From: a virus
IMG/VR virus record: IMGVR_UViG_3300031707_000003
Coordinates: 1-64,000 of that record
DNA length: 64,000 nucleotides
Direction: 5' to 3' (one strand)
The stretch's first letter is position 1. Every line of letters begins with the position of its first letter. A program made the translations under genes and the position numbers. A model generated the notes under the pieces. The model was not told the DNA's origin, did not search any database, and saw only the letters and a program-made list of their open reading frames with translations. Positions 1 through 64,000 of the stretch are shown here, one piece after another.

Positions 1-2
1 CT

Positions 3-329
3 TGGCAACTCCGCAACCCAGATCGTTTCAAGGCTCAGATGTATAAGAGCCGGTTCAACATCGACTTCAACGCCATGTGGGCTGGTCAAGACGGCCTTTG
101 TGCCTCTTGCGGCGTCCCCATGCAAGAGGGAGGGAAAGACCCTCCCTCTGTTTGCGTCGACCATGACCGAGCCTGTTGTCCCAGCTTGAAGTCCTGCGGC
201 AAATGCGTTCGGGGGCTCATCCACAGGAACTGCAACCTGGTTCTTGGGTACGCCAAAGATAATCTGACCATTCTTCGGTGTGCGATCGAGTACCTGGAGC
301 GGTGGGGGCAGCGGCAACAGCTCATGTGA
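3..329 (+). CDS. Endonuclease VII-like (His-Me finger) protein, probably 5'-truncated
   Basis: CASC...VDHD...CC...CGKCVRGLIHRNCN.VLG..KDN matches the Endo VII pattern CxxC..VDHDH..RGLLCxxCN; frame is open from base 3, first ATG at 39. Confidence 0.85.
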   Translation, partial: WQLRNPDRFKAQMYKSRFNIDFNAMWAGQDGLCASCGVPMQEGGKDPPSVCVDHDRACCPSLKSCGKCVRGLIHRNCNLVLGYAKDNLTILRCAIEYLERWGQRQQLM

Positions 330-342
330 TCGTTCGGACGCG

Positions 343-379
343 GTTCCTTTTATAGCGCCCCTTAGGGCGAAAGAAGGAG
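343..379 (+). promoter_or_regulatory. Promoter-like motif GTTCCTTTTATA plus hairpin able to occlude the RBS of 388
   Basis: TTCCTTTT (344-351) can pair with AGAAGGAG (372-379) around an inner CGCCC-CTTA-GGGCG hairpin. Confidence 0.45.
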
Positions 380-387
380 TCTGAACG

Positions 388-789
388 ATGGCCGCCAAAA
401 ACCAAGTACTCGCCAACTCGCTGCTCAGCGCTGTTCTCCGCAACATCGCGTACACGTCCCCCTCCGGGGTCTTCGCGGGCCTCTTCACGACGGCTCCGAC
501 GCCGGTGACGACGGGTACCGAGGTCACGACGGGTGGTGGCACGCTCTACAACCGCGTTGCCGTGACGTTCGGCGCCCCGGTTGCGGGTGTCTGCCAGAAC
601 TCGGGTGCGGTGACCTTCCCGATCGCGGGCGCTCCGTGGGGTACGGTCGTGGCTGTGGCGATCTGCGACCTCATCACTCCGGGCGGTGGCAATGAGCTGT
701 ACTTCGGCAACCTCACCGTCTCCAAGGTGGTTGGCACCGGGGATCAGGTCTCGTTCGCGATCGGAGCCCTGAGCGTCACCGAGCAGTGA
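388..789 (+). CDS. Small beta-rich virion/fibre subunit, family A copy 1
   Basis: RBS AAGGAG; motifs LRNIAYTSP..GLFT..P, YNRVAVTF, VTFPIAGAPWGTV, GNELYFG; paralogous to 831 and 2456. Confidence 0.75.
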   Translation: MAAKNQVLANSLLSAVLRNIAYTSPSGVFAGLFTTAPTPVTTGTEVTTGGGTLYNRVAVTFGAPVAGVCQNSGAVTFPIAGAPWGTVVAVAICDLITPGGGNELYFGNLTVSKVVGTGDQVSFAIGALSVTEQ

Positions 790-792
790 AAC

Positions 793-828
793 CCTGGGTT
801 CTACCTCTGTAAACGAAGGAGACCCAGG
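793..828 (+). promoter_or_regulatory. Hairpin occluding the RBS of 831
   Basis: CCTGGGT (793-799) pairs with ACCCAGG (822-828) and extends over AAGGAG; pyrimidine-rich TTCTACCTCTGTA lies in the 5' arm/loop. Confidence 0.45.
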
Positions 829-830
829 AG

Positions 831-1223
831 ATGGCTGCTAAATCTCAGTTCCTCAATCAGTCGGTGCTCAACGCCGTGCTCAGGAACGTGTCGTACACGT
901 CCCCGGCCACGGTGTATTGCGCACTCAACACCACGACTTCGACGCCCACCGTGCCGGGCACCGAAGACGCGGACGCGAACTACGCCCGTATCGCTACGAC
1001 CTTTGCGGCCCCATCGGGCAGTAGCGTCTCCAATTCGGGGGTGCTGAACTTCTACGGGGCAGGTCGTGCGGCGAGTTCGGCAACGATCGTCGAAGCGGCG
1101 ATCTATGACGCGCTCGCTGCGGGCAACGAACTCTACTACGGGTCCCTTGCGGTTGCGAAGCTCGTCGGTACGGGCGACACGGCAAGCTTCTCGGCTTCGT
1201 CTTTGACGGTCACCGAAAGCTGA
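831..1223 (+). CDS. Small beta-rich virion/fibre subunit, family A copy 2
   Basis: MAAKSQFLNQSVLNAVLRNVSYTSP...GNELYYG aligns end to end with 388..789. Confidence 0.75.
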   Translation: MAAKSQFLNQSVLNAVLRNVSYTSPATVYCALNTTTSTPTVPGTEDADANYARIATTFAAPSGSSVSNSGVLNFYGAGRAASSATIVEAAIYDALAAGNELYYGSLAVAKLVGTGDTASFSASSLTVTES

Positions 1224-1234
1224 GGGGGTAAGCC

Positions 1235-1813
1235 GTGCCTAACCAGGATCTCGGGTCACTCACAATGCTCGGCGCGGCCTCGATGCCGGCCCCTACGTTG
1301 GGGCTATTCGAATACCTCGCGTCGAGCATGCTGGCGGATTCATCGACCAGTGCGGGCCTCACGGCGAGCTATGCTGTGTCGGCTGCACCTCAAGGTGACT
1401 CTTCGCTTGCCTCGAATGCGGCGCTCCTCCTGGCGGTCCAGGCGGGGATGGTCGGTGACTCCTCGGGTACGATCGCAGGGGCCGTGAGTTACGCCGAGGC
1501 TGCCTCGCTCTTGGCAGACTCGTCGATGACGGCAGACGCCTTCGAGTTCGACGCCGAGACCTTGGATATCACGGCCGATTCGACCTTCGTGTCGAACCTC
1601 TCGGTCCTCCGTGGGTTCCTCGCACAACTTTCAGGCAATTCGGTGTTCTTCATCGATCCCGCTGGGGTCGTGGTGACCAAGATCACCAAGGGACCGCCGA
1701 TCCCCGCAACAGCCAAGCCTCCGACAGTGCCGCAGCTACGGGTCACGCCTCCGGCACCTGGGGCCCCGTCGTACTCCGTGAGTACGAGCCCGCCGCGACG
1801 CACACCCAGATGA
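1235..1813 (+). CDS. Ala/Ser-rich protein with six 20-aa (A/G)-D-S-S repeats and a Pro-rich tail (putative fibre scaffold)
   Basis: ADSS/GDSS/GDSS/ADSS/ADST/GNS recur at exactly 20-residue spacing; GTG start after GAGGGGG. Confidence 0.65.
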   Translation: MPNQDLGSLTMLGAASMPAPTLGLFEYLASSMLADSSTSAGLTASYAVSAAPQGDSSLASNAALLLAVQAGMVGDSSGTIAGAVSYAEAASLLADSSMTADAFEFDAETLDITADSTFVSNLSVLRGFLAQLSGNSVFFIDPAGVVVTKITKGPPIPATAKPPTVPQLRVTPPAPGAPSYSVSTSPPRRTPR

Positions 1814-1825
1814 AATGAGGATCCA

Positions 1826-1999
1826 ATGGCCGTGATCGAACTCAGCGCAGTGATTCAAGGGACGTCTTCGACAATCGTGGGGAGCCAGTTGGCTATGGCT
1901 CTCGCAGCAACGCTTCGTGGCCGTTCTTCCAGCCTCACTCCAGGGTCGGCGCAGCAGCCCCCTCAGGAGCCGGAGAAGCCCAAGAACGAGCAGGGTTGA
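1826..1999 (+). CDS. 57-aa protein with two 20-aa G-x-S-S repeats (not in ORF track)
   Basis: RBS GAGGA at 1817-1821, ATG 1826, TGA 1997-1999; MAVIELSAVIQGTSS...AATLRGRSS, motifs 20 aa apart; fills the gap between neighbours. Confidence 0.65.
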   Translation: MAVIELSAVIQGTSSTIVGSQLAMALAATLRGRSSSLTPGSAQQPPQEPEKPKNEQG

Positions 2000-2002
2000 T
2001 CC

Positions 2003-2407
2003 ATGGCGACGACACGCGGCCGTATCGTTCAAGCGAACCAGGCGGTCCTGGACCAAGTTGACTTCTTTCAGTCAGACGGGTTCACGCGCGTCACGGGTCT
2101 CACGGCGAGCATCCTGATCTCCCAAATCTTCTTCAACAACCTGCTCCAGCCGTGGCCCCTCATCTCAGGCCTTGGGGTTACCGACGCCCAGGTGGTTTCA
2201 GGGAAAATCTACTTCAACGAGATTCCTGGGAGTCCGGGCTTCTACGCCGTGCGCTTCCGACCGAACGCCGTGGGCTTCTGGCGGAATCTTCTGACCTACA
2301 CGGCGGGTACGCAAATTTCGGCTCAGGACTTCGACGTTGTATCCGGCCAACCCGGTGGTGACGGCGGGTTGAGCGCTTCTTTCATCAAGCCTGGAGAGAA
2401 CTGCTGA
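2003..2407 (+). CDS. Ig-like virion protein
   Basis: EIPGSPGFYAVRFRPNAVGFWRNLLTY..QDFDVV resembles the beta-sandwich pattern seen in 7944 C-terminus and 9397 N-terminus. Confidence 0.6.
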   Translation: MATTRGRIVQANQAVLDQVDFFQSDGFTRVTGLTASILISQIFFNNLLQPWPLISGLGVTDAQVVSGKIYFNEIPGSPGFYAVRFRPNAVGFWRNLLTYTAGTQISAQDFDVVSGQPGGDGGLSASFIKPGENC

Positions 2408-2455
2408 CCTTTCGGCCACGAAATCCTTTTATCAAACATCGCTCTTGAGCTGTCG

Positions 2456-2839
2456 ATGCCCAAAACCTACTACCTCGATGGACAAGTCATCAACGCAGCT
2501 TTGCGGGGGGTGCCCTTTGTGCCCCCCGTGGCGTCGTACATCGCGTTGTTCATTGTGTCCCCAACCAAGTCTGGTGGTGGCATCGAGGTGACGGGTGGGT
2601 CGTACAGCCGGCAGCTCATCACCTGGACGGCACCTGTGAACGGGCAGTCGTCCAACACGGGGGACATCATCTTCCCTGTCGCTACGGTCGCGTGGGGAAC
2701 CATCACGTCCTACGCGTTGCTGGACGCCCCTGTTGCGGGGAACATTCTCTACTTCGCTGACTTGAACGCCCCTCGGCTGGTTCAGATCAACGACCAGGTC
2801 AAGTTTCCCACGGGCCAACTCCAGGTCATCGAGGATTAA
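2456..2839 (+). CDS. Small beta-rich virion/fibre subunit, family A copy 3
   Basis: IEVTGGSYSRQLITW, IIFPVATVAWGTIT, GNILYF align with 388 and 831. Confidence 0.75.
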   Translation: MPKTYYLDGQVINAALRGVPFVPPVASYIALFIVSPTKSGGGIEVTGGSYSRQLITWTAPVNGQSSNTGDIIFPVATVAWGTITSYALLDAPVAGNILYFADLNAPRLVQINDQVKFPTGQLQVIED

Positions 2840-3247
2840 GTGGCGAACGCACTCTACGACTTTGGACGCCAAGGGTACCTGGACGGGTCGCTCAACTGGC
2901 TTACGGATGATGTACGGGCGATCCTCGTCGACACCGGGTTGTACACGCCCAACCTCGCGGCGGACCAGTTCTTGGTCACCATCCCGGTTGGGGCTCGCAT
3001 CTCCGTATCGGGATCGCTCACGACCAAGACGGCCACGGCAGGTGTTGCCGACGCTGATGACGTTTCCTTCACGGCCGTTGCAGGGCCGACAGTCGAAGCC
3101 ATCGTGCTCTACAGGCACACGGGAGTGGACGCCACGGCCCGCCTCATCGCCTACATCGACGCGGCTACGGGTCTTCCGTTTCTCCCTTCTGGCGGCAACG
3201 TCGCCATCCAATGGGACAACGGGTCGAACAAGATTTTCAAGTTGTGA
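2840..3247 (+). CDS. Small virion/fibre subunit, family B
   Basis: MANALYDFGRQGYLDGSLNW..VRAILVD..DADDVSF..RLIAYID..LP..PSGGNVAIQWDNG, a pattern typical of phage minor structural proteins; RBS GAGGA. Confidence 0.7.
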   Translation: MANALYDFGRQGYLDGSLNWLTDDVRAILVDTGLYTPNLAADQFLVTIPVGARISVSGSLTTKTATAGVADADDVSFTAVAGPTVEAIVLYRHTGVDATARLIAYIDAATGLPFLPSGGNVAIQWDNGSNKIFKL

Positions 3248-3250
3248 TCA

Positions 3251-3326
3251 ATCTATAAGCCCACTCGGGTGTGAACCCGGACGGCCATATCTATAAGCCC
3301 ACTCGGGTGTGAACCCGGACGGCCAT
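3251..3326. repeat. Perfect 38-bp tandem duplication ATCTATAAGCCCACTCGGGTGTGAACCCGGACGGCCAT
   Basis: Identical copies at 3251-3288 and 3289-3326; each contains a CGGGT-GTGA-ACCCG hairpin. Confidence 0.95.
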
Positions 3327-3383
3327 CTCACTCAACATACCCGTTCGGACCCGGACTCCGATTGAACTTCGAGAGGAACTCCC

Positions 3384-3956
3384 ATGTCTGGTGACCAAAT
3401 CAACACGAACGGAACTCTCGGCGCCGATGCGAAGATCGAGGCCAACAGTGCAGAGCATCTTGGTCAGCGCATCCGGCACTTCTACGCGGTCGAGTGCTAC
3501 GGCCCGGACGGGTCGCTCAAGTGGCAGGACAACTTCGAGAACCTCGTTACGACGGCGGGTCTCAACAAGTACCTCGATGCGACCCTGAAGACCGGCCTCA
3601 CGACTCCGGCCTGGTTCGTCGGGCTCATCACCGGCCCTGGGGCTGGCAACACCTACGCGGCTGCGGACATCATGTCCTCGCACGCGGGCTGGGCCGAGAA
3701 CGTCACCTACTCGAACGGCACTCGTCCGGCGTGGACCCCTGGCACGATCGCTACGGGATCGGTGGACAACTCAGCCTCGAAGGCGATCTTCAACGTCAAC
3801 GGCACTGCCACCATCGCGGGCTGCTTCATGGTCGACAACTCGACCAAGAGCGGCACCACGGGCACCCTTCTTGGGGAGGGCAACTTCACCGGCGGCGATC
3901 GTCTCGTCCAGTCGGGCGACACCCTCAACGTGACGGTGACGGCAACGCAGAGCTGA
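3384..3956 (+). CDS. Virion/fibre subunit, family C
   Basis: RBS GAGGA; ECYGPDGSLKWQDNFENLVTTAGLN..WFVGLI..VQSGDTLNVTVT; related to 56019. Confidence 0.7.
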   Translation: MSGDQINTNGTLGADAKIEANSAEHLGQRIRHFYAVECYGPDGSLKWQDNFENLVTTAGLNKYLDATLKTGLTTPAWFVGLITGPGAGNTYAAADIMSSHAGWAENVTYSNGTRPAWTPGTIATGSVDNSASKAIFNVNGTATIAGCFMVDNSTKSGTTGTLLGEGNFTGGDRLVQSGDTLNVTVTATQS

Positions 3957-3962
3957 TCGTCG

Positions 3963-4394
3963 ATGTCCTTCTATTCTTTGGCTCAGCGCACTACGGCCAC
4001 GACGGTCAACACACCGTCGTGGGAGATCCGTAGTGCTGCGACCAACAAGCCTCGCGTCATCGAGGTGGGACTCTCGCAAAACACCGCCGTGGCAGGTGTT
4101 TATGGGTTGGGTCGTCCGGGGTCTATTGGGGTCACTCCGACAACACCCCAAACATTCGTCAGAGAGGGTGATGCAGGTGCTCCCACGGGACTGACGACGG
4201 CAGCAGTGGCATGGGGCACCGCTCCGACGTCACCGACGAACTTCGACCGTCGTGCATCGCCCGCTGGCACGATCGGGGCCGGGGTCATCTGGACGTTCCC
4301 CCGTGGATTCGAGATGGCTGTCAGCAGCTCGATTGTCATTTGGCTTCTACAGACCTCCCCCGTCTTGGACGTGTGGGCTGTCCTCGACGAGTGA
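3963..4394 (+). CDS. Virion protein, family D copy 1
   Basis: 143 aa, gapless paralog of 4407..4838. Confidence 0.75.
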   Translation: MSFYSLAQRTTATTVNTPSWEIRSAATNKPRVIEVGLSQNTAVAGVYGLGRPGSIGVTPTTPQTFVREGDAGAPTGLTTAAVAWGTAPTSPTNFDRRASPAGTIGAGVIWTFPRGFEMAVSSSIVIWLLQTSPVLDVWAVLDE

Positions 4395-4406
4395 AGGAAA
4401 GAAGTT

Positions 4407-4838
4407 ATGTCCCTCTACGGCCTCTCTCAACGCACCACTGCCACGGCGGCTGCTTCCGCATCGTGGGAGGTCCGCTCCGCTGCGACCAACAAGCCGAAGA
4501 TCATGGAGGTAGGGATCTCGCAGAGCGCCGCCACGGCGGGCGTCTTCGGATTCGGCCGACCCGCCGCGATCGGCGTCACACCCACGGCCCCTCAGAACTT
4601 CGTGGCTGAGGGTGATGCAGGCGCACCTACGTCGCTCTCCACGGCAGCGGTGGCTTGGGGTACGGGTCCAACGGTCCCCACGAACTTCAACCGCCGCGTG
4701 TCGTGCCCCGCCTCCATCGGAGCTGGGGTCATCTGGACATTCCCTCGTGGGTTCGACCTCGCGGTCACCAACAGCTCCGTCGTCTGGATTCTCGCAACCG
4801 CCCCCGTCTGTGACGTGTGGGCTGTCGTGGATGAGTGA
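4407..4838 (+). CDS. Virion protein, family D copy 2
   Basis: 143 aa, about 69% identical to 3963..4394 by hand count; RBS AAGGA. Confidence 0.75.
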   Translation: MSLYGLSQRTTATAAASASWEVRSAATNKPKIMEVGISQSAATAGVFGFGRPAAIGVTPTAPQNFVAEGDAGAPTSLSTAAVAWGTGPTVPTNFNRRVSCPASIGAGVIWTFPRGFDLAVTNSSVVWILATAPVCDVWAVVDE

Positions 4839-4848
4839 GAGGTAGTGA

Positions 4849-5103
4849 ATGGCGAAGCTCGACGGAGGCGACGGTAGGCAGATCACGGCGTGTATCACCA
4901 TCAAGGTGTGGTCGGACGGTGCTATGTCCGTTGAAGGCCCCATCGAGGACACGGCTTGGTGTATCGCGGCTCTCGACAACGCCAAAGACTCCGTACGCAA
5001 CCACAAGATGCGTCGGGACGCTGCGATCATCGTTCCTTCGTACGACCTCTCGATCCCCGATCCCCTTCACCCGTTGAATGGGACGAACGGATCCAAGTCA
5101 TGA
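4849..5103 (+). CDS. Hypothetical protein
   Basis: RBS GAGG; stop overlaps next start (ATGA). Confidence 0.65.
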   Translation: MAKLDGGDGRQITACITIKVWSDGAMSVEGPIEDTAWCIAALDNAKDSVRNHKMRRDAAIIVPSYDLSIPDPLHPLNGTNGSKS

Positions 5104-5594
5104 GCAGCTTTCAAGGTGGGGCCTCTTGGGGAGGTCTTGGTAACGGAGTTCTCGCTTCAACCGTGGACACCGCCATGCCTCCAGATTATTGCTGGAATTT
5201 CCGGGGGCGCCAAGCCTCCACTCCGTGGCAAGAGGGCCTTCTGTGGTCAGCTCCGCGCTTTAACGGTGGCACCAGTGCCCTGTTTGGCCAAGACGCTTCG
5301 GACGCCGGGGTTTGGAGCAGCGTCGATCGTGATTTCGGTTACGACGAAAGCGGCGGCCAGCAGCGCAAGAAGATCATCGGCACTTGCCGTGATGATACAG
5401 GTGCCGCACTTGGGAGTTGTTTGGTTCAGGGCCTCCGAACAAGCGACGACGCGGACGCGGGCTCGATGACATGTGACTCCGGCGGTTACTTCGAGTTCTG
5501 CACTCAGTACACACAAGCGCACTACCTTGTGGCCTACAAGGCGGGTTCCCCTGATGTTGCAGGGACAACGGTGAACACTCTCGTTGGGGTGTGA
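5100..5594 (+). CDS. Virion protein with C-terminal transthyretin/carboxypeptidase-regulatory-like beta domain
   Basis: IIGTCRDDTGAALGSCLVQGLRT...TCDSGGYFEF pattern; start moved to ATG 5100 (ATGA overlap). Confidence 0.55.
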   Translation: MSSFQGGASWGGLGNGVLASTVDTAMPPDYCWNFRGRQASTPWQEGLLWSAPRFNGGTSALFGQDASDAGVWSSVDRDFGYDESGGQQRKKIIGTCRDDTGAALGSCLVQGLRTSDDADAGSMTCDSGGYFEFCTQYTQAHYLVAYKAGSPDVAGTTVNTLVGV

Positions 5595-5597
5595 GCT

Positions 5598-7931
5598 ATG
5601 GTAGCGGCCGATGTCACCCTGAGACAAACAGGGCTAGACGGGCCGAATGATGTTCGGCTCTATCCTCTTGCTCAAGATGATGCGGGTGTCCTGAGTATCG
5701 TTCTGTTCTCGACGGCCACGCCGTTCGGACCGAACGATGTGTTGCTCTCGATTGTAACCCCATCAAAAATCAACCTCATCCCCACGCAGACCTTGGTGGG
5801 GACGTCGGCCTTGGTTCTTACCAATACGGCCGATGCGGTCGCCGATCAGCTCTTCGCGCAGACGGCTGCCGTTGCCCTAACGAACGCTCTCGACATCCCC
5901 GCGTCCCAGACGTTGGCGGTAACGGCTGCGGTTATCCTAGACGGGCAACGGGGTCTCTTTTACGACTTGACCTTTGGGGGTACGGCGGGCTGGACTACCT
6001 CGAACACGCTCGATGCGCTGGGGAGCCTCTCGCTACCCACGACGGCCGCCCTTGTCCAGACGAACCTTCTCGACGCTGCGGCATCCCAGGCCCTTGGGGT
6101 TACTGCGGACTGGACTACTTCGGACACGCTCGACGCTCAGGCCACCCAAACGTTGGCGGGGACGAGCGCTTTCGTTCCGACGAATGTTCTCGACGCTCAG
6201 GCGTCTCAAACTCTCGCTCAGACGGCTGCGGTCATCCTAGACGGGCAACGCGGCCTCTTCTACAGCGTGTCCTTTGGGAGCACTGCGGGCTGGACTACTT
6301 CGGACACGCTCGATGCGGCGGCGAACACAGCGTTCGCTTCACATCCTGATGCCATTGAAGGGGACACTTCAACCTTCAACCTCCTGAATTCTTTCAACGC
6401 GACGGCTGTTTGGTTCGCTACAAATACGGTCGACGCGCAAGGGGCTTTCACGCTCCCTTCAACGGGCGCCTTCGTTCCCTCGGACACCCTCACCGCGCAA
6501 GGGGCTTTCACGCTCCCCTCGACGGCTGCCTTCGTCACTTCGGACACGCTCGATGTTCAGGCCACCCAGACGTTGGCAGGGACGGCTGCCTTCGTCACTT
6601 CGGACACGCTCGACGCTCAGGCGTCTCAGACGTTGGCGGCAACGGCTGCGGTCATCCTAGACGGACAACGCGGCCTCTTCTACAGCGTCTCCTTTGGGGG
6701 TACTGCGGGTTGGACGGGGTCCGGTCAACTCGATGCGTTAGGCAGTCTCTCGCTACCCACGACGAGCGCTTTCGTCACCTCGGACACCCTCACCGCCCAA
6801 GCGTCTCAGACGTTGGGGGTGGTTGCTGGGTTCGTGTCTACCACACAATTGGACGCAGCAGCATCCACGCTGTTGAGCGCTCTGTCGACCGTAACTTCTA
6901 CGGGGGGTCTCGTTTTCCAGGCAGCTTTCGTCTTCACTTCGGCGGCGGGCTTTGTTGCAGCTCGGTCGCTGAGCTTCGATAGCGCGTTGACCTTTGGTTC
7001 AACAGGGGTGTTGTCTCCGGCCTCCCAACTTGATGCTGCGGCGGCCACGGCATTTGCTTCGCACCCTGATGCCATTGAAGGGCAGACCTCAACCTTCAAT
7101 CTCCTGAACTCGTTCGCGACGACGGCGGTTTGGTTCACAGACATCACGGTCGGCGTGTTCGCGTCGATCACGTTGAACCAGACGGGCGCCTTCGTTCCGA
7201 CGGGCCAGCTCGACGCGCTCGGGAGCACCTTGTTGACCTCGGCGGGCGCTCTTGGGCTAACAAATAAGCTCGACGCGCTCGGTAACATCACGCTGAGCCA
7301 AACGAGTGCATGGGCGGGGGATACCGTAACCCCCCACCAGGTTTCGATGGCTCTAGGAGCCATCGGAGGGTTCACTGCGGCGGCAACTATAGGGGCTCAG
7401 GGCCAAACGACCCTGCTAGCGAGCGCGGGGTACGCAACGGCCGTTCAAGCTGACGTGCCTGTGTTCCTAGGGCTGCACCAGACAAGTACCTGGAGTGCGG
7501 GGCGGACGTTGGATATTTCCCCCGTCACGTCTTTCTCGGCCTCACCGGCGGTCTATTTTGACCTCGATACGCTCATCATCCCGGTCTCGATCATTTCGGG
7601 AGAGGTGTTCGGATCAGCTACTTTCTCGATGCTAATGTTTCCGTTGGGGGTGGTTTCCGCTCAAGCGTTCGGACAACCCACCCAAGAGTTCAACCTCACA
7701 GCCGCTTTGGTTGCACCCACGGGGATCCCGTCTAGCGAGTCGTTTGGCACCCCGACCCAGAGCTTCACCCTTAGCGATTTCGTGCACACCGTGACTTTCG
7801 TTGGAATTCCAACGAAAGAGACCTTCGGAGCCCCCGTGGTTGTTTATACGCCTGTGACTATGAAACCTATGGGGATCCCGTCTGGTGAATCGTTTGGTAC
7901 GCCATCTCAAGCACGCATTCTGACTGCCTAG
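5598..7931 (+). CDS. Long Thr/Ala-rich repeat protein (putative fibre scaffold): 20-aa TLDA repeats then GIPSxExFG repeats
   Basis: 777 aa; TSDTLDAQASQTLAxTAA units in strict 20-aa register; five (G/S)(I/V)xSxExFG units at the C-terminus. Confidence 0.8.
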   Translation: MVAADVTLRQTGLDGPNDVRLYPLAQDDAGVLSIVLFSTATPFGPNDVLLSIVTPSKINLIPTQTLVGTSALVLTNTADAVADQLFAQTAAVALTNALDIPASQTLAVTAAVILDGQRGLFYDLTFGGTAGWTTSNTLDALGSLSLPTTAALVQTNLLDAAASQALGVTADWTTSDTLDAQATQTLAGTSAFVPTNVLDAQASQTLAQTAAVILDGQRGLFYSVSFGSTAGWTTSDTLDAAANTAFASHPDAIEGDTSTFNLLNSFNATAVWFATNTVDAQGAFTLPSTGAFVPSDTLTAQGAFTLPSTAAFVTSDTLDVQATQTLAGTAAFVTSDTLDAQASQTLAATAAVILDGQRGLFYSVSFGGTAGWTGSGQLDALGSLSLPTTSAFVTSDTLTAQASQTLGVVAGFVSTTQLDAAASTLLSALSTVTSTGGLVFQAAFVFTSAAGFVAARSLSFDSALTFGSTGVLSPASQLDAAAATAFASHPDAIEGQTSTFNLLNSFATTAVWFTDITVGVFASITLNQTGAFVPTGQLDALGSTLLTSAGALGLTNKLDALGNITLSQTSAWAGDTVTPHQVSMALGAIGGFTAAATIGAQGQTTLLASAGYATAVQADVPVFLGLHQTSTWSAGRTLDISPVTSFSASPAVYFDLDTLIIPVSIISGEVFGSATFSMLMFPLGVVSAQAFGQPTQEFNLTAALVAPTGIPSSESFGTPTQSFTLSDFVHTVTFVGIPTKETFGAPVVVYTPVTMKPMGIPSGESFGTPSQARILTA
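5790..7320 (+). repeat. Intragenic 60-bp-register mosaic repeat array
   Basis: ATCCTAGACGG(G/A)CAACG blocks near 5935, 6235 and 6655 (offsets 300 and 420); CA(T/C)CCTGATGCCATTGAAGG near 6342 and 7062 (offset 720); all multiples of 60. Confidence 0.85.
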
Positions 7932-7943
7932 AAGGATTACTCC

Positions 7944-8819
7944 GTGTCCACCTGGATCCCCTCAGCCGAGGCCTTTGGTAACCCTTCCCAGGTTTTGATC
8001 CTGGGGGCTACCGGCGTTTCTTCTGCGGAAGCGTTTGGGTCGGCAACGATCACACATTCGAGCGTCACGCTCATTCAGCCGACAGGGGTGCCCAGCGGAG
8101 AGGCCTTCGGCACTCTCCACACGGCGTTTCTGCTCAAGCCTACGGGTGTCCTGACCCGAGAAGCCTTCGGCACGCCGGTCCTGAATACGACCGTCAACGT
8201 CATCCTTGCGTCAGGAACGACCTACGGGCACGGGCAGATCACCCTAGGCGAAGTTCTCTTGGCAGGCACGGTTACCAGCACCGGTAACCTCAATTCACCG
8301 TCGCCCACGATCATTCTCAACTTTGACCCCGTTATCTTCGGGCGCGGGCAGCTCATCTGGAACGGTCCAGATCAAGCCCGAGGGTTCGGCACCCTCGCCG
8401 CGTTCATGGAGATCATCCATATCCCGGCCCCCGCGTGCGCGACCTGCACGTGCCCGAAAACAGCCTTCCATTGGATGCAGGACTTCCAGAAGGGTGACCT
8501 AGGTATCTGCCTCACGGACAACTTCGGCAACCCGATCGGTCCGGTTATGGTCCAGTACACACTCTTCTGGGTCCAGAAGGGCTGTGTGCCGCATCAAGTG
8601 GGGTGTTGCGGTCGAAAACCCGTCTCAGCCGGGCTCGGTAAGTACTACATCACCGGAACTGCCGGGGAGGGTGGGCAGCCAGGCCTTTGGATTGCCCGCT
8701 GGCAGTTTCAAAAAAGCTTTGGTGCTCCGATCCAGGAGAGGGACGTGTGCTTCTTCGTCCAGGACGCGATTGCGGCTGGAGACAAGACCTTTAGGGTCTG
8801 CAAGTATGGGTGGGATTGA
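7944..8819 (+). CDS. GIPSxEAFG-repeat protein with Cys-rich C-terminal Ig-like domain paralogous to 9397 N-terminus
   Basis: Four PSAEAFG-type repeats; C-terminal GDLGICLTD..P..VQYTLF..VG..RKP..GKYY..GLWIARWQF..FFVQD; GTG start after AAGGA. Confidence 0.75.
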   Translation: MSTWIPSAEAFGNPSQVLILGATGVSSAEAFGSATITHSSVTLIQPTGVPSGEAFGTLHTAFLLKPTGVLTREAFGTPVLNTTVNVILASGTTYGHGQITLGEVLLAGTVTSTGNLNSPSPTIILNFDPVIFGRGQLIWNGPDQARGFGTLAAFMEIIHIPAPACATCTCPKTAFHWMQDFQKGDLGICLTDNFGNPIGPVMVQYTLFWVQKGCVPHQVGCCGRKPVSAGLGKYYITGTAGEGGQPGLWIARWQFQKSFGAPIQERDVCFFVQDAIAAGDKTFRVCKYGWD

Positions 8820-8821
8820 CC

Positions 8822-9400
8822 ATGGACTTGGCTCTCAAGGTGGCTCGGAGGTTTATCGCGGGGTGCTCATGCGAGCACACGGCTGTTGCCCCTGAGGGTT
8901 GGGAGGGTCCCATCAAGAAGATGAAGAAGGACGACGAGATCGACAACCCGTTCGCCCTCGCGTGGTGGATGAAGGGGGAGGGGTACAAACCTCACGCAAA
9001 GGAAGCTATGGATCCACTCGCCGAACGTGTCGCCCGTCGCTTCCTCGCTGAGACGCTGAAGGACCCCAAGTCCGTGGGGGACTTTCTCGCGGAGAACGTC
9101 CTGAAGTCGGGGCAGAAGGTTCGTGTCTGGACGGGGCGCGGCAAGGACGACTACCACGAGGGCACGGTCTCCAGCATCAAGCTGTGGCCCAAGCCTGGGG
9201 ACAAGGCGTTCATCCGCGACAACCTCACGGGCAAGGTGAACCGCAAGGACGAGTACACGATCAAGTTCGATCGTGAGCCCGCGTACACGGGGGAGCCCCG
9301 TGAAGGCACCCTCATGGTCGAAGGGATGCGCGGCGGGGAAGGCATGCACGTCTCGTTCGGCAAGGCCAAGGGACGTGTCTACAAGTTGGCCCTCCTATGA
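8822..9400 (+). CDS. Basic protein with two (K/R)VARRF(I/L)A motifs (possible internal virion protein)
   Basis: MDLALKVARRFIA and MDPLAERVARRFLA; start set to ATG 8822 just after the upstream stop. Confidence 0.65.
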   Translation: MDLALKVARRFIAGCSCEHTAVAPEGWEGPIKKMKKDDEIDNPFALAWWMKGEGYKPHAKEAMDPLAERVARRFLAETLKDPKSVGDFLAENVLKSGQKVRVWTGRGKDDYHEGTVSSIKLWPKPGDKAFIRDNLTGKVNRKDEYTIKFDREPAYTGEPREGTLMVEGMRGGEGMHVSFGKAKGRVYKLALL

Positions 9401-10317
9401 GCGTTTCTTTCTTCCGTGGGCAGCAACTCGGGAGGAACGACCTCAACATCTTCCTCGTCAACGTCAATAGCACCCCATCCAACGCGTCGGAGATCAGCTA
9501 CGGGCTCTTCGATTTCACGACGGGAGCAGAGGTCCTTGTTGGTCCTCCAAACAGGGTCCCTTCGAATCCAAGCGTAGGGGAGTACTTCGCGAGCGTCATC
9601 GTCCCGCTCGATGCCAATTTGGGTACCTACCGGGTTCGATGGACCTTCCGCGAAGTCGTCGGCGGCAACATTCAGCAGGTCGTTCAGGAGTTCGCTGTCA
9701 TCGACAAGGTGAACCTGGCTACAGCCAGTGCCAGCTCCATCACGGGCGGGGCGTTGAACGCGACCCACATGGAGTTGGACCTCATGGCCCGACTCCGGAT
9801 CCTACTTCGGGACAACAACCCGGACAGGAACTACCACTTCCGCCCGCCCACACACGAGGAGACCATCCAGCAATTTAGCCGGGTATTCGGCTACATCTGG
9901 GAGGACATCGAGCTACAGGAGTACCTCGAACGCTCCCTCGACATGATCATCGCGTCGCCTCCGCGAACGCCGTTCGGAAGCATCGACCAGATGGTGCAGT
10001 CGATGCCAGAGTGGCGCACGATGCTCCTCACCGGGGCGATGTCCCATGCCCTCCGAGCGCTCCAAATCAACTGGATTGCTGACGAGTTCGATTACTCGAT
10101 CGGCGGGGTGTCACTCAGCATCGACAAGGCCAGCAAGTACGAGTCCGTGGCCAGCGCCCAGTCCGACCAGTTCGACAAGCAACTGGAGAAGGCCAAGCAG
10201 ACGATCAACTTCGTGAAGGGCCTTCAGCAGCCCCGATTTGGGACTGGTATCCGTTCTGCCTTCGGTCCTTACGCGGGCCGAGGTGTGTTGAGTCCGCGTA
10301 AGTTCGTTGGCTTCTAA
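9397..10317 (+). CDS. Putative neck/head-tail adaptor protein with N-terminal Ig-like domain
   Basis: Helical C-terminal half RLRILLRD..WEDIELQEYLERSL..FDYSIGGVSLSIDK resembles head-tail adaptor (SPP1 gp15-type) architecture; position upstream of tail genes. Confidence 0.55.
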   Translation: MSVSFFRGQQLGRNDLNIFLVNVNSTPSNASEISYGLFDFTTGAEVLVGPPNRVPSNPSVGEYFASVIVPLDANLGTYRVRWTFREVVGGNIQQVVQEFAVIDKVNLATASASSITGGALNATHMELDLMARLRILLRDNNPDRNYHFRPPTHEETIQQFSRVFGYIWEDIELQEYLERSLDMIIASPPRTPFGSIDQMVQSMPEWRTMLLTGAMSHALRALQINWIADEFDYSIGGVSLSIDKASKYESVASAQSDQFDKQLEKAKQTINFVKGLQQPRFGTGIRSAFGPYAGRGVLSPRKFVGF

Positions 10318-10345
10318 CGGCTCGGTTCGCCGAGGAGGGTATACC

Positions 10346-10732
10346 ATGTCGACAACATTGCCTCTGTTCGCCGCTATCCTCCCGCTCGAACCCGAGCCGG
10401 AGAAGATCAGCTTTGCCTTGGCCTTCGATTACGCGTCGACCCCAAGGGAGGGGGACCTCCCCCTTGTGAACGTGCTTCCGCGCGTCCTCATCAACGGCAA
10501 GCAAGTGGGTCTGATTTCCTCCCTGGAGATCAAGCTGAACGCAAACGAAGCGTTCCCTCAGGTCATCGTTCGCATCGGAGAGGACCTCACCAAAGAGATG
10601 GCCTCGGAATGTTCGGTGGACCTCAAGACCGCTGCGAAGAAGTACATTGCTGAGCTTCGTCGATTCCCCTTCATCCAGGTGGAGTCCCCGTTCCTCGAAG
10701 AGACAGATTCATCTGAGATGTCAACTATTTAG
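10346..10732 (+). CDS. Hypothetical protein
   Basis: Strong RBS GAGGAGG before ATG 10346. Confidence 0.7.
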   Translation: MSTTLPLFAAILPLEPEPEKISFALAFDYASTPREGDLPLVNVLPRVLINGKQVGLISSLEIKLNANEAFPQVIVRIGEDLTKEMASECSVDLKTAAKKYIAELRRFPFIQVESPFLEETDSSEMSTI

Positions 10733-10791
10733 AACAAGCGCCATGACGAATTGAGAATCCTTCGGTGTGGCAGCTCCATCGGACGTGTCAG

Positions 10792-11133
10792 ATGTCTCCT
10801 CGTATCCACCCGTGCGTGTGCAGCTTCACTTGCGAGACCTACCCGCAAATGAAGCACCATCGGAAGCAGTGCGTCCTCTGGCAGATGAGGGCGGCTCCGA
10901 TGGATCTCATGATCGCCCGTCGTCGCAAAACGCGGCAGTCCCGTTCGGACGAGATGAGGTCCTTCGATCGGTGCCCGGTATGCGAGAAGCGCTCGGATCA
11001 CCATGAGGCGGACTGTCCCAATTCTGCCTGTGAGGCTGTACGTCGGGAGAGCATCGCGAAGCACAAGATCGATCCGGTGCTATGGGAGACCTTCCTCCGC
11101 CTCCTGGCAAAGAAGTACGAGGGTCGAGAATGA
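10792..11133 (+). CDS. Cys/His-rich putative zinc-binding protein
   Basis: CVC..C..HH..C and CPVC..HH..C..C clusters; start uncertain (10765 or 10792); stop overlaps next ATG. Confidence 0.55.
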   Translation: MSPRIHPCVCSFTCETYPQMKHHRKQCVLWQMRAAPMDLMIARRRKTRQSRSDEMRSFDRCPVCEKRSDHHEADCPNSACEAVRRESIAKHKIDPVLWETFLRLLAKKYEGRE

Positions 11134-11483
11134 GAGACATCACATCGAGGGTGGTTGCTCGCTTCCTACGGCGGTCCGTTGGCCTTCCCGACGGTGCCCC
11201 GCCAGAGCGACTCCTCCACGACACGAAGAGGCTCTTAAGGGCGCTGAAGGCGGGGATTGTAAAACGCCTTCATGGAGCATCGGCGCACGAGCAACAAGTC
11301 CTGACGGAGCTACTCAAGGCTCTGGGGCAGTACGACCCCTCGAAGTCACCCTCGGTCGCCTTTGAGAAAGAGTTCCAGTTCATCCTTGTCTTGGCGGCCA
11401 AGGAGTTGGACGCAGAGTTCGTGGACGATGCTGACGTTAGCGATCTCACCAAGCGTCTGAAAAGGCACCTCGGTGTAGGGTAG
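11130..11483 (+). CDS. Small protein with N-terminal RVVARFL motif
   Basis: MRDITSRVVARFLRR; ATGA overlap with upstream gene. Confidence 0.65.
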   Translation: MRDITSRVVARFLRRSVGLPDGAPPERLLHDTKRLLRALKAGIVKRLHGASAHEQQVLTELLKALGQYDPSKSPSVAFEKEFQFILVLAAKELDAEFVDDADVSDLTKRLKRHLGVG

Positions 11484-11539
11484 TCCATTTGTGAGGGCGC
11501 CCTTTTGGACAACGGCGTCAACGAGACTGCCTTTGGAGG

Positions 11540-11917
11540 ATGAAAATGAGCACTGAATCGACACAGAAGAAGCTGACGCGTGAAGACCCGGTCGAGCCGG
11601 AGATCCTGGGCAGGCTCGGCGAGCTGGAGCAGGCTCGGAACCAAATCGGTGCAGAATTGCTCGACATCGAGCAAGCAAAGGTCCGATGCCTCGCGGCTGC
11701 GCACAAGGTTGACGAGCAGCGTCATCGCCTCTTCGAGAAGGTCCTCATGGATCGCGGTCTTCCTCCGAACTCGGTCGCCGAGGTCGATGCGCAGTCCGGC
11801 AGGCTCATCATTCATCGCGAAGGTGGTCCGCCCGGCTTCCCGGTTCAGCCGAACGGGACGGCTCAGGCAGCCCCGCAACCCCCGGCAGCAGCTCCGGCGG
11901 CAGCTCCGACATCGTAG
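11540..11917 (+). CDS. Coiled-coil hypothetical protein
   Basis: RBS GGAGG (start 11540 or 11546); heptad-like LGELEQARNQIGAELLDIEQ; Pro/Ala tail. Confidence 0.7.
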   Translation: MKMSTESTQKKLTREDPVEPEILGRLGELEQARNQIGAELLDIEQAKVRCLAAAHKVDEQRHRLFEKVLMDRGLPPNSVAEVDAQSGRLIIHREGGPPGFPVQPNGTAQAAPQPPAAAPAAAPTS

Positions 11918-11923
11918 CCTGAA

Positions 11924-11954
11924 CTTCCCCTTATCCCTTTGCTGAAGGGGGAAG
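11924..11954 (+). promoter_or_regulatory. Hairpin occluding the RBS of 11962, with promoter-like CTTCCCCTTATC in its 5' arm
   Basis: CTTCCCCTT (11924-11932) pairs with AGGGGGAAG (11946-11954); no U-tract follows. Confidence 0.5.
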
Positions 11955-11961
11955 CAGCTCG

Positions 11962-13323
11962 ATGCCCTACGCCACGAACCGAGATCGTACCGTCTCTGAG
12001 CTGGAGATCACAAGGGCCCCTTGGCCCTTGCCTCCGCTCAACGTGTTTCTGACGAGCGGGTTTGAGCCGGGCGTCTTCGACATCACGTGGGATGACCCGG
12101 CCATTCTCGGACCGAATGGCCGCTTCTGCGTTCTCGGCGTCAACATCTATCGCTCGTTCGACTCAGAGTTCGGCCCGTTCGAGCGGATCACGGAGCTGCT
12201 CTTGGGCTCCACGTTCTGGCGTGATCGCACCGACAACGAGCTGATCGTTGATGAGGATGTGACGACCCAGTTCGTCCTCAAGGGTGAATCCGGGGCGGCG
12301 GCCGGACAGGACACTCCTCGGTGGGTCTTCAAGACGCAACATTTTCCCATCGTCAAGGAGGGGTCCCAAGCGGTGAACGCAGATACCCCGGACGATGTGC
12401 GGGTTTACATCGACGGCGTTGAAGTCAAAGTTCTACGGGTCTACGGCTTCACAGGTGAGGTCGAGATCGATCCGTTCATCTACGCCAACATCGCGACCCA
12501 GAAGCTCGACCCTTCCCTAGTTCCGGGGCCTGATAGCCAGGTCACGTGTACGTATCGTCGCAACCGCTCGCTCCTCAAGACGGACCTCGTACAGCGTGTG
12601 TTCTATCGCTTGACGACGGTGGGCGTCCCCAAGGATGCCGACCTCTCCGTCGTCCAGTGCCAGGACTTTGTTGAGACCCCCCTCGAACGAGCGACCGCAT
12701 GCCATTCGTATGAAGTCGAAAAACTCGACTTCATGTGGCGGGAGGCGGTCCGTCGCAACCGTTGGATCTTGGAACAAGGTGGGGAACGGGTGCGCCTGTT
12801 CCTGAAGAAGCACGTGGGTCTTCCCTGCCCGTGCGTTCCGGACGATTATCACAAGCAGAGCATCAACGATTGCACCATCTGCTTCGGGACAAGCATCATC
12901 GGTGGCTACGAGGGCCCCTACGAAGCCATTGTGGCCCCTGACGATGCCGAGAAGCGGATCACCCAGAAGGACATCGGGCGGACGGTCGAGCACACGTACG
13001 AGGTCTGGACGGGCCCTGCGCCCATCCTTTCCCACCGGGACTTCCTCGTGAAGCTGAATGGGGACCGCTATTCGGTTGGCGCGGTCAGGTTCCCAAGTAA
13101 CCGGGGTATGGTGCTCCAGCAGCACTTCAACATCGGTCACATCGACGAGAAGGATATCCGGTACAAGGTCCCTGTCACGAACCCCACGAAGTTCGCGGCT
13201 GACCAGTTCGGCCCGCTAGGTCCCGAGCAGGAGGCTGAGGCGAACCCCACGGACAAGCCCAACATCCCTGAGGAACGCCAGCTCAGGGGCCGCTCGAAGG
13301 TCTGGGAGAACATCGAGTACTAA
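11962..13323 (+). CDS. Putative head-closure/neck protein with FN3-like N-terminus and Zn motif
   Basis: FDITWDDP..GVNIYRS (FN3-like); CPC-x12-CTICFGT..GGY; C-terminal ILSHRDFLVKLNGDRYSV like head-closure beta barrels. Confidence 0.55.
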   Translation: MPYATNRDRTVSELEITRAPWPLPPLNVFLTSGFEPGVFDITWDDPAILGPNGRFCVLGVNIYRSFDSEFGPFERITELLLGSTFWRDRTDNELIVDEDVTTQFVLKGESGAAAGQDTPRWVFKTQHFPIVKEGSQAVNADTPDDVRVYIDGVEVKVLRVYGFTGEVEIDPFIYANIATQKLDPSLVPGPDSQVTCTYRRNRSLLKTDLVQRVFYRLTTVGVPKDADLSVVQCQDFVETPLERATACHSYEVEKLDFMWREAVRRNRWILEQGGERVRLFLKKHVGLPCPCVPDDYHKQSINDCTICFGTSIIGGYEGPYEAIVAPDDAEKRITQKDIGRTVEHTYEVWTGPAPILSHRDFLVKLNGDRYSVGAVRFPSNRGMVLQQHFNIGHIDEKDIRYKVPVTNPTKFAADQFGPLGPEQEAEANPTDKPNIPEERQLRGRSKVWENIEY

Positions 13324-13324
13324 A

Positions 13325-13834
13325 ATGCCCGCTATGATCGCCACTTCAATTTACTTGAAGCCTCTCATTCCGACAGCTCTCGCGGGGATGAGCTTCGATC
13401 GTGTCCTCCGTAGGCTACAGCGTGACCTTCTCAAGCGCCTCAAGGCCAAGCTTCAGCAGACGGTGTTCTCGGATCGGGCCAAGAAGGCTCTCGCGAGGTC
13501 GATGCGGATCGAAGTGCATCCTTCTAGCCTTCGTGTGACTACGAACCACCCGGCCTTTTTCCCTCTCGTCGACGGGCAGGCCAAGGGGCAGATGACGTGG
13601 CTCACGAAGGCCAAACGACCCATCCCCATCATCACGGATACGGGGAAGCTCATTTTCCGCAATGCTACCGCCAAGTCCATGGCGAACGGCTCGTGGATCC
13701 ACCCAGGACGTAAGCCCTCGGACTTCGTTTCTAAGGCGAAGTCTGAAGCGCGTAAGTTCTTGAAGGGCAAGCTCGTGGCCGAAGTCCGTAAGCAGATCCG
13801 CGCCGGACTTCAAAGCGCCGCGAGGGCCCGGTGA
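13325..13834 (+). CDS. Basic virion morphogenesis protein (HK97 gp10-like candidate)
   Basis: Very Lys/Arg rich, WIHPGRKPSDFVSKA C-terminal motif, position among neck genes. Confidence 0.5.
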   Translation: MPAMIATSIYLKPLIPTALAGMSFDRVLRRLQRDLLKRLKAKLQQTVFSDRAKKALARSMRIEVHPSSLRVTTNHPAFFPLVDGQAKGQMTWLTKAKRPIPIITDTGKLIFRNATAKSMANGSWIHPGRKPSDFVSKAKSEARKFLKGKLVAEVRKQIRAGLQSAARAR

Positions 13835-14406
13835 GCGGAGACGTGAGGGTTCTCGGGCTCGTGGCCGGTACGCATGTCCTGGAAGACATCGGGATGGACG
13901 TGCCGTACGGGGTGACAGTTTCGATCTCTGCTGAGAAGGCGGCCCGGTCGAAGGATCTCCACCGGGCCATCAGCCAACGGTGCATCTTTGCGCTCCCTAG
14001 CCACCCCTCAGGTCCGGCGGTTTTCCAGCAAAACCAGCCTCAACAGGTCGGGGACGGCGTTCTGTTGGAGCGGATCCGAGCGCTGGAGGAAGAGAAGCGC
14101 CTGCTTCAGATGGCAATCCTCCAGTCGAATGAGGCTCAACAGCAGAAGTTCGACGCGATCCTCGCGGCTATCCAGGCTCAGGCGACGGTTCAACGGGTTG
14201 TCCACGTCAATGGCAACGGCGGCAACGTGACGCCTTCTCGCCATGAGGTGGCAGACGGGGAAGCCCCCACGTTCATCCCTTCGGAAATCCACCCGAAAGA
14301 CGCCGAATCCCGCATCGAGTCACAGAAGGACTCGGCCGGTGCCTCAGGTGTTTCGGACGCTGCGGAACGGCTGCGTAAAATGCGTCAGGGCAGCGGCTCC
14401 CAATAA
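13831..14406 (+). CDS. Coiled-coil protein
   Basis: LLERIRALEEEKRLLQMAILQ coiled coil; FIPSEI motif; basic C-terminal helix; GTGA overlap. Confidence 0.7.
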   Translation: MSGDVRVLGLVAGTHVLEDIGMDVPYGVTVSISAEKAARSKDLHRAISQRCIFALPSHPSGPAVFQQNQPQQVGDGVLLERIRALEEEKRLLQMAILQSNEAQQQKFDAILAAIQAQATVQRVVHVNGNGGNVTPSRHEVADGEAPTFIPSEIHPKDAESRIESQKDSAGASGVSDAAERLRKMRQGSGSQ

Positions 14407-14449
14407 AGTTCTTGCGTGGCGCTCGTGTGAGAGAAGGAGAACGTCGAAC

Positions 14450-14746
14450 ATGCACCCCCGCCAAATCGAACTCTTGGGAGCAGCTCAGAGTCTCACCGAG
14501 AAGACCGCTGCGAAGAAGCAAACCGAGGAGAAGAAGCGGTCAGGTCCCGTGCTTCTGTGGAAATACACGGATCCCGACGGCAACAACTTCTACCTCGAAG
14601 CCAAGAAGACGACAGTGAAGTCACCCTTCAGCGGAAAGTCCTTCACTGCACGTCCCGAGCGACACACGCCCGCTCAGGTCGGCAAGGAAATGAAGGACGA
14701 GCAGAAAACGAAGACGGCAACCGAGCACGATCCCTGGAAGGCGTGA
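14450..14746 (+). CDS. Small Lys-rich protein
   Basis: RBS AAGGAG before ATG 14450; EKTAA and KTKTA motifs. Confidence 0.7.
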   Translation: MHPRQIELLGAAQSLTEKTAAKKQTEEKKRSGPVLLWKYTDPDGNNFYLEAKKTTVKSPFSGKSFTARPERHTPAQVGKEMKDEQKTKTATEHDPWKA

Positions 14747-14753
14747 GTCCCCC

Positions 14754-15506
14754 ATGCCCAACGAGCGCAAATCGGAGGAGCTACAGCCCCTTCCAGTGAA
14801 GGACCCGTACTCGGGGCTCCACTCCGAATCAGTCTACGCCATGTGGCATGATCCCATGACGTACGACCACATGAAGATGGGTCCCCCGTACTTGCCCGAA
14901 CTTAAGGTTCGTATGGCGAGCACGGACCGGGATTCCGTTCGTGCGCTCGTCAAGCGAGAGGCGCAAACCTCGCCCGTTGATCAGATTCTCTCTCATCTGA
15001 TCGGGGAGTACCAAGGGCTCCCGATGGCCGAGCTGGGGGCCCTCCTCGCGTGCCTTCGGGCAGCGGCGATGGTCCACCAGACGCACCACTGGCAAACACG
15101 TGGGCTCACGTTTTACGGCGACCACCTCCTCTACATGCGGCTCTACGAGGAGTCGTCTTCGTTCGTCGATCAAGTCGCGGAGCGTGCCGTGGGCGCAGGC
15201 AGCCACCTTCTCGTTCACCCCGTCATCCAGACGGCGCAGATCCAGGCTCTCGTGAAGCACTTCTGCGGGGACATCCTCACGGATCCCAGCCCCGACGCTT
15301 ACGCCCTCGTGAGTCTCACGTGCGAGGCACGCCTCCTCACGGCACTCAACGGCGTGTACGGGATGTTGGAACAGAAGGGTCAGCTCTCGAACGGCACGGA
15401 CAACCTCCTTCAAGGGGTGGCCGACAAGCACGAGGAGTTCGTCTACCTGCTCAAGCAGCGCTGTCTCACGAAGGTCAGCTACGATCGCCGTTCATCGGCC
15501 AAATGA
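14754..15506 (+). CDS. Dps/ferritin-like protein with N-terminal extension
   Basis: HHWQTRGLTFYGDHLLYMRLYEE...DQVAER matches the Dps ferroxidase pattern HW-x3-G-x2-F-x3-H...D-x2-AER. Confidence 0.8.
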   Translation: MPNERKSEELQPLPVKDPYSGLHSESVYAMWHDPMTYDHMKMGPPYLPELKVRMASTDRDSVRALVKREAQTSPVDQILSHLIGEYQGLPMAELGALLACLRAAAMVHQTHHWQTRGLTFYGDHLLYMRLYEESSSFVDQVAERAVGAGSHLLVHPVIQTAQIQALVKHFCGDILTDPSPDAYALVSLTCEARLLTALNGVYGMLEQKGQLSNGTDNLLQGVADKHEEFVYLLKQRCLTKVSYDRRSSAK

Positions 15507-15525
15507 AACCCAAATCAGATGTGGA

Positions 15526-15542
15526 GGGTCCCGTTGGGACCC
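15526..15542 (+). promoter_or_regulatory. Perfect 7-bp hairpin upstream of the actin-like gene RBS
   Basis: GGGTCCC-GTT-GGGACCC. Confidence 0.5.
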
Positions 15543-15562
15543 AAGATGAAGAGAGGATGAAA

Positions 15563-16585
15563 ATGGCCAAGTCAGATCGTGCTGCGTACAAGTCGGGGGT
15601 GGGTCTCGACATCGGGACTATGAATATTGTTTCGGCTCGCCAGATCGGCGACAAGATCGAAACGAACCGCATCCGGGATGCGTTTCTCGACCTCGACTCA
15701 GATGCCAAGAAGACGCTCCGTCTCTCGAAGGTGGACTACATCGAGAAGGACGGGAACCTGATTGTCATCGGGGACTCGGCCCTCAACATGGCGAACCTCT
15801 TCAAGCGAGAGGTGCGTCGGCCACTCTCACGAGGCGTGATCTCGGCGGGTGAAATCGACGCCCAGCAGATCCTCAGCTTGCTCGTCAAGCACGTTCTAGG
15901 GGACCCTGGCACCCCAGGTGAGCACTGCTTCTACAGCGTGCCGGCAGCTCCCATCGACGACGAGAACCAGGACATCATCTACCACACCGAGGTCTTCCGC
16001 AAGATCCTCACCGAACACAACTACGCGGCCCACCCTCAAAACGAGGCGATGGCGATCATCTACAGCCAGTGCGCTAAGGAGAACTTCTCCGGGCTCGCCG
16101 TGAGCTTTGGCTCCGGTATGTGCAACATCGCTCTCGCCTATCAGACGGTGAAGGGGATGGACTTCTCGGTGGCTCGTGGTGGTGATTGGATTGACTCCCA
16201 TGCGGCGAAGGCCACGGGGTCCACGGCATCTCGCATGTGCTCCCTCAAGGAGAAGGGTGTCGACCTCGCGAACACGGCGGGAGATCGCGATGCAGAAGCC
16301 ATCGCGCTCTACATCCGGGCTCTCATCAAGTACTGTCTGGAGAACATCGCCATTCAGTTCCGCAAGGTGCAGAGCACGCTCAACCTACCGGAGCCCATCC
16401 CCTTCGTTGTCTCCGGCGGCACGAGTCGCGCAGGCGGCTTCATGGCGGTCTTCGAGGAAGAGTTCGAGGCCGTGAAGAAGAAGGGGTTCCCGATTCAGAT
16501 CAGTGAAGTCCGAGCGGCCAAGGATCCCATGACCGCCGTAGCGGAGGGTCTCCTCGTGCTTGCAATGGAGGAGCACGCGGACTGA
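15563..16585 (+). CDS. Actin-family (MreB/MamK/ParM-like, ASKHA fold) ATPase
   Basis: Phosphate-1 GLDIGTMNI, connect-1 NEAMA, phosphate-2 VSFGSGMCNI, GGDWID, adenosine VSGGTS, connect-2 DPMTAVAEG; RBS GAGAGG; alternative starts 15557/15503; the 15050 start in the track overlaps the Dps gene. Confidence 0.85.
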   Translation: MAKSDRAAYKSGVGLDIGTMNIVSARQIGDKIETNRIRDAFLDLDSDAKKTLRLSKVDYIEKDGNLIVIGDSALNMANLFKREVRRPLSRGVISAGEIDAQQILSLLVKHVLGDPGTPGEHCFYSVPAAPIDDENQDIIYHTEVFRKILTEHNYAAHPQNEAMAIIYSQCAKENFSGLAVSFGSGMCNIALAYQTVKGMDFSVARGGDWIDSHAAKATGSTASRMCSLKEKGVDLANTAGDRDAEAIALYIRALIKYCLENIAIQFRKVQSTLNLPEPIPFVVSGGTSRAGGFMAVFEEEFEAVKKKGFPIQISEVRAAKDPMTAVAEGLLVLAMEEHAD

Positions 16586-16588
16586 AGC

Positions 16589-17785
16589 ATGTACTTCTAC
16601 CTCGCGCAAGCGCTCAAGCGGCGTCTAATTCTGGAGCTGAAGGATAGCTTCTCGAAGCACCCCATCTACGAGAAGATCGTCCCGTTCATCCAGAACAAGT
16701 ACGCCTTTACCGAGCGACCCCAATTCGGGATTGTCGTGAAGGGTTCGAGCGCCAACAAGGTGAGCTTGGCCGCCGACAACTTCCTAGGGACCATTGAAAG
16801 TCACGTCATGCTCGCCTTCGTGGGGGAGGCGGCCTACCCCATCGAATGGATCCGAGAAGACCTCGCTGCTGTTCAAGCGAACAACGACAAGATGCCGATC
16901 CCGTCAGGCATCTACTACCTCGAAGTCCTATCGGTTCCCACAACCGCTCAGGGTCAGGGGATGTTTGCGATCGATCCCCTCATCGAAGTCACGGACGAAG
17001 CCGTGCTTGTCTTCGCGACGGGCATCGAGCAGGAGGCTCAACTTCAACAGCGCCCGACGAAGGGGACTCTCCGACTTTGGGAGAACCGCCGGTTTCTGCT
17101 CACCGAGGGCACGCATTTCACGGTTGATTACCTCACCGGCGCCATCGAGCTACTTCAACGGTTCAGCCCCAACTCGATCCTCACGGCGGACTACTTCTAC
17201 CCGGCAGATTCGATCGGGCCGGTCCCCTTCGTCTGGAACACGGCGGACTTCAAGACTCTCCCCGGCATCGTGATGGCTTTCGGGAAGCGGGCACGGGTAG
17301 GGGACAAGATCGCCATCCGAGTCTACCCGGATAGGGTTGAGGCGGCGAACGCTATCGGTGGTCGCTTCGACTTGAGCTTCGAGTTCGACGTCATCGCCCA
17401 AGACTCGATCCAGATGGAAGAGATTGCCGATCTCATCATCATGTACTTGTGGGGTCAAAAGCGCCCGGTCCTTTCGAGCGAAGGTATCGAACTCACCGAC
17501 ATCTCGATGGGTGGTGAGTCCGAGGAGACCTACGACGAGACGGCGGACACCTACTACTACAATGCCTCGATGACGGCGCAGCTCCAGGCGGACTGGGAAA
17601 TTCACATCCCGCTGCCCCTGACGATCAGCCGAGTGGTCGCGAACACGAAGCAACAGGACCTCACGACGACCCCCACGTCTTTGGACACGGGTACGACCAT
17701 CATTGGGGACGTCAAGAGCAAGCTCTTTTTCGCTACGAATCCTGTTCTTGCAGGCCGTAACAGTGCCTTCGAACGAATCAGATAA
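16589..17785 (+). CDS. Putative tail terminator/tail completion protein
   Basis: Directly upstream of sheath region; FDLSFEFDVIAQDSIQMEEIADLI..YYNASMTAQLQADW alpha/beta pattern with inserted DYLTGAIEL..ADY beta domain. Confidence 0.5.
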   Translation: MYFYLAQALKRRLILELKDSFSKHPIYEKIVPFIQNKYAFTERPQFGIVVKGSSANKVSLAADNFLGTIESHVMLAFVGEAAYPIEWIREDLAAVQANNDKMPIPSGIYYLEVLSVPTTAQGQGMFAIDPLIEVTDEAVLVFATGIEQEAQLQQRPTKGTLRLWENRRFLLTEGTHFTVDYLTGAIELLQRFSPNSILTADYFYPADSIGPVPFVWNTADFKTLPGIVMAFGKRARVGDKIAIRVYPDRVEAANAIGGRFDLSFEFDVIAQDSIQMEEIADLIIMYLWGQKRPVLSSEGIELTDISMGGESEETYDETADTYYYNASMTAQLQADWEIHIPLPLTISRVVANTKQQDLTTTPTSLDTGTTIIGDVKSKLFFATNPVLAGRNSAFERIR

Positions 17786-17799
17786 AATGAGGGATCCCA

Positions 17800-18249
17800 A
17801 TGCCGCTGTACGCTTTTGAGTGCCAAGAGTGCCTCGTCCGCTTCGAGAGGACCCTCAAAATGGGGGATCACACGACCCATCCGTGCCCGTCTTGTAAGGA
17901 CGATGCGCCTCGGATCCTCGACCAACAGGGGTTCGGGTTCGGGTTCGCGGCCTCTGCTAGTGCCGCTCCGGCCAACACTGGCGTCCACGCGGATGACTAT
18001 CCGACGGCCGACAGGGCGGTCGGGAAGAGTGCCGAGTCGCGGTGGGAAGTCATCTCCGATCGTGAAAAAGTGAAGGGCGAGGCTAGAAAACAGGGGGAAA
18101 CCCACGCTCTCATCCGTCACACCGGGCCCGGTTTCATCGATTATGAGCCGATGTCGGATGTGGGGCGGAATGCTCGTCGGAAGCTCGCAAAGGCCGCTGT
18201 TGACGCCGCTAAGGTGGCTCGACAGGGAGAAGTGAAGCCGCCTCGATAA
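17800..18249 (+). CDS. FmdB-family zinc ribbon protein
   Basis: MPLYAFECQEC...FE...CPSC....RI signature. Confidence 0.8.
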   Translation: MPLYAFECQECLVRFERTLKMGDHTTHPCPSCKDDAPRILDQQGFGFGFAASASAAPANTGVHADDYPTADRAVGKSAESRWEVISDREKVKGEARKQGETHALIRHTGPGFIDYEPMSDVGRNARRKLAKAAVDAAKVARQGEVKPPR

Positions 18250-18318
18250 TGTTTCGTTCGTAAGGGCAGGTAGACGCCCAGGCTCTACTTGGCGCCATTA
18301 AGATCAGAATCGAATCAC

Positions 18319-18352
18319 ACCGTACGGTTTTCCTCTACTCGGCATGCCGAGT
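18319..18352. promoter_or_regulatory. Two perfect palindromes in the sheath leader
   Basis: ACCGTACGGT (18319-18328) and ACTCGGCATGCCGAGT (18337-18352). Confidence 0.5.
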
Positions 18353-18404
18353 CAGATCCGAACGCAGATCGAATCAAGTCTAATTTCCCTGAGGAGATCC
18401 GCCA

Positions 18405-21400
18405 ATGGCGTTGGGTCCGTTCATTACCTACGTACCGCCCGGTGTTTACACACGGACGCTCACTGAAACGAACGCCTCGAACCTCGTGGCAGGGCTTCGA
18501 ATCCCCGTTCTCATTGGCGTAGGCCAGGAAGAGCTGGAGCAGGACGACCTGGAGTTGGTCCGTGGCAGTAGTTCTACTGTCGACCAGCAGATCGTCAGCG
18601 AAGATGTGTCGTTGGAGTGGGTGGTCAACGCGACCAACCCCAACAACCTCATCCTCGGCGCTCAAGACGGGACCCTCACTCAGTTGAGGGTGCGGAACTA
18701 CCCGATCGTCGACGGTCAGGGGTTCGGCCGCGTCACCAACGACACGCGCACGGTCACCGTGACGGTCAACGGGACGCCGGTTGCTCTCGGCGGGGTGCAG
18801 GGCCAGAAGGGCCTTGTTACGCTCCAGGTGCCGACGCAGCCCACCGACGTCGTTCGGATCACCTACTTCTTCCATCGCGGCGACACCGCGTTCACGGATG
18901 ATGTCTCGTCTCAGGTGGAGTCGCTCAACGCGTTCCTCATCACGCCAGGCGTCGAACCGTTCAACATCACGTCGGGCACGAACGATCAGTTCATCCTCAC
19001 GGTGAACTCGATCTCGGCGACGATCACTCTGCCTCCGGGAGCGCTCACGGCAGCGGCCCTCAAGTCGGTCATCGACTCGGCCGCCGTCCCGAACCTCTCG
19101 ACGTCGGTTTTCACCGACAATGCTGGGTTGAACCACATCCAGTTCACGACCCCGATCTCGCTCCTCGTCGGTTCGGGTTCGGCGAATGGACCCCTCGGCT
19201 TTTCGACCGGGGCCCACACGACCCGTAACCAGGCTTTTCGTGTCTTCCAGCGTCCGATCGTGGACGGTACGAGCGGCGGTATCACGACGACGGACCCCAC
19301 GAAGGTCGTCGCCAAGGTCAACGGCACGCAAGTCGTCGTCCAGGCTGTCGATGGTGCCAACGGCATCGTGACCCTGCCCTTCGCCCCCGCACCAGGTTCG
19401 ACGGTCACCCTCCAGTACTTCGCGAACACCTGGCAGGACACGTTCGACTACCTGCCGAACAGTCTCGTCACGACGGTCCTTCGGGCGGGTATCTCCCCCG
19501 GCCGCAACGACTACATCCAGGGTCAGGACTTCATCGTCTCGAACCCGACGCCCGATGTCAGCCTCATCAACTGGGGCACGGGTTTCGTGGTCGCGGCCTC
19601 GTCTACCTCTCCGGGTGCGACCCCGTTCGATGGATCAACGGGCTCTGGTGGGCAGATCACGTCGACCCTCGTGGACGACCAGTTCTACTTGAGTGCCTGT
19701 GTGCGTGTCACGGACACGACGACCATCCCGGCGACGGTCTCGAACACGGACTTCCTCCTTCCCGAAGTGCCGACGACCGGCAACGGGCGGAACACTCCGC
19801 TTGGCCTGCCGCTCTACCAGTCGGTCACCAACTCGCGGCAGGACCTCATCACGAACCGCCCGGACCTCATCGTGGTCCGTGTCGGTCGCACGCTCCGTGA
19901 TGCCCTCGGTCGCCCCGCAGTGGCCGTCACTTCGGTGGATGGCGTCAACCGCCGTATCACCCTGAAGAACCCCGTCCCGCCGGATTGGAACGCCTACGCG
20001 ACGTTCTACTACAACCGGATCGTCGACGACACGTTCATCTTCACGTGCACGGTCCCTGGGGCCGTGGGTGCGGGTCAGTACACGGTCTTCTCGTCCGTCC
20101 GCAACACGAATCTCTTCGAGGTTCAGTTCGGTGTCAAGACGGGCTTTGCTCAGATCGTCCAGTGGCCTCGCGGCGTGGAGCAGATCCCCGACGCCTTCCA
20201 CACGGGCAACGGCACGCCGGTCAGCGAGATCGTCACGATCACGTTTGGCACCTCGGCAGCGACGAACGCGTCGTTCACGAACCGGGGCGCCGAACCCTAC
20301 TCGTTCTTCTCACCGTTCTCGACCTCGTGGGTCACGAACGTCAACGGCGTCAACCAGACGACACTCCTTTCGCTGGCAGCCCAGGGCTATCTCGTTGGTG
20401 GACACGTGGCGGTCATCCAGACCGGCCCTGACACCGGCAAGATCACCGTTCCAGCCTCTCCGAACAACCAGCTCAACATCGCGATCGATGGGGTCACGAT
20501 CGCTACGATCGCTCTCCCGGTGGGTAACCAATTCCCGACGGCGATCGTTGCGGCTATCAATGCCGGCATCGACGCCAACGCGACGTTCATCGGAACGGCT
20601 CCCAACAACCTCGCTCGGTTCGCTCAGATCGGCGGCGCTACCGGCGACGTCTTCTTCATCATCAAGTCCTACTCGACTCCGGCGGCACTCCCCGCAGGCT
20701 TCGATGCGGCTGCGACGGTGCGAATCAACCAGGGTACCGTCGAGAGCACTCTCGGGCTCCCCACATTCGCTCAGGTGGCGGGCACGCCCGGCGCGATCAA
20801 CAAGCCGGCGACCCTCCTCGGTGGGCTTGCAGGTCCGTTCAATATCACGTCGGGTCTGAACGACCAGCTCAACGTCCGCCTGAACGGGACGGACTACCAG
20901 GTCATTCTCCCGGCCGGTGCGGCGGTCACGGCAGCAGCCGTGGTGGTGGCCATCAACCTCGTCCCAGGCCTTGCCGGCGTCGCCTCGGTGGGTACCCTCG
21001 CGAACGTCAACAAGGTCCGTCTCACTTCGACCACCAACGATGGCGGCTCCTCGCTGCTCATCCTCTTGGGGTCGGCGAACGCGGTTCTTGGGTATGTCCA
21101 GAACCAGCTCGCGTCCCAAACCAAGGTCACGGCTCAAGAAGTCGTCGATGAACTCATGGCTACGGCCGGTTTCATCACGGGCGCGGTTGCCTACGTTGAT
21201 CCGCTCAACGGCAACAACTACATCACGTTCGAGTCCTTGACGACGGGCGCGGCCACGTCGAACATCGGCTTCTCGAACTCGGCGAACTCGGCGTTCAACC
21301 CGACGACAGGCATCGGCCTCGCGGTGGGTGTTGACGGCGACGTTGGTGAGGATCCGCAGAACAACTACACGGTCACGTCGACCTCGCCTCAGGGTTCGGC

Positions 21401-22700
21401 TGGTACGGGCATTCCCGGTCAGACGTACACGGATGCGAGGACGGGACTCCGGTTCTCGATTCTCCCGGCTTCGACGGGAAGCTACACGCCGACGGGCAAC
21501 TTCACGCTCCTGATCTCCCCGACGTTCCACGTGAACCCGAGCGTTCCGCGTTACTCGATCGGCGGTCTGGAGACCATCGTGTCCAACACGGTGGGTGTCG
21601 GGATCAACGATACCTCGACGCTTCAGACGTTCAACCCTGGTGGAGTGGAGCCGGCGAACGGCGACTTCTACTTCGTGTCGTACCGCTTCTTGAAGCAGGA
21701 CTTCTCGACGCGCATCTTCCAGCAGCTCAAGACGATCGAGGCGAACTTCGGCAAGACAGCCCCGGAAAACCGGGTCACTCTCGCAGCGTTCCTCGCGATC
21801 CTCAACGGCGCGGTGCTCGTCGGCATCAAGCAGGTCCTCAAGATTCCGAACACCAACCAGGCGTCGGATCAGAGCTTCAACGCGGCCATCGACGAACTGG
21901 CAACCCCGCTTCCTGGCAACGTGAAGCCGGACATCCTCGTCCCGCTCGCAACCAGCACGGCGGTCTACGCCCACCTCACGAACCACTGCGAAGTCCAGTC
22001 CAACATCCGCAATCAGTCGGAGCGGATTGGGTTCATTGGGTTCGCGTCGGGGACGTCGCCGACATCGGCGCAAACGGTGGCCAAGGGCCTCAACTCCAGC
22101 CGCATCGTCGCCTTCTACCCCGACAGCGCGGTGGTGACCCTCACGGACGAACTCGGTCAGTCCTTCGAGTCGCTCGTGGACGGCAGCTTCTTCGGAGCGG
22201 CCGTGGCGGGGGCAGTTGTGGCTCCTTCGGTGGACGTTGCGACGCCGTACACGCGCCGCCGCATCCAGGGCTTCACCCGCATTCCGAGGATCCTCGATCC
22301 GGTTGAGGCAAACCAGACGGCGGTGGCAGGCGTCACGCTCCTGGAGGACCTCGAACCCGTCGTCCGCATCCGTCAGGGGCTCACGACGAACATGTCGTCG
22401 ATCCTCACCCGTCTTCCGACGGTCATCCAGATCGCTGACTTCGTCCAACAGCAGAGCCGAGCCATCCTCGACTCGTTCGTTGGTACGAAGTTCCTGGCGG
22501 CTCGTACCAACGAGGTCGTCGTCTCGATGACGGGGCTCTTCAGGAGCCTCGTCCAAGCGGAAATCGTCTCGGCCTTCACCGGGATGAGCGCGGCCATCGA
22601 CCCCGATGATCCGACCATCCTCCGCTTCGAGGCGTTCTACTCGCCGGTCTTCCCGCTCCTCTACCTCGTCCTCACGTTCAACCTCCGCGCTCGCATCTGA
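18405..22700 (+). CDS. Contractile tail sheath protein with many inserted domains
   Basis: N-terminal YVPPGVYTRT..IPVLIG; C-terminal sheath core (ERIGFIG, GVTLLE..VRIRQGLTT, IADFV..FVGTK, YSPVFPLLYLVLTF); RBS GAGGAG. Confidence 0.9.
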   Translation: MALGPFITYVPPGVYTRTLTETNASNLVAGLRIPVLIGVGQEELEQDDLELVRGSSSTVDQQIVSEDVSLEWVVNATNPNNLILGAQDGTLTQLRVRNYPIVDGQGFGRVTNDTRTVTVTVNGTPVALGGVQGQKGLVTLQVPTQPTDVVRITYFFHRGDTAFTDDVSSQVESLNAFLITPGVEPFNITSGTNDQFILTVNSISATITLPPGALTAAALKSVIDSAAVPNLSTSVFTDNAGLNHIQFTTPISLLVGSGSANGPLGFSTGAHTTRNQAFRVFQRPIVDGTSGGITTTDPTKVVAKVNGTQVVVQAVDGANGIVTLPFAPAPGSTVTLQYFANTWQDTFDYLPNSLVTTVLRAGISPGRNDYIQGQDFIVSNPTPDVSLINWGTGFVVAASSTSPGATPFDGSTGSGGQITSTLVDDQFYLSACVRVTDTTTIPATVSNTDFLLPEVPTTGNGRNTPLGLPLYQSVTNSRQDLITNRPDLIVVRVGRTLRDALGRPAVAVTSVDGVNRRITLKNPVPPDWNAYATFYYNRIVDDTFIFTCTVPGAVGAGQYTVFSSVRNTNLFEVQFGVKTGFAQIVQWPRGVEQIPDAFHTGNGTPVSEIVTITFGTSAATNASFTNRGAEPYSFFSPFSTSWVTNVNGVNQTTLLSLAAQGYLVGGHVAVIQTGPDTGKITVPASPNNQLNIAIDGVTIATIALPVGNQFPTAIVAAINAGIDANATFIGTAPNNLARFAQIGGATGDVFFIIKSYSTPAALPAGFDAAATVRINQGTVESTLGLPTFAQVAGTPGAINKPATLLGGLAGPFNITSGLNDQLNVRLNGTDYQVILPAGAAVTAAAVVVAINLVPGLAGVASVGTLANVNKVRLTSTTNDGGSSLLILLGSANAVLGYVQNQLASQTKVTAQEVVDELMATAGFITGAVAYVDPLNGNNYITFESLTTGAATSNIGFSNSANSAFNPTTGIGLAVGVDGDVGEDPQNNYTVTSTSPQGSAGTGIPGQTYTDARTGLRFSILPASTGSYTPTGNFTLLISPTFHVNPSVPRYSIGGLETIVSNTVGVGINDTSTLQTFNPGGVEPANGDFYFVSYRFLKQDFSTRIFQQLKTIEANFGKTAPENRVTLAAFLAILNGAVLVGIKQVLKIPNTNQASDQSFNAAIDELATPLPGNVKPDILVPLATSTAVYAHLTNHCEVQSNIRNQSERIGFIGFASGTSPTSAQTVAKGLNSSRIVAFYPDSAVVTLTDELGQSFESLVDGSFFGAAVAGAVVAPSVDVATPYTRRRIQGFTRIPRILDPVEANQTAVAGVTLLEDLEPVVRIRQGLTTNMSSILTRLPTVIQIADFVQQQSRAILDSFVGTKFLAARTNEVVVSMTGLFRSLVQAEIVSAFTGMSAAIDPDDPTILRFEAFYSPVFPLLYLVLTFNLRARI

Positions 22701-22713
22701 GCAGGGGTAGGTA

Positions 22714-23256
22714 GTGCCCACCGAGGCCAATTTCGACTTCCCGATCGTTGAGCTGGAGGCAGACTCTCCGCAAGGCATTGGGAAGGTTGGCCTTTACGAT
22801 TTCCTCATGGATGTGGGCAGCACGGGCATTCGCTTCGTGGCTGCCCTCCCTGGTCTTCTTCGGACATGGGGTCCCGAATTTACGTTGGCTGCTCAGAAGG
22901 CAGCGTATCTTCGGGCAGCATCGACCATCGCCCAGTGGGGGATCGTCAGCGGGGATACGTTCGGCTTTCTTGCCCAAGGGGCGGGGCTTTCGGATGCCGA
23001 CCTCGCCTTGAGGTACAACGTCTCTCTTGCGACTGTCCAGGGGTGGATTGCGAACACCATCCCGGTTCCCCCATCCGTTTGGAGATGCCTGGCCTCGCTT
23101 GTGGGCAGCCTCGATGGCAGGGCGATTTCGGACTTCGCCCTCTCTCCGTCCAGCCTTCGCCCAAGGCTCATTCGGATCTTTCCGAACGCTCCGATGCCCT
23201 CGGCACCTCCTCAAAACACACCCCCTGCGTGTCCGCCCCCGCCACGTATCTGTTGA
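22714..23256 (+). CDS. XRE-type HTH protein resembling MqsA-like antitoxin C-terminus
   Basis: SGDTFGFLAQGAGLSDADLALRYNVSLATVQGW..IPVP..W..LASLV. Confidence 0.55.
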   Translation: MPTEANFDFPIVELEADSPQGIGKVGLYDFLMDVGSTGIRFVAALPGLLRTWGPEFTLAAQKAAYLRAASTIAQWGIVSGDTFGFLAQGAGLSDADLALRYNVSLATVQGWIANTIPVPPSVWRCLASLVGSLDGRAISDFALSPSSLRPRLIRIFPNAPMPSAPPQNTPPACPPPPRIC

Positions 23257-23274
23257 TCCGGTGTAGAGAGGCGC

Positions 23275-24141
23275 GTGCCTCTCGATCCCGCTGTCGACTT
23301 CAAGGTTCACATCGAGCCGAATCTTCCGGCCATCATCCCTAACTCTGTTTCATTCGAGACGGGTGCAACACGGGAACAGGCGGCCGATCCCGATCTCTAC
23401 GTCTACGAACACCACGGCAAAGGTTTTGGGGTTACGGACCCCGGTGCTCTCACGGCGTTCTTCGAGGACCTCATCCTCGGTCGTGCACTTCCGCTGTCGT
23501 TCGCGACGACGGGCATCCATGATGTCGATGTTCTCGTTGCGATAGCCCTGTTTCTGCAAAGGGACTTGGCGATCCACCCCGCCATGCCGGGCTTCATCGC
23601 GGCCGTGGACTTGGTCCATCGAAGAGGGTTGCCGGCGCTCGCTCACATTGACGCGGATCTGGCCCGCTTTTTGTGCATCCTGAGGGCCTACTTCCCTGAG
23701 AAGGGCCTCACCAAGCGGGAGTTCGGAGATCGCCTGACGACCTCCGTGGGGTGGGTTCGCGACTATGTGATGAACGGGCTTTTGCCGCACGCAGGATCGC
23801 CCTTGACCCCAATACGGGTCATCCAACCGGGGACCAATGGTTTCATACTAGGCGAAACGTTGGGCTCCCTCATCGACGGGTGGGTTGAGGCTTACCGTCA
23901 GGGGTACCTTAGGGGTCTGCTAGTGAGTCCCGACATCGATGGGCGACGGTTTATGCTCGGGTCTCGGAAAAGCGCCTACATCGCGTTCGACCTGCCGATG
24001 GCGGCAAGGCTCCTGAACCAGATGGAGGGGGCGATGGGCGAGCTTCCTGAGTGGAAAAGTGATGGGTTTTGGCTGGAAAGCCCTCCGGATGGGACGCTCA
24101 TCCTGACTTCACACGTTGTCGAGGTCCTCATTCGGGTCTGA
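23275..24141 (+). CDS. Divergent DHH-like phosphoesterase candidate
   Basis: YEHHG followed by IHDVDVLVAIALF (DHH-like motif before DxD motif). Confidence 0.4.
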   Translation: MPLDPAVDFKVHIEPNLPAIIPNSVSFETGATREQAADPDLYVYEHHGKGFGVTDPGALTAFFEDLILGRALPLSFATTGIHDVDVLVAIALFLQRDLAIHPAMPGFIAAVDLVHRRGLPALAHIDADLARFLCILRAYFPEKGLTKREFGDRLTTSVGWVRDYVMNGLLPHAGSPLTPIRVIQPGTNGFILGETLGSLIDGWVEAYRQGYLRGLLVSPDIDGRRFMLGSRKSAYIAFDLPMAARLLNQMEGAMGELPEWKSDGFWLESPPDGTLILTSHVVEVLIRV

Positions 24142-24181
24142 GAAGGAATCGTTAGTCCTTTCGTGACCGGTCTATTGCGAC

Positions 24182-25003
24182 ATGGGCCGGAAGACGCTCG
24201 TAACTCTAGGCACGGATGGGCTGAGTGACTTCGTGCATCTTTCGGATGGCACGAAGTACATGCTCGGAGCCGTTTCTCCGCTGCGATTCGTTGTCGAGAC
24301 GGTTTCCGGCAGTCATGCGGTGAGGAGCGCCTTGGACACGTTTCTCGCCAAGGGTCACGCCATGTTCACGGCCGACTTGGATCGGATGTGGGAGCTACTC
24401 AAGCCAAAAAGGGCCCGCTGGTCGGCCCTCACGGATCCTCTTATTCCCTCGTCGGATCGAACCTCTTTTACACCAAGGCAGGGCATGACCATGGCAGACG
24501 ATCAGTGGACCAAGGAAGCGATCACCAACCAGATCGCTCGCATCGAGGGCCAAATCTCGACCCTTCAGCAGCACGCGAAGGAAGCGTCTCCTGGGTCGAT
24601 CTCGTCAGACATGATGAAGAACGACATCGAGGGTCTTCGGAGCCTCGTGGCGTTGCTTCGTCGTCCGTCTCCGTACGGCAATCAGAGCCAGAACGGGACG
24701 TATTACGGTCTCAAGGGCGCGTCGGGGGCCCCCTCGTACGAGCACTTCAAGGTCAACACCCAGTCCGCTGCGGACATCATCGCGAGTGTCGATGAGGCGA
24801 ACACCAAGATCGACCAGCTCGTGACGGCGGGTCGACGGTTCGACGCCCCTCGCGCCAAGCAAGACCTCCACAGGATCGCCTCGAAGACGGCGGAGATCAT
24901 GCAGAACGTCGATCTCGGTCAACCGTGGGTGCAAGGTGACCTCACGGAACTCGCGAAACAGGCCAGTGACATCCACGGTCTCTTCGCGAACGCGAAGGTC
25001 TGA
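24182..25003 (+). CDS. Hypothetical helical protein
   Basis: 273-aa ORF with matching codon style; possible internal start near 24485-24491. Confidence 0.65.
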   Translation: MGRKTLVTLGTDGLSDFVHLSDGTKYMLGAVSPLRFVVETVSGSHAVRSALDTFLAKGHAMFTADLDRMWELLKPKRARWSALTDPLIPSSDRTSFTPRQGMTMADDQWTKEAITNQIARIEGQISTLQQHAKEASPGSISSDMMKNDIEGLRSLVALLRRPSPYGNQSQNGTYYGLKGASGAPSYEHFKVNTQSAADIIASVDEANTKIDQLVTAGRRFDAPRAKQDLHRIASKTAEIMQNVDLGQPWVQGDLTELAKQASDIHGLFANAKV

Positions 25004-25023
25004 AGAGGAGAAGGGGTTAAGCC

Positions 25024-25743
25024 ATGCCGTCCAACGTCTCGACCGCCAACTACATTTACCGTATGGGGACGGCCCCGAACACAAGGGCCGCCGTCAGCCA
25101 GAAGAACAAAATCTACGGCTATGCGACGAACGCCCAGGGGTTCCAGCAGATCGGCGTGATCTCGGAATTCGGGTTCGACGAGAGCCGTACCATCGACCCG
25201 GTCCGTGGTGTCGGCTTCGGCGATCAGATCGCCGAGCTGGTTCCGTCTGTGACCGAGCCGATGACGCTCACGCTCAACAAGACGCTCCTCTACACGGCGA
25301 ATCTGTTTCAGGTTCTCGGGTACAAGGGCGGCATCGACGGGCTCGCGCGAAGCCTCCGGCACCACCGCTGGCCGTTCGACATCAAGCAGGAACTCGTCTT
25401 CTCCGAGGTCGCGGTCCTCCAAGACCCCAACGGAACTGCGGTTCAAGCAAGGGTGACGACTGGGCCGACGGGTGCGGACAACCCGATCGTGACACCCAAG
25501 GCGCTCCTCACGTTCTTCGAGGGGTGCTGGCTCAACAGCTACTCGGCGTCGTTCACTGCCGATGCGGCCATGGTTGCTGAGAACGCGTCGGTCACCGTGA
25601 CCGACATCATCGACGGCATCAGCCAGTACGGTGAGTTCATCGACACGGGCCTCGCGCCCACGTCGGCCAACGGCGGTCCGGGCAAGGGCTTCTCCCTCCG
25701 CTTCGCGAACAGCAGCAACAACAACACGTTGGGCCTGGCCTAA
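25024..25743 (+). CDS. Tail tube protein
   Basis: IGVISEF..ESRTIDPVRGVGFGDQIAELVP..LTLNKTLLY..PFDI..FEGCWLNSYSASF..MVAENASVTVTD; between sheath and tape measure. Confidence 0.8.
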   Translation: MPSNVSTANYIYRMGTAPNTRAAVSQKNKIYGYATNAQGFQQIGVISEFGFDESRTIDPVRGVGFGDQIAELVPSVTEPMTLTLNKTLLYTANLFQVLGYKGGIDGLARSLRHHRWPFDIKQELVFSEVAVLQDPNGTAVQARVTTGPTGADNPIVTPKALLTFFEGCWLNSYSASFTADAAMVAENASVTVTDIIDGISQYGEFIDTGLAPTSANGGPGKGFSLRFANSSNNNTLGLA

Positions 25744-25920
25744 CGCCATCTGATACGCGAACACCCCCACGGGTGGCGACGACTATCCAAATGTGAATGG
25801 CATCATATCGGACCATGATGGAGATTTCCGACAGCTCCGGGTTGCAAATCCGAACCCAAATGTAGATCGCCACTTCTCACATTCGATTCGTCGTCATCCT
25901 CGGGGTCAAATGAAACGAGG

Positions 25921-27063
25921 ATGCAAATGGGAACGATCTCAGCGAAGAAGATCACTGATGCGCTCGCGAAGGCGAAAAACGTAGGGATCGTCGAGGAAGA
26001 GTTTACACTCGACGACTGTTCACTCACACTCCGCAACCTTCGTCCTGACGAGTACACAGCCGTACTCCAGGAGTGCAAGGAGCTGGAGGAGCTGGACTAC
26101 CTCTACGGCTATGAGAAGGGCCACGTGTCACGAGCGGTCGTTGAGATCAACGGCTTGAGCTTTCGTGACGTCGAATTCATCGAGGTCGAAGAAGAGGACG
26201 CTCAAAAGCCCGGCAAGACCAAGACGGTCAAGCTGGAGCTGCACGCCTACATCCGTAGGACGCTCCTCGACTCGTGGTCCAAAGAGGCGATCTTCACTGC
26301 GTACCGCAAGTTCGGTGACGTGGTGAAGAAGGCTGAGGACAAGGCGAAAGCTGGCATCACGTTCATCATCCCCGAGGAGTCTGCCGAGGACAAATTCCGT
26401 CGGGTGCTCGGGGAGCTGAAGGATATCGAGGACGAGATCCCATCGGTCCTCATTGACAAGGTCCTCGACGATTACGGCTTCATGAGGAAGTCGACGGCTG
26501 CTGAGATCAAGTCAGCCATGGAGAAGGCCGACAAGCTCGCTCGTGAGGCTGAGGCGGCAGCGGAGACGGAACAACCTCCGCCGGACGAGGAGGACTCTGG
26601 GACGCCCCCACCGGCCGCTACAGCCCCCGCTGCCCCTCCTCCGCCTCAGGCACCACCCCCCGCTGCCCCGCCCGTTGCAGCGGCACCTACGAGCGAGGAC
26701 CTCATGGCTCGTCGACAGCCGCTCAATCGTGCGGCTATGCCGGTGGACCCTCACAACATTCAAGCGCGGTTGGCCCAAGCGCAGGCCCACCAGCCGCCTG
26801 CAACGACTCCTGGCGTGCTCACCAAGGCGGCTGAGTACGCCGCTCTGGAGACGGACGCCGGCCTTGCGGTTCACCCTGAGCTGACGAACCTCCCCGGCCC
26901 TGGGGAGGCGCCAATCCCCGTGTCGCCACCCCAACGGGAGGAAGTGGCCGAGTTGAGGGCGAGAGGCCAAGAGGCAGTCGACGCGAAGGCGTTTCATCAG
27001 ATCGTCGAGAAGGGCCCGTCGGCAGGAATTAACCCACGTTACCGCCCACCTTCGAGGGCATAA
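25921..27063 (+). CDS. Tail assembly chaperone-like protein
   Basis: Follows tube; LTLRNLRPDE..VSRAVVEING motif; acidic, with disordered Pro/Ala C-terminus; start 25921 or 25927. Confidence 0.6.
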   Translation: MQMGTISAKKITDALAKAKNVGIVEEEFTLDDCSLTLRNLRPDEYTAVLQECKELEELDYLYGYEKGHVSRAVVEINGLSFRDVEFIEVEEEDAQKPGKTKTVKLELHAYIRRTLLDSWSKEAIFTAYRKFGDVVKKAEDKAKAGITFIIPEESAEDKFRRVLGELKDIEDEIPSVLIDKVLDDYGFMRKSTAAEIKSAMEKADKLAREAEAAAETEQPPPDEEDSGTPPPAATAPAAPPPPQAPPPAAPPVAAAPTSEDLMARRQPLNRAAMPVDPHNIQARLAQAQAHQPPATTPGVLTKAAEYAALETDAGLAVHPELTNLPGPGEAPIPVSPPQREEVAELRARGQEAVDAKAFHQIVEKGPSAGINPRYRPPSRA

Positions 27064-27066
27064 CGC

Positions 27067-28344
27067 ATGGTGGCAGCCGCCGAATCGTACGCCGTTGAGC
27101 AAGAGAAGCTCTCCAAGCAATTGGAGGGTAATTCGGAAATCCACATCCAGGCCCCGAAGGAGCCTGAGGTCAACCCGGCTCTTTACCGGGATGTGGAGTC
27201 GATGCTCTTTAAGGGATTCCTTGCGCTCGCGGCGGAGATCAACGGCGTCACTTTCGTCTTCAAGAGCCTGAACCACCACGAATACGAGCTTCTCAACTTC
27301 GCGGGTAGTAGTCGAGGTTCCGCGTCCCAAAAGTTCTGGGACACGTTCCTCGCCTATGGGGTCTTCATGGTTGACGGGGTGAACATCCTTCCCGAGAGGG
27401 AGAAGTTCATCCCGAAGATCGCCGAGACGTTCGCGGAATTCCCGCTGGATGCGAGACTACGGGTCATCCGCCATCTCAGTGAGGTCAACCGGCGAGCCAA
27501 CAACGCGGTGACCCTCACCGAGTGCTACATGATGGAGTCCTACTCCCGGTTCCGGTGGGCCCAACTCCGGGGCCTCGACCTGACGTCGGCAGCCGCGACG
27601 GGGTTGTACGGGACTGAACGCCTCGGGATGAATTGGTCGCAGTATGTGTGGCGGGCGCTCAACTACTACGAGGATCGAAACGAGGACGCTGAGCGTGAGT
27701 GGGAGAACGCCAAGTTCATCGGGTCCTGTATGGTCGGCAAAGGGATCTCGAAGGTCTATCAACAAGACACCGAGCGCCGACGGAAGGAACGAGACGAACG
27801 GCTCGCCAGGAAAGATCGTCTTCTACGGCAGGTCTACATGGGCGAGTCCGCTGACGACAAGGCACAGCAGCTTCAAGGCGCTGTCGTGGTGGCGGCACGT
27901 TCGGTCGATGAGTTGGCGGAGCAGTTGGGGGCGGACTTGCGCGGAGAGAAGGACTGGCACGACCAGGTTGTCGAGGCTCAAGAACAGCGTATACGCACCA
28001 ACTTGCAAGGTCGGCGTGATCACTTGGAGCAGCTCGCTCAATCTCACGAGCAAGAGTTCGGCCGGAAGACGATCACGGGCGGCACCAACATCGCCGGGCT
28101 TTCAGCCATAGAAGTTCAAGAGCGAATTCTCCGCGCGAAGCAATTGGAGTTCCAGGCGGCAGCTCGCGGCATGGTTCATCCCGAACTGACGGATCCCAAG
28201 ATGGGTGCCTTTATCGATAAGTGGGGTATGACCGATGCCGAGGTCAACTCCACTGTCTCCGAGACCAACAAGGATGTCTCCAACGTCATCCCTATCCCCA
28301 TCCCTCCCAACGGCCCTCGTGGCACCCCATTCGGGAGGAAGTGA
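27067..28344 (+). CDS. Second tail assembly chaperone-like protein
   Basis: FVFKSLNHHE..LAYGVFMVDGVN resembles the N-terminal motif of 25921; directly upstream of tape measure. Confidence 0.55.
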   Translation: MVAAAESYAVEQEKLSKQLEGNSEIHIQAPKEPEVNPALYRDVESMLFKGFLALAAEINGVTFVFKSLNHHEYELLNFAGSSRGSASQKFWDTFLAYGVFMVDGVNILPEREKFIPKIAETFAEFPLDARLRVIRHLSEVNRRANNAVTLTECYMMESYSRFRWAQLRGLDLTSAAATGLYGTERLGMNWSQYVWRALNYYEDRNEDAEREWENAKFIGSCMVGKGISKVYQQDTERRRKERDERLARKDRLLRQVYMGESADDKAQQLQGAVVVAARSVDELAEQLGADLRGEKDWHDQVVEAQEQRIRTNLQGRRDHLEQLAQSHEQEFGRKTITGGTNIAGLSAIEVQERILRAKQLEFQAAARGMVHPELTDPKMGAFIDKWGMTDAEVNSTVSETNKDVSNVIPIPIPPNGPRGTPFGRK

Positions 28345-28351
28345 GTGAGTC

Positions 28352-31300
28352 ATGCCTGGTGACAACGCGACTCCCGTAGTCCTGGATATGCACATTGCGC
28401 TCGACAACGTGCAAGCTCTAGCGGCTTCCAAAAAGTTCTCCTCACGTATCTCGAAGGATATGGGGATCATTCGGAAGACGTCAGGCCAACTGGACAAGCA
28501 GCTCCAGAATATGCACAAGAAGCTCGTCCCAGCAACGAAGCGTTGGGAAATGGCTACGGTACGTGTGAAGAAAGCTGAAGAGAAGCTTTCAAAAACGCAC
28601 ACGGGCATGGCTAGTCACATGCTCAAGCTACAAGCCCAATTGCGTGACGCCACCGACGAGGAGACGGCGGCTATTCAGAAGCAGATCGGCGTCTTCGAGA
28701 AGAAGATCGGGGTCATCGTCCGTGCCCAGAAGGCAGGACTGGAGGCCGCTAAAGCCACGGAGAAGAAGGAAGCAAACGCGAAGGAAGGTGACGAGGCCTA
28801 CGAAAAGTTCACCGGCTATACCAAGAGCAAAGCCGGCGAGGATATGTTCGACGGATTCAAGGACGGTATCGAAGGCCTTCGCGCGAAGGACTTCGGGGGG
28901 ATGATCAAGGGCCTCGCGGGTGGTATTGGTGCAGGGCTCAAAGGAGCGGGCGCTGGGATCACTCGGGGGGTAGAGAAGGGTGCTGCGGGTGGTGGCCCCA
29001 TGGCAGGTATCTTCAAGACCATCGCTCCGATGATGAAGTCTATCGGACCCATACTCAACACGCTCGGCAAGATGGGTCCTCTGTTGGGTGCTGTCGCTTC
29101 GTCGGTTGTGAGTGTCGTTAAGATGTTCATCGACGCGGAAGCTGCTGCGAAGGACATGAACAAGGAGATTTTGGCGAGTGCGGGTAGTGGCGAGTTCTTG
29201 GGGCGCAATATGGGGAATGCCAAAGCAGCCGCGCAGGATCTTGGGAACACCCTCGGCCAAATTCGTGACGCCGCTACAAGCCTCGACAACTTGAAGTGGG
29301 GCATGACAAAAGAGACCCACACTGCGGTTATCGGTGCTCTGACGGCCGAAGGCGTGTCCTTGGGTAAGATCGAGCAGGAGTTCAAAGCGGTTGCGGGGGC
29401 CGCAAAAGAGGCCTCCGGGTACGCCAAGGATTGGGGGTCGATGGTTCAGATGTCCGTCGCCTACGGACGGTCGTTCGGCGTCAGCTTGAATGAAATCACA
29501 AGTCTCCAGGGCGAGATGATGAGCGAAATTGGGATGGGTTTGAACAGTGTTCAAGCCTCGTTCCAGTACATGGCTCAGGGGGCTGAGCAGTCGGGCATCG
29601 CGAGCAACAAGTTCTTTGGGATCATTCGCGGCATCTCCTCTGACATGTCCTTGTTCAACAACCGGATGCAGGATTCGGTCAAGTTGCTCACGCAAGTCGG
29701 CAAGGTGATGAGCCCTAGGAACGCTCAGAAATTTATGCAGACCATCATGGGCTTCACCAAGGGGATGGGGCTCATGGACCGTACTAAGTCCGTTCTTCTC
29801 GGGGGTGGTGCGAAGAAGGTGGGCGGGAAACTTCAGGAGGATCTCAATCGCAAGGTTGGAGGCCTGGCAGGGGACTTGGGCGGGGTCATGGGGGACGAGC
29901 TGAAGGATATTTTTAAGAACCCCAAGTTGAACCCAGGGTTGCGCCAGAAGAAACTCACGGAGTTCATGGCCAAGCACCAGGACAAGCTGTCCGGAGCCCA
30001 GAACGAAGCAATCCTCGATGCAGCGCGACAACAGGGCAAGTTGTCGAAGGGTGGTCTCGTTGACGTGGCATCCGCGCTCAAGGACGCGAGCCCGTTCGCC
30101 GTAATGGATCACCTGGACGATATCGGCCAGACCTTGTTCCGCAAGCCCATCGACCAACTGACAGACGTTGAGCGTCTCGCGGCGGAGCAGGCGGCAGGTA
30201 TCAGCGAAGAGCTGCAAGACCAGATGGCCAAGCAGAAGCAGGGTGTCTTGCAGATGTCGCAAAACCTGGCGCAGAAGTTGGACTCCGGAGCCGCTTTGAC
30301 CCAAGAGGAACAGAAGCTACTCGAACGGCTCAACCTCACGGGAACGGATCAGGAAAAGGCGGCGTACATTCGCGGTAAAGACGACAAAGAGGCTGCCCTG
30401 AGGGCGAGGGACGTCTGGGATGCGATGTCGGCTGACCAGAAGAAGGACCTAGAGAACTCTACCAAAACGATCGACTACCAAAAAGATATCGCAGGGTATC
30501 AATCCAGCGCTCTCGACAAGCTTGGGGTCATCATGGATTGGCTCCTGAACCAGATGTACAACGCCTTCATGGGTATCTGGGAGATCGTTGAGGACATTTG
30601 GGATACTCTGACAGTGGGGAACAGCGACGCTCGTGACACTGCAAAGGGGCAGATGCAGGTCGCGAAAACGGGTAACAAGGAGCTGATGGAGGCGGCCTCG
30701 AAGGGTAAGACGGGGGATCAGGTCAAGAAGGCCCTCATGGAGACCAGCCCCGCCAAAGAAATTGCTCGTGTGATGGGGGAGGAAGGTAAGAAAGAGCGGG
30801 AGGACCTGAAGAAAGCGAAGGCGGAGCTGGAGACCAAGAAGGCAGCCGCCAAGACCCCTGAAGCTGCTGCGTCATTCGACAAGCAGATTGAAGCCGCTCA
30901 GCGGGATATCGACGCCGCCGAGGCTAGGTTCAAGTCTGCTCATGACGCACAGTCCAAGATAATTGGCGCTGCGGGGAGTACAACAACTACATCCGAAGCC
31001 TTGGCGGACTTCGCGAAGAAGTACGACACAAAGGGGGCCGCTGATAAGAAGGCGGCGGAGGCCAAAAAGGCGGCAGAGGATGCCAAGAACGCGCCTCCTC
31101 CCGGTTTTATTGGCCCCCCCGATCCAAACAAGGGTCCCAAAGGATTCATCGGACCCCCCTCCCCAGTAGCCGGATCCGGGGCAAAGCCCGCCTCTGCTCA
31201 GGCACATGCAGCTCAGAAAGCAGCCGCCCCAGGTACCGCAGCAGCGGCAGCCCCCAAGGCTGGCGGGGCAGCACCCGTGGCAGCCGCGCCTGCCGCCGCC

Positions 31301-31864
31301 CCTCCTCCGAATCTAGCGATGGCTGGAGCCACCGCCGTCAAGAATTCGTCGGCTGCTGTGGGACTCAACGAGGAGCAACTCGCAGCCGCTACAGAGTCGG
31401 GTAATACGCTTGGAGACATCTACAAGGCCCTCCGTGTCAAGGGCGTCCGTATGGACTGGAAGTACGGGAAGGATGACGCTGTGTCGATCATCGAGAAGGG
31501 GGTTCTCGAAGGGAGCCGCCAGTCCCTCCTGGAGTACTTCGTCTACTCTGCGGATAAAGAGGGCACGATGAAAGCTCTCAAAGAGGGTAAGGGGGCGAAA
31601 GACATCGGGGCAGATGCCCTTAAGGCCGCAGGTCCCAAACAGCCAGGAAACGCAGCGGGAGGCGTTCCTATGCGCCCGGCTACCGGAGAGGTGTTCGCTT
31701 CGATCAAGCCCCTTTCGGAAGCCATCATCCCCCTCGACAAGCTCGGAGGTGGCGGGGGTGGGGCTGTCATTGAGCTTCGTACGACCGGGGACCTCACACG
31801 GTTCATCGACGCTCGGGTCATCGACGGGAACGTCAAGTTCAACAAGAACGCGAAGACGCGGTGA
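28352..31864 (+). CDS. Tape measure protein
   Basis: 1170 aa, helical Ala/Lys/Gly/Met rich, hydrophobic Gly-rich stretch, canonical position. Confidence 0.8.
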   Translation: MPGDNATPVVLDMHIALDNVQALAASKKFSSRISKDMGIIRKTSGQLDKQLQNMHKKLVPATKRWEMATVRVKKAEEKLSKTHTGMASHMLKLQAQLRDATDEETAAIQKQIGVFEKKIGVIVRAQKAGLEAAKATEKKEANAKEGDEAYEKFTGYTKSKAGEDMFDGFKDGIEGLRAKDFGGMIKGLAGGIGAGLKGAGAGITRGVEKGAAGGGPMAGIFKTIAPMMKSIGPILNTLGKMGPLLGAVASSVVSVVKMFIDAEAAAKDMNKEILASAGSGEFLGRNMGNAKAAAQDLGNTLGQIRDAATSLDNLKWGMTKETHTAVIGALTAEGVSLGKIEQEFKAVAGAAKEASGYAKDWGSMVQMSVAYGRSFGVSLNEITSLQGEMMSEIGMGLNSVQASFQYMAQGAEQSGIASNKFFGIIRGISSDMSLFNNRMQDSVKLLTQVGKVMSPRNAQKFMQTIMGFTKGMGLMDRTKSVLLGGGAKKVGGKLQEDLNRKVGGLAGDLGGVMGDELKDIFKNPKLNPGLRQKKLTEFMAKHQDKLSGAQNEAILDAARQQGKLSKGGLVDVASALKDASPFAVMDHLDDIGQTLFRKPIDQLTDVERLAAEQAAGISEELQDQMAKQKQGVLQMSQNLAQKLDSGAALTQEEQKLLERLNLTGTDQEKAAYIRGKDDKEAALRARDVWDAMSADQKKDLENSTKTIDYQKDIAGYQSSALDKLGVIMDWLLNQMYNAFMGIWEIVEDIWDTLTVGNSDARDTAKGQMQVAKTGNKELMEAASKGKTGDQVKKALMETSPAKEIARVMGEEGKKEREDLKKAKAELETKKAAAKTPEAAASFDKQIEAAQRDIDAAEARFKSAHDAQSKIIGAAGSTTTTSEALADFAKKYDTKGAADKKAAEAKKAAEDAKNAPPPGFIGPPDPNKGPKGFIGPPSPVAGSGAKPASAQAHAAQKAAAPGTAAAAAPKAGGAAPVAAAPAAAPPPNLAMAGATAVKNSSAAVGLNEEQLAAATESGNTLGDIYKALRVKGVRMDWKYGKDDAVSIIEKGVLEGSRQSLLEYFVYSADKEGTMKALKEGKGAKDIGADALKAAGPKQPGNAAGGVPMRPATGEVFASIKPLSEAIIPLDKLGGGGGGAVIELRTTGDLTRFIDARVIDGNVKFNKNAKTR

Positions 31865-31867
31865 CCG

Positions 31868-32632
31868 GTGGCGAGGATCAACTCTGCCAACCCTGACTTC
31901 GCCGCGTTGGACGTACCGTCCAACAAGCCGAACTACACCCATGGGTTGGAGAAGAGGCGATCCTTCATCCCGGTGGCGTTCCAGATCACGAGCCCCTTCG
32001 ACAACAAGAGGGTCCTCCTCCCTCACGCTCTCGTCATGCACATCAACCCTCAAACGTGGTCAGAGACCCATAACAAAAAGGTCGAACGCATCCAGACACG
32101 TGGGGGTTGGGTCGAGCAGCACTGGGGGGACGATCTCACCGAGATCAGTGCGGACGGCTCTACGGGCGCGTTCATGAACATCTACACGGGCCTGACGAGC
32201 GTTCTCAGGCACCGGACGATCGCATGGGACAGGTACCGCGATCTCCACGACCTCTACCGAAACAACGGGTCTCTCTACGACCCCTTCGGCAACATTGTCC
32301 TCCAAGGGAACGTGATGCTCATGTACGACCGAGGGACGTACATCGGGTACTTCAACAAGTTCGACGTCGAGGAGACGGATGATCAACCCTTCGCCTTCAA
32401 GATGTCGTGGACCTTCAAGGTTCAAGAGGAGCTGATGAAGATCCCTGGGCTGGTGCAGGCTCCCTCTCAGCGAGGCCTCGTGGGTAACGCCCCCGCCTTC
32501 CAGCGCCAAAACGCGACCATCCCGAGGAGCACGCCGAACACAAATCTCGCGCAGACCAACGAGTTCAATGCTGCGGCAGCGCAGGCTCTTTCTGATTCGG
32601 CAAAGGCGCAAGCAGCGAAGGTGGCGGAGTAG
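31868..32632 (+). CDS. Tube initiator / distal tail protein
   Basis: MHINPQTW..TRGGWVEQHWGDDLTEISADG..YIGYFNKFDVEE..PFAFKMSWTFKV tube-like fold pattern after tape measure. Confidence 0.6.
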   Translation: MARINSANPDFAALDVPSNKPNYTHGLEKRRSFIPVAFQITSPFDNKRVLLPHALVMHINPQTWSETHNKKVERIQTRGGWVEQHWGDDLTEISADGSTGAFMNIYTGLTSVLRHRTIAWDRYRDLHDLYRNNGSLYDPFGNIVLQGNVMLMYDRGTYIGYFNKFDVEETDDQPFAFKMSWTFKVQEELMKIPGLVQAPSQRGLVGNAPAFQRQNATIPRSTPNTNLAQTNEFNAAAAQALSDSAKAQAAKVAE

Positions 32633-32635
32633 GTC

Positions 32636-34552
32636 ATGGCAAATTCACCGAACGCTACCAACCAGCCGGCGGCTACCAACCAGCCGATCAACGAGCAGAT
32701 CGAAGCAGCGGCGGACTATTACGAGCCAGCGCTCTACGAGCTGCTCACGTTCTACTCCGCGCTACAGCTCCAGAACGATGAAGCGAGCGGGCAGTTCATC
32801 CCGCTCACCTCGGTCAAAGATAGGAGGCCAAGTGAGGTCAAGATTTTCGCAGTGGGGCTCATCCCCCCGTCGGCGAACATCTCCGGCCGCCTTCTTGATC
32901 GTTCGGCCACAGTCGCCACTTTGGAGGGCCCACCTAAGCAGCAGGGGGCGATCGACACCTCCGTGGATCAATCGGGTGTTAAGGGGACGGGCTCGGTTCC
33001 GATGGGACCTAAATCGTCTTCTGATCCGAACTTCTGGCCCCAGTTCGTGGCGATGAGCAATCGTCTTGGGTGTGAGGCTGACGCTCTCGCACAGGTGATC
33101 CAATCTGAAAGCGGGTTTCACCCAGATGCTATCGCATGGCGTGACAAGGATGGTAAGCAATGTGCGAGAGGTCTCCCTCCGTACAACCCCCAAGGAGATT
33201 CTTGTCAGCCCGTCGCTAAAGGGCTGAACCAACTCACCTTCGCGACAGCCGTAGGGGTGAAACAAAAAGACGGCACCTTCAAGCAGGGTTTGGGGATGTC
33301 CCCTGAAGAATGGGCCACTTACGAACAGCAATCAGATGTGCAGCAGTTGAAGTGGGTGGAGAAGTACATGCAGGGTGTTGGGGTGCGGGGTAAAACCGCT
33401 GCCCAAATTTACTGCTCGAATTTCGGGTCGTACAACAACCCCAACGGTTCGATGTATGATGGCAGCATCCCGAAGCAAGCGGCGGCGTACAAGGCCAACA
33501 TCGGTCTCGATAAAGGAAAAAAAGGCTACATCACGCCAGACGACCTAGCGTCGAGCATGCGACCCTTGGCCCCCGGCCGTCTGGCCGCTATCAATGCAGC
33601 ACGTTCAGGATTGGGTATGTCCGCGAAGGCCGTCCCTAAAATAGCGGGGGACGCACAAGCGGCGAATGCGTGGCAGGGGAATGGGTCCAATAACGCTGGC
33701 GAGGCGGCCAAGAACCTTGCTCAGACGTCGGGCAAGAACCTCAACCTGACCGGTCTCGGGAAGCAGTTCTTGGGTGCTCAGCTCGCGACGATCAAAGAGC
33801 TGCAAAGGCGGATCGACGATATCAAGAACACGCCTCCGCTCCGACTGCTCGTCAACCCGACGTCGTTCAAGAACGGGTTGGAGAAGATCCTCAACGATGG
33901 AAATTGGGGCCGTAACGGACCCATCGTTGAGCATTGGGGTGAACAGCAAGACAAGCTCGAAGCCTCAGGGAAGGTCGCAGCCTTCTACTCGCTCGATGCG
34001 GTCGGCGGCCCGAATCAAGAGGGCGATGCGGGAAACGGTCCCGGTCTCGGGCGAACAGCTCGGCAGTTCTCCGCGAGCTATCAGAACCTCTTGTCGCTTT
34101 GGTTGATCTACAAGAACAACGGAGGGATCTGGCTCTCCGACCTCACGGAAGCCGTTAGCACCAAGCCGAAGAGTCTTTACCTCTTGGGGTCTGTCTACAT
34201 CTATTACGATGACATCCTTTACATCGGCTCGTTCGACAGCTTCAACCTCAACGAAGAAGAGGGCGTCCCCTTCTCTTTGACGTACGACTTCTCCTTCACG
34301 GTTCGGGCTTCGTTCCTCCTCGATCGCACGTCTGTTTCCCCGTTGGAGGCATCGCAAGGTACCCCGTACGGGGCATCGCAGTTCTTCCAGGGCCAGTTCC
34401 GGCCTCCGACGACGGGAAGTCCGACATCCCCCTTGTCTTCGACTCCGACCAACAACCCGCAGCCATCTCCGAACGTTGCTCTGCCTCCAGGTATTGCTGC
34501 CGATATTGCTGCTCAACGTGGTAGTTCTACGGGCTCCCGAGGGGGCGCATAA
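32636..34552 (+). CDS. Tube initiator paralog fused to a lytic transglycosylase (SLT-like) domain
   Basis: LAQVIQSESGFHPDA (catalytic Glu motif), GLNQL, QQLKWVEKY; C-terminal LVNPTSF..VEHWGEQ..YIGSFDSFNLNEE..PFSLTYDFSFTV paralogous to 31868. Confidence 0.75.
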   Translation: MANSPNATNQPAATNQPINEQIEAAADYYEPALYELLTFYSALQLQNDEASGQFIPLTSVKDRRPSEVKIFAVGLIPPSANISGRLLDRSATVATLEGPPKQQGAIDTSVDQSGVKGTGSVPMGPKSSSDPNFWPQFVAMSNRLGCEADALAQVIQSESGFHPDAIAWRDKDGKQCARGLPPYNPQGDSCQPVAKGLNQLTFATAVGVKQKDGTFKQGLGMSPEEWATYEQQSDVQQLKWVEKYMQGVGVRGKTAAQIYCSNFGSYNNPNGSMYDGSIPKQAAAYKANIGLDKGKKGYITPDDLASSMRPLAPGRLAAINAARSGLGMSAKAVPKIAGDAQAANAWQGNGSNNAGEAAKNLAQTSGKNLNLTGLGKQFLGAQLATIKELQRRIDDIKNTPPLRLLVNPTSFKNGLEKILNDGNWGRNGPIVEHWGEQQDKLEASGKVAAFYSLDAVGGPNQEGDAGNGPGLGRTARQFSASYQNLLSLWLIYKNNGGIWLSDLTEAVSTKPKSLYLLGSVYIYYDDILYIGSFDSFNLNEEEGVPFSLTYDFSFTVRASFLLDRTSVSPLEASQGTPYGASQFFQGQFRPPTTGSPTSPLSSTPTNNPQPSPNVALPPGIAADIAAQRGSSTGSRGGA

Positions 34553-37500
34553 TGGCCAGAAGCCCGTTCTCAGGGACTTTCCAGCCGAACGCTCGTCCGA
34601 CGGTCGTGACGGCCCCGGATGCGTTGGTCTACATCAACGGCGAGGCGGAGGTCATCGGTTGCCCGCAGTGCAACCGCTTCTTCGACTTCAACAAATACAT
34701 CACGTCGGTCCAGGTCGATCTGAGCATCGACAGCGTTCCGGGCAGTGCCTCATTGAGTCTCTCGGTGCCGAGGCACACGATCGACGACTTCTACTTTGAC
34801 GGCAACCCCGTCATCACTCCCATGATGGAGGTCGAAATCTTCGCCAAGGGGTACTACCTCGTCGAAGGGCTCCCCCAGTACTACCCGATCTTTTGGGGCG
34901 TCGTTACGGAGGTCTCCGACGACTACTCCAGCGGCGAGCATACGGTCAGTATCCACTGCGCAGACATCCTGAAGTGGTGGGAACTGTGCAAGATGAACAT
35001 CAACCCTGCCTATACGGCGCCCAAGGGGCAGCAAGGGTCGAGCATCTTCGGCAACGTCTACTTCGGAATGAACCCCTACGACGTGATCTGGAGCCTCGCG
35101 CTCCAATCGTACGGGGACGTCCTGGTCGGCACCGGCTCGCTTGTTTCGCTCGTCAAAGAGCAAAGTCAACGGCCCACGTTCGACGCCGCCCTGTCCGATC
35201 TCATGCTGTACTGGGAGCAGCGCTTCTCGCGCGTCCGGTCGAATCTCCTCCTCTACGGAACGAACGGGGTTGCGGTTCGTGGTGATTCGCTCAACCAGGA
35301 ATACAGTCGTGTTGGGAACACCGGGACCGCCGAGAAGCCGAGCCATTTCGCTTCGGCCGCCGTGCGTAACGCCAATGGTGGTGCCGATGGCGGCCAGATG
35401 GTCTTCGACCCTACCGACCCCGGAGTGGTGGCGTTCCGTACGCAGTTCCAACAAGCGGGACAGATCAACCTTTGGCAGACGGAATACCAGACGAAGTTGG
35501 AGCTTGCGCATGCGGCGAAAGAAGCTGCCGGCTTCGAGTTCTACATGGACGTCGATGGTACGATCGTCTTCAAGCCGCCGTTCTACAACCTGGACATCCT
35601 CGCCAACAAGCCGGTGAGTTGGATCCAGGACATCGACATTATCGAATGGGGACTCTCCGAATCGGAGTCCGAGGTCGTCACGCAAGTCGTGATGCAGGGA
35701 TCCATGTACGGGGCCACGGATTACGGCCTCGATGAAAGCTTGACTCCGTTCACCTCGGTCACCGACTACCACTTGCTCCGGAAGTACGGCTGGCGTTCCC
35801 AGAATTACAACTCCGAGTTCCTCGGTGACCCCCAGCTCATGTTTTACCATGGGATGGATGTCATGGATCGCTTGAACGCGCGTCGGCACCGGGGGAACGT
35901 GACCATCCCTCTCCGTCCTGAGCTGCGTCTCGGGTTCCCTATCTACCTCGCCCCCAAAGATCAGATGTGGTACGTCTCGGGGATCTCGCACAACATCGCC
36001 TTTGGCGGTCGGGCGTCCACGACGCTCACGCTCACGGCAAAGCGGTCGAAGTTCATTGCACCCAAAGGCATCGGGACGATCAATCTGACCGGATTTAAGG
36101 GGACTACTCCATCTCCCGCCCAGATCAGCAAAAACGTCAAACTATCGTTCCCGTATACCTCAAAGCAACTCTCCAAGGGGGCTCAATTCAAGCTGAAAGT
36201 TGGAGGCGCGGCCACGCTCCCTCCGACTCAGGCTGCAATTGATGGTGCCTCTACGGGTGGAGACAACCCCTACGATCCTCTCGTCCTCCGGCACCCCAAA
36301 ACAGGACGCATCGTCGGATACCCCAACGTTGTCATGGCCTACACGCGGCCATTCGCCCCTGCGAATGAAGGTATCAAAGAAGCTGCCGGAGAGAAAACCA
36401 AACCAAACCCCCAAGCCTCTAAGGCATCGGCCGGTAGGGCCAAAGCTGTTGCCGCACAAGGTGAGGCAGAGCTAACCAGGTTCACGACGACGGCAACCGA
36501 CAGGCTCAAAGAGAAGCATTTGACGAATCGGTACCAGTACGGGTTGAACTCGGCTGGTGTGTACATCTACGCGCATGACAACTCGATGGATGGTGCGGGC
36601 GTCATCGGGGAGATCCTCACCCTTCCCACGGCGAACGTGACGATCGATCCACCGGACACGGCCAAGAACATCACCCTCCGGGGTAAGACCAGCATGATCC
36701 GTCCGGTGTCGGATGAGCGAGGCTTCGAGGTCATCGGTCACTTCCGCTATGGGCGCCGGGTCTCTCTCAGAGACGGGCGCCTCGTCCTCACGGGGAACGT
36801 CAACGACAAGACCAACATCGACCTGCAACTCGCTCTGTCCGGCGGCCTTTTTGAGACACTCGCGGCCCAATCGCAAGGGCTTACTACAATTCAATCAGCG
36901 TATCCGAACCCCGCGACGTCGTTGGCAACGCTTTCTCCTGAGGATCAACAGACGGCAGGTATCATCACGAACCCGGAGACTAAGGCGGTCAAGTTTACCG
37001 ACGTCGGTGACACCTTCGTCGATACGGCACCTCTGGGGTCGCCTGCTCAGAAGGGCACCGCTGCGAGCGTAGAGGCGGGGCAGCTCTCTCGTGCGCTCAC
37101 GCTCGCGGAGCTTACGATCAAAGAGGCGTACAGTCAGAAGCAAGGCGGTGATGACTGCCCCTGCGTGATCGGTCGGGCGGACTTGGCCTTCATCAACGTG
37201 GGCTACCAGGTGAAGATCCTCAACACGTCGTCCTCCGACACCACTGGCCTTTACGGCCAAAACTTCGTCAATTCAGAAGGGAAACCCCAAGAACTCGGAC
37301 CTATTACCGCAGGCGCGTCCCAATCACTGGACGGGACGATCTCTGGTACTCAAGCCGCTATTGAAATACTGGGCGATCAGCGTTCGGAAGCGATCCTACA
37401 AGCTTCTAAGGTATTCACGGACCCCAAGTCCACCAACGCTGACAAAATGAGGGCGGACAACGAGGTCAAGGACCTTCAACGTCGAATTGACTTGGCCCAA

Positions 37501-38100
37501 AAGGATAACACTGAGGCCAAAGCGAAGCGGAGTGCGTTGACGAGAGAGTCCACCACCAGTGGGACGGGGGGCCCCGCCGTGAAAAGGCCTGAGCTTCAAG
37601 ATCGGGTCGAGACATTCCTCACCGATCTCTACATGAAGCTCGATGGCCCTCATCAAACGTACGAGCACGCTATCCGTGGTGACCTTCGACCCGGCGGGGC
37701 TGGGCCCAACGGCACCAACCCCGATGTTGAGTTCGAACCGCCTGCACCATCGGAGTTTGCGCCTCCGTTTTCGGCTCCCGCTCGCTTTGCCGTCGGAGAC
37801 CCGAATGCCATCGCCCTTCAGGCGAGCACGGCAACCGACGATCTCTCCAAGGCCTGGAGTGACTTCGGGAGTAAGCTGAAGGGGAACGCGGAGAAGGCGG
37901 GGCTTAACCAAGAGATCGCGAACGACAAGAGAGACTTGACCCGTCTCCAGAAACAGCGAGCTGAGTTGCAAGCATCGGTTGATGCCCACTCGGCAGTCAT
38001 CCCGAGTCCGCAGAGTCGGATCAACGCACTCGACGCTGACATCCGACGGTTGCAGCAGGAGATCGCCAACGATCAGGCGAAGCTGAACACTATTAAGTAA
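34552..38100 (+). CDS. Baseplate hub protein (T4 gp27/VgrG-like) with long C-terminal extension
   Basis: ITSVQVDLSID, FWGVVTEVSD..VSIHCAD, FEFYMDVDGTIVFKPPFYN, RPELRLGFPIY..WYVSGISH; coiled-coil C-terminus. Confidence 0.7.
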   Translation: MARSPFSGTFQPNARPTVVTAPDALVYINGEAEVIGCPQCNRFFDFNKYITSVQVDLSIDSVPGSASLSLSVPRHTIDDFYFDGNPVITPMMEVEIFAKGYYLVEGLPQYYPIFWGVVTEVSDDYSSGEHTVSIHCADILKWWELCKMNINPAYTAPKGQQGSSIFGNVYFGMNPYDVIWSLALQSYGDVLVGTGSLVSLVKEQSQRPTFDAALSDLMLYWEQRFSRVRSNLLLYGTNGVAVRGDSLNQEYSRVGNTGTAEKPSHFASAAVRNANGGADGGQMVFDPTDPGVVAFRTQFQQAGQINLWQTEYQTKLELAHAAKEAAGFEFYMDVDGTIVFKPPFYNLDILANKPVSWIQDIDIIEWGLSESESEVVTQVVMQGSMYGATDYGLDESLTPFTSVTDYHLLRKYGWRSQNYNSEFLGDPQLMFYHGMDVMDRLNARRHRGNVTIPLRPELRLGFPIYLAPKDQMWYVSGISHNIAFGGRASTTLTLTAKRSKFIAPKGIGTINLTGFKGTTPSPAQISKNVKLSFPYTSKQLSKGAQFKLKVGGAATLPPTQAAIDGASTGGDNPYDPLVLRHPKTGRIVGYPNVVMAYTRPFAPANEGIKEAAGEKTKPNPQASKASAGRAKAVAAQGEAELTRFTTTATDRLKEKHLTNRYQYGLNSAGVYIYAHDNSMDGAGVIGEILTLPTANVTIDPPDTAKNITLRGKTSMIRPVSDERGFEVIGHFRYGRRVSLRDGRLVLTGNVNDKTNIDLQLALSGGLFETLAAQSQGLTTIQSAYPNPATSLATLSPEDQQTAGIITNPETKAVKFTDVGDTFVDTAPLGSPAQKGTAASVEAGQLSRALTLAELTIKEAYSQKQGGDDCPCVIGRADLAFINVGYQVKILNTSSSDTTGLYGQNFVNSEGKPQELGPITAGASQSLDGTISGTQAAIEILGDQRSEAILQASKVFTDPKSTNADKMRADNEVKDLQRRIDLAQKDNTEAKAKRSALTRESTTSGTGGPAVKRPELQDRVETFLTDLYMKLDGPHQTYEHAIRGDLRPGGAGPNGTNPDVEFEPPAPSEFAPPFSAPARFAVGDPNAIALQASTATDDLSKAWSDFGSKLKGNAEKAGLNQEIANDKRDLTRLQKQRAELQASVDAHSAVIPSPQSRINALDADIRRLQQEIANDQAKLNTIK

Positions 38101-38110
38101 CCGAGGCGCA

Positions 38111-40282
38111 ATGAACAGCGGCATCCCCAAGTACGCCTCCGGGCATCATATCGGCAAAGAGTTCGTTGCCGGGGGGGATCCTTATGGCCTGAAGATAGGG
38201 CTCATCACACGCGTCGATGAGCTGATGATGAAGGCGGACGTGAAGATCATCACCGGCGGTGGTGGTGACCGCCACGAGATCGATCTCACCCAGGCGATGA
38301 CGGGCCCCCGTAGCTTTTGGGGGGGCATACCTGAAGTCAACTCGGTGGTCATCATCGGGTACCGTCGAAGGCACAAGAATCTCCACGAGGCGGTGATCCT
38401 CGGTTACCTCCCTGTCGGCAACCGCATTGCGCTCAAGTTTGATCCTCTCACCCCGGACGACCCCACCAACGTCGACGCTGAGGACAAGGAACTCTTCGAG
38501 GCGATCTTCGGCGGGACGATCCGTTACAAGCGACTGAAGATCCGTCCTGGCAACGTCGGTGGGATGTCCTCGGAGGGGTCGGAGCTAGTGCTCTCCAAGG
38601 ACATCCGCATGGTTAATCGTGCGGGCGACCTCTTCGAGCTTCGAGACGCTGAGCGGGCGATCGTCGCGCAGTCGATCCACCGGGTTGAGAACGAGGCGGG
38701 TGTCCTTCGCCTCTCTGGTCCTGTTCGCCGAGGCGGGCTCTTCCTTCCCTCCGACATCTTCCGCAAGGATGGCGTGACCCTCAAGGATGCGGCGGCCCCC
38801 GAACGCTACTTCGGGCGAACGATCCTCAAACGCTTCACGAACGCGTCGGCTCAAGTCCTCAACGTTTTCAACGACACAACGTCCTTCCCGCCTGTCACGT
38901 ACTCGAACGGGAGGCGGGTTTCGTACCCAGTCACAACACCCGCTGTGAATTTCGAGGACCCGGACACGGGGGGTGGCTCCGAGCCCTTTACCGAGTGGCG
39001 CATGGAGATGCTCCACTCGACCGATTGCGTTCAGGAGGTCCGCGAAGAAATCGACGGGCTGCTGATGGACCGCAAGCCGCTCTACATCGAGCACGTCATG
39101 GGCACGGTCGTCGGTAACGACACGTCGAACGAGACGGGGCTGAGGCAATACGGCAAGGTCCTACGTCCCAAGGTCTTCGATGACTTTGAATCGACCCGTC
39201 CCGGCATCTTCGCTCTCGAAGAATGTCCACGTGCTCCGACGGACGATCTCGAATCGACCACGACGGCGGGTGCCTACCTATTTCGTATGAACCCCCCACC
39301 TCAAGTCGGTGGCGCTACGGACAACAGCGTTTTCGCGGTGGCGGTCTCGAAACAGGGGAAGCTCTTCGTCAACATCCCTGGGTCGAGGGTCGAGCGTTAC
39401 CCCTCAGGGACCAAGAACGTCTCCGCTGAAGTGAACATGGATGGCGCCCTGAAAATGCGCTGTGGGGCCGCTACCCCGGATGGCATCGCGCTTCACCTCA
39501 CGCTTGAAGGTGGCGCGGTCTTTGACTTCCGTGGCGGTGCTGCGGGTAAGGGCTTGGAATTCCGAAGCCACTCATCGATGAACTTCTCTACCGTCGGTCC
39601 TCAGGACACGGAGAGTGATGGCTTCGCGTGGACCGAGGACCACCAGGGCAACAAGTACGTCGCGACCTCGGGTGACATCGTTCAGAACGTCGGCGGCGGT
39701 AAGGCCACAACGGTCAACGGATCGTACGCCATTATGAGTGATCGCTGGAACTTGAACGCTCACTCGGGCGCCTCTCAAAACGTTGGGCAGATGGACTTCA
39801 TGTGCTCGGGCAAGAGCCAGTACCAGTACGCCTTGGCCGTCCTGGAGACCATCGTGTTGGGCGGAAAAGTCTCGACGATTCTTGCGGGAGGCCTGATCGA
39901 GAATCTCCTCGCGGGGGCACGTTCGATCGTCGTGGCAGCCGGGGCGATGTCTACAGCAGTTGCGGCTGGAGGTTACGCGGTCACGGTTGGAGCCGGTGGC
40001 ATCACGATGACGGCTGGGGCCGGAGCCGTGGCTATCACTGCCGGGGCCGGCGCAGTCGCCATCACGGGGGGCCTTGCTGTTGCAATCACGGCAGGTCTTG
40101 CGATCAACCTGACGTCTCCCGTAGCGGTCATCCTGACCTCTCTTCAGGTGCTTGTTGGCGGGCCTGCTGCCGTCCTTGGTGTAGCTCGGGGAGCCCCGAT
40201 AATGCCTCCTGGTACGCCAAGCTTGTGTTGGATCACTGCCCTCCCCCTTATGGGCTCTGCCACCTTCCGAAGTCTACTTTAA
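38111..40282 (+). CDS. Baseplate central spike (gp5/gpV-like)
   Basis: N-terminal OB-fold pattern GLITRVD..ADVKI..GGIPEVNSVVIIGY; C-terminal 8-9 aa beta-helix-type repeats (AGAGAVAIT). Confidence 0.7.
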   Translation: MNSGIPKYASGHHIGKEFVAGGDPYGLKIGLITRVDELMMKADVKIITGGGGDRHEIDLTQAMTGPRSFWGGIPEVNSVVIIGYRRRHKNLHEAVILGYLPVGNRIALKFDPLTPDDPTNVDAEDKELFEAIFGGTIRYKRLKIRPGNVGGMSSEGSELVLSKDIRMVNRAGDLFELRDAERAIVAQSIHRVENEAGVLRLSGPVRRGGLFLPSDIFRKDGVTLKDAAAPERYFGRTILKRFTNASAQVLNVFNDTTSFPPVTYSNGRRVSYPVTTPAVNFEDPDTGGGSEPFTEWRMEMLHSTDCVQEVREEIDGLLMDRKPLYIEHVMGTVVGNDTSNETGLRQYGKVLRPKVFDDFESTRPGIFALEECPRAPTDDLESTTTAGAYLFRMNPPPQVGGATDNSVFAVAVSKQGKLFVNIPGSRVERYPSGTKNVSAEVNMDGALKMRCGAATPDGIALHLTLEGGAVFDFRGGAAGKGLEFRSHSSMNFSTVGPQDTESDGFAWTEDHQGNKYVATSGDIVQNVGGGKATTVNGSYAIMSDRWNLNAHSGASQNVGQMDFMCSGKSQYQYALAVLETIVLGGKVSTILAGGLIENLLAGARSIVVAAGAMSTAVAAGGYAVTVGAGGITMTAGAGAVAITAGAGAVAITGGLAVAITAGLAINLTSPVAVILTSLQVLVGGPAAVLGVARGAPIMPPGTPSLCWITALPLMGSATFRSLL

Positions 40283-40295
40283 CTTCGCACGCCTG

Positions 40296-40871
40296 ATGCC
40301 CCTCAATCCTTCAGCTCTTACGCCGCTTATCGCGGTCAACCTCATCTCGACGCTTCAAATTGGGACCGGGATGCCCAAACTCGCGCTCGGTATCGCGACG
40401 GGTGTGTGCACCTTTTTCGGCACGTTCGCGAAGGTCACCTCGATCGATACAGGTTCCCTTGGGGCTGGGAACACGACCGCACCCCTCATCGTGCCGCCTC
40501 CACTGCTGTACTCGTCGATCCTCGTGGGTTACGCCTCGATGGGCATTCTCGGGCCAATGGCACCGCTGAATGCGCTTGGTGTAGCCAACGGGATTGCCGC
40601 CGGACTCGCTGCTCTCGCTATCGTGCAAGTCGTTCATCCGGGCATCGGGCTTGGGACCGGGCTCATGCGTGTCGTAGGTAGCTCGGCTGTTCCTGCGATG
40701 ATCGCAGGATTCGCCACTGTACAGATGGTTAACGACGGCTCGATTAAGCTTGCTTCAGCGATCGGCATCGGGCTCGACATCGTTTTTCAGAGTTTCGTTA
40801 TGCCTATACCTATTGTCGGGTCCGCTTCTCCGGCCGGCGGAGCTGGGGTCGGTTTCGGGTTCGTCATATGA
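40296..40871 (+). CDS. Hydrophobic Gly/Ala-rich protein next to the spike
   Basis: Almost no charged residues; three similar blocks (LALGIATG, NALGVANG, LASAIGIG). Confidence 0.65.
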   Translation: MPLNPSALTPLIAVNLISTLQIGTGMPKLALGIATGVCTFFGTFAKVTSIDTGSLGAGNTTAPLIVPPPLLYSSILVGYASMGILGPMAPLNALGVANGIAAGLAALAIVQVVHPGIGLGTGLMRVVGSSAVPAMIAGFATVQMVNDGSIKLASAIGIGLDIVFQSFVMPIPIVGSASPAGGAGVGFGFVI

Positions 40872-40886
40872 GATTGGATTGATCGG

Positions 40887-43800
40887 ATGGGATTCAGCAT
40901 TCGCGGCTACGTGTTGGAGCCCCCGCGTGTGGGGCAGTCAAACTCGCCTTTCACGAGTTCTCCGGCCAATTTCATCTCCGACCCCGTCGCGTTCGGGATC
41001 GCGTACCCCAACACCGAAGCCAATCCTCGTGCTGATTACCTCACCCTCGTCACCAACGAGGGCGTGGGGGGTCTTCTTCGGAACGCCTCGTTTGGCTGGA
41101 CGAAGAACGAGGTGGTCCGTCGCTTCGACTACGCCAGCCGGGACGGCCGCTTCAAGCCCCTTCCAGGCGGCACCATCGTCACAGCGGGCCCTATCGGCCC
41201 CAACTCGAACACCCAACGTCTGAAGGCTGTCCCAGCTCCTCTGCAAGCCCTTGCAGACGCCCCCTTCCGGCTTTCTATCGGGACCGTTGGGAGCGGTAAC
41301 ACCCAGACCGTTGTTCTTGTGCTCAACGATGGGGCTTTCGGAGCACCTCCGGCGGGCACGACGGAGTTGTCGCTAGCGACAGGGAACCTCAACTGGAACC
41401 CCTCAGACCTGGTGGCGTACGACGGCCAGGTGCTCCGGTACCAGCAGCAAGCGTACTTCGACTACGACAAATCCACCGGGGACATCGGGCTCATCAACGC
41501 CCCGGTCCTTCTCCTCAACCCCATTCCGGGGACAGGTCAATTCCCTCTCATCCGCATCGGATTCAGCCTCTACCTCACACCCATTGAGAGGCCGAACGAG
41601 GCGGGGTTCTCCCCTGACCCGGCAGCCGGGACGGTCGAGTGGGCCCTCAACACGGGCCGGCTCAAGTTCCACTCCGCAGACATTGCGGCCCACCTCGGGT
41701 TCCCGATCTACTACGACGGCACCCTCTTCGCGATTGCTCTTCAACTACCTCGGCAGAGCATCGGGCTGATCGACGCTCCTACGCCCATCGTGGGACTCCC
41801 TCCCGATGGTGGGGACATCATCTTCGACCTTCCATCGCACGTTCCCTACGTGCAGTTCGCCCAGGTTGTGCGGACCACAACCTTCGATGCGGTCGGTAAG
41901 GCGAACGAGGTCCAGGTGAACCCTGGTACGGGGGCGGTTCAGTTCTCCGTTTCGGATCGGGCCATCTACACAGGCTCACCTGTCGAGGTGGTCTTTGGCG
42001 ATCTCGTGATCGATCACGGCGTCTCTATCAGGCTCTTCCGAACGCCGGTCAACCTCGACGCCAGCAGCACGACCAAAGACGTCACGACGATCTACGCAGT
42101 CCAGAACGCCGTGTGGGCGAGCCCTATCATCGGTTCACCTCAGGTCTTCCTACCCTCGGTTCCCATCGATGCCCTGGCCTACCCGCTTACAGTGAGCGTC
42201 GTCCAAGGGACGGGCAGTTTCACGGGCACGCTCAATCGCCTCGATGTGCCTGGACCCCCACCGGGCCTGGGCTACTTCATCGACTTCGACGCTCGAACGT
42301 TCCACTACGCTCAGCGGAAGAACCAAACTCTCATCCCCCTCCTCCAGTCATCGGGGACGGTGGCACTCCCTGACCCCCTCGTCCTCCCTGGAAATGTCGT
42401 CCTAGAGCTGGAGACGGGGACCGGCACGGGGATCTACAACCCTCTCACTATCGGGACAGACGTTCTCCTTGATCCCACCCCTGGGCTCGCCACCTTCACG
42501 ACAACCCAAGGCCTCACCATCGCCACCGGGGCCACCGCCTCGTTCTCTGGCCTGACCTTCACGGACGCGGCAGGGGGCTTTGTGGCTGCCGGGGTTCAGC
42601 CTGGAGACTTCATCGTCATCTCCAGCTCGGCTGCCAAGGGCGTCTACACGGTCGCAGCGGTCGTTTCCCCGACGCAGCTCACAACGGACGTTGTGGCGCA
42701 GACCCCGAGCCTGACGGGCCCTCCAGCGCCGGTATCGGTCACTAACGCCGCGTACACCATCGAGAGAGGCAAAGAGATCCTAGCGGATCGCTTCTTCCAA
42801 GAGGTGGTGCTCATCGACCCGAGTACGATGCTCGAACGCATCCGTGGGATCGGCGTCATCCAGAACGCTACGGTCATCGTCGCTACCCAGAACGCGACTT
42901 TCCCGGACTTCCTCACACTCTCAGATCCGCTGACCAACTTCATCACGTCAGGCGTCCAGGTTGGCGACACGATCCTCCTCAACTCGGGTCCCGACACGGG
43001 TACGACTCGAACGGTCACGTTCGTTGAGCAGAACAAGCTGACGGTCGCCTCGAACCTCCCGTTCGCGTTCCTCACGGCAGCGACGTACTCGATCACTCGC
43101 CGCCTCCGCATCCCGATCTCCTCGATTGGGACTTCCCGGTTTCGCTTTGGGTTGAATACGCTATCTACGTCGGTGAACCCGGTCCCGAACGACAGCTCGT
43201 TCACCAACCCCGTCACCCTTCTGTCCGGCATTGTCGAGGTAAGCCAAGTCACCGGCAACCTCAACTTCAGCAACGCAGACATCGTTCCTGCGCTCCAAAT
43301 CTACTGGATCCGCAAGCTCACGCCTCGAATCGACTACAAGCTCTCCCCACAGCTCGGCCTCATTCAGTTCACGGACCGGATGCTCTCGTTCGAGGAGGTT
43401 CTCGTCACTTACACACCGGCCCCTCCGGTGACGACACCCCCAACGCCAGCCGGACCCCTCGTACAAGAGAGGGCAACGTTCCTCGTCCGTAAAGAGCAGA
43501 GCCAACCACACCCGACACCCACAAATACAGTTAGCTTCAACCCAACGGGGCGTACGGTCGCGGACAACCCGCCTCCGGCTGTGTTCAGAGGAGGACGACC
43601 GCAGCAAACCGGGGTCCAATGCAACGTGGATCTCGCTGCTTTCACGGTAACGTTCCTTCCTGACGCTCAGGTCACCGACGTTATCCCGCACGGGGCGATC
43701 ATCGGGCCGAGCGAGCGCGTTCTCGTGGACTACTTCGTCTTCGAAGCTCTTGGCGGAGAGAAGACGACAACGATTCTTCAACCCCCGATGCTGACAGCTC

Positions 43801-46800
43801 TCGTCAACATCACCGAGGGCGACAACTTCTTCGTCGTTCATGGGGACCAGACCACCAACTTCCCGGCTGGCTTTCTCATGCGGATCGAGCAGGAGGAGGT
43901 CTATCTCATCGGTGCATCTTCGTACGATGTGGGAGCCGATCTAACGACCGTCACGCTCTTTGGGGCGCAGACGTTCCAGAATTCGTACTCGGATCCCAAG
44001 ATTTTCGTCTCGTCAGGACCGACGCGGCTCACGAGCTTTCTCTTCTTCCCGGCCTATTTCACTCCCGAGTTACAGGCTTACGACCCCGTTGCGAGGGGGA
44101 TGAACAAGATTTTCGTCTTCGGAGACCGGACGTCTTCGTACCGCTCTGGGGTGACGGTCTACTTCACGGATGGTACCTCCTCGTTCTCTGACTTCATTCA
44201 GGTGACGGGGGCCCAATTCCATGCGGACACGGGTAAGACTGAGGTGACCCTTGCGGCGAACGCACTTCGCCAATACATGCACGGGCCCCAAATCCTCCAG
44301 TACACGGTTCGTCCTATCTTCGAGGAAGGGACGACGACGGCCTTGACGAGCAAGGCGCCTGTTCTCACCCAACCCTATTCGCTGTTCCGACGGGCAGAGG
44401 GTGAGGCGGGTATCCTGCTCTTGGCCCCTACGGACTACCAGATCGACGACGCGGGTGCCGTCAAGTACACCCCAGCCTTGCGGCCCAAAGAAGAGGTGTC
44501 GATCTTCTACACGGGTCATCGAATCGTGGGTGCAGGCCCTCGTGTCAGGGCTTCGTACACATTCTCGATTGCCCCCACGGCAGCGAATGGCTTGGAAGGC
44601 CAAATCCTCCAAGCCAACTACTACGTCTTCTCGCCGGACAACTTCTACTACCGGGTTGAGACTCTCACCAACTTCAAGGGGGAGGTGGCCCAAGAGATCC
44701 AGGCGGCAGCTCAAGCGGGCTCTCCGTCAAGCGGCCCGCAGACGTCGAACTCGTCTTCGCCTCAGCTCTTCCAACAGGGTCGGGAATCCGTCTTCTTCCC
44801 TGAGGGTCATCTCGCCAACCAGGATCTCGTTGCTCGCGGAAGCCTCAAGTTCTTCAACGATGCGGTCAACTACCTCGAAGACGCCCTCCATGCGCTCGAT
44901 GGGCGTGTCGTGGGTGGTAACAACGGCCGGTTCCTGTTCGACGGCAACATCACCAACCCTGTTCGTCCGAACCCGGCGGCGGTGACCAATCAGATCGACG
45001 ACAAGCTGGTCGTCTCCCCCTTCCCGCTCCCTTCGGGCACGACCCAAGCCATCTACCTCCAAGGCCCGTACAGCCGGTTCTTCAAGAACCTTCGCGACCT
45101 CTTCGCGACCTCTCCGGCTATGGTCTCGGGTAGTACGGGGGATGGGGATGCCATCGCGAAGGCGACATTCAACAACCTCTCGTCTCTCCCCACTGTCGCC
45201 TTCAAGCGGACGCCCAGGGCTCAGATCCAGTTCGACTACCCCTACGGTACGACCACCTTCACCGTCGACAACGCCAACGGCACGAACGACGCCCTCCAGC
45301 GTCCCTCGTTCGTCAACCAGATGCGTGTCGTCATCGAGGATCCCCAGGGACGCTTCTTCGTCCTCGACTCGGATACAGCCACCGTCTCCAGCTTCACCGC
45401 GACGACAGTGACAATCAGCGTGGGGGCGCACTCCCCGACACCGGGTCCTGATCCCGGTTTCCTTCCGGCCGGGTCGACGATCTACCTTTCCCCGAGCGAC
45501 GCGAACACCTCGTTGGAGAAGGGTGACTACCCTCCTGCCGCCGGCACGAATGGCGCGTACATGATGCAGTACCGCTTCGGCCACGACTTGGACTTCAACC
45601 TCTCGACGGGTGAGTTTCTCTTCTCAGAAAGAAGCTTCCCATACAACGGGATCCTCTCAATTCTTCCCCCGTTGGTACGGCCCTTCGGCCCCTTCTTCGA
45701 TACCTTCCCAGTCCAAAACGGGGACATCCTCCAAGTCTTTGGGGCAGGGTTGAACATCAGCGCTACCGCACCCGACAAGTTCCCCGCTCTCTACGGGGGG
45801 ACGACGAATGATGATAGGGATCAAGCGCTCCCCATTGTCGGCCCGACGTTTGACGGGGAGTTGACGGCGGCAGGCGGCGGCCCCCTCAATGTGGAGATCA
45901 CAGCGGAGCAGCCCGTGACGGGTACGATCCGTCTCGCAACAACGGCCCCCTACTTGGGGACGGGGTCTCTCGACGTCACCACGACCATTATCACCGATGC
46001 AAACCCCTCTTTCCCCGCTCCACTCCCTCAAGTCCACGACCTTGTACGTATCCTGACAGGGCTCAATGGGGCCACGGAGTTCCGACGCATCACAGTAGTT
46101 GGCGTCAACACGATCACGGTCGACTCACCTTTCGTGGTTCAGGATGCCGGGTTCAGCTACACGATCGCTGTCAGCTCAACGACTGTGACGGGTACCGCTA
46201 CTTTGGCGGGCACAACCCTCACGGATGCCCTCGCCCTCTTCACGACGACTGCGCAGATTGGCTGGACTGTTGTGATGACAAGCGGGCCTAACATCGCGGA
46301 ACGCCGGCAAATCGTTACGGTGGTCTCGAATACCCAACTCACGCTAGACTCCGCTTTTTCGAGTCCCGTCATCGGTGGCACGTACAGGATCGACAATCCC
46401 CTCGACACATACGGTGGTCCGCTGACCATCCTTGCCGCGATCTCCTCAGCGGTGGCGACCGAGCTGGCAACCATCAACACGAACCCCAATTCTGAGCAGG
46501 CGGCCCTCCTCGCCTTCCTTGCCACGATCTTCACGACCATCGTGTCGAGTGTGAATGGGTCGGTTACGGTCCTCACTCAGCTCACGGACATCACCGCGAA
46601 CTACATCACCTCTGGGGTGAACACTTCTCATCTCGTCTACATCCAGACGGGAACGAACGCAGGGATTTACTCCATCGCGAGCGTGGACTCCCCAACGCAG
46701 ATCACCGTTCAGACGCCATTCCCAGTAGCCGGAGCCGGAATCACCTACCAGATCGTGAGCTACTTCGGGGCGGGTCTCATGACCTTCCAGGACATCTTCA

Positions 46801-47192
46801 GCATCCTCGCGGCGAACGAAACGTTCACGACGCAGACGCTTGCCTTCCAGGCTCTCGTCAACACACCCGTTCCCGTGCTCTTGGTAACCCTACCGGACCC
46901 GGCGTCCTTTGCTCGCGGCATTCTTACCGTGGACCTCGATACCCGAACCACGCAGGCTCAGACGCGGTTGGCTTACCTCACCAACCCAGGGACGGGTCCG
47001 ATCGCCAAGATTCAGAAGGCACTCACCGGCTCGGATCGCCTTTATGACAAGCGGTATTCGTGGATTGATGCCCGGATCAACCAGGAGACAGGCTACCTCG
47101 TGAAAGAGCAGCGTGCCGTGGCTGATCGAATCAAGGCGCAAGCAGATATCTTGAACCAGCTCATCAAACTCCTCACCGTACAGGGGTCGTAA
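40887..47192 (+). CDS. Giant multi-domain baseplate/fibre protein (2101 aa)
   Basis: Repeated beta domains (five TD...F...GV..GD.....SG...G units; four TGNLNF/W..D units); C-terminal coiled coil. Confidence 0.75.
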   Translation: MGFSIRGYVLEPPRVGQSNSPFTSSPANFISDPVAFGIAYPNTEANPRADYLTLVTNEGVGGLLRNASFGWTKNEVVRRFDYASRDGRFKPLPGGTIVTAGPIGPNSNTQRLKAVPAPLQALADAPFRLSIGTVGSGNTQTVVLVLNDGAFGAPPAGTTELSLATGNLNWNPSDLVAYDGQVLRYQQQAYFDYDKSTGDIGLINAPVLLLNPIPGTGQFPLIRIGFSLYLTPIERPNEAGFSPDPAAGTVEWALNTGRLKFHSADIAAHLGFPIYYDGTLFAIALQLPRQSIGLIDAPTPIVGLPPDGGDIIFDLPSHVPYVQFAQVVRTTTFDAVGKANEVQVNPGTGAVQFSVSDRAIYTGSPVEVVFGDLVIDHGVSIRLFRTPVNLDASSTTKDVTTIYAVQNAVWASPIIGSPQVFLPSVPIDALAYPLTVSVVQGTGSFTGTLNRLDVPGPPPGLGYFIDFDARTFHYAQRKNQTLIPLLQSSGTVALPDPLVLPGNVVLELETGTGTGIYNPLTIGTDVLLDPTPGLATFTTTQGLTIATGATASFSGLTFTDAAGGFVAAGVQPGDFIVISSSAAKGVYTVAAVVSPTQLTTDVVAQTPSLTGPPAPVSVTNAAYTIERGKEILADRFFQEVVLIDPSTMLERIRGIGVIQNATVIVATQNATFPDFLTLSDPLTNFITSGVQVGDTILLNSGPDTGTTRTVTFVEQNKLTVASNLPFAFLTAATYSITRRLRIPISSIGTSRFRFGLNTLSTSVNPVPNDSSFTNPVTLLSGIVEVSQVTGNLNFSNADIVPALQIYWIRKLTPRIDYKLSPQLGLIQFTDRMLSFEEVLVTYTPAPPVTTPPTPAGPLVQERATFLVRKEQSQPHPTPTNTVSFNPTGRTVADNPPPAVFRGGRPQQTGVQCNVDLAAFTVTFLPDAQVTDVIPHGAIIGPSERVLVDYFVFEALGGEKTTTILQPPMLTALVNITEGDNFFVVHGDQTTNFPAGFLMRIEQEEVYLIGASSYDVGADLTTVTLFGAQTFQNSYSDPKIFVSSGPTRLTSFLFFPAYFTPELQAYDPVARGMNKIFVFGDRTSSYRSGVTVYFTDGTSSFSDFIQVTGAQFHADTGKTEVTLAANALRQYMHGPQILQYTVRPIFEEGTTTALTSKAPVLTQPYSLFRRAEGEAGILLLAPTDYQIDDAGAVKYTPALRPKEEVSIFYTGHRIVGAGPRVRASYTFSIAPTAANGLEGQILQANYYVFSPDNFYYRVETLTNFKGEVAQEIQAAAQAGSPSSGPQTSNSSSPQLFQQGRESVFFPEGHLANQDLVARGSLKFFNDAVNYLEDALHALDGRVVGGNNGRFLFDGNITNPVRPNPAAVTNQIDDKLVVSPFPLPSGTTQAIYLQGPYSRFFKNLRDLFATSPAMVSGSTGDGDAIAKATFNNLSSLPTVAFKRTPRAQIQFDYPYGTTTFTVDNANGTNDALQRPSFVNQMRVVIEDPQGRFFVLDSDTATVSSFTATTVTISVGAHSPTPGPDPGFLPAGSTIYLSPSDANTSLEKGDYPPAAGTNGAYMMQYRFGHDLDFNLSTGEFLFSERSFPYNGILSILPPLVRPFGPFFDTFPVQNGDILQVFGAGLNISATAPDKFPALYGGTTNDDRDQALPIVGPTFDGELTAAGGGPLNVEITAEQPVTGTIRLATTAPYLGTGSLDVTTTIITDANPSFPAPLPQVHDLVRILTGLNGATEFRRITVVGVNTITVDSPFVVQDAGFSYTIAVSSTTVTGTATLAGTTLTDALALFTTTAQIGWTVVMTSGPNIAERRQIVTVVSNTQLTLDSAFSSPVIGGTYRIDNPLDTYGGPLTILAAISSAVATELATINTNPNSEQAALLAFLATIFTTIVSSVNGSVTVLTQLTDITANYITSGVNTSHLVYIQTGTNAGIYSIASVDSPTQITVQTPFPVAGAGITYQIVSYFGAGLMTFQDIFSILAANETFTTQTLAFQALVNTPVPVLLVTLPDPASFARGILTVDLDTRTTQAQTRLAYLTNPGTGPIAKIQKALTGSDRLYDKRYSWIDARINQETGYLVKEQRAVADRIKAQADILNQLIKLLTVQGS

Positions 47193-47194
47193 TC

Positions 47195-47377
47195 ATGTCG
47201 GACGAAACCAAGCCCAAGGAAGAGACACCCGCTCCCGAAGCCCCCAAGTGGGAGTACAAGACGGAGTTCGGCATCAACACTCAGATGCGTGAGGTCGTTC
47301 GGTTGACGGTCTCGGCAACCGAAGCGGAGATCAAACTCCTCCGCCGTAAGCTCGAAAAACTCCAGTACGGCTCTTGA
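47195..47377 (+). CDS. Small coiled-coil protein
   Basis: 60 aa filling the gap between structural genes. Confidence 0.6.
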   Translation: MSDETKPKEETPAPEAPKWEYKTEFGINTQMREVVRLTVSATEAEIKLLRRKLEKLQYGS

Positions 47378-47386
47378 AGGGGTAAC

Positions 47387-49522
47387 ATGGCCGCGACTCC
47401 CAATTGGCAAGCATTCAAGATCCAGATCCCTGGTCAGGATCTCTTGGAAGGCGTCCGGTCTGTCCTTGAGACCTTGCTTATCTTTTTGGAGATCCTGAAG
47501 GCCATCCTGGAGACGATCAAGGCGTTCCTTATCGACTTCGGAAACCCTATCAAGGCTCTCGTCGAAGCCCTGATCAAGTTGATCCTTACGCTCTTCGAGG
47601 CCCTCAAGCGAACGGGTATCTATGCTCTGTTCGACATCCCAAACCCATCCCTCGATCCCAACTTCGTCAACCATAGTGGTGGCTTCGCCGCGTTCACGAC
47701 TCGCTTCCGAGGGTCCCTTTTCGACACCAAGGATCCGAACCGTCCGCAACCCATCGCAGGGGCCACCCAGAGCGGGTTCGTTCTCATCGTTGCTGACGCC
47801 GAGGCCGCGATCGGGCTCATTCGCCTCATTCGAATCCTGCTCAGGTTCTTCGGCAAGGAGTTCCTGAACCCGAAGTACGCACCCCCGGCCAACTTCAAGG
47901 TGCTGCCTGTCGGATCGAAAGGGGACCCGCTTCTCTCGATCGTGAAAGTCTTCCAGGAAAAGCCGAAGTCCCTCGTTGTGGAGTGGACGCTCCCTCAAGG
48001 CACGCGAGCTGGAGACCCAGGCTTCGCGGATCTCTTAGGATCCGTCGCGACCGAGTTCGTCCCCCCTCGGTTTCTCATAGAGAAGAGTGAGGTCAGTCCC
48101 AACGGTGAGATCCCCGACACTCAATTGGGGAATGCTAGCGCTACCGGGCGGGTAACTACGCTTGTCGACACCAACTTCGAGGTCCGGGGGCAGCCGGGTA
48201 AGATCATCCAGCGCAAGGTCCGGCTGAACGATACGGATGGGGACCCTTTCATCAAAGCCCAGAAGTACATCGTGATCGACACGAGCAACAACACCGCGAC
48301 CTTCCTCTTGGGTCAGCTCGGGACGTTCCGTTACATCGACCACGACGTTGTGCCCGACAAGACCTACTGGTACCGCGTGCGAGCCTACAGCGGCAATCTC
48401 ACATTGAGTGGTACCAGCGTCCCATTCAAGGTCGTGAAGAACGTCGTGGAGAAGGCCGCCTATGTCGAGTGGCCTGGGGACACGCCCACCATGGGGAAGG
48501 CCACCCCGTTCGTTCGTGTGCGGATGCCCAACGTCCCCAATTTTGACGTGATCGAGAACCTGAAGCGTGTCTTCCAAACGGCCTTCTCGTTCAACTTCCA
48601 TCTCCCGCCCGCCCAGGGCTCGCAATTCGACGCGTCCGGATTGCCGCTGAATGACGCGACCCCGGCGTCCCAGGTGGGGACAGGTTCGCTCACGAAGTTT
48701 GCCGGTCCTCTCGCCTCTTTCCAAGCGATTCCTGCGGTGGGTACAGCCATCTCCAAATCGCTCGCTGCCAACCCCGCGACGGGGGCGCCCGACGATCTGC
48801 CATGGCAGAGGACCAGCGTTCGAGCCAACTCGACTCGGCTCGCGAACATCGTTTCGGGGGCTATGTTGGAGAGCGGGTCGGCGGATGCCTTCCGGCAGCT
48901 CATGCAAGGACCACCGCCCAAGGCACCCACGACCGCGAAACTCCCGTCTACATCGATCTCAGCCATGGTGTTCGCTCTGACGGACATCCAGGCTGATGGC
49001 ACGGTCAGCCAGGACACCGCCATCCTCTACTCAAACGCCTTTACGGACGCCAACGCCCGAGTAGACATCTTGTCGGTCATCAACTTCATCAAGGGGTTCA
49101 CCCTTGGGGGTGTCCCGCCGGACTGGATCCAGATCAGCATCCTTCGCGACATCATCCCTTGGTCGGGGCAGATGCTCTACGAGCTGATCGCGAAGATCCA
49201 AGCGCTCCTCGACGCCTTCAAGGGGATGCTCGACGAGATCAAGAACTTCATCGACCTCATCATCCGCAAGATCAATGTCTTGGAGCAGTTCATCGCGTAC
49301 CTCCTGTCGATCCTCGACTTCATCGACGCTCTTTCGGCCGGATTTTTCGTTCTGGCCGTCCCGGAAACGGGTGGCGACGCCGGTACATGGGCAAGCCTCG
49401 TTGAAAACGCAGGTGGGGACAAGCCGCCAAGCGGACCGGGTGGGTATACCGCCGGGATTTCCCTGGCCTATGTGGCGGTGGACGTCGGGGCCTTCGTCGC
49501 GGCGTTCAAGCTCATCTTCTAG
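47387..49522 (+). CDS. Baseplate-region protein with amphipathic helical termini and FN3-like centre
   Basis: LETLLIFLEILKAILETIKAFL and LIAKIQALLDAFKGMLDEIKNFIDLI helices; YIDHDVVPDKTYWYRVRAY FN3 motif. Confidence 0.7.
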   Translation: MAATPNWQAFKIQIPGQDLLEGVRSVLETLLIFLEILKAILETIKAFLIDFGNPIKALVEALIKLILTLFEALKRTGIYALFDIPNPSLDPNFVNHSGGFAAFTTRFRGSLFDTKDPNRPQPIAGATQSGFVLIVADAEAAIGLIRLIRILLRFFGKEFLNPKYAPPANFKVLPVGSKGDPLLSIVKVFQEKPKSLVVEWTLPQGTRAGDPGFADLLGSVATEFVPPRFLIEKSEVSPNGEIPDTQLGNASATGRVTTLVDTNFEVRGQPGKIIQRKVRLNDTDGDPFIKAQKYIVIDTSNNTATFLLGQLGTFRYIDHDVVPDKTYWYRVRAYSGNLTLSGTSVPFKVVKNVVEKAAYVEWPGDTPTMGKATPFVRVRMPNVPNFDVIENLKRVFQTAFSFNFHLPPAQGSQFDASGLPLNDATPASQVGTGSLTKFAGPLASFQAIPAVGTAISKSLAANPATGAPDDLPWQRTSVRANSTRLANIVSGAMLESGSADAFRQLMQGPPPKAPTTAKLPSTSISAMVFALTDIQADGTVSQDTAILYSNAFTDANARVDILSVINFIKGFTLGGVPPDWIQISILRDIIPWSGQMLYELIAKIQALLDAFKGMLDEIKNFIDLIIRKINVLEQFIAYLLSILDFIDALSAGFFVLAVPETGGDAGTWASLVENAGGDKPPSGPGGYTAGISLAYVAVDVGAFVAAFKLIF

Positions 49523-49563
49523 GAGGGCTGTTTTCCTCTTGTAACCCCACAGGATCGGGCAGT

Positions 49564-50310
49564 ATGAGCTTCGATTTCAAAGGCACGTTCACGAAGAGCC
49601 AGTTCGACAGGTTTTCAACCTTCGTTCGGGCTCAAACGTCCACGATCGACGCTCGTATCGCTCACTTGAAGGCGGAGCAGGCTCGGATAGGCAACCTCGC
49701 GTTCGCGTTCGACGCAGGAGGGGTGCCTACAGCAATGTCTGCGGACCCTCCGACCTCAACGTACGTTGGCAAGCTTTTCGGTGTCTACGAGGGCCTCGGC
49801 GGCGATGCTGAGTTCGACCTCCAAGTCCGAAGCACGGGGCAGGCGATTTTCCGGGCTACGGGGGATGAGACCAAAACGCCCCAGCAGATGAGCAACGGTG
49901 ACGTTCTCGGGACTCCCGGCCTCTCGGATGCTCAGACTGCGAACTCGATGGGGCAGGCGAGCGCCTGGGTACAAGACATTCTGACCTACCGCCGCGAAGC
50001 CCTAGAACGGAAGATCCGTCGGGCGGTCGACTACGGGGACCAGCTCCAAGTTGAGATCAACACGCTCAACCGGATCAAAGCGGACGCCACGATCAACGGA
50101 GCGCTGGAGTTCATCCTCAACGGGATCAACGCATTGATCTCGGATCGTCAATACCTCGCGGCATCGAACGACAGCAGCAAGCCTGACCCGCACGGAAAAC
50201 TCGCGTACGCTCCGTTCGCCGCTTACATGCCCGGTCCAGACCGGTCTGAGGTCACGGACTTCGAGCGCACACTCGATGGGCCCGCCGTACCGGAAGGGAC
50301 GGGGACGTGA
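49564..50310 (+). CDS. Hypothetical baseplate-region protein
   Basis: 248-aa helical ORF; GTGA overlap with next gene. Confidence 0.65.
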   Translation: MSFDFKGTFTKSQFDRFSTFVRAQTSTIDARIAHLKAEQARIGNLAFAFDAGGVPTAMSADPPTSTYVGKLFGVYEGLGGDAEFDLQVRSTGQAIFRATGDETKTPQQMSNGDVLGTPGLSDAQTANSMGQASAWVQDILTYRREALERKIRRAVDYGDQLQVEINTLNRIKADATINGALEFILNGINALISDRQYLAASNDSSKPDPHGKLAYAPFAAYMPGPDRSEVTDFERTLDGPAVPEGTGT

Positions 50311-51446
50311 GTTACGATCGCCAAATCGATCAGGTCTGCCACCACTTGGTGGCCGAAGAGGCCCTCTTCGTGGAGACCGATTACTTGACGGTCCGCCCAC
50401 TTCGTCCCATCGCCTCCTCGAACTCCGTTCGCGTGCGGTTGGATGGCGCCTTCGAGGTCCCTTCAGTGGGTGTGGCCTCACCGGGGACTAGCGCGGGCAC
50501 CAAAGAGGGTCCGTTCAACATCATGCAGGGTGTGAACGACACCTTTGTCGTTTCGGTCAATCAGGGGGCCCCGCAAACGGCCGTCATCCCAACGGCTAAC
50601 AAGCTCCCCGTGGACCGGCTTGTGGACCTCCTCGACAGGTCCTTCCAAGGGCTCTCTTTCGAGCTGCTCGGGAATCGCATCGCCTTCCGAACGACATCCA
50701 AGGGTCGGGGGGCCAGCGTCTTCATTTTGCCCACAAGCACGTTGGCGGCCACCCTTGGGATTGCGGTGAACCGCGAGTTTCGAGGGCAGCAAGTAGCTCC
50801 CGGTTGGACGCTCGTGAGCGCCCCCAACACGCTCCCGGATCGCCCCCTTCGGCTCATCATCTTTGATCAGCCCCTTCGCAGCGGCTCGGATTTCGTCGAG
50901 ATCAACTACACGACCACTCGGCAAGAGTGCCGTAGGTGTGGTGGAACGGGGGTCGAAAACGACTTCCGTTACGGCCTACACGGCGACCCCGTTCAAGTTC
51001 GCGATGAGGCTCTACTCATCCAAGAGCTACAGAAGAACTTCTACACGATCCGAGGGACGAACCCGTTTCACATCTGGTACGGGACCGGTCTCTTGGAAAC
51101 CATCGGCAAGAAGCTCTCAGCCGGTGGGCTCATCCAGAACCTCATCGTCTCGGATATTTACCAGGCATTCAACCGTTGGCAGAGCATCAAGCGGCAGCAA
51201 GAAGAGAAGGTCGGTCAGAACGTCTCTGACAAGGAGTACCCCCTTCGCTTGCTTTCCGTTGATCTCCAGCAGAGCACACAGGATCCCACGGTGGTTTTCG
51301 TCAGCATCACGGTCCAGAACCGATCGAACGACCCTATCCAGTTGGAGCGGGGCCTCAAGCTTCCTCAGCCGTCGGACCTCTTGGGCTCAACAGCTCAACA
51401 GGGTGTCATTCGGCAATCCCTCAGCGACTTTGTCCTTACCGGGTGA
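50307..51446 (+). CDS. gp25-like baseplate wedge/sheath initiator with Zn motif and sheath-type insertion
   Basis: LLIQELQKNFYTIRGTNPFHIWYGTGL..IGKK..DPTVVFVSITVQN; CRRCGGTG; GPFNIMQGVNDTF domain shared with sheath. Confidence 0.75.
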   Translation: MSYDRQIDQVCHHLVAEEALFVETDYLTVRPLRPIASSNSVRVRLDGAFEVPSVGVASPGTSAGTKEGPFNIMQGVNDTFVVSVNQGAPQTAVIPTANKLPVDRLVDLLDRSFQGLSFELLGNRIAFRTTSKGRGASVFILPTSTLAATLGIAVNREFRGQQVAPGWTLVSAPNTLPDRPLRLIIFDQPLRSGSDFVEINYTTTRQECRRCGGTGVENDFRYGLHGDPVQVRDEALLIQELQKNFYTIRGTNPFHIWYGTGLLETIGKKLSAGGLIQNLIVSDIYQAFNRWQSIKRQQEEKVGQNVSDKEYPLRLLSVDLQQSTQDPTVVFVSITVQNRSNDPIQLERGLKLPQPSDLLGSTAQQGVIRQSLSDFVLTG

Positions 51447-51449
51447 TCG

Positions 51450-54400
51450 ATGGCAACAGCGCCCCAAATTGCTCTTCGCGACGGTTCTGGGTTCACGACG
51501 AACCTCGTCTTCACGACGAACCAAGACTCCACCACCATTGTGGGGACGGTGGACGTCAACACGTCAGTCATCCAGGTGTCGATCAACGGGGCCGCCTTCG
51601 TTTCGGATCCAACGCTGGTCAGTTTCGCACTCCAGACCTTCACGGTCCCTAACTTGGCGTCGTTCCCCACGGGGCTGCTTTTGGAGGTGGGACTCAACAC
51701 CATCCAGCTCCGCACGATCGACATCGTAGGTGGTGTCTCGGCCATCTCGACGGTCGCGATCACAAGGGTACGGTCGATTGACAGCAGCGCAGCCCCCATT
51801 CCGACGGGCATCCGAGTCCATCGCCGCCGCAACTCCGTAGACTTGTTGGCAGGGAAGCCCCAGACGGCCACGCTCATTGTCCCGAGCGGTCAAAGTGGCA
51901 GCGGTAGCATCACCCCTTTCCAAACGGGCCTCCTTGTCACCGTAGACACCCCGACCCCCATTGGGTTCAATTTCTATGCTGCGACGGCACCGGCGGGCGG
52001 TTCCACGGGGTACTTCAAGCTCAACGCCAAGCCGATTCTAACTTCGACCGTCTTCGAGGAGGATGTTCTCGGGACGCTGGACGACTTCGCGGTCTGGGAC
52101 AACATCGATCACAACACAGTCCGCATCCGGGTAACTGAAGAGGATGGTTTCGGCAACGAGCTGGCCGTTCGACTCGACTCGTTCCACGACACCTCCACAT
52201 TAGCAGGACGGCTACGATTCCAGAGTACGACAGATAACTTCGTCCTCAACGAGTTCGTGACGTTCAACCACATCCGAACGGGAGCCCCCGGCACCCTCAA
52301 CTCCGATCAGTTCTCAAACGTCTCCAACAACGACCCCCTGTACTACGTGATCACGGGCGTTTACTTCGATCAGACCACCAACACAGAGATCGAGACCCCC
52401 TTCTCACAAGAAGTTTTGGGTACCCCGCTCGTTCTCGACACCTCGATTCGAGACCTACCTGGTCGCAACCAGACGCAGATCGTTACCGACTACATCAACT
52501 CGGTTCAGCGGGTCAACACCGAGATCAGCCTCATTCCTGGATCGACGACTCGGGATATCAACGTCGACCCGTTCGCCTCCGAGGCGGAGCGCATCTGGTT
52601 TCTCGTCGACTTCGTTCATCGCAGCCAGAGCTTCCTCACGCTCCTCGCGATCGACAATGTGAGCGGAAGCGGGATTTCGGATCCCGTGGCAAGCAGCGCC
52701 TACAAGCAAGCTCTCAAGGCCGCTGTTGGGTACACAAGCGACGACACAGTCCAGTCGCTCATCGATCAGCAGTTCGACAAGCTCGCAGCCAATGACAACG
52801 TGTCGAGGCTTGCGGGTCGTCCGTCGGTCGGACAGGTCGTCATCTACACGCCGACGAAGCCCACGACCGACCTCGTCATCCCAGCGGGCACCTTCGTTAC
52901 CTCCGATGCAGATGCTACAACGGGCATCCCTGCTCAGCGCTACCGCATCGGCGGCTCTTTCGTGCTTCCCGTCGTAGGTGCTGAGGCCTTCTTCAACTTC
53001 AACACGAAGCGTTACGAGATCACTGCCGATATCGTTGCGGAGAACATCGGTGGGGCTGGTAACAGACCTGCGGGGACCATCAACTCGATCCTCGGGGTCT
53101 CCGGGGTCTCGGCCGTTAACACGGAAGCAACAGTCTTCGGTGACGACCGTGAGTCCAACGCCGACCTTTCGTCGCGGGCCATCCTCGGTTTCGCCTCGGT
53201 CGACACGGGTACCGAAGGCGGCTACGCGGCCACCGCTGCGGCCGAACTAGGGGTCATTAAGGCCAAGATCGTCAAGAGCGGCGACTCGCTCATGATGCGT
53301 GACTACGACGATGTTCGTCACAAGCACATCGGTGGGAAAGTCGACATCTACATCCAGGGTCTTCGTGAGCGACAGGTCTCGGAGAAGTTCGCCTTCACGT
53401 TCGACATCGCTCGCGACATCCAGATCCAGATTATCGATCTGACGAACCTGATCTTCCGCGTTCTCGACTCACGTGTCACGGCACAGACGCCGATCATCGA
53501 GATCCTGAACAACCCGCTCCAGGGACTTGGCGTACACAATGTGACGTCTGGCCTCGACTACGATCTCACGGGCGTCATCATCGTCGACTACCAGACGTTC
53601 CAGATCAACACGTCGATCGCCCAGCCCCCCACGTTCATCGACGACATCATCAACGCCGATTACCGCTTCCGTGTCATCAACCAGTTCCTCTTCACGCTTC
53701 AGCCCGTTCGTCGCGTCATCTCCGTCGTTGGTGAGGTCGCGGGGCCGCTTGACCCCGCCAACAACTACCAGCTCTACAAGACCGACGACCCTCTCATCAC
53801 GGGAGAGAGCACCATCGCTCTCGACAACCTCTCGATCATCCAATTCGGGGGTAAGCCGAGCGGCGACACCATCACGATCAACGATGAACCCCACACCCTG
53901 ATCGGGTTCGTCCAAGAGCCTCTCGACTCGATCGGGATCAATACGGCTACGATCAAGGTCTTCAACGCACCGCGTACGATCCAGTACAATGGCCCTGGCT
54001 CCGCGTTGCCCGACTATGACGTCGTAGAGGGGACCCCCACGACTCCTGCGAAGATCGTGAGGACCTCGTCTTCGGCCATCGATAACGGTCTGGCGGTATC
54101 AGTTGACTACGTTCACGACGAGAACTTCACGGTCACGTACGTCATCAACGACCTGCTCCAAGCGCTCCAGCAGATCATCAACAACAAGCGTCACGTGACA
54201 GCCGACGTCTTGGTGAAGCAGGCCATCGAGAACCAGATCGACATCGAAACGACTGTCCAGCTCAACAAGGGTGCGACCAAGGACAAGACCGACCCCGCCG
54301 TGCGGTCGAACGTCTCTTTGGAGCTGAACAAGAAAGTGATTGGACAGGGGATCGCCCAATCGGACGTCATCCACGCCATCGACGCGACTCCAGGTGTCGA

Positions 54401-54950
54401 CTTCCAGGTCGTCCCCTTCGCACGGATGGCTTATGCGGACGGCTCCAGGAAGCTACGTGAGGCGGTCCTCTCGACCTTCGTTCGTGTGGGCTCGCTCGAC
54501 ATCGGAGGCAACCGCGTCTTCCTTCTGACGAACCCTCTCCAGAACCCCACAATCGACGGTGGTGGCCTCATCACCGAGCACAAGGGAGTCTTTCAGGACG
54601 ACGTGTCTCTCACCCTCTCCAGCGCTCTCACGAACGTTGGGCAGAACCCCAAGCAGGCCTACATCATCGGGTACACGGGTGCGGTGATTGCGGGTTACTC
54701 CGATGACGCCACACTTCTTGCAGCGGGCTTCTTGCCGGATCAACTTGCGGCTGAACGCCTACGACGCACGGCCAACCACGTAGCCATCGCTCTCTCTGGG
54801 GCTGGGCTGCCGCCGGACGACCCGTCGAACCACGCCTACCAGGCGAGCTACATCATCAACAAGGACTCCCGGTCCCATGACATCGTAGCGGCCGACGTCG
54901 AGTTTATCGACTTGGGCAACTTTACGATCACCTATCGGGAAGCGACCTGA
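51450..54950 (+). CDS. Baseplate J-like wedge protein
   Basis: PGSTTRDI, DKLAANDNVSR, IPAGTFV, AENIGGAGN..GTI, GDDRESNADL, GTEGGY, GGKVDIYI motifs. Confidence 0.85.
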   Translation: MATAPQIALRDGSGFTTNLVFTTNQDSTTIVGTVDVNTSVIQVSINGAAFVSDPTLVSFALQTFTVPNLASFPTGLLLEVGLNTIQLRTIDIVGGVSAISTVAITRVRSIDSSAAPIPTGIRVHRRRNSVDLLAGKPQTATLIVPSGQSGSGSITPFQTGLLVTVDTPTPIGFNFYAATAPAGGSTGYFKLNAKPILTSTVFEEDVLGTLDDFAVWDNIDHNTVRIRVTEEDGFGNELAVRLDSFHDTSTLAGRLRFQSTTDNFVLNEFVTFNHIRTGAPGTLNSDQFSNVSNNDPLYYVITGVYFDQTTNTEIETPFSQEVLGTPLVLDTSIRDLPGRNQTQIVTDYINSVQRVNTEISLIPGSTTRDINVDPFASEAERIWFLVDFVHRSQSFLTLLAIDNVSGSGISDPVASSAYKQALKAAVGYTSDDTVQSLIDQQFDKLAANDNVSRLAGRPSVGQVVIYTPTKPTTDLVIPAGTFVTSDADATTGIPAQRYRIGGSFVLPVVGAEAFFNFNTKRYEITADIVAENIGGAGNRPAGTINSILGVSGVSAVNTEATVFGDDRESNADLSSRAILGFASVDTGTEGGYAATAAAELGVIKAKIVKSGDSLMMRDYDDVRHKHIGGKVDIYIQGLRERQVSEKFAFTFDIARDIQIQIIDLTNLIFRVLDSRVTAQTPIIEILNNPLQGLGVHNVTSGLDYDLTGVIIVDYQTFQINTSIAQPPTFIDDIINADYRFRVINQFLFTLQPVRRVISVVGEVAGPLDPANNYQLYKTDDPLITGESTIALDNLSIIQFGGKPSGDTITINDEPHTLIGFVQEPLDSIGINTATIKVFNAPRTIQYNGPGSALPDYDVVEGTPTTPAKIVRTSSSAIDNGLAVSVDYVHDENFTVTYVINDLLQALQQIINNKRHVTADVLVKQAIENQIDIETTVQLNKGATKDKTDPAVRSNVSLELNKKVIGQGIAQSDVIHAIDATPGVDFQVVPFARMAYADGSRKLREAVLSTFVRVGSLDIGGNRVFLLTNPLQNPTIDGGGLITEHKGVFQDDVSLTLSSALTNVGQNPKQAYIIGYTGAVIAGYSDDATLLAAGFLPDQLAAERLRRTANHVAIALSGAGLPPDDPSNHAYQASYIINKDSRSHDIVAADVEFIDLGNFTITYREAT

Positions 54951-55168
54951 TGGACCTCGCCAAGTTGACCCACGAAGAGAGGATGCGGCTCGCGGCGAGC
55001 ATGGTGCAGCCCATCCGATGTGGCGGCACCGAGTACATCGACGGGAAGCTGTATTATCGACTCCAGGGCTGGCTCGTGCCCAGCGATGTAGTGGAGCAAG
55101 GGTGGCCTGCCATCAAAGCCTACCAAAGCACGCATGCACCCTATGTTCTTCGCCGTAGGGGGGTCTGA
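54950..55168 (+). CDS. Small inserted hypothetical protein
   Basis: TGATG overlaps at both ends; RMRLAASMVQPIR motif. Confidence 0.55.
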   Translation: MDLAKLTHEERMRLAASMVQPIRCGGTEYIDGKLYYRLQGWLVPSDVVEQGWPAIKAYQSTHAPYVLRRRGV

Positions 55169-55983
55169 TGGCACGGTTTCAACCGGATACGAACCGGCTA
55201 AATCACACGATCGACCAGAAGGGCAAGGAATACAACCTCCGGCTCCTTCAACGGGCGCAGACCATCTTCACCACGCTCCTGAACTTGCTCCCGTCGAACT
55301 ACATCTCGGCGATCCAAGGTCCCAACTACACGAACGAACTGAAGGCTGTCGCGGTTGAATTGGCCCGCATTGAGCTGTCGCTTGAGGACATCAACACGGA
55401 TCGGGACTTCACCACAACCCGCTCGGACTTCCTGTACTCGATCGTTGGGTACCTCATGCTCGTCAACGGGCGGCTCCCTCCGTTGGAGTTCAATGACTCA
55501 GAATTCCGGGACTTCCTGCTCAATCTCCTTCGAATCTACTTCCAGGGCTCGATCCCAAAGTCGATGGCGGACGTGGTCAAGCTCTTCTTGACCGGTGACA
55601 TCAGGGTCACCGAAGACTTCCTCCTCGTTCGCAAGGGGGCGTCGGGTCTCGATATTTCGGACCAGTTCGTCTTCGACATCGACGTTGTGGCGCCCCCAGG
55701 TGGCGGGTTCCCTCCGAATGTCTTTGGAGCTGACTCGGCGATCCGCATGGTGCTCGACTTGACCCGGCCTGCGCACACCCTTTTCCGGATCCGCTACATT
55801 TTCAACGACCAGTACATCCCGAACGACACCCTCGGGAAAATCCTCGACGCCATGCGGTGGAACATGGGCGCGTACTATTACGACGACTTTCGGGCGTATT
55901 GGCAGGGAATCCGGAACCGGGACCGCCTTGGCCGTAAGGTGAACCAGAACGTCGGGGACGAAGACCACTCAGACGACTTCTGA
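55168..55983 (+). CDS. Baseplate wedge / tail protein I-like
   Basis: LLNLLPSNY, DSEFRDFL..YFQGS, LTRPAHTLF motifs downstream of baseplate J. Confidence 0.65.
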   Translation: MARFQPDTNRLNHTIDQKGKEYNLRLLQRAQTIFTTLLNLLPSNYISAIQGPNYTNELKAVAVELARIELSLEDINTDRDFTTTRSDFLYSIVGYLMLVNGRLPPLEFNDSEFRDFLLNLLRIYFQGSIPKSMADVVKLFLTGDIRVTEDFLLVRKGASGLDISDQFVFDIDVVAPPGGGFPPNVFGADSAIRMVLDLTRPAHTLFRIRYIFNDQYIPNDTLGKILDAMRWNMGAYYYDDFRAYWQGIRNRDRLGRKVNQNVGDEDHSDDF

Positions 55984-56012
55984 ATCCTTTCATGCGTCCT
56001 CGGAAGAGGAGG
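55983..56012 (+). promoter_or_regulatory. AATCCTTTCAT motif plus GNRA hairpin over the RBS of 56019
   Basis: TCCTC-GGAA-GAGGA (55997-56010) covers GAGGAGG. Confidence 0.45.
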
Positions 56013-56018
56013 GTCTGC

Positions 56019-56537
56019 ATGCACATCCTGGAGACGGTTCCCAACGTCCGCGCTAAGGTTCGGATCCGCCAAGAGCGCCCTTACGAGTACGACGAGGCTC
56101 GGGGCCTCTGGTTGTACCGCCACGTGGACGAGGATGAGGAGGTTTTCAACATCCTCACGAACACGGGCCGGGTCCAACTCCACAACTTCGCCTACGGCAC
56201 CGTCGCTCGTGCGAACGGTTTCAACTACATCGGTCTGTCGAACGACGCGACGCCACCTGCTGCTGCGGACGCCTCTCTTCTGGCGGAGCTGACCAGCAAC
56301 GGGCTCGGTCGGGCTCAGGGTACAGTGACACTACCCACGGGCGCGGGAAATCAGACGAGCATCCTGCACTTGTTCACGTACACGGGCGGAGCACCCCAGG
56401 GCGTTCAGAAGTGCGCCCTTTTCGACTCGGCAGGTCCGCCGATCAGCGGCGTCATCAATCACGAGGTCCAGTTCGTCCAGAGAACCCTCCTCCTGAACGA
56501 CACGCTCACGGTTTCGTACACGATTACGCTGGGCTAG
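56019..56537 (+). CDS. Virion/fibre subunit related to family C
   Basis: FNILTNTGR..YIGLS..LLAEL..GLGRAQG..ALFD..NDTLTVSYTI; RBS GAGGAGG supports 56019 over 55992. Confidence 0.7.
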   Translation: MHILETVPNVRAKVRIRQERPYEYDEARGLWLYRHVDEDEEVFNILTNTGRVQLHNFAYGTVARANGFNYIGLSNDATPPAAADASLLAELTSNGLGRAQGTVTLPTGAGNQTSILHLFTYTGGAPQGVQKCALFDSAGPPISGVINHEVQFVQRTLLLNDTLTVSYTITLG

Positions 56538-56590
56538 ACCTAGGCACTGTTCAGTAGGCTCGAACTTCCTTCTATGCGCGGGGTTAGTCG

Positions 56591-57775
56591 ATGCCTGCTG
56601 CCTCCATCCAGTTCAGCCAAGGGATTCTGACGCCGGCCGCAGGGCAATCGGCGCTCGGGTTCGCGGCGAACGCTCTGGTCACGATGACCGATGCGGCAGG
56701 TCCGGGAGCGACCTCATGGTCGTGGCAGATCGTCGGCATCCCTGGGCCTCTGAGCGGGGCCCCTACGGTTAACAACCCCGCTACACAGACGGCAACCACG
56801 ACACCGACGCTCGATGGGGTCTACGTCGTCAAGCTGACGCGGACTGACCCTGGCCCGGTTGTGACGACCGATGTGCGCTTCTTCGCCATTGGGGACACCG
56901 ACTACGGGTTCGTGTTGCCTAGCGCGGGCATGACCGGGAACATGACCAACGTGCTTGGCTCAGCCGTCGCTCAGGCGGGCGGTTGGGAAGGCCGGCAGGA
57001 CGGTGGCACCAACGTCTTCGTCGATGCCATCCTCCGGTTCTTGAGGTCCCGTGCAGGGCGCTTCCTCGGGCTCCTTCAGACGATCAGCTTTGCCAGTGCT
57101 TCTCCGAGCACGGTGACCGTGACCGACGCGGTGGACAAGCCGTGGCGAACGCTCAATCTGACGGGCACAGGACTCTACACGGAGCAGATCGACAAGACGG
57201 GCTCCATCCCTACGGGCAAGCGTTTCCTCTACAAGATCAGCCTCACGGCGGGTTCGGGCGGGTTCGCGCTCCTCAATGGAATCGCGGGTTCGAGCATCAT
57301 GGCCCTCGTCGCTCCACCGAACGGAACGTTCACCTACAATGTCGAGGTAGGGTTCGACGGAACGAACTGGGTGGTCCAGAGGATTTCAGTGGCGGACCCT
57401 CTTGCTGTCCTGAAAACACGGGAGATCCCAGCCGTTTCAGGGCTTCAGTCGACGAGTCAGATCGTGGCGACACGCATCGGATCCTTCCGGCTCGATCCGT
57501 CGAAGTACCCTGTGAACGCCCAAGTCACTTTTCAGGTCGCGGTGGAGACAACCGGGCCCCAAGTGACTGCCCAACTCTTCAACCTCACGGACAGCGTCAT
57601 CGTTTCAGGTTCCGTCTTGGTGTCCGTGTCAACGCTTCCGGCATTCCTCACTTCGGGTGCACTGACGTTGCCACCAGGGCAAAAAGACTACGAGGTCCAG
57701 CTCTTCATGGCCAGCGGGGCGCCCACGGATCATGTCGAGTGTACAAGTGCGAAGGTGATTCTCACGTGGGGTTGA
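56591..57775 (+). CDS. Tail fibre-associated protein with N-terminal PKD-like domain
   Basis: TSWSWQIVGIP..PTLDGVYVVKLT; FDGTNWV motif; beta-rich C-terminus. Confidence 0.6.
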   Translation: MPAASIQFSQGILTPAAGQSALGFAANALVTMTDAAGPGATSWSWQIVGIPGPLSGAPTVNNPATQTATTTPTLDGVYVVKLTRTDPGPVVTTDVRFFAIGDTDYGFVLPSAGMTGNMTNVLGSAVAQAGGWEGRQDGGTNVFVDAILRFLRSRAGRFLGLLQTISFASASPSTVTVTDAVDKPWRTLNLTGTGLYTEQIDKTGSIPTGKRFLYKISLTAGSGGFALLNGIAGSSIMALVAPPNGTFTYNVEVGFDGTNWVVQRISVADPLAVLKTREIPAVSGLQSTSQIVATRIGSFRLDPSKYPVNAQVTFQVAVETTGPQVTAQLFNLTDSVIVSGSVLVSVSTLPAFLTSGALTLPPGQKDYEVQLFMASGAPTDHVECTSAKVILTWG

Positions 57776-57807
57776 CATAGTTCCCTACGCCTAAAAGGAA
57801 GAAATAG

Positions 57808-58797
57808 ATGGCGTTCACATTTGACACCAACAGCATTCCGGCAACCGGCGCAGTATGCCTCTTCAAGCTGCGCACGGCTCTCGTGACGGCGGGCTGGACG
57901 CAGGTGGACAGCGGCGACGGTCTTGCCCTTCACAGTGCAGGGGCGGTCACGAGCGGCGCATCCGGTGCAAGCGGGCTGGGCAACAGTACCGCCTGGTTCG
58001 TCGTCCGCGACCCAAACAGTGTTCGCTCATTCTGCTGGCAGCGAGGCTCCACCAACCTCGTCTGGCGGACGAAGTATTCTGCTAGCGCGGGGTTCACGGG
58101 AGGCTCTCCGACCGCGACGCAGGTTCCGAGCGCCACAGACGAGGTCGTGCTCAACGGAGGCGGCACCGACGCGGCGCCGACGTTCCAGACCCTCTTCGGA
58201 ACGGACGGGACCCTTCGCTTCAACTGTGTCGCCGGAGACACGACCGTGGGCTACGCGTTCTACTGGGACGCCTTCACCTCGGGGCTTCCGAGCGGGACGC
58301 ACTACGGGATGCACCTGGAGGTCATGGCCGCAGGCTCCTTCCCGGCCGCCGACACAGACCCGGCCGTCGTCTACCTGGTCGCCCAGGGGAACGGAGGCGC
58401 TGGTACCACCGCGCCCTGGGGCTTCGACCTCATCCTGAACGAGTATGCCCGCGCGTTCCTGAGCAACACCCATACGACTGGGAACTGGGTGCAGGTCGTG
58501 GCCATGCCGTACATGGACAGGAGCCTCAACGCGTACAAGATCCCCGCCATCTCGGCGGGCGACGGGGTCGCCCCGAACCCGTTCTCGGCAAAGGATGACG
58601 GGTTCCCCATCCCCTGGGCTCGTACGGTCGGGAAGTCCGCGCCGATCGGGTGGAAGGGCTTTGGCAGCTTCCTCAGGTGGTCAGGCACGAACCGCACCAA
58701 CTACGACACGATCAGCAACACGGGAGTGAACTCCCGCGACAAAATCTGGATGAACGGCGTGCTTCTTCCGTGGGACGGCAGCGTCCCGCTGACCTGA
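57808..58797 (+). CDS. Beta-rich virion protein (possible receptor-binding/decoration)
   Basis: LRTALVTAGWTQVDSGDG N-terminal motif; Gly/Thr/Trp rich; RBS AAGGA. Confidence 0.65.
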   Translation: MAFTFDTNSIPATGAVCLFKLRTALVTAGWTQVDSGDGLALHSAGAVTSGASGASGLGNSTAWFVVRDPNSVRSFCWQRGSTNLVWRTKYSASAGFTGGSPTATQVPSATDEVVLNGGGTDAAPTFQTLFGTDGTLRFNCVAGDTTVGYAFYWDAFTSGLPSGTHYGMHLEVMAAGSFPAADTDPAVVYLVAQGNGGAGTTAPWGFDLILNEYARAFLSNTHTTGNWVQVVAMPYMDRSLNAYKIPAISAGDGVAPNPFSAKDDGFPIPWARTVGKSAPIGWKGFGSFLRWSGTNRTNYDTISNTGVNSRDKIWMNGVLLPWDGSVPLT

Positions 58798-58805
58798 GCT
58801 AACCC

Positions 58806-59129
58806 ATGGCTGACTTCGACGGAGAACTGCTTACCGCCCCCAATCTCCTTGAGGGGAACCAGGATGTCGACGGCGATCTGCGCACAGCTCCGAGCCTCAT
58901 TGAAGGTAACCAAGATACCGGTGGGGAGATATTCTCATCAGGCGGGGGTGCTCCTGTTCTCCACTTCAAGCTCAGGGCGCGTGATTCCGCGTGCATCATC
59001 ACCAACCCCAACAGGTACGTCGAGTGGACGACCACCTCGACCCCGCTCACAGTGGCTAGCTACATAGGGGCACTTCCGTGTGGAGGACCGCTGGTCGAGC
59101 TGACTGTCTTGAGCATCCTCACGTCCTGA
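58806..59129 (+). CDS. Small protein with 17-aa tandem repeat
   Basis: DFDGELLTAPNLLEGNQ / DVDGDLRTAPSLIEGNQ / DTGGEI. Confidence 0.65.
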   Translation: MADFDGELLTAPNLLEGNQDVDGDLRTAPSLIEGNQDTGGEIFSSGGGAPVLHFKLRARDSACIITNPNRYVEWTTTSTPLTVASYIGALPCGGPLVELTVLSILTS

Positions 59130-59144
59130 GCACCTAAGCGTGAG

Positions 59145-59170
59145 TTTTCCTATCAGATGCAGATGAGGAA
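59145..59170 (+). promoter_or_regulatory. TTTTCCTATC motif forming a hairpin over the RBS of 59179
   Basis: TTCCTATC (59147-59154) pairs with GATGAGGAA (59162-59170), one bulged G. Confidence 0.5.
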
Positions 59171-59178
59171 CAGAGCGG

Positions 59179-62100
59179 ATGGCGGTCATTATTCGAGGCG
59201 GTACTTACGGCACTGGAACGTACGGAACAACTCCGTTCGGTTCTCGCGCGTTTGACAGCCCCGGCCCTACCCTCGTTTCGAGCATCCCGGTCAACGGGGC
59301 TGGTGCCGTTGTGGTCGGGGCCCCGATCACGATCAACATCACTTCACCTGTCGAACTGGATCCCTGGTCCCTTTCCGTCACGGTACAGGGTCAGCAGGCT
59401 GTCGTAGGCGGTGACTTCGTTCCAGGGGGGGCCTTCGACGGCACGATCATCTTCGACGGCCCCGACCTACAAATTCTGATTGCCACGCATCCTGCCTTCC
59501 TGACAGGGGCGGTCGCCGTGGACACGCAGGTCACGGACCTCGCTGGAATTACGAACACGCTGTCGTTCGTGTTCATGACCTCGTTCTTCGAGACCGTGGC
59601 CGTCTCCGAAATCGTGGCCGTCACACACGCAACGGCAGTTGCACTCAACGAGTCTGTCCCGGTTTTGGAGGGACTAGCCGTTAGCCTCGGGACAGCCGTT
59701 AGCCTTGCTGAGACCGTGCCGCTCACCGAGGTCGTCTCGGCAGGCACACTGATCATCGTTTCGTCCGAAGACACTCTCTCCGTTACCCTTCCCCTCGAAG
59801 TCTTGGTGGACGGGGTTGTCGACTTCTCTAATTACACGATCGCCCCCCTTCTCGCTTCGGATGACCCACCTGGCAATAGCGCTTTCCCTGTTTCTATCCG
59901 GGAGATCACCCCCCTTCAGGCATTCGAACAGTCGGGGAGTGCTGCGACTGTCAATTCGTCGTTCGTTCTCACAATCGCCGATGGCACCTTCCTCCCTGGC
60001 AACGTCGGCGACTACCTCTTCTTGAGCAGCCCGCTCAACACGACGCCTTTCTTGCAGATCACTGCCATCTTGGGTCCCACTCAAGTCCAGGTCAACAAGC
60101 CGCTCATCATTACGGATCCCCAAAATGGCAGCATCCCCTGGACCTTGAAGTCCAGCGTGCAGGGGATGCTCGTCAAGATCACCAAGCCAACGAACGGCGG
60201 TATCTATCGGTTCGCGGTTCGCAATCTCCGCTTGGCGCACCAATCGAACGCGATCTTCAACATCCGGGACTTCTTCGTCGCAGTTTCGTCGAAGCCTCAA
60301 GTTGAAGGTGTTGTGGTCCAAGATGACGGCCAGATCACCGTCCACTTCTCGGATTTGATGCTCTCCGACGGTGCGCTGACGGACCCACGCGAGTACTCGA
60401 TCACGGGTCCCACCACGGTGCAGATCGTATCGGCAGCATCATCCGGGGTCAGTCCCGACGGAACCACCGAAATCCTTCTGACGACAACCGGCCTTGGGCC
60501 AGGGTCCTACCAGCTCACCGTGAATGCTACGGGTACCCCGCACGACGCTGCGGGCAACCCGATCGACCCCACGTTCAATCAGACCGTGTTCCTGGGCGCC
60601 TCCCCCATCTCTTCGCGCAGCATCTACACGGATAAGGGGCCCATCGTCAAACCCCCTCTCATCTTGCTGTCCGGGGCGACCGCGACCATCAACGACGCCA
60701 TCACCGTCACGTTGCCAACCGCATCCCTTACCGGGACCATGGTGGGGCTTCAGCTCGTGCTCACGGGCTCTTCGACGAACGGTGGGACCTTCCTCATCAA
60801 AGCCGTTCTTTCCCCGACCAAGGCTAGGGTCATCGCCAGCTTCCACCTGCCGGATCCCTCCAACGGGACCATCAGTTGGAAGGTTGTGGCCCCACGCGAC
60901 GGGGAGATTGCGGACGACCCTACCGATGTCGTTGTGCGTATCAACGGTGTTCCAGTGGCCGCCCAGGCCGTCGCAGGCCTCCTCGGTCAGATCGTCATGT
61001 CGACGCCGCCGGTCCACGGGTCCGAGGTCAGAGTCGATTACAACTGGGTCTGCAATCCGGTCGTTGACTTCCGGCGGATGAACTCGAAGGAGTTTCGGTT
61101 CAACAACTGGAACCGGGACAACGGGAGACCGAACGACACAAGCCGACACAAGTATCGGTTCAACAACACGCTCGTCAAACCGAGTTCGTTCGTCCCGCTC
61201 GACATGCGGGCTCTCCTTGACCAGCCTCTCCTCCGCGACCTGAAGTACAGGGCCTATGAGCGGGCGTACACGCCGACCCTCAACGACCCCAATCTTCTGC
61301 TCTTCAACTCCCCCACCAACCACATCGCCTTCCCTCCTCTATCTCGTCCGACCGACGCCGTTTTCATCAACTACCAGGCGACGGTCCTACCTGAACTCGA
61401 ACCCACGAACCCTTGGGTTCGCTATGGAACAGGTTCGGCAACGATCAACATCGACGAACTGATCGTCCAAGACACGTCCACGGGGCCATTCCCTACTGGC
61501 AACCCGATCTTCTGGACACGGCCGATCGACCTCACCTTCCCGCATGTCTTCGCTGCCGCATGGCGTATGACGCTCAACGCGGCTCCGCTCACCGAAGGGG
61601 TCTTTACGGGAGTCGCTGCGGGCTACTCGACCGATCAGAAGGCTATCGTTGTAGGTTACATTGTCGATGCTGGGGTCAAGAAGATCGGCTTCCTAAAGGC
61701 CGGCTCCGGTAATGATCCGAGCACCTTGGCGGCCTGGGGTGGTGGTCTGGATGGCTTGGGGAATCCGACGGGACTCCCTGCGGCCCTCGATTGGTCGACG
61801 CTCCATAGCTACCGCATTTCCCGAGATAGGGATGGCAACGTTAGGGTCTTCCTCGACGGGAGTGTTGTCGAGATTCTTCGCATGACCGAAGCGGAGCTTC
61901 CCTTCCTAGCGGAGCTGAATGATCCGTTCAATGCGTTGGAGGGAGTCTTCTTCGGATCTCTCTCTCGTCCTGCGACGAGTACGTCGACGTGGAACTTCAT
62001 GCGGTACGCGATCCTACCGCTGAACCCCTTCCAGTCTTCGCCATCTGTCTTCGTGTCGTACGAGGGGACCACTCCCCCTGAAGTCGCTTCGGACCCGTGG

Positions 62101-64000
62101 ACCCCCGTAGGCTTCCACGGCACCGAGACCATCATCTCGAACGACTTCCTCCTCCTCGATTCGACAAGTGCGACGGACTTGCCCACGGAGGGCCTCGCCG
62201 GCCTCATCAGCGGGGACTTTAAGGGCTTCGCACGCATCGAGCCGCTTCTTCAAATCGCTGCCGATGTCGTTCTCGACGTGAACGTTACGCTCCGAACATT
62301 CACCCACGGCATCACTCCAAATGCCGTCATGGCAGCCGTGGATGACGGGGAGCTGCTCCTTCAACTCTGCTTCTTCCCCGACCAAGCGGCCCCCAAGGTC
62401 AGTTACGGTGGTCGGTCTCTCCCCGAGGCGTTCTCACCCTATGTGTGGACCCGCCTCGGTGGCGTGGTCCCCACCATGCTTGGGCAGTATCTTCATGTCG
62501 AAGATGCGACCACGCTCGACGGGCTCGTCTACTTCATCGACGACAACAACACGCCGGCCTCGCCCAATCGCGTCGCAGCTTCGAGCAACGACTACATCCT
62601 GGAGTTCCGGGTCCAGGTCGTGTCGCATATGCCAGACGTCTCTGGCTTCTCTGGAGCGACGGCCCAAATCTACGACAGCACCAAATCCATCGGGGCGTTC
62701 CTTCGGGATGTCGCTGGGACCAAGTATGTGACCCTCCACTCGGACGGGGTTCCAGTCGTTGGCGGTCAGTTCGCGTTCAACTGGGACGATGGGAAGTTCC
62801 ACACTTACCGTCTCACCAAGAGCACCCTCGGCAACCTTGTCTCTCTTTCGATCGATGGGGCTCTCGTCGGCTCGGTGGCCTACAGCGTCTTTACCACGCC
62901 CCCCGTCTCCCCCATCGGAGTGACGTCGTTCGGATCCTCAACGCCGGCCAGCATGCAGGCGAAGTCGATCACGAATTGGGCCTACTGCAACGGTTGGCGT
63001 GTACTCCCGTCTCTCAAGCACTTCGTGGGCATCTGGAAGGGTTTCGACTCAACTTCCCTCACTGGGTACCACCTCCCGCTCAAGGTCCAAGGGCGCGGAG
63101 CTTCGGTGGCCGGTAACGGCCTCGGGGATGTCACCGTCAACTTCGTGACCTCGGGCGTGGCCATCGGTGACAAGCTCATCGTTGACGTTGGGCCAAACAA
63201 GGGCGTGTACACAGTTGCTTCGGTGGCAGCCACAACGCTCACGGTCTCAACAGTCTTTCCAGTGGCCCCCTCGGTTGTCGACTACCGCATCGCTGCTGAA
63301 ACGGATTGGACTCTCCCTCACCGCTACCGCATCGTGCGGGACCCTGGCGGCGGGGTGTCTCTCTTCCTCGATACCAACCCAACACCCCTCGTTCGGCTGG
63401 GGTACAACGGCGTCGACCTACCTTCGAGCCTCGTAGGGACCCCGCGCGTGATCGCAGGCGGGCTCCCGTCGATCGTTTGGGGGGCTTTCGATCCGACGAA
63501 TCTATCGCAGACCTCGTGGGACTTCGTACGCTACGGGATCACGCGATCGGTTTCGGAGCAGGGTATCGTCCCCCACCACCAAGTGCTGAACCAGCGGAAC
63601 GTGATGCAGAGCTACGAGCATCACACCACAAACATCCCGCACCCCCACACGGACTTCTGGAGTGAGTCGGAAGGCATCTCGCCGCAGACAGACCCGGACT
63701 TCCTCAGGAACACGGGGCTCACGGCATACACGCTCCTGAACGAAGGGACGCCACTCGTTCCGTTGACCCAGACCTATGAGGTCCGCCGGCCGACCCCCGT
63801 GTATGTATCTGCGTCGTCGTTCAACAACCCCGAGGATCTCCTGAACGATCAGAGCTTCTTGCTGAACACATCCGAACGGTTCATCAAGCTCCTCGTCCCA
63901 GACGATGTCCTCTACAATTGCCTCCAGGTCATCGAGCGGGACACCGGCGAGACGAGCCTCATCGCACCCTTCGATGATGAGTGCGAACCTCACGACATGT
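59179..64000 (+). CDS. Giant tail fibre/adhesin-like protein (>1600 aa, 3'-truncated; missing from ORF track)
   Basis: Frame 1 reads open from ATG 59179 (MAVIIRGGTYGTGTYGTTPFGS) to the window end; Ig-like domains (PHDAAGNPI), three 20-aa ETVxVxE repeats, three ConA/LamG-like W...H.YR....G.V...DG modules. Confidence 0.85.
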   Translation, partial: MAVIIRGGTYGTGTYGTTPFGSRAFDSPGPTLVSSIPVNGAGAVVVGAPITINITSPVELDPWSLSVTVQGQQAVVGGDFVPGGAFDGTIIFDGPDLQILIATHPAFLTGAVAVDTQVTDLAGITNTLSFVFMTSFFETVAVSEIVAVTHATAVALNESVPVLEGLAVSLGTAVSLAETVPLTEVVSAGTLIIVSSEDTLSVTLPLEVLVDGVVDFSNYTIAPLLASDDPPGNSAFPVSIREITPLQAFEQSGSAATVNSSFVLTIADGTFLPGNVGDYLFLSSPLNTTPFLQITAILGPTQVQVNKPLIITDPQNGSIPWTLKSSVQGMLVKITKPTNGGIYRFAVRNLRLAHQSNAIFNIRDFFVAVSSKPQVEGVVVQDDGQITVHFSDLMLSDGALTDPREYSITGPTTVQIVSAASSGVSPDGTTEILLTTTGLGPGSYQLTVNATGTPHDAAGNPIDPTFNQTVFLGASPISSRSIYTDKGPIVKPPLILLSGATATINDAITVTLPTASLTGTMVGLQLVLTGSSTNGGTFLIKAVLSPTKARVIASFHLPDPSNGTISWKVVAPRDGEIADDPTDVVVRINGVPVAAQAVAGLLGQIVMSTPPVHGSEVRVDYNWVCNPVVDFRRMNSKEFRFNNWNRDNGRPNDTSRHKYRFNNTLVKPSSFVPLDMRALLDQPLLRDLKYRAYERAYTPTLNDPNLLLFNSPTNHIAFPPLSRPTDAVFINYQATVLPELEPTNPWVRYGTGSATINIDELIVQDTSTGPFPTGNPIFWTRPIDLTFPHVFAAAWRMTLNAAPLTEGVFTGVAAGYSTDQKAIVVGYIVDAGVKKIGFLKAGSGNDPSTLAAWGGGLDGLGNPTGLPAALDWSTLHSYRISRDRDGNVRVFLDGSVVEILRMTEAELPFLAELNDPFNALEGVFFGSLSRPATSTSTWNFMRYAILPLNPFQSSPSVFVSYEGTTPPEVASDPWTPVGFHGTETIISNDFLLLDSTSATDLPTEGLAGLISGDFKGFARIEPLLQIAADVVLDVNVTLRTFTHGITPNAVMAAVDDGELLLQLCFFPDQAAPKVSYGGRSLPEAFSPYVWTRLGGVVPTMLGQYLHVEDATTLDGLVYFIDDNNTPASPNRVAASSNDYILEFRVQVVSHMPDVSGFSGATAQIYDSTKSIGAFLRDVAGTKYVTLHSDGVPVVGGQFAFNWDDGKFHTYRLTKSTLGNLVSLSIDGALVGSVAYSVFTTPPVSPIGVTSFGSSTPASMQAKSITNWAYCNGWRVLPSLKHFVGIWKGFDSTSLTGYHLPLKVQGRGASVAGNGLGDVTVNFVTSGVAIGDKLIVDVGPNKGVYTVASVAATTLTVSTVFPVAPSVVDYRIAAETDWTLPHRYRIVRDPGGGVSLFLDTNPTPLVRLGYNGVDLPSSLVGTPRVIAGGLPSIVWGAFDPTNLSQTSWDFVRYGITRSVSEQGIVPHHQVLNQRNVMQSYEHHTTNIPHPHTDFWSESEGISPQTDPDFLRNTGLTAYTLLNEGTPLVPLTQTYEVRRPTPVYVSASSFNNPEDLLNDQSFLLNTSERFIKLLVPDDVLYNCLQVIERDTGETSLIAPFDDECEPHDM

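Follow-up and report, generated by a model that had tools for sequence, protein, structure and literature searches.

What does a phage build from small, bead-type proteins whose genes are interleaved with genes for proteins made of short tandem repeats? The question is raised by positions 388-8819 of the window (the whole stretch of 64,000 nucleotides analysed here), which is part of a 112-kb phage genome. A sequence-only reading had described this interleaving, in an order that our analysis reproduces, and had proposed that small subunits of at least four families (A to D) are strung on rope-like repeat proteins. In our judgement the region probably holds the genes for components of chain-like virion appendages ("beads on a rope"), with A subunits on a free rope and an inserted module that carries a composite rope. 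The evidence is direct for homologies, periods, the 20-aa quantisation of rope length and gene linkage, while we infer every binding step, stoichiometry and position on the virion. Below, proteins are named by the first position of their genes.

Three A paralogues and a conserved partner lie in the first part of the region:

388..789, + strand: A1, Gp80-type fibre/whisker subunit of 133 aa (Pfam PF23140, E 8e-34; PDB 8jou_a, GP4 gp80, E 2e-6, full length)
831..1223, + strand: A2, Gp80-type subunit (PF23140, E 1e-26), 49% identical to A1
2003..2407, + strand: 134-aa partner of the A/rope module, which all relatives have (55-75% identity), flanked by the rope and the A3-like gene; a search found no Pfam or PHROG family for it
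2456..2839, + strand: A3, Gp80-type subunit (PF23140, E 5e-36)

By sequence, A belongs to Pfam family Gp80, that of the GP4 fibre I subunit (PDB 8JOU): the three proteins score 94-124 bits against PF23140, where the Pfam gathering cut-off is 27. Their mutual identity is 34-49% (BLASTP E 1e-16 to 1e-23), and A2 is an extra paralogue; relatives carry two A genes only. Among the four families that had been read, A (388, 831, 2456) and D (3963, 4407) are true paralogue sets, while B and C are single copies.

The solved relatives of A suggest what it does. Dimers of the Gp80 type are wrapped round a rope, "such as beads on a string", which fills in their incomplete sandwiches (PMC12609058); this is also the arrangement in the collar-whisker of Escherichia myophage Bas63, where Gp80-like dimers are strung on the rope in the same manner (PMC12609058). 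In fibre I of Ralstonia podophage GP4 the rope has a gene of its own and carries five gp80 dimers (PDB 8JOU; PMC13730344, PMC12609058). In the chain-like fibre of Pseudomonas podophage A1002, the nozzle-rope protein gp39 carries gp40 and gp41 dimers (PDB 44NX; PMC13730344). The beads-on-rope design is itself not new, having been described in 2023, 2025 and 2026, with cryo-EM structures in GP4, Bas63 and A1002, and the earlier remark that no such description was known for phage fibres is not borne out. A1-A3 are homologous to GP4 gp80, and in GP4, as with 1235 here, the rope is a separate gene adjoining a subunit gene. The GP4 gene after gp80 (325 aa, a candidate rope that is absent from the PDB sequence set) has a 20-aa period over roughly residues 40-240. 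GP4 differs in having one subunit gene, against three A paralogues here, and the rope sequences are unrelated; the number of units in our free-rope family ranges from 2 to 10.

The rope candidates beside the A genes are the following:

1235..1813, + strand: DSS rope, with six gapless 20-aa (A/G)DSS units (residues 34-153), then a conserved Pro-rich C-terminal anchor
1826..1999, + strand: 57-aa ORF, a mini-rope or remnant, with a canonical rope N-terminus and two GxSS units, without the anchor (rope HMM E 0.014)

Exact 20-aa periods had been read in four proteins of the window. They are highly significant in 1235 (offset-20 identity 0.198, against 0.086 +/- 0.020 in shuffles) and in 5598 (0.229, against 0.093 +/- 0.008), but weak in 59179, and the two units of 1826, whose N-terminus resembles the canonical one of rope homologues, are too few for period statistics. 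Orthologous DSS ropes have 4-10 units and keep the anchor, and the gaps in their alignment are 20, 40 or 60 columns wide. Rope length goes in 20-aa steps across 22 free ropes, the anchor being found at position 16 +/- 2 mod 20 in 17 of them (binomial p 4e-7, for a residue window picked after seeing the data). DSS arrays also occur within larger proteins, of 359-2393 aa, and a 577-aa protein at genome position 64501 carries DSS units.

The pairing of A with DSS repeats is supported by co-occurrence across lineages together with this stepwise variation in length. The 1235 gene lies directly 3' of A2, the same order is seen in lineages L001, L004/5 and L006, and a DSS rope adjoins A in four lineages. 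The exception is L009/L010, the closest relatives with the full module, which have two A genes and no DSS rope; the pairing is therefore not obligatory. By analogy with the solved homologues, A1-A3 would form dimers whose incomplete beta-sandwiches are completed by strands of the extended rope, and 1235 would offer six 20-aa docking units, with its C-terminal anchor fixing the rope to the particle.

Downstream of A3 lies a module (2840-7931) that, as we envisage it, adds C, B, D1, D2, two small conserved proteins and a 777-aa composite rope:

2840..3247, + strand: B, homologue of gp31, the tail wing arm of mycobacteriophage Bxb1 (PDB 9d93_Ra, E 5e-22 with the family profile; phrog_644, E 8e-41)
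3384..3956, + strand: C, homologue of the A1002 chain-like-fibre subunit gp41 (fibre II; phrog_8123; family profile against PDB 26la_U/44nx, E 1e-14)
3963..4394, + strand: D1, complete jelly-roll protein of 143 aa (AF2 pLDDT 91)
4407..4838, + strand: D2, paralogue of D1 (69% identity)
4849..5103, + strand: p4849, 84-aa protein after D, at 20 loci and always adjoining D/p5103
5103..5594, + strand: p5103, 163-aa protein between D and the repeat protein, at 21 loci, in about half of which a periodic protein directly follows it
5598..7931, + strand: composite rope candidate of 777 aa, with an N-terminal 60 aa, 30 gapless 20-aa TLDA-type units (residues 61-660) and three GIPSxExFG units

This 5-kb module is missing from some relatives.

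For C the closest known system is A1002. The C-family profile aligns with 26la_U/44nx over 148 profile positions, and the solved homologue, gp41, is likewise a bead on a rope (PMC13730344); the A and C families are themselves similar (hhalign E 7e-5, 63% probability). In A1002 one rope is common to two bead proteins and the subunit genes adjoin the rope gene. Eleven dimers dock there via augmented beta-sheets on the fibre-dock domain, residues 243-468 together with segments 3-32 and 96-107 (PMC13730344), which by our own arithmetic from the published residue ranges allots about 20-24 aa of rope to each dimer. Tandem units, as putative docking sites, are present at about this pitch here as six units in 1235 and 30 in 5598. 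The earlier proposal of one small subunit per repeat thus gives way to one dimer per unit as more likely, since the A1002 rope docks dimers. The A1002 rope is a domain of the nozzle protein with 11 sites, whereas 5598 is a free protein with 30 units and a second repeat type; the A1002 rope has no sequence similarity to the ropes here, and D is not detectably related to gp40. Against the PDB sequences, 1235, 5598 and a C-linked rope gave no match; the solved ropes do not resemble one another, and that sequence set may lack one or more of them.

It had also been suggested that C is served by the TLDA and ETV repeats. C is indeed linked to 20-aa repeats elsewhere, a protein with this period lying one to three genes downstream of it in 10 of 14 lineages. 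In the window, however, the sole candidate partner, 5598, lies at a distance of five genes, with units unlike the C-linked ones; an HMM of the SETV-type unit built from the C-linked ropes matches neither the TLDA nor the ETV units, nor anything else here. In the proposed assembly, dimers of C, and possibly of A too, may load on the TLDA units, at about one dimer per unit.

A second C-like gene had been read at 56019. This candidate (55992-56537) gives a collinear alignment, but BLASTP (E 0.35), the C-family HMM (E 1.6) and hhalign (E 0.02 at 2% probability) all fail to support it. The repeats downstream of it are these:

59587..59779, + strand: about three to four ETV-type units of 20 aa, within the 1772-aa protein starting at 59179; the period of 20 is local only

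They occupy residues about 137-200 of that protein, with a weak period-20 signal, and their tie to C is not confirmed.

B had been paired with the GIPSxExFG repeats. Two genes beyond the module enter here:

7944..8819, + strand: GIPS-unit protein, with three to four GIPSxExFG units, then a Cys-rich C-terminal domain paralogous to the 9397 N-terminus
9397..10317, + strand: 306-aa neighbour sharing a domain with 7944, conserved in relatives (69-78% identical)

5598 ends with three copies of the motif and 7944 begins with three to four, at intervals of about 20-27 aa, and the two proteins share these units (BLASTP E 5e-10). ORFs with at least three GIPS units are exclusive to B loci (six of 13 lineages, against none of about 55; p 2e-5), and homologues of 7944 bear GIPS units only where B is present, relatives without B having other N-terminal repeats. 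The B family comprises 446 phage records, mostly from Mycobacterium, and in cultured mycobacteriophages the GIPS region has its match in a minor tail protein, encoded upstream of the B homologue at a distance of no more than about 2 kb; the one of phiT46-1, gp23, has about nine N-terminal VPSRVAVGTP-type units and directly adjoins gp24, the B homologue. Sequence co-occurrence thus supports a B-GIPS pairing, of which we found no published description in the accessible literature. B would load on the GIPS units, which run on into the N-terminus of 7944. Residues 3-87 of this protein match phrog_13352, a minor tail family (E 1e-12), and the HMM comparison with p9397 gives E 3e-32; 7944 is likely an attachment module, its C-terminal domain probably docking the assembly on the neck or head.

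The homology of B to Bxb1 gp31 does not extend to the whole structure. The Bxb1 tail wing consists of a gp30 base, gp31 arm and gp33 brush (PDB 9D93), and gp31 attaches not to the tail core but to another tail protein (PMC12646305). Bxb1 gp31 lacks the first ~30 residues of B and gp30 lacks a GIPS array, unlike the tandem GIPSxExFG or VPSRVAVGTP units that accompany B here and in other mycobacteriophages. Because the Pfam domain expected of such a wing was not found in 5598, 7944 or the other neighbours, B is, on sequence grounds, a member of the gp31 protein family in a window that does not encode a Bxb1-type wing.

D fits the bead scheme poorly. The beads-on-a-string idea is upheld for A and C by their solved homologues, but D, which had been taken for a grooved subunit, is predicted by AF2 to be a complete jelly roll, which leaves at least one "subunit" family outside the groove model. 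From the model, D is more likely a trimeric knob or cement-like piece than a grooved bead. D1 and D2, perhaps with p4849 and p5103, might even be capsid cement or decoration, sharing a head-accessory block with the fibre genes and having no physical link to the repeats, which we regard as a doubtful but serious possibility. The best fold match of the 143-aa model is the KHP40 trimeric cement protein (7dou_4, Z 7.7), with GP4 cement 8h89_J at Z 6.6, and the cement protein of A1002, gp49, also has 143 residues and forms a jelly-roll trimer (PMC13730344). These scores are nevertheless tied with C1q/TNF, Ena and plant-virus coat proteins, all with Z below 8, in the range of a common arrangement, and D has no match among the PDB sequences, solved cement proteins included. 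Moreover, the order D, optional p4849, p5103 and a protein with an 18-22-aa period recurs in many unrelated uncultured phages. A weak atlas lead, and no more than a lead, points to p5103 as a possible Ig/CarboxypepD_reg-like adaptor.

The composite rope itself invites another explanation. 5598 has no PDB, Pfam or PHROG match. It shows super-periods of 100 and 240 aa, all repeats in the DNA of 5598-7931 lie a multiple of 60 nt apart, and the L009/L010 orthologue (665 aa, 36% identical) keeps the period. Each of the 30 TLDA units has L or F at position 6, with hydrophobic residues at 12 and 18, a sequence pattern that is also compatible with a three-sided beta-solenoid. Long 20-aa repeat proteins such as 5598 and its analogues near C and D could be self-folding shafts, either beta-solenoids or trimeric beta-helices, with their small neighbours as tips, chaperones or decorations. 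Exact periods are typical of solenoids too, and the repeat-linked D resembles the C1q/TNF-like jelly roll, a fold frequent as a fibre-tip knob. The AF2 model of 5598 alone, unreliable at a mean pLDDT of 38.8 from a two-row alignment, shows about three short strands per unit; that AF2 reaches no confident fold (pLDDT 39) speaks against a shaft, but with two sequences only it says little. We nevertheless consider the shaft unlikely: C, beside which such repeats lie in 10 of 14 lineages, has as its homologue a solved bead whose docking pitch on the rope is close to theirs, and the DSS relatives, at 2-10 units, are short, stand alone and adjoin Gp80 genes, like the GP4 rope.

A last reading, in which the repeats arise by chance or from the composition of Ala/Ser/Thr-rich ORFs and the small proteins are unrelated, is almost certainly wrong and was ruled out, for although the region is GC-rich with many overlapping ORFs, the periods exceed those of shuffles by 5 to 17 standard deviations, orthologues retain them while the sequence diverges, and three of the four small families (A, B and C) match solved virion proteins.

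Gene linkage extends across the families as a whole: 34 of 41 unique periodic ORFs sit at most four genes from a member of the A to D families (odds ratio 9.3, p 6e-10). Against it stands that about half of the B and D lineages have no periodic neighbour, the contig being cut in some.

In the appendages proposed here the novelty is one of scale, the kit being unusually large and mixed, with four families of bead-type proteins, three or more types of rope and, among these, a composite one of 30 units. The Bas63 rope can extend a larger protein, as GIPS units do on 7944 and DSS units on the 577-aa protein, but it carries two dimers of one subunit type, against up to 30 units and several subunit families here. 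Chaperone-usher and type V pili likewise complete an incomplete Ig-like fold with a donated strand; theirs comes from the next subunit, whereas in the proposed assembly a separate scaffold would donate all strands. The neck fibre of cyanophage A-1(L) has the look of a bead chain too, but its trimers join head to tail without a rope (PMC10966104).

The first 8.8 kb of the window, to which the fibre-kit finding is confined, holds four families of small proteins together with candidate ropes, proteins made of tandem short units that may act as docking sites; the small proteins are the beads proposed to thread onto them. BLASTP within the window bears out two families recognised in the sequence-only reading: the three A proteins (A1, A2 and A3, genes 388, 831 and 2456, named like all genes here by start coordinate) have 34-49% mutual identity and the two D proteins (3963 and 4407) 69%, while B (2840) and C (3384) occur in one copy each. 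The distant second C that it had proposed, at 55992-56537, did not hold up, with a BLASTP E of 0.35, a C-family HMM E of 1.6 and an hhalign E of 0.02 at 2% probability, in a collinear alignment.

By sequence comparison, three of the four families are related to solved virion appendage subunits. A1-A3 match PF23140, 'Podophage GP4 fiber I protein gp80' (Pfam E 1e-26 to 1e-36), and the alignment of A1 with GP4 gp80 (PDB 8JOU) spans the whole of A1. The C-family profile (12 proteins) matches, at E 1e-14, the 171-residue chain of PDB 26LA/44NX, a chain that corresponds to gp41, the fibre II protein of Pseudomonas phage A1002 (PMC13730344). The A and C profiles align with each other (hhalign E 7e-5, 63% probability), which fits the published statement that gp41 and gp80 have a common fold; hhalign gave no signal for A against B, A against D or C against D. 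The B-family profile (14 proteins) matches 'Tail wing arm, gp31' of mycobacteriophage Bxb1 (PDB 9D93) at E 5e-22, and of the 446 phage records with a B homologue, 398 belong to Mycobacterium phages; in the protein atlas the cluster closest to B is one named Gp80 (0.86, 173 shared features), a lead only. Pfam scans over all B- and C-family members found no family.

Family D stands apart. Sequence search found no solved relative, and none of its more than 500 metagenomic homologues carries a name. Its model is a complete eight-to-nine-strand jelly roll (pLDDT 91), so that D, as predicted, is not the grooved, incomplete fold first supposed. Among solved folds it comes closest to a trimeric phage cement protein, to C1q/TNF-like knobs, to Ena spore-appendage subunits and to the GP4 cement protein, with Z 6.6-7.7 throughout, values usual for a commonly occurring arrangement. 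A predicted complex of two D copies with residues 281-340 of 5598, run without controls, had an ipSAE of 0.01-0.02, which speaks neither for nor against binding.

The sequence-only reading had proposed beads strung by donor-strand capture and knew of no such mechanism in phage fibres. Its observation was real and its mechanistic intuition good, but the design is already known: a bead-on-rope mechanism was published for Bas63 in 2025 (PMC12609058) and for A1002 in 2026 (PMC13730344), and as those two papers relate it, beads on a rope were reported for GP4 in 2023. The present finding therefore leaves the basic mechanism unchanged. The GP4 rope is an independent protein bearing five dimers (PMC12609058). 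[quoted passage not shown] The GP4 gene directly after gp80 (L008 2206-3183, 325 aa) has a 20-aa period over about residues 40-240 and is a candidate for the GP4 rope; the PDB sequence set does not contain it. F116 p54, considered as an A1002-type rope, has no period and was ruled out. Searches of PDB sequences with 1235, 5598, the GP4 gene after gp80 and one C-linked rope returned nothing relevant.

The exact 20-aa period claimed for 1235 and 5598 lies far above shuffles in both. In 1235 the offset-20 identity is 0.198, against 0.086 +/- 0.020 in shuffles, and six (A/G)DSS units occupy residues 34-153. The order A, rope, p2003, A, p7944-like protein and p9397 recurs in related IMG/VR phages; this co-occurrence supports the pairing of A with DSS units, from which two contigs (L009 and L010, below) depart. 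The 1235 orthologues carry 4, 8 or 10 gapless units followed by a conserved Pro-rich C-terminal anchor, and gaps in the alignment of DSS ropes are exactly 20, 40 or 60 columns. A word-index protein search with 1235 returned only 2 relatives and HMMER had to be run over all 1.84 billion representatives; the DSS-rope profile then gave 127 relatives, counted as representative clusters at 50% identity, which include free ropes of 111-270 aa and DSS arrays within proteins of 359-2393 aa. The anchor of 22 Met-initiated free ropes starts at residues 55-56, 74-75, 96-98, 116-117 or 133-138, falling at 16 +/- 2 modulo 20 in 17 of the 22 (binomial p 4e-7, for a residue window picked after viewing the data). 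Rope length therefore varies by whole units, as expected if units and docking sites correspond one to one.

The 57-aa ORF at 1826 has a canonical rope N-terminus (MA-I/V-V/I-E...) and two units and no anchor, and 1235 starts with a different stretch of about 33 residues; this layout across window 1235-1999 suggests that the rope gene was once rearranged or split. Units of DSS type recur just past the end of the window, directly after the 1772-aa protein of 59179:

G000:C1:64501-66234, + strand, 577-aa protein with DSS-type 20-aa units (rope HMM E 7e-8)

About four of its units are N-terminal and about three to four C-terminal, and Gp80-type beads may therefore decorate a larger protein too; rope units would here be carried within a larger protein, much as the rope of Bas63 is part of the collar.

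The longest array is that of 5598, in which thirty units run from residue 61 to 660 with zero indels (offset-20 identity 0.229, against 0.093 +/- 0.008 in shuffles), with super-periods of 100 and 240 aa. The unit consensus is QASQT[LF]xxTAA[FWV]VxTNTLDA, and position 6 is L or F in 30/30 units. All internal repeats in its DNA are spaced by multiples of 60 nt and are 61-87% identical, so the array is an old one whose register was maintained. The published maximum is 11 sites per rope, whereas this candidate composite rope has 30 units. GIPSxExFG (GIPS) units, correctly noted at the outset as common to 5598 and 7944, number three at the end of the former and three to four at the start of the latter (BLASTP E 5e-10). 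7944 has a C-terminal domain with a paralogue at the N-terminus of its conserved neighbour 9397 (BLASTP E 7e-5; HMM E 3e-32), which suggests that the two have a docking domain in common. The ETV repeat ascribed to 59179 does have a 20-aa period, but a local one, of few units at about residues 137-200.

The main rival to a rope is that the long repeat proteins fold on themselves as beta-solenoid shafts. The hydrophobic 6-12-18 pattern of the 5598 units permits a solenoid, as does the strand pattern in an unreliable AF2 model of 5598 alone (pLDDT 38.8, uninformative); we consider this explanation unlikely.

The region from 2840 to 7931 (B, C, D1, D2, p4849, p5103 and 5598) is absent from L001-L007, six related IMG/VR phages, and is a 5-kb accessory module, or indel, inserted between A3 and 7944. 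Two contigs, L009 and L010, have the module at 36-87% protein identity; they keep two A genes without a DSS rope, and A may therefore also use other ropes. The gap between B and C contains, at window 3251-3326, a perfect tandem duplication of a 38-nt unit with a short GC-rich inverted repeat within each copy; a terminator or a regulatory hairpin may have been duplicated here, at the module's left edge.

Linkage between beads and ropes was followed through 80 additional loci around relatives of B, C and D, with ORFs classed by jackhmmer and local periods of 18-24 aa scored in every ORF of at least 100 aa. Of the 41 unique periodic ORFs, 34 have an A, B, C or D gene no more than four genes away (odds ratio 9.3, p 6e-10). 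A protein of 180-432 aa with a strict 20-aa period comes after C in 10 of 14 lineages, either next to it or past a 58-aa ORF, and the C lineages lacking a periodic neighbour are mostly cut contigs. The usual order around D is D, p4849, p5103 and then a periodic protein, of very diverse sequence and a period of 18, 20 or 22 aa. C-linked and D-linked ropes are present in many uncultured phages, and repeat proteins adjacent to C or D in unrelated ones include:

L054:8930-10339, repeat protein
L087:8663-10786, repeat protein
L036:2846-4120, repeat protein

These and others are built of near-perfect 20- or 22-aa units, 12 to more than 20 per protein, in entirely different sequences. One C/D-adjacent protein has 22-aa QSLxNISITQVHxLSIQDxxQG-like units, and several C-linked repeat proteins have a conserved WELIDD motif near the end and then W-rich repeats. 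Unit HMMs for DSS, TLDA and the C-linked SETV type gave no cross-matches, so these unit types are unrelated in sequence. The SETV HMM matches neither 5598 nor 59179, and the pairing of C with TLDA or ETV units suggested for this genome was not borne out.

The pairing of B with GIPS units fares better. ORFs with at least three GIPS-type units occur only in B-holding loci (6 of 13 B lineages against 0 of about 55 others, p 2e-5), and two further B lineages have a degenerate 24-aa variant. Homologues of p7944 have GIPS units only in B-bearing genomes and other N-terminal repeats where B is absent. In cultured mycobacteriophages, prophiFSIL01-1 and LittleLaf among them, the B homologue is preceded, at a distance of up to about 2 kb, by a 'minor tail protein' that matches the GIPS region. 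No GIPS array was found in Bxb1 gp30 or PhrostyMug gp32. One pair of genes is adjacent:

L093 2941-5115, Mycobacterium phage phiT46-1 gp23 (repeat minor tail protein) and gp24 (B homologue)

Here gp23 begins with about nine VPSRVAVGTP-type units of 20-22 aa and has a globular domain at its C-terminus, and gp24, directly 3' of it, is a full-length B homologue.

From the homologies, periods, length quantisation and linkage observed, we infer binding, stoichiometry and virion location as follows. Dimers of A would load on the six units of 1235, with the anchor fixing 1235 to the particle, and the inserted module would allow a far longer appendage to be built on 5598. Beads on the TLDA units would be C and possibly also A, with B on the GIPS units that run across from 5598 into 7944; D would be a trimeric knob or cement-like piece and p5103 a possible adaptor. 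A more ambitious reading, which we offer as a long shot, makes the 777-aa protein a programmable heteropolymer template. Its 30 units, of several sequence subtypes in 100-aa and 240-aa super-repeats, and the GIPS units at its end would set the loading order of C, A paralogues and B, with D as a terminal knob; the number of repeats would determine fibre length and their type its composition. If true, mutually non-cross-reacting 20-aa unit types would be a general, unannotated way of building appendages in many uncultured phages and mycobacteriophages.

To our knowledge, chain-like fibres have been seen only recently and in few cultured phages. Our results suggest that they can be recognised from sequence alone, as a bead gene adjoining a protein that varies in length by exact 20-residue steps. 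The bead-rope design also appears widespread and modular. In the accessible literature we found no description of a kit of this size and mixture (D beside three solved-type bead families, three or more unit types that do not cross-react, and a composite rope of 30 units), of a strict 20-aa length quantum as a family-wide signature, or of the putative B-GIPS pairing extending to mycobacteriophage minor tail proteins. If the design is widespread, re-annotation would become possible for many genes now called 'hypothetical' or 'minor tail', and cultured phages would offer testable pairs (phiT46-1 gp23/gp24 and the Marvin-group phages). Evolution may tune fibre length simply through the number of repeats.

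The source genome is that of a divergent tailed phage. The window is the first 64 kb of a single 111,677-bp contig, with a GC content of about 0.60, nearly all genes on the + strand, and many very large ORFs with almost no PHROGs or Pfam match. PHROG and Pfam searches of the large downstream genes and of the relatives' upstream genes found almost nothing, and did not locate capsid or portal genes. Genes noted outside the kit include:

39-329, + strand, recombination endonuclease VII (Pfam E 4e-13), immediately 5' of A1
15050-16585, + strand, Volactin-like 511-aa protein of the actin-fold family (Pfam PF25216 E 2e-75, residues 184-505)

In place of the endonuclease, the relatives encode proteins of 370-376 aa and 81-84 aa upstream of A1; no homologue of either was found in the whole of this genome, and the contig may therefore begin inside or beside the head gene block. 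The Volactin-like gene is located among putative neck and tail genes.
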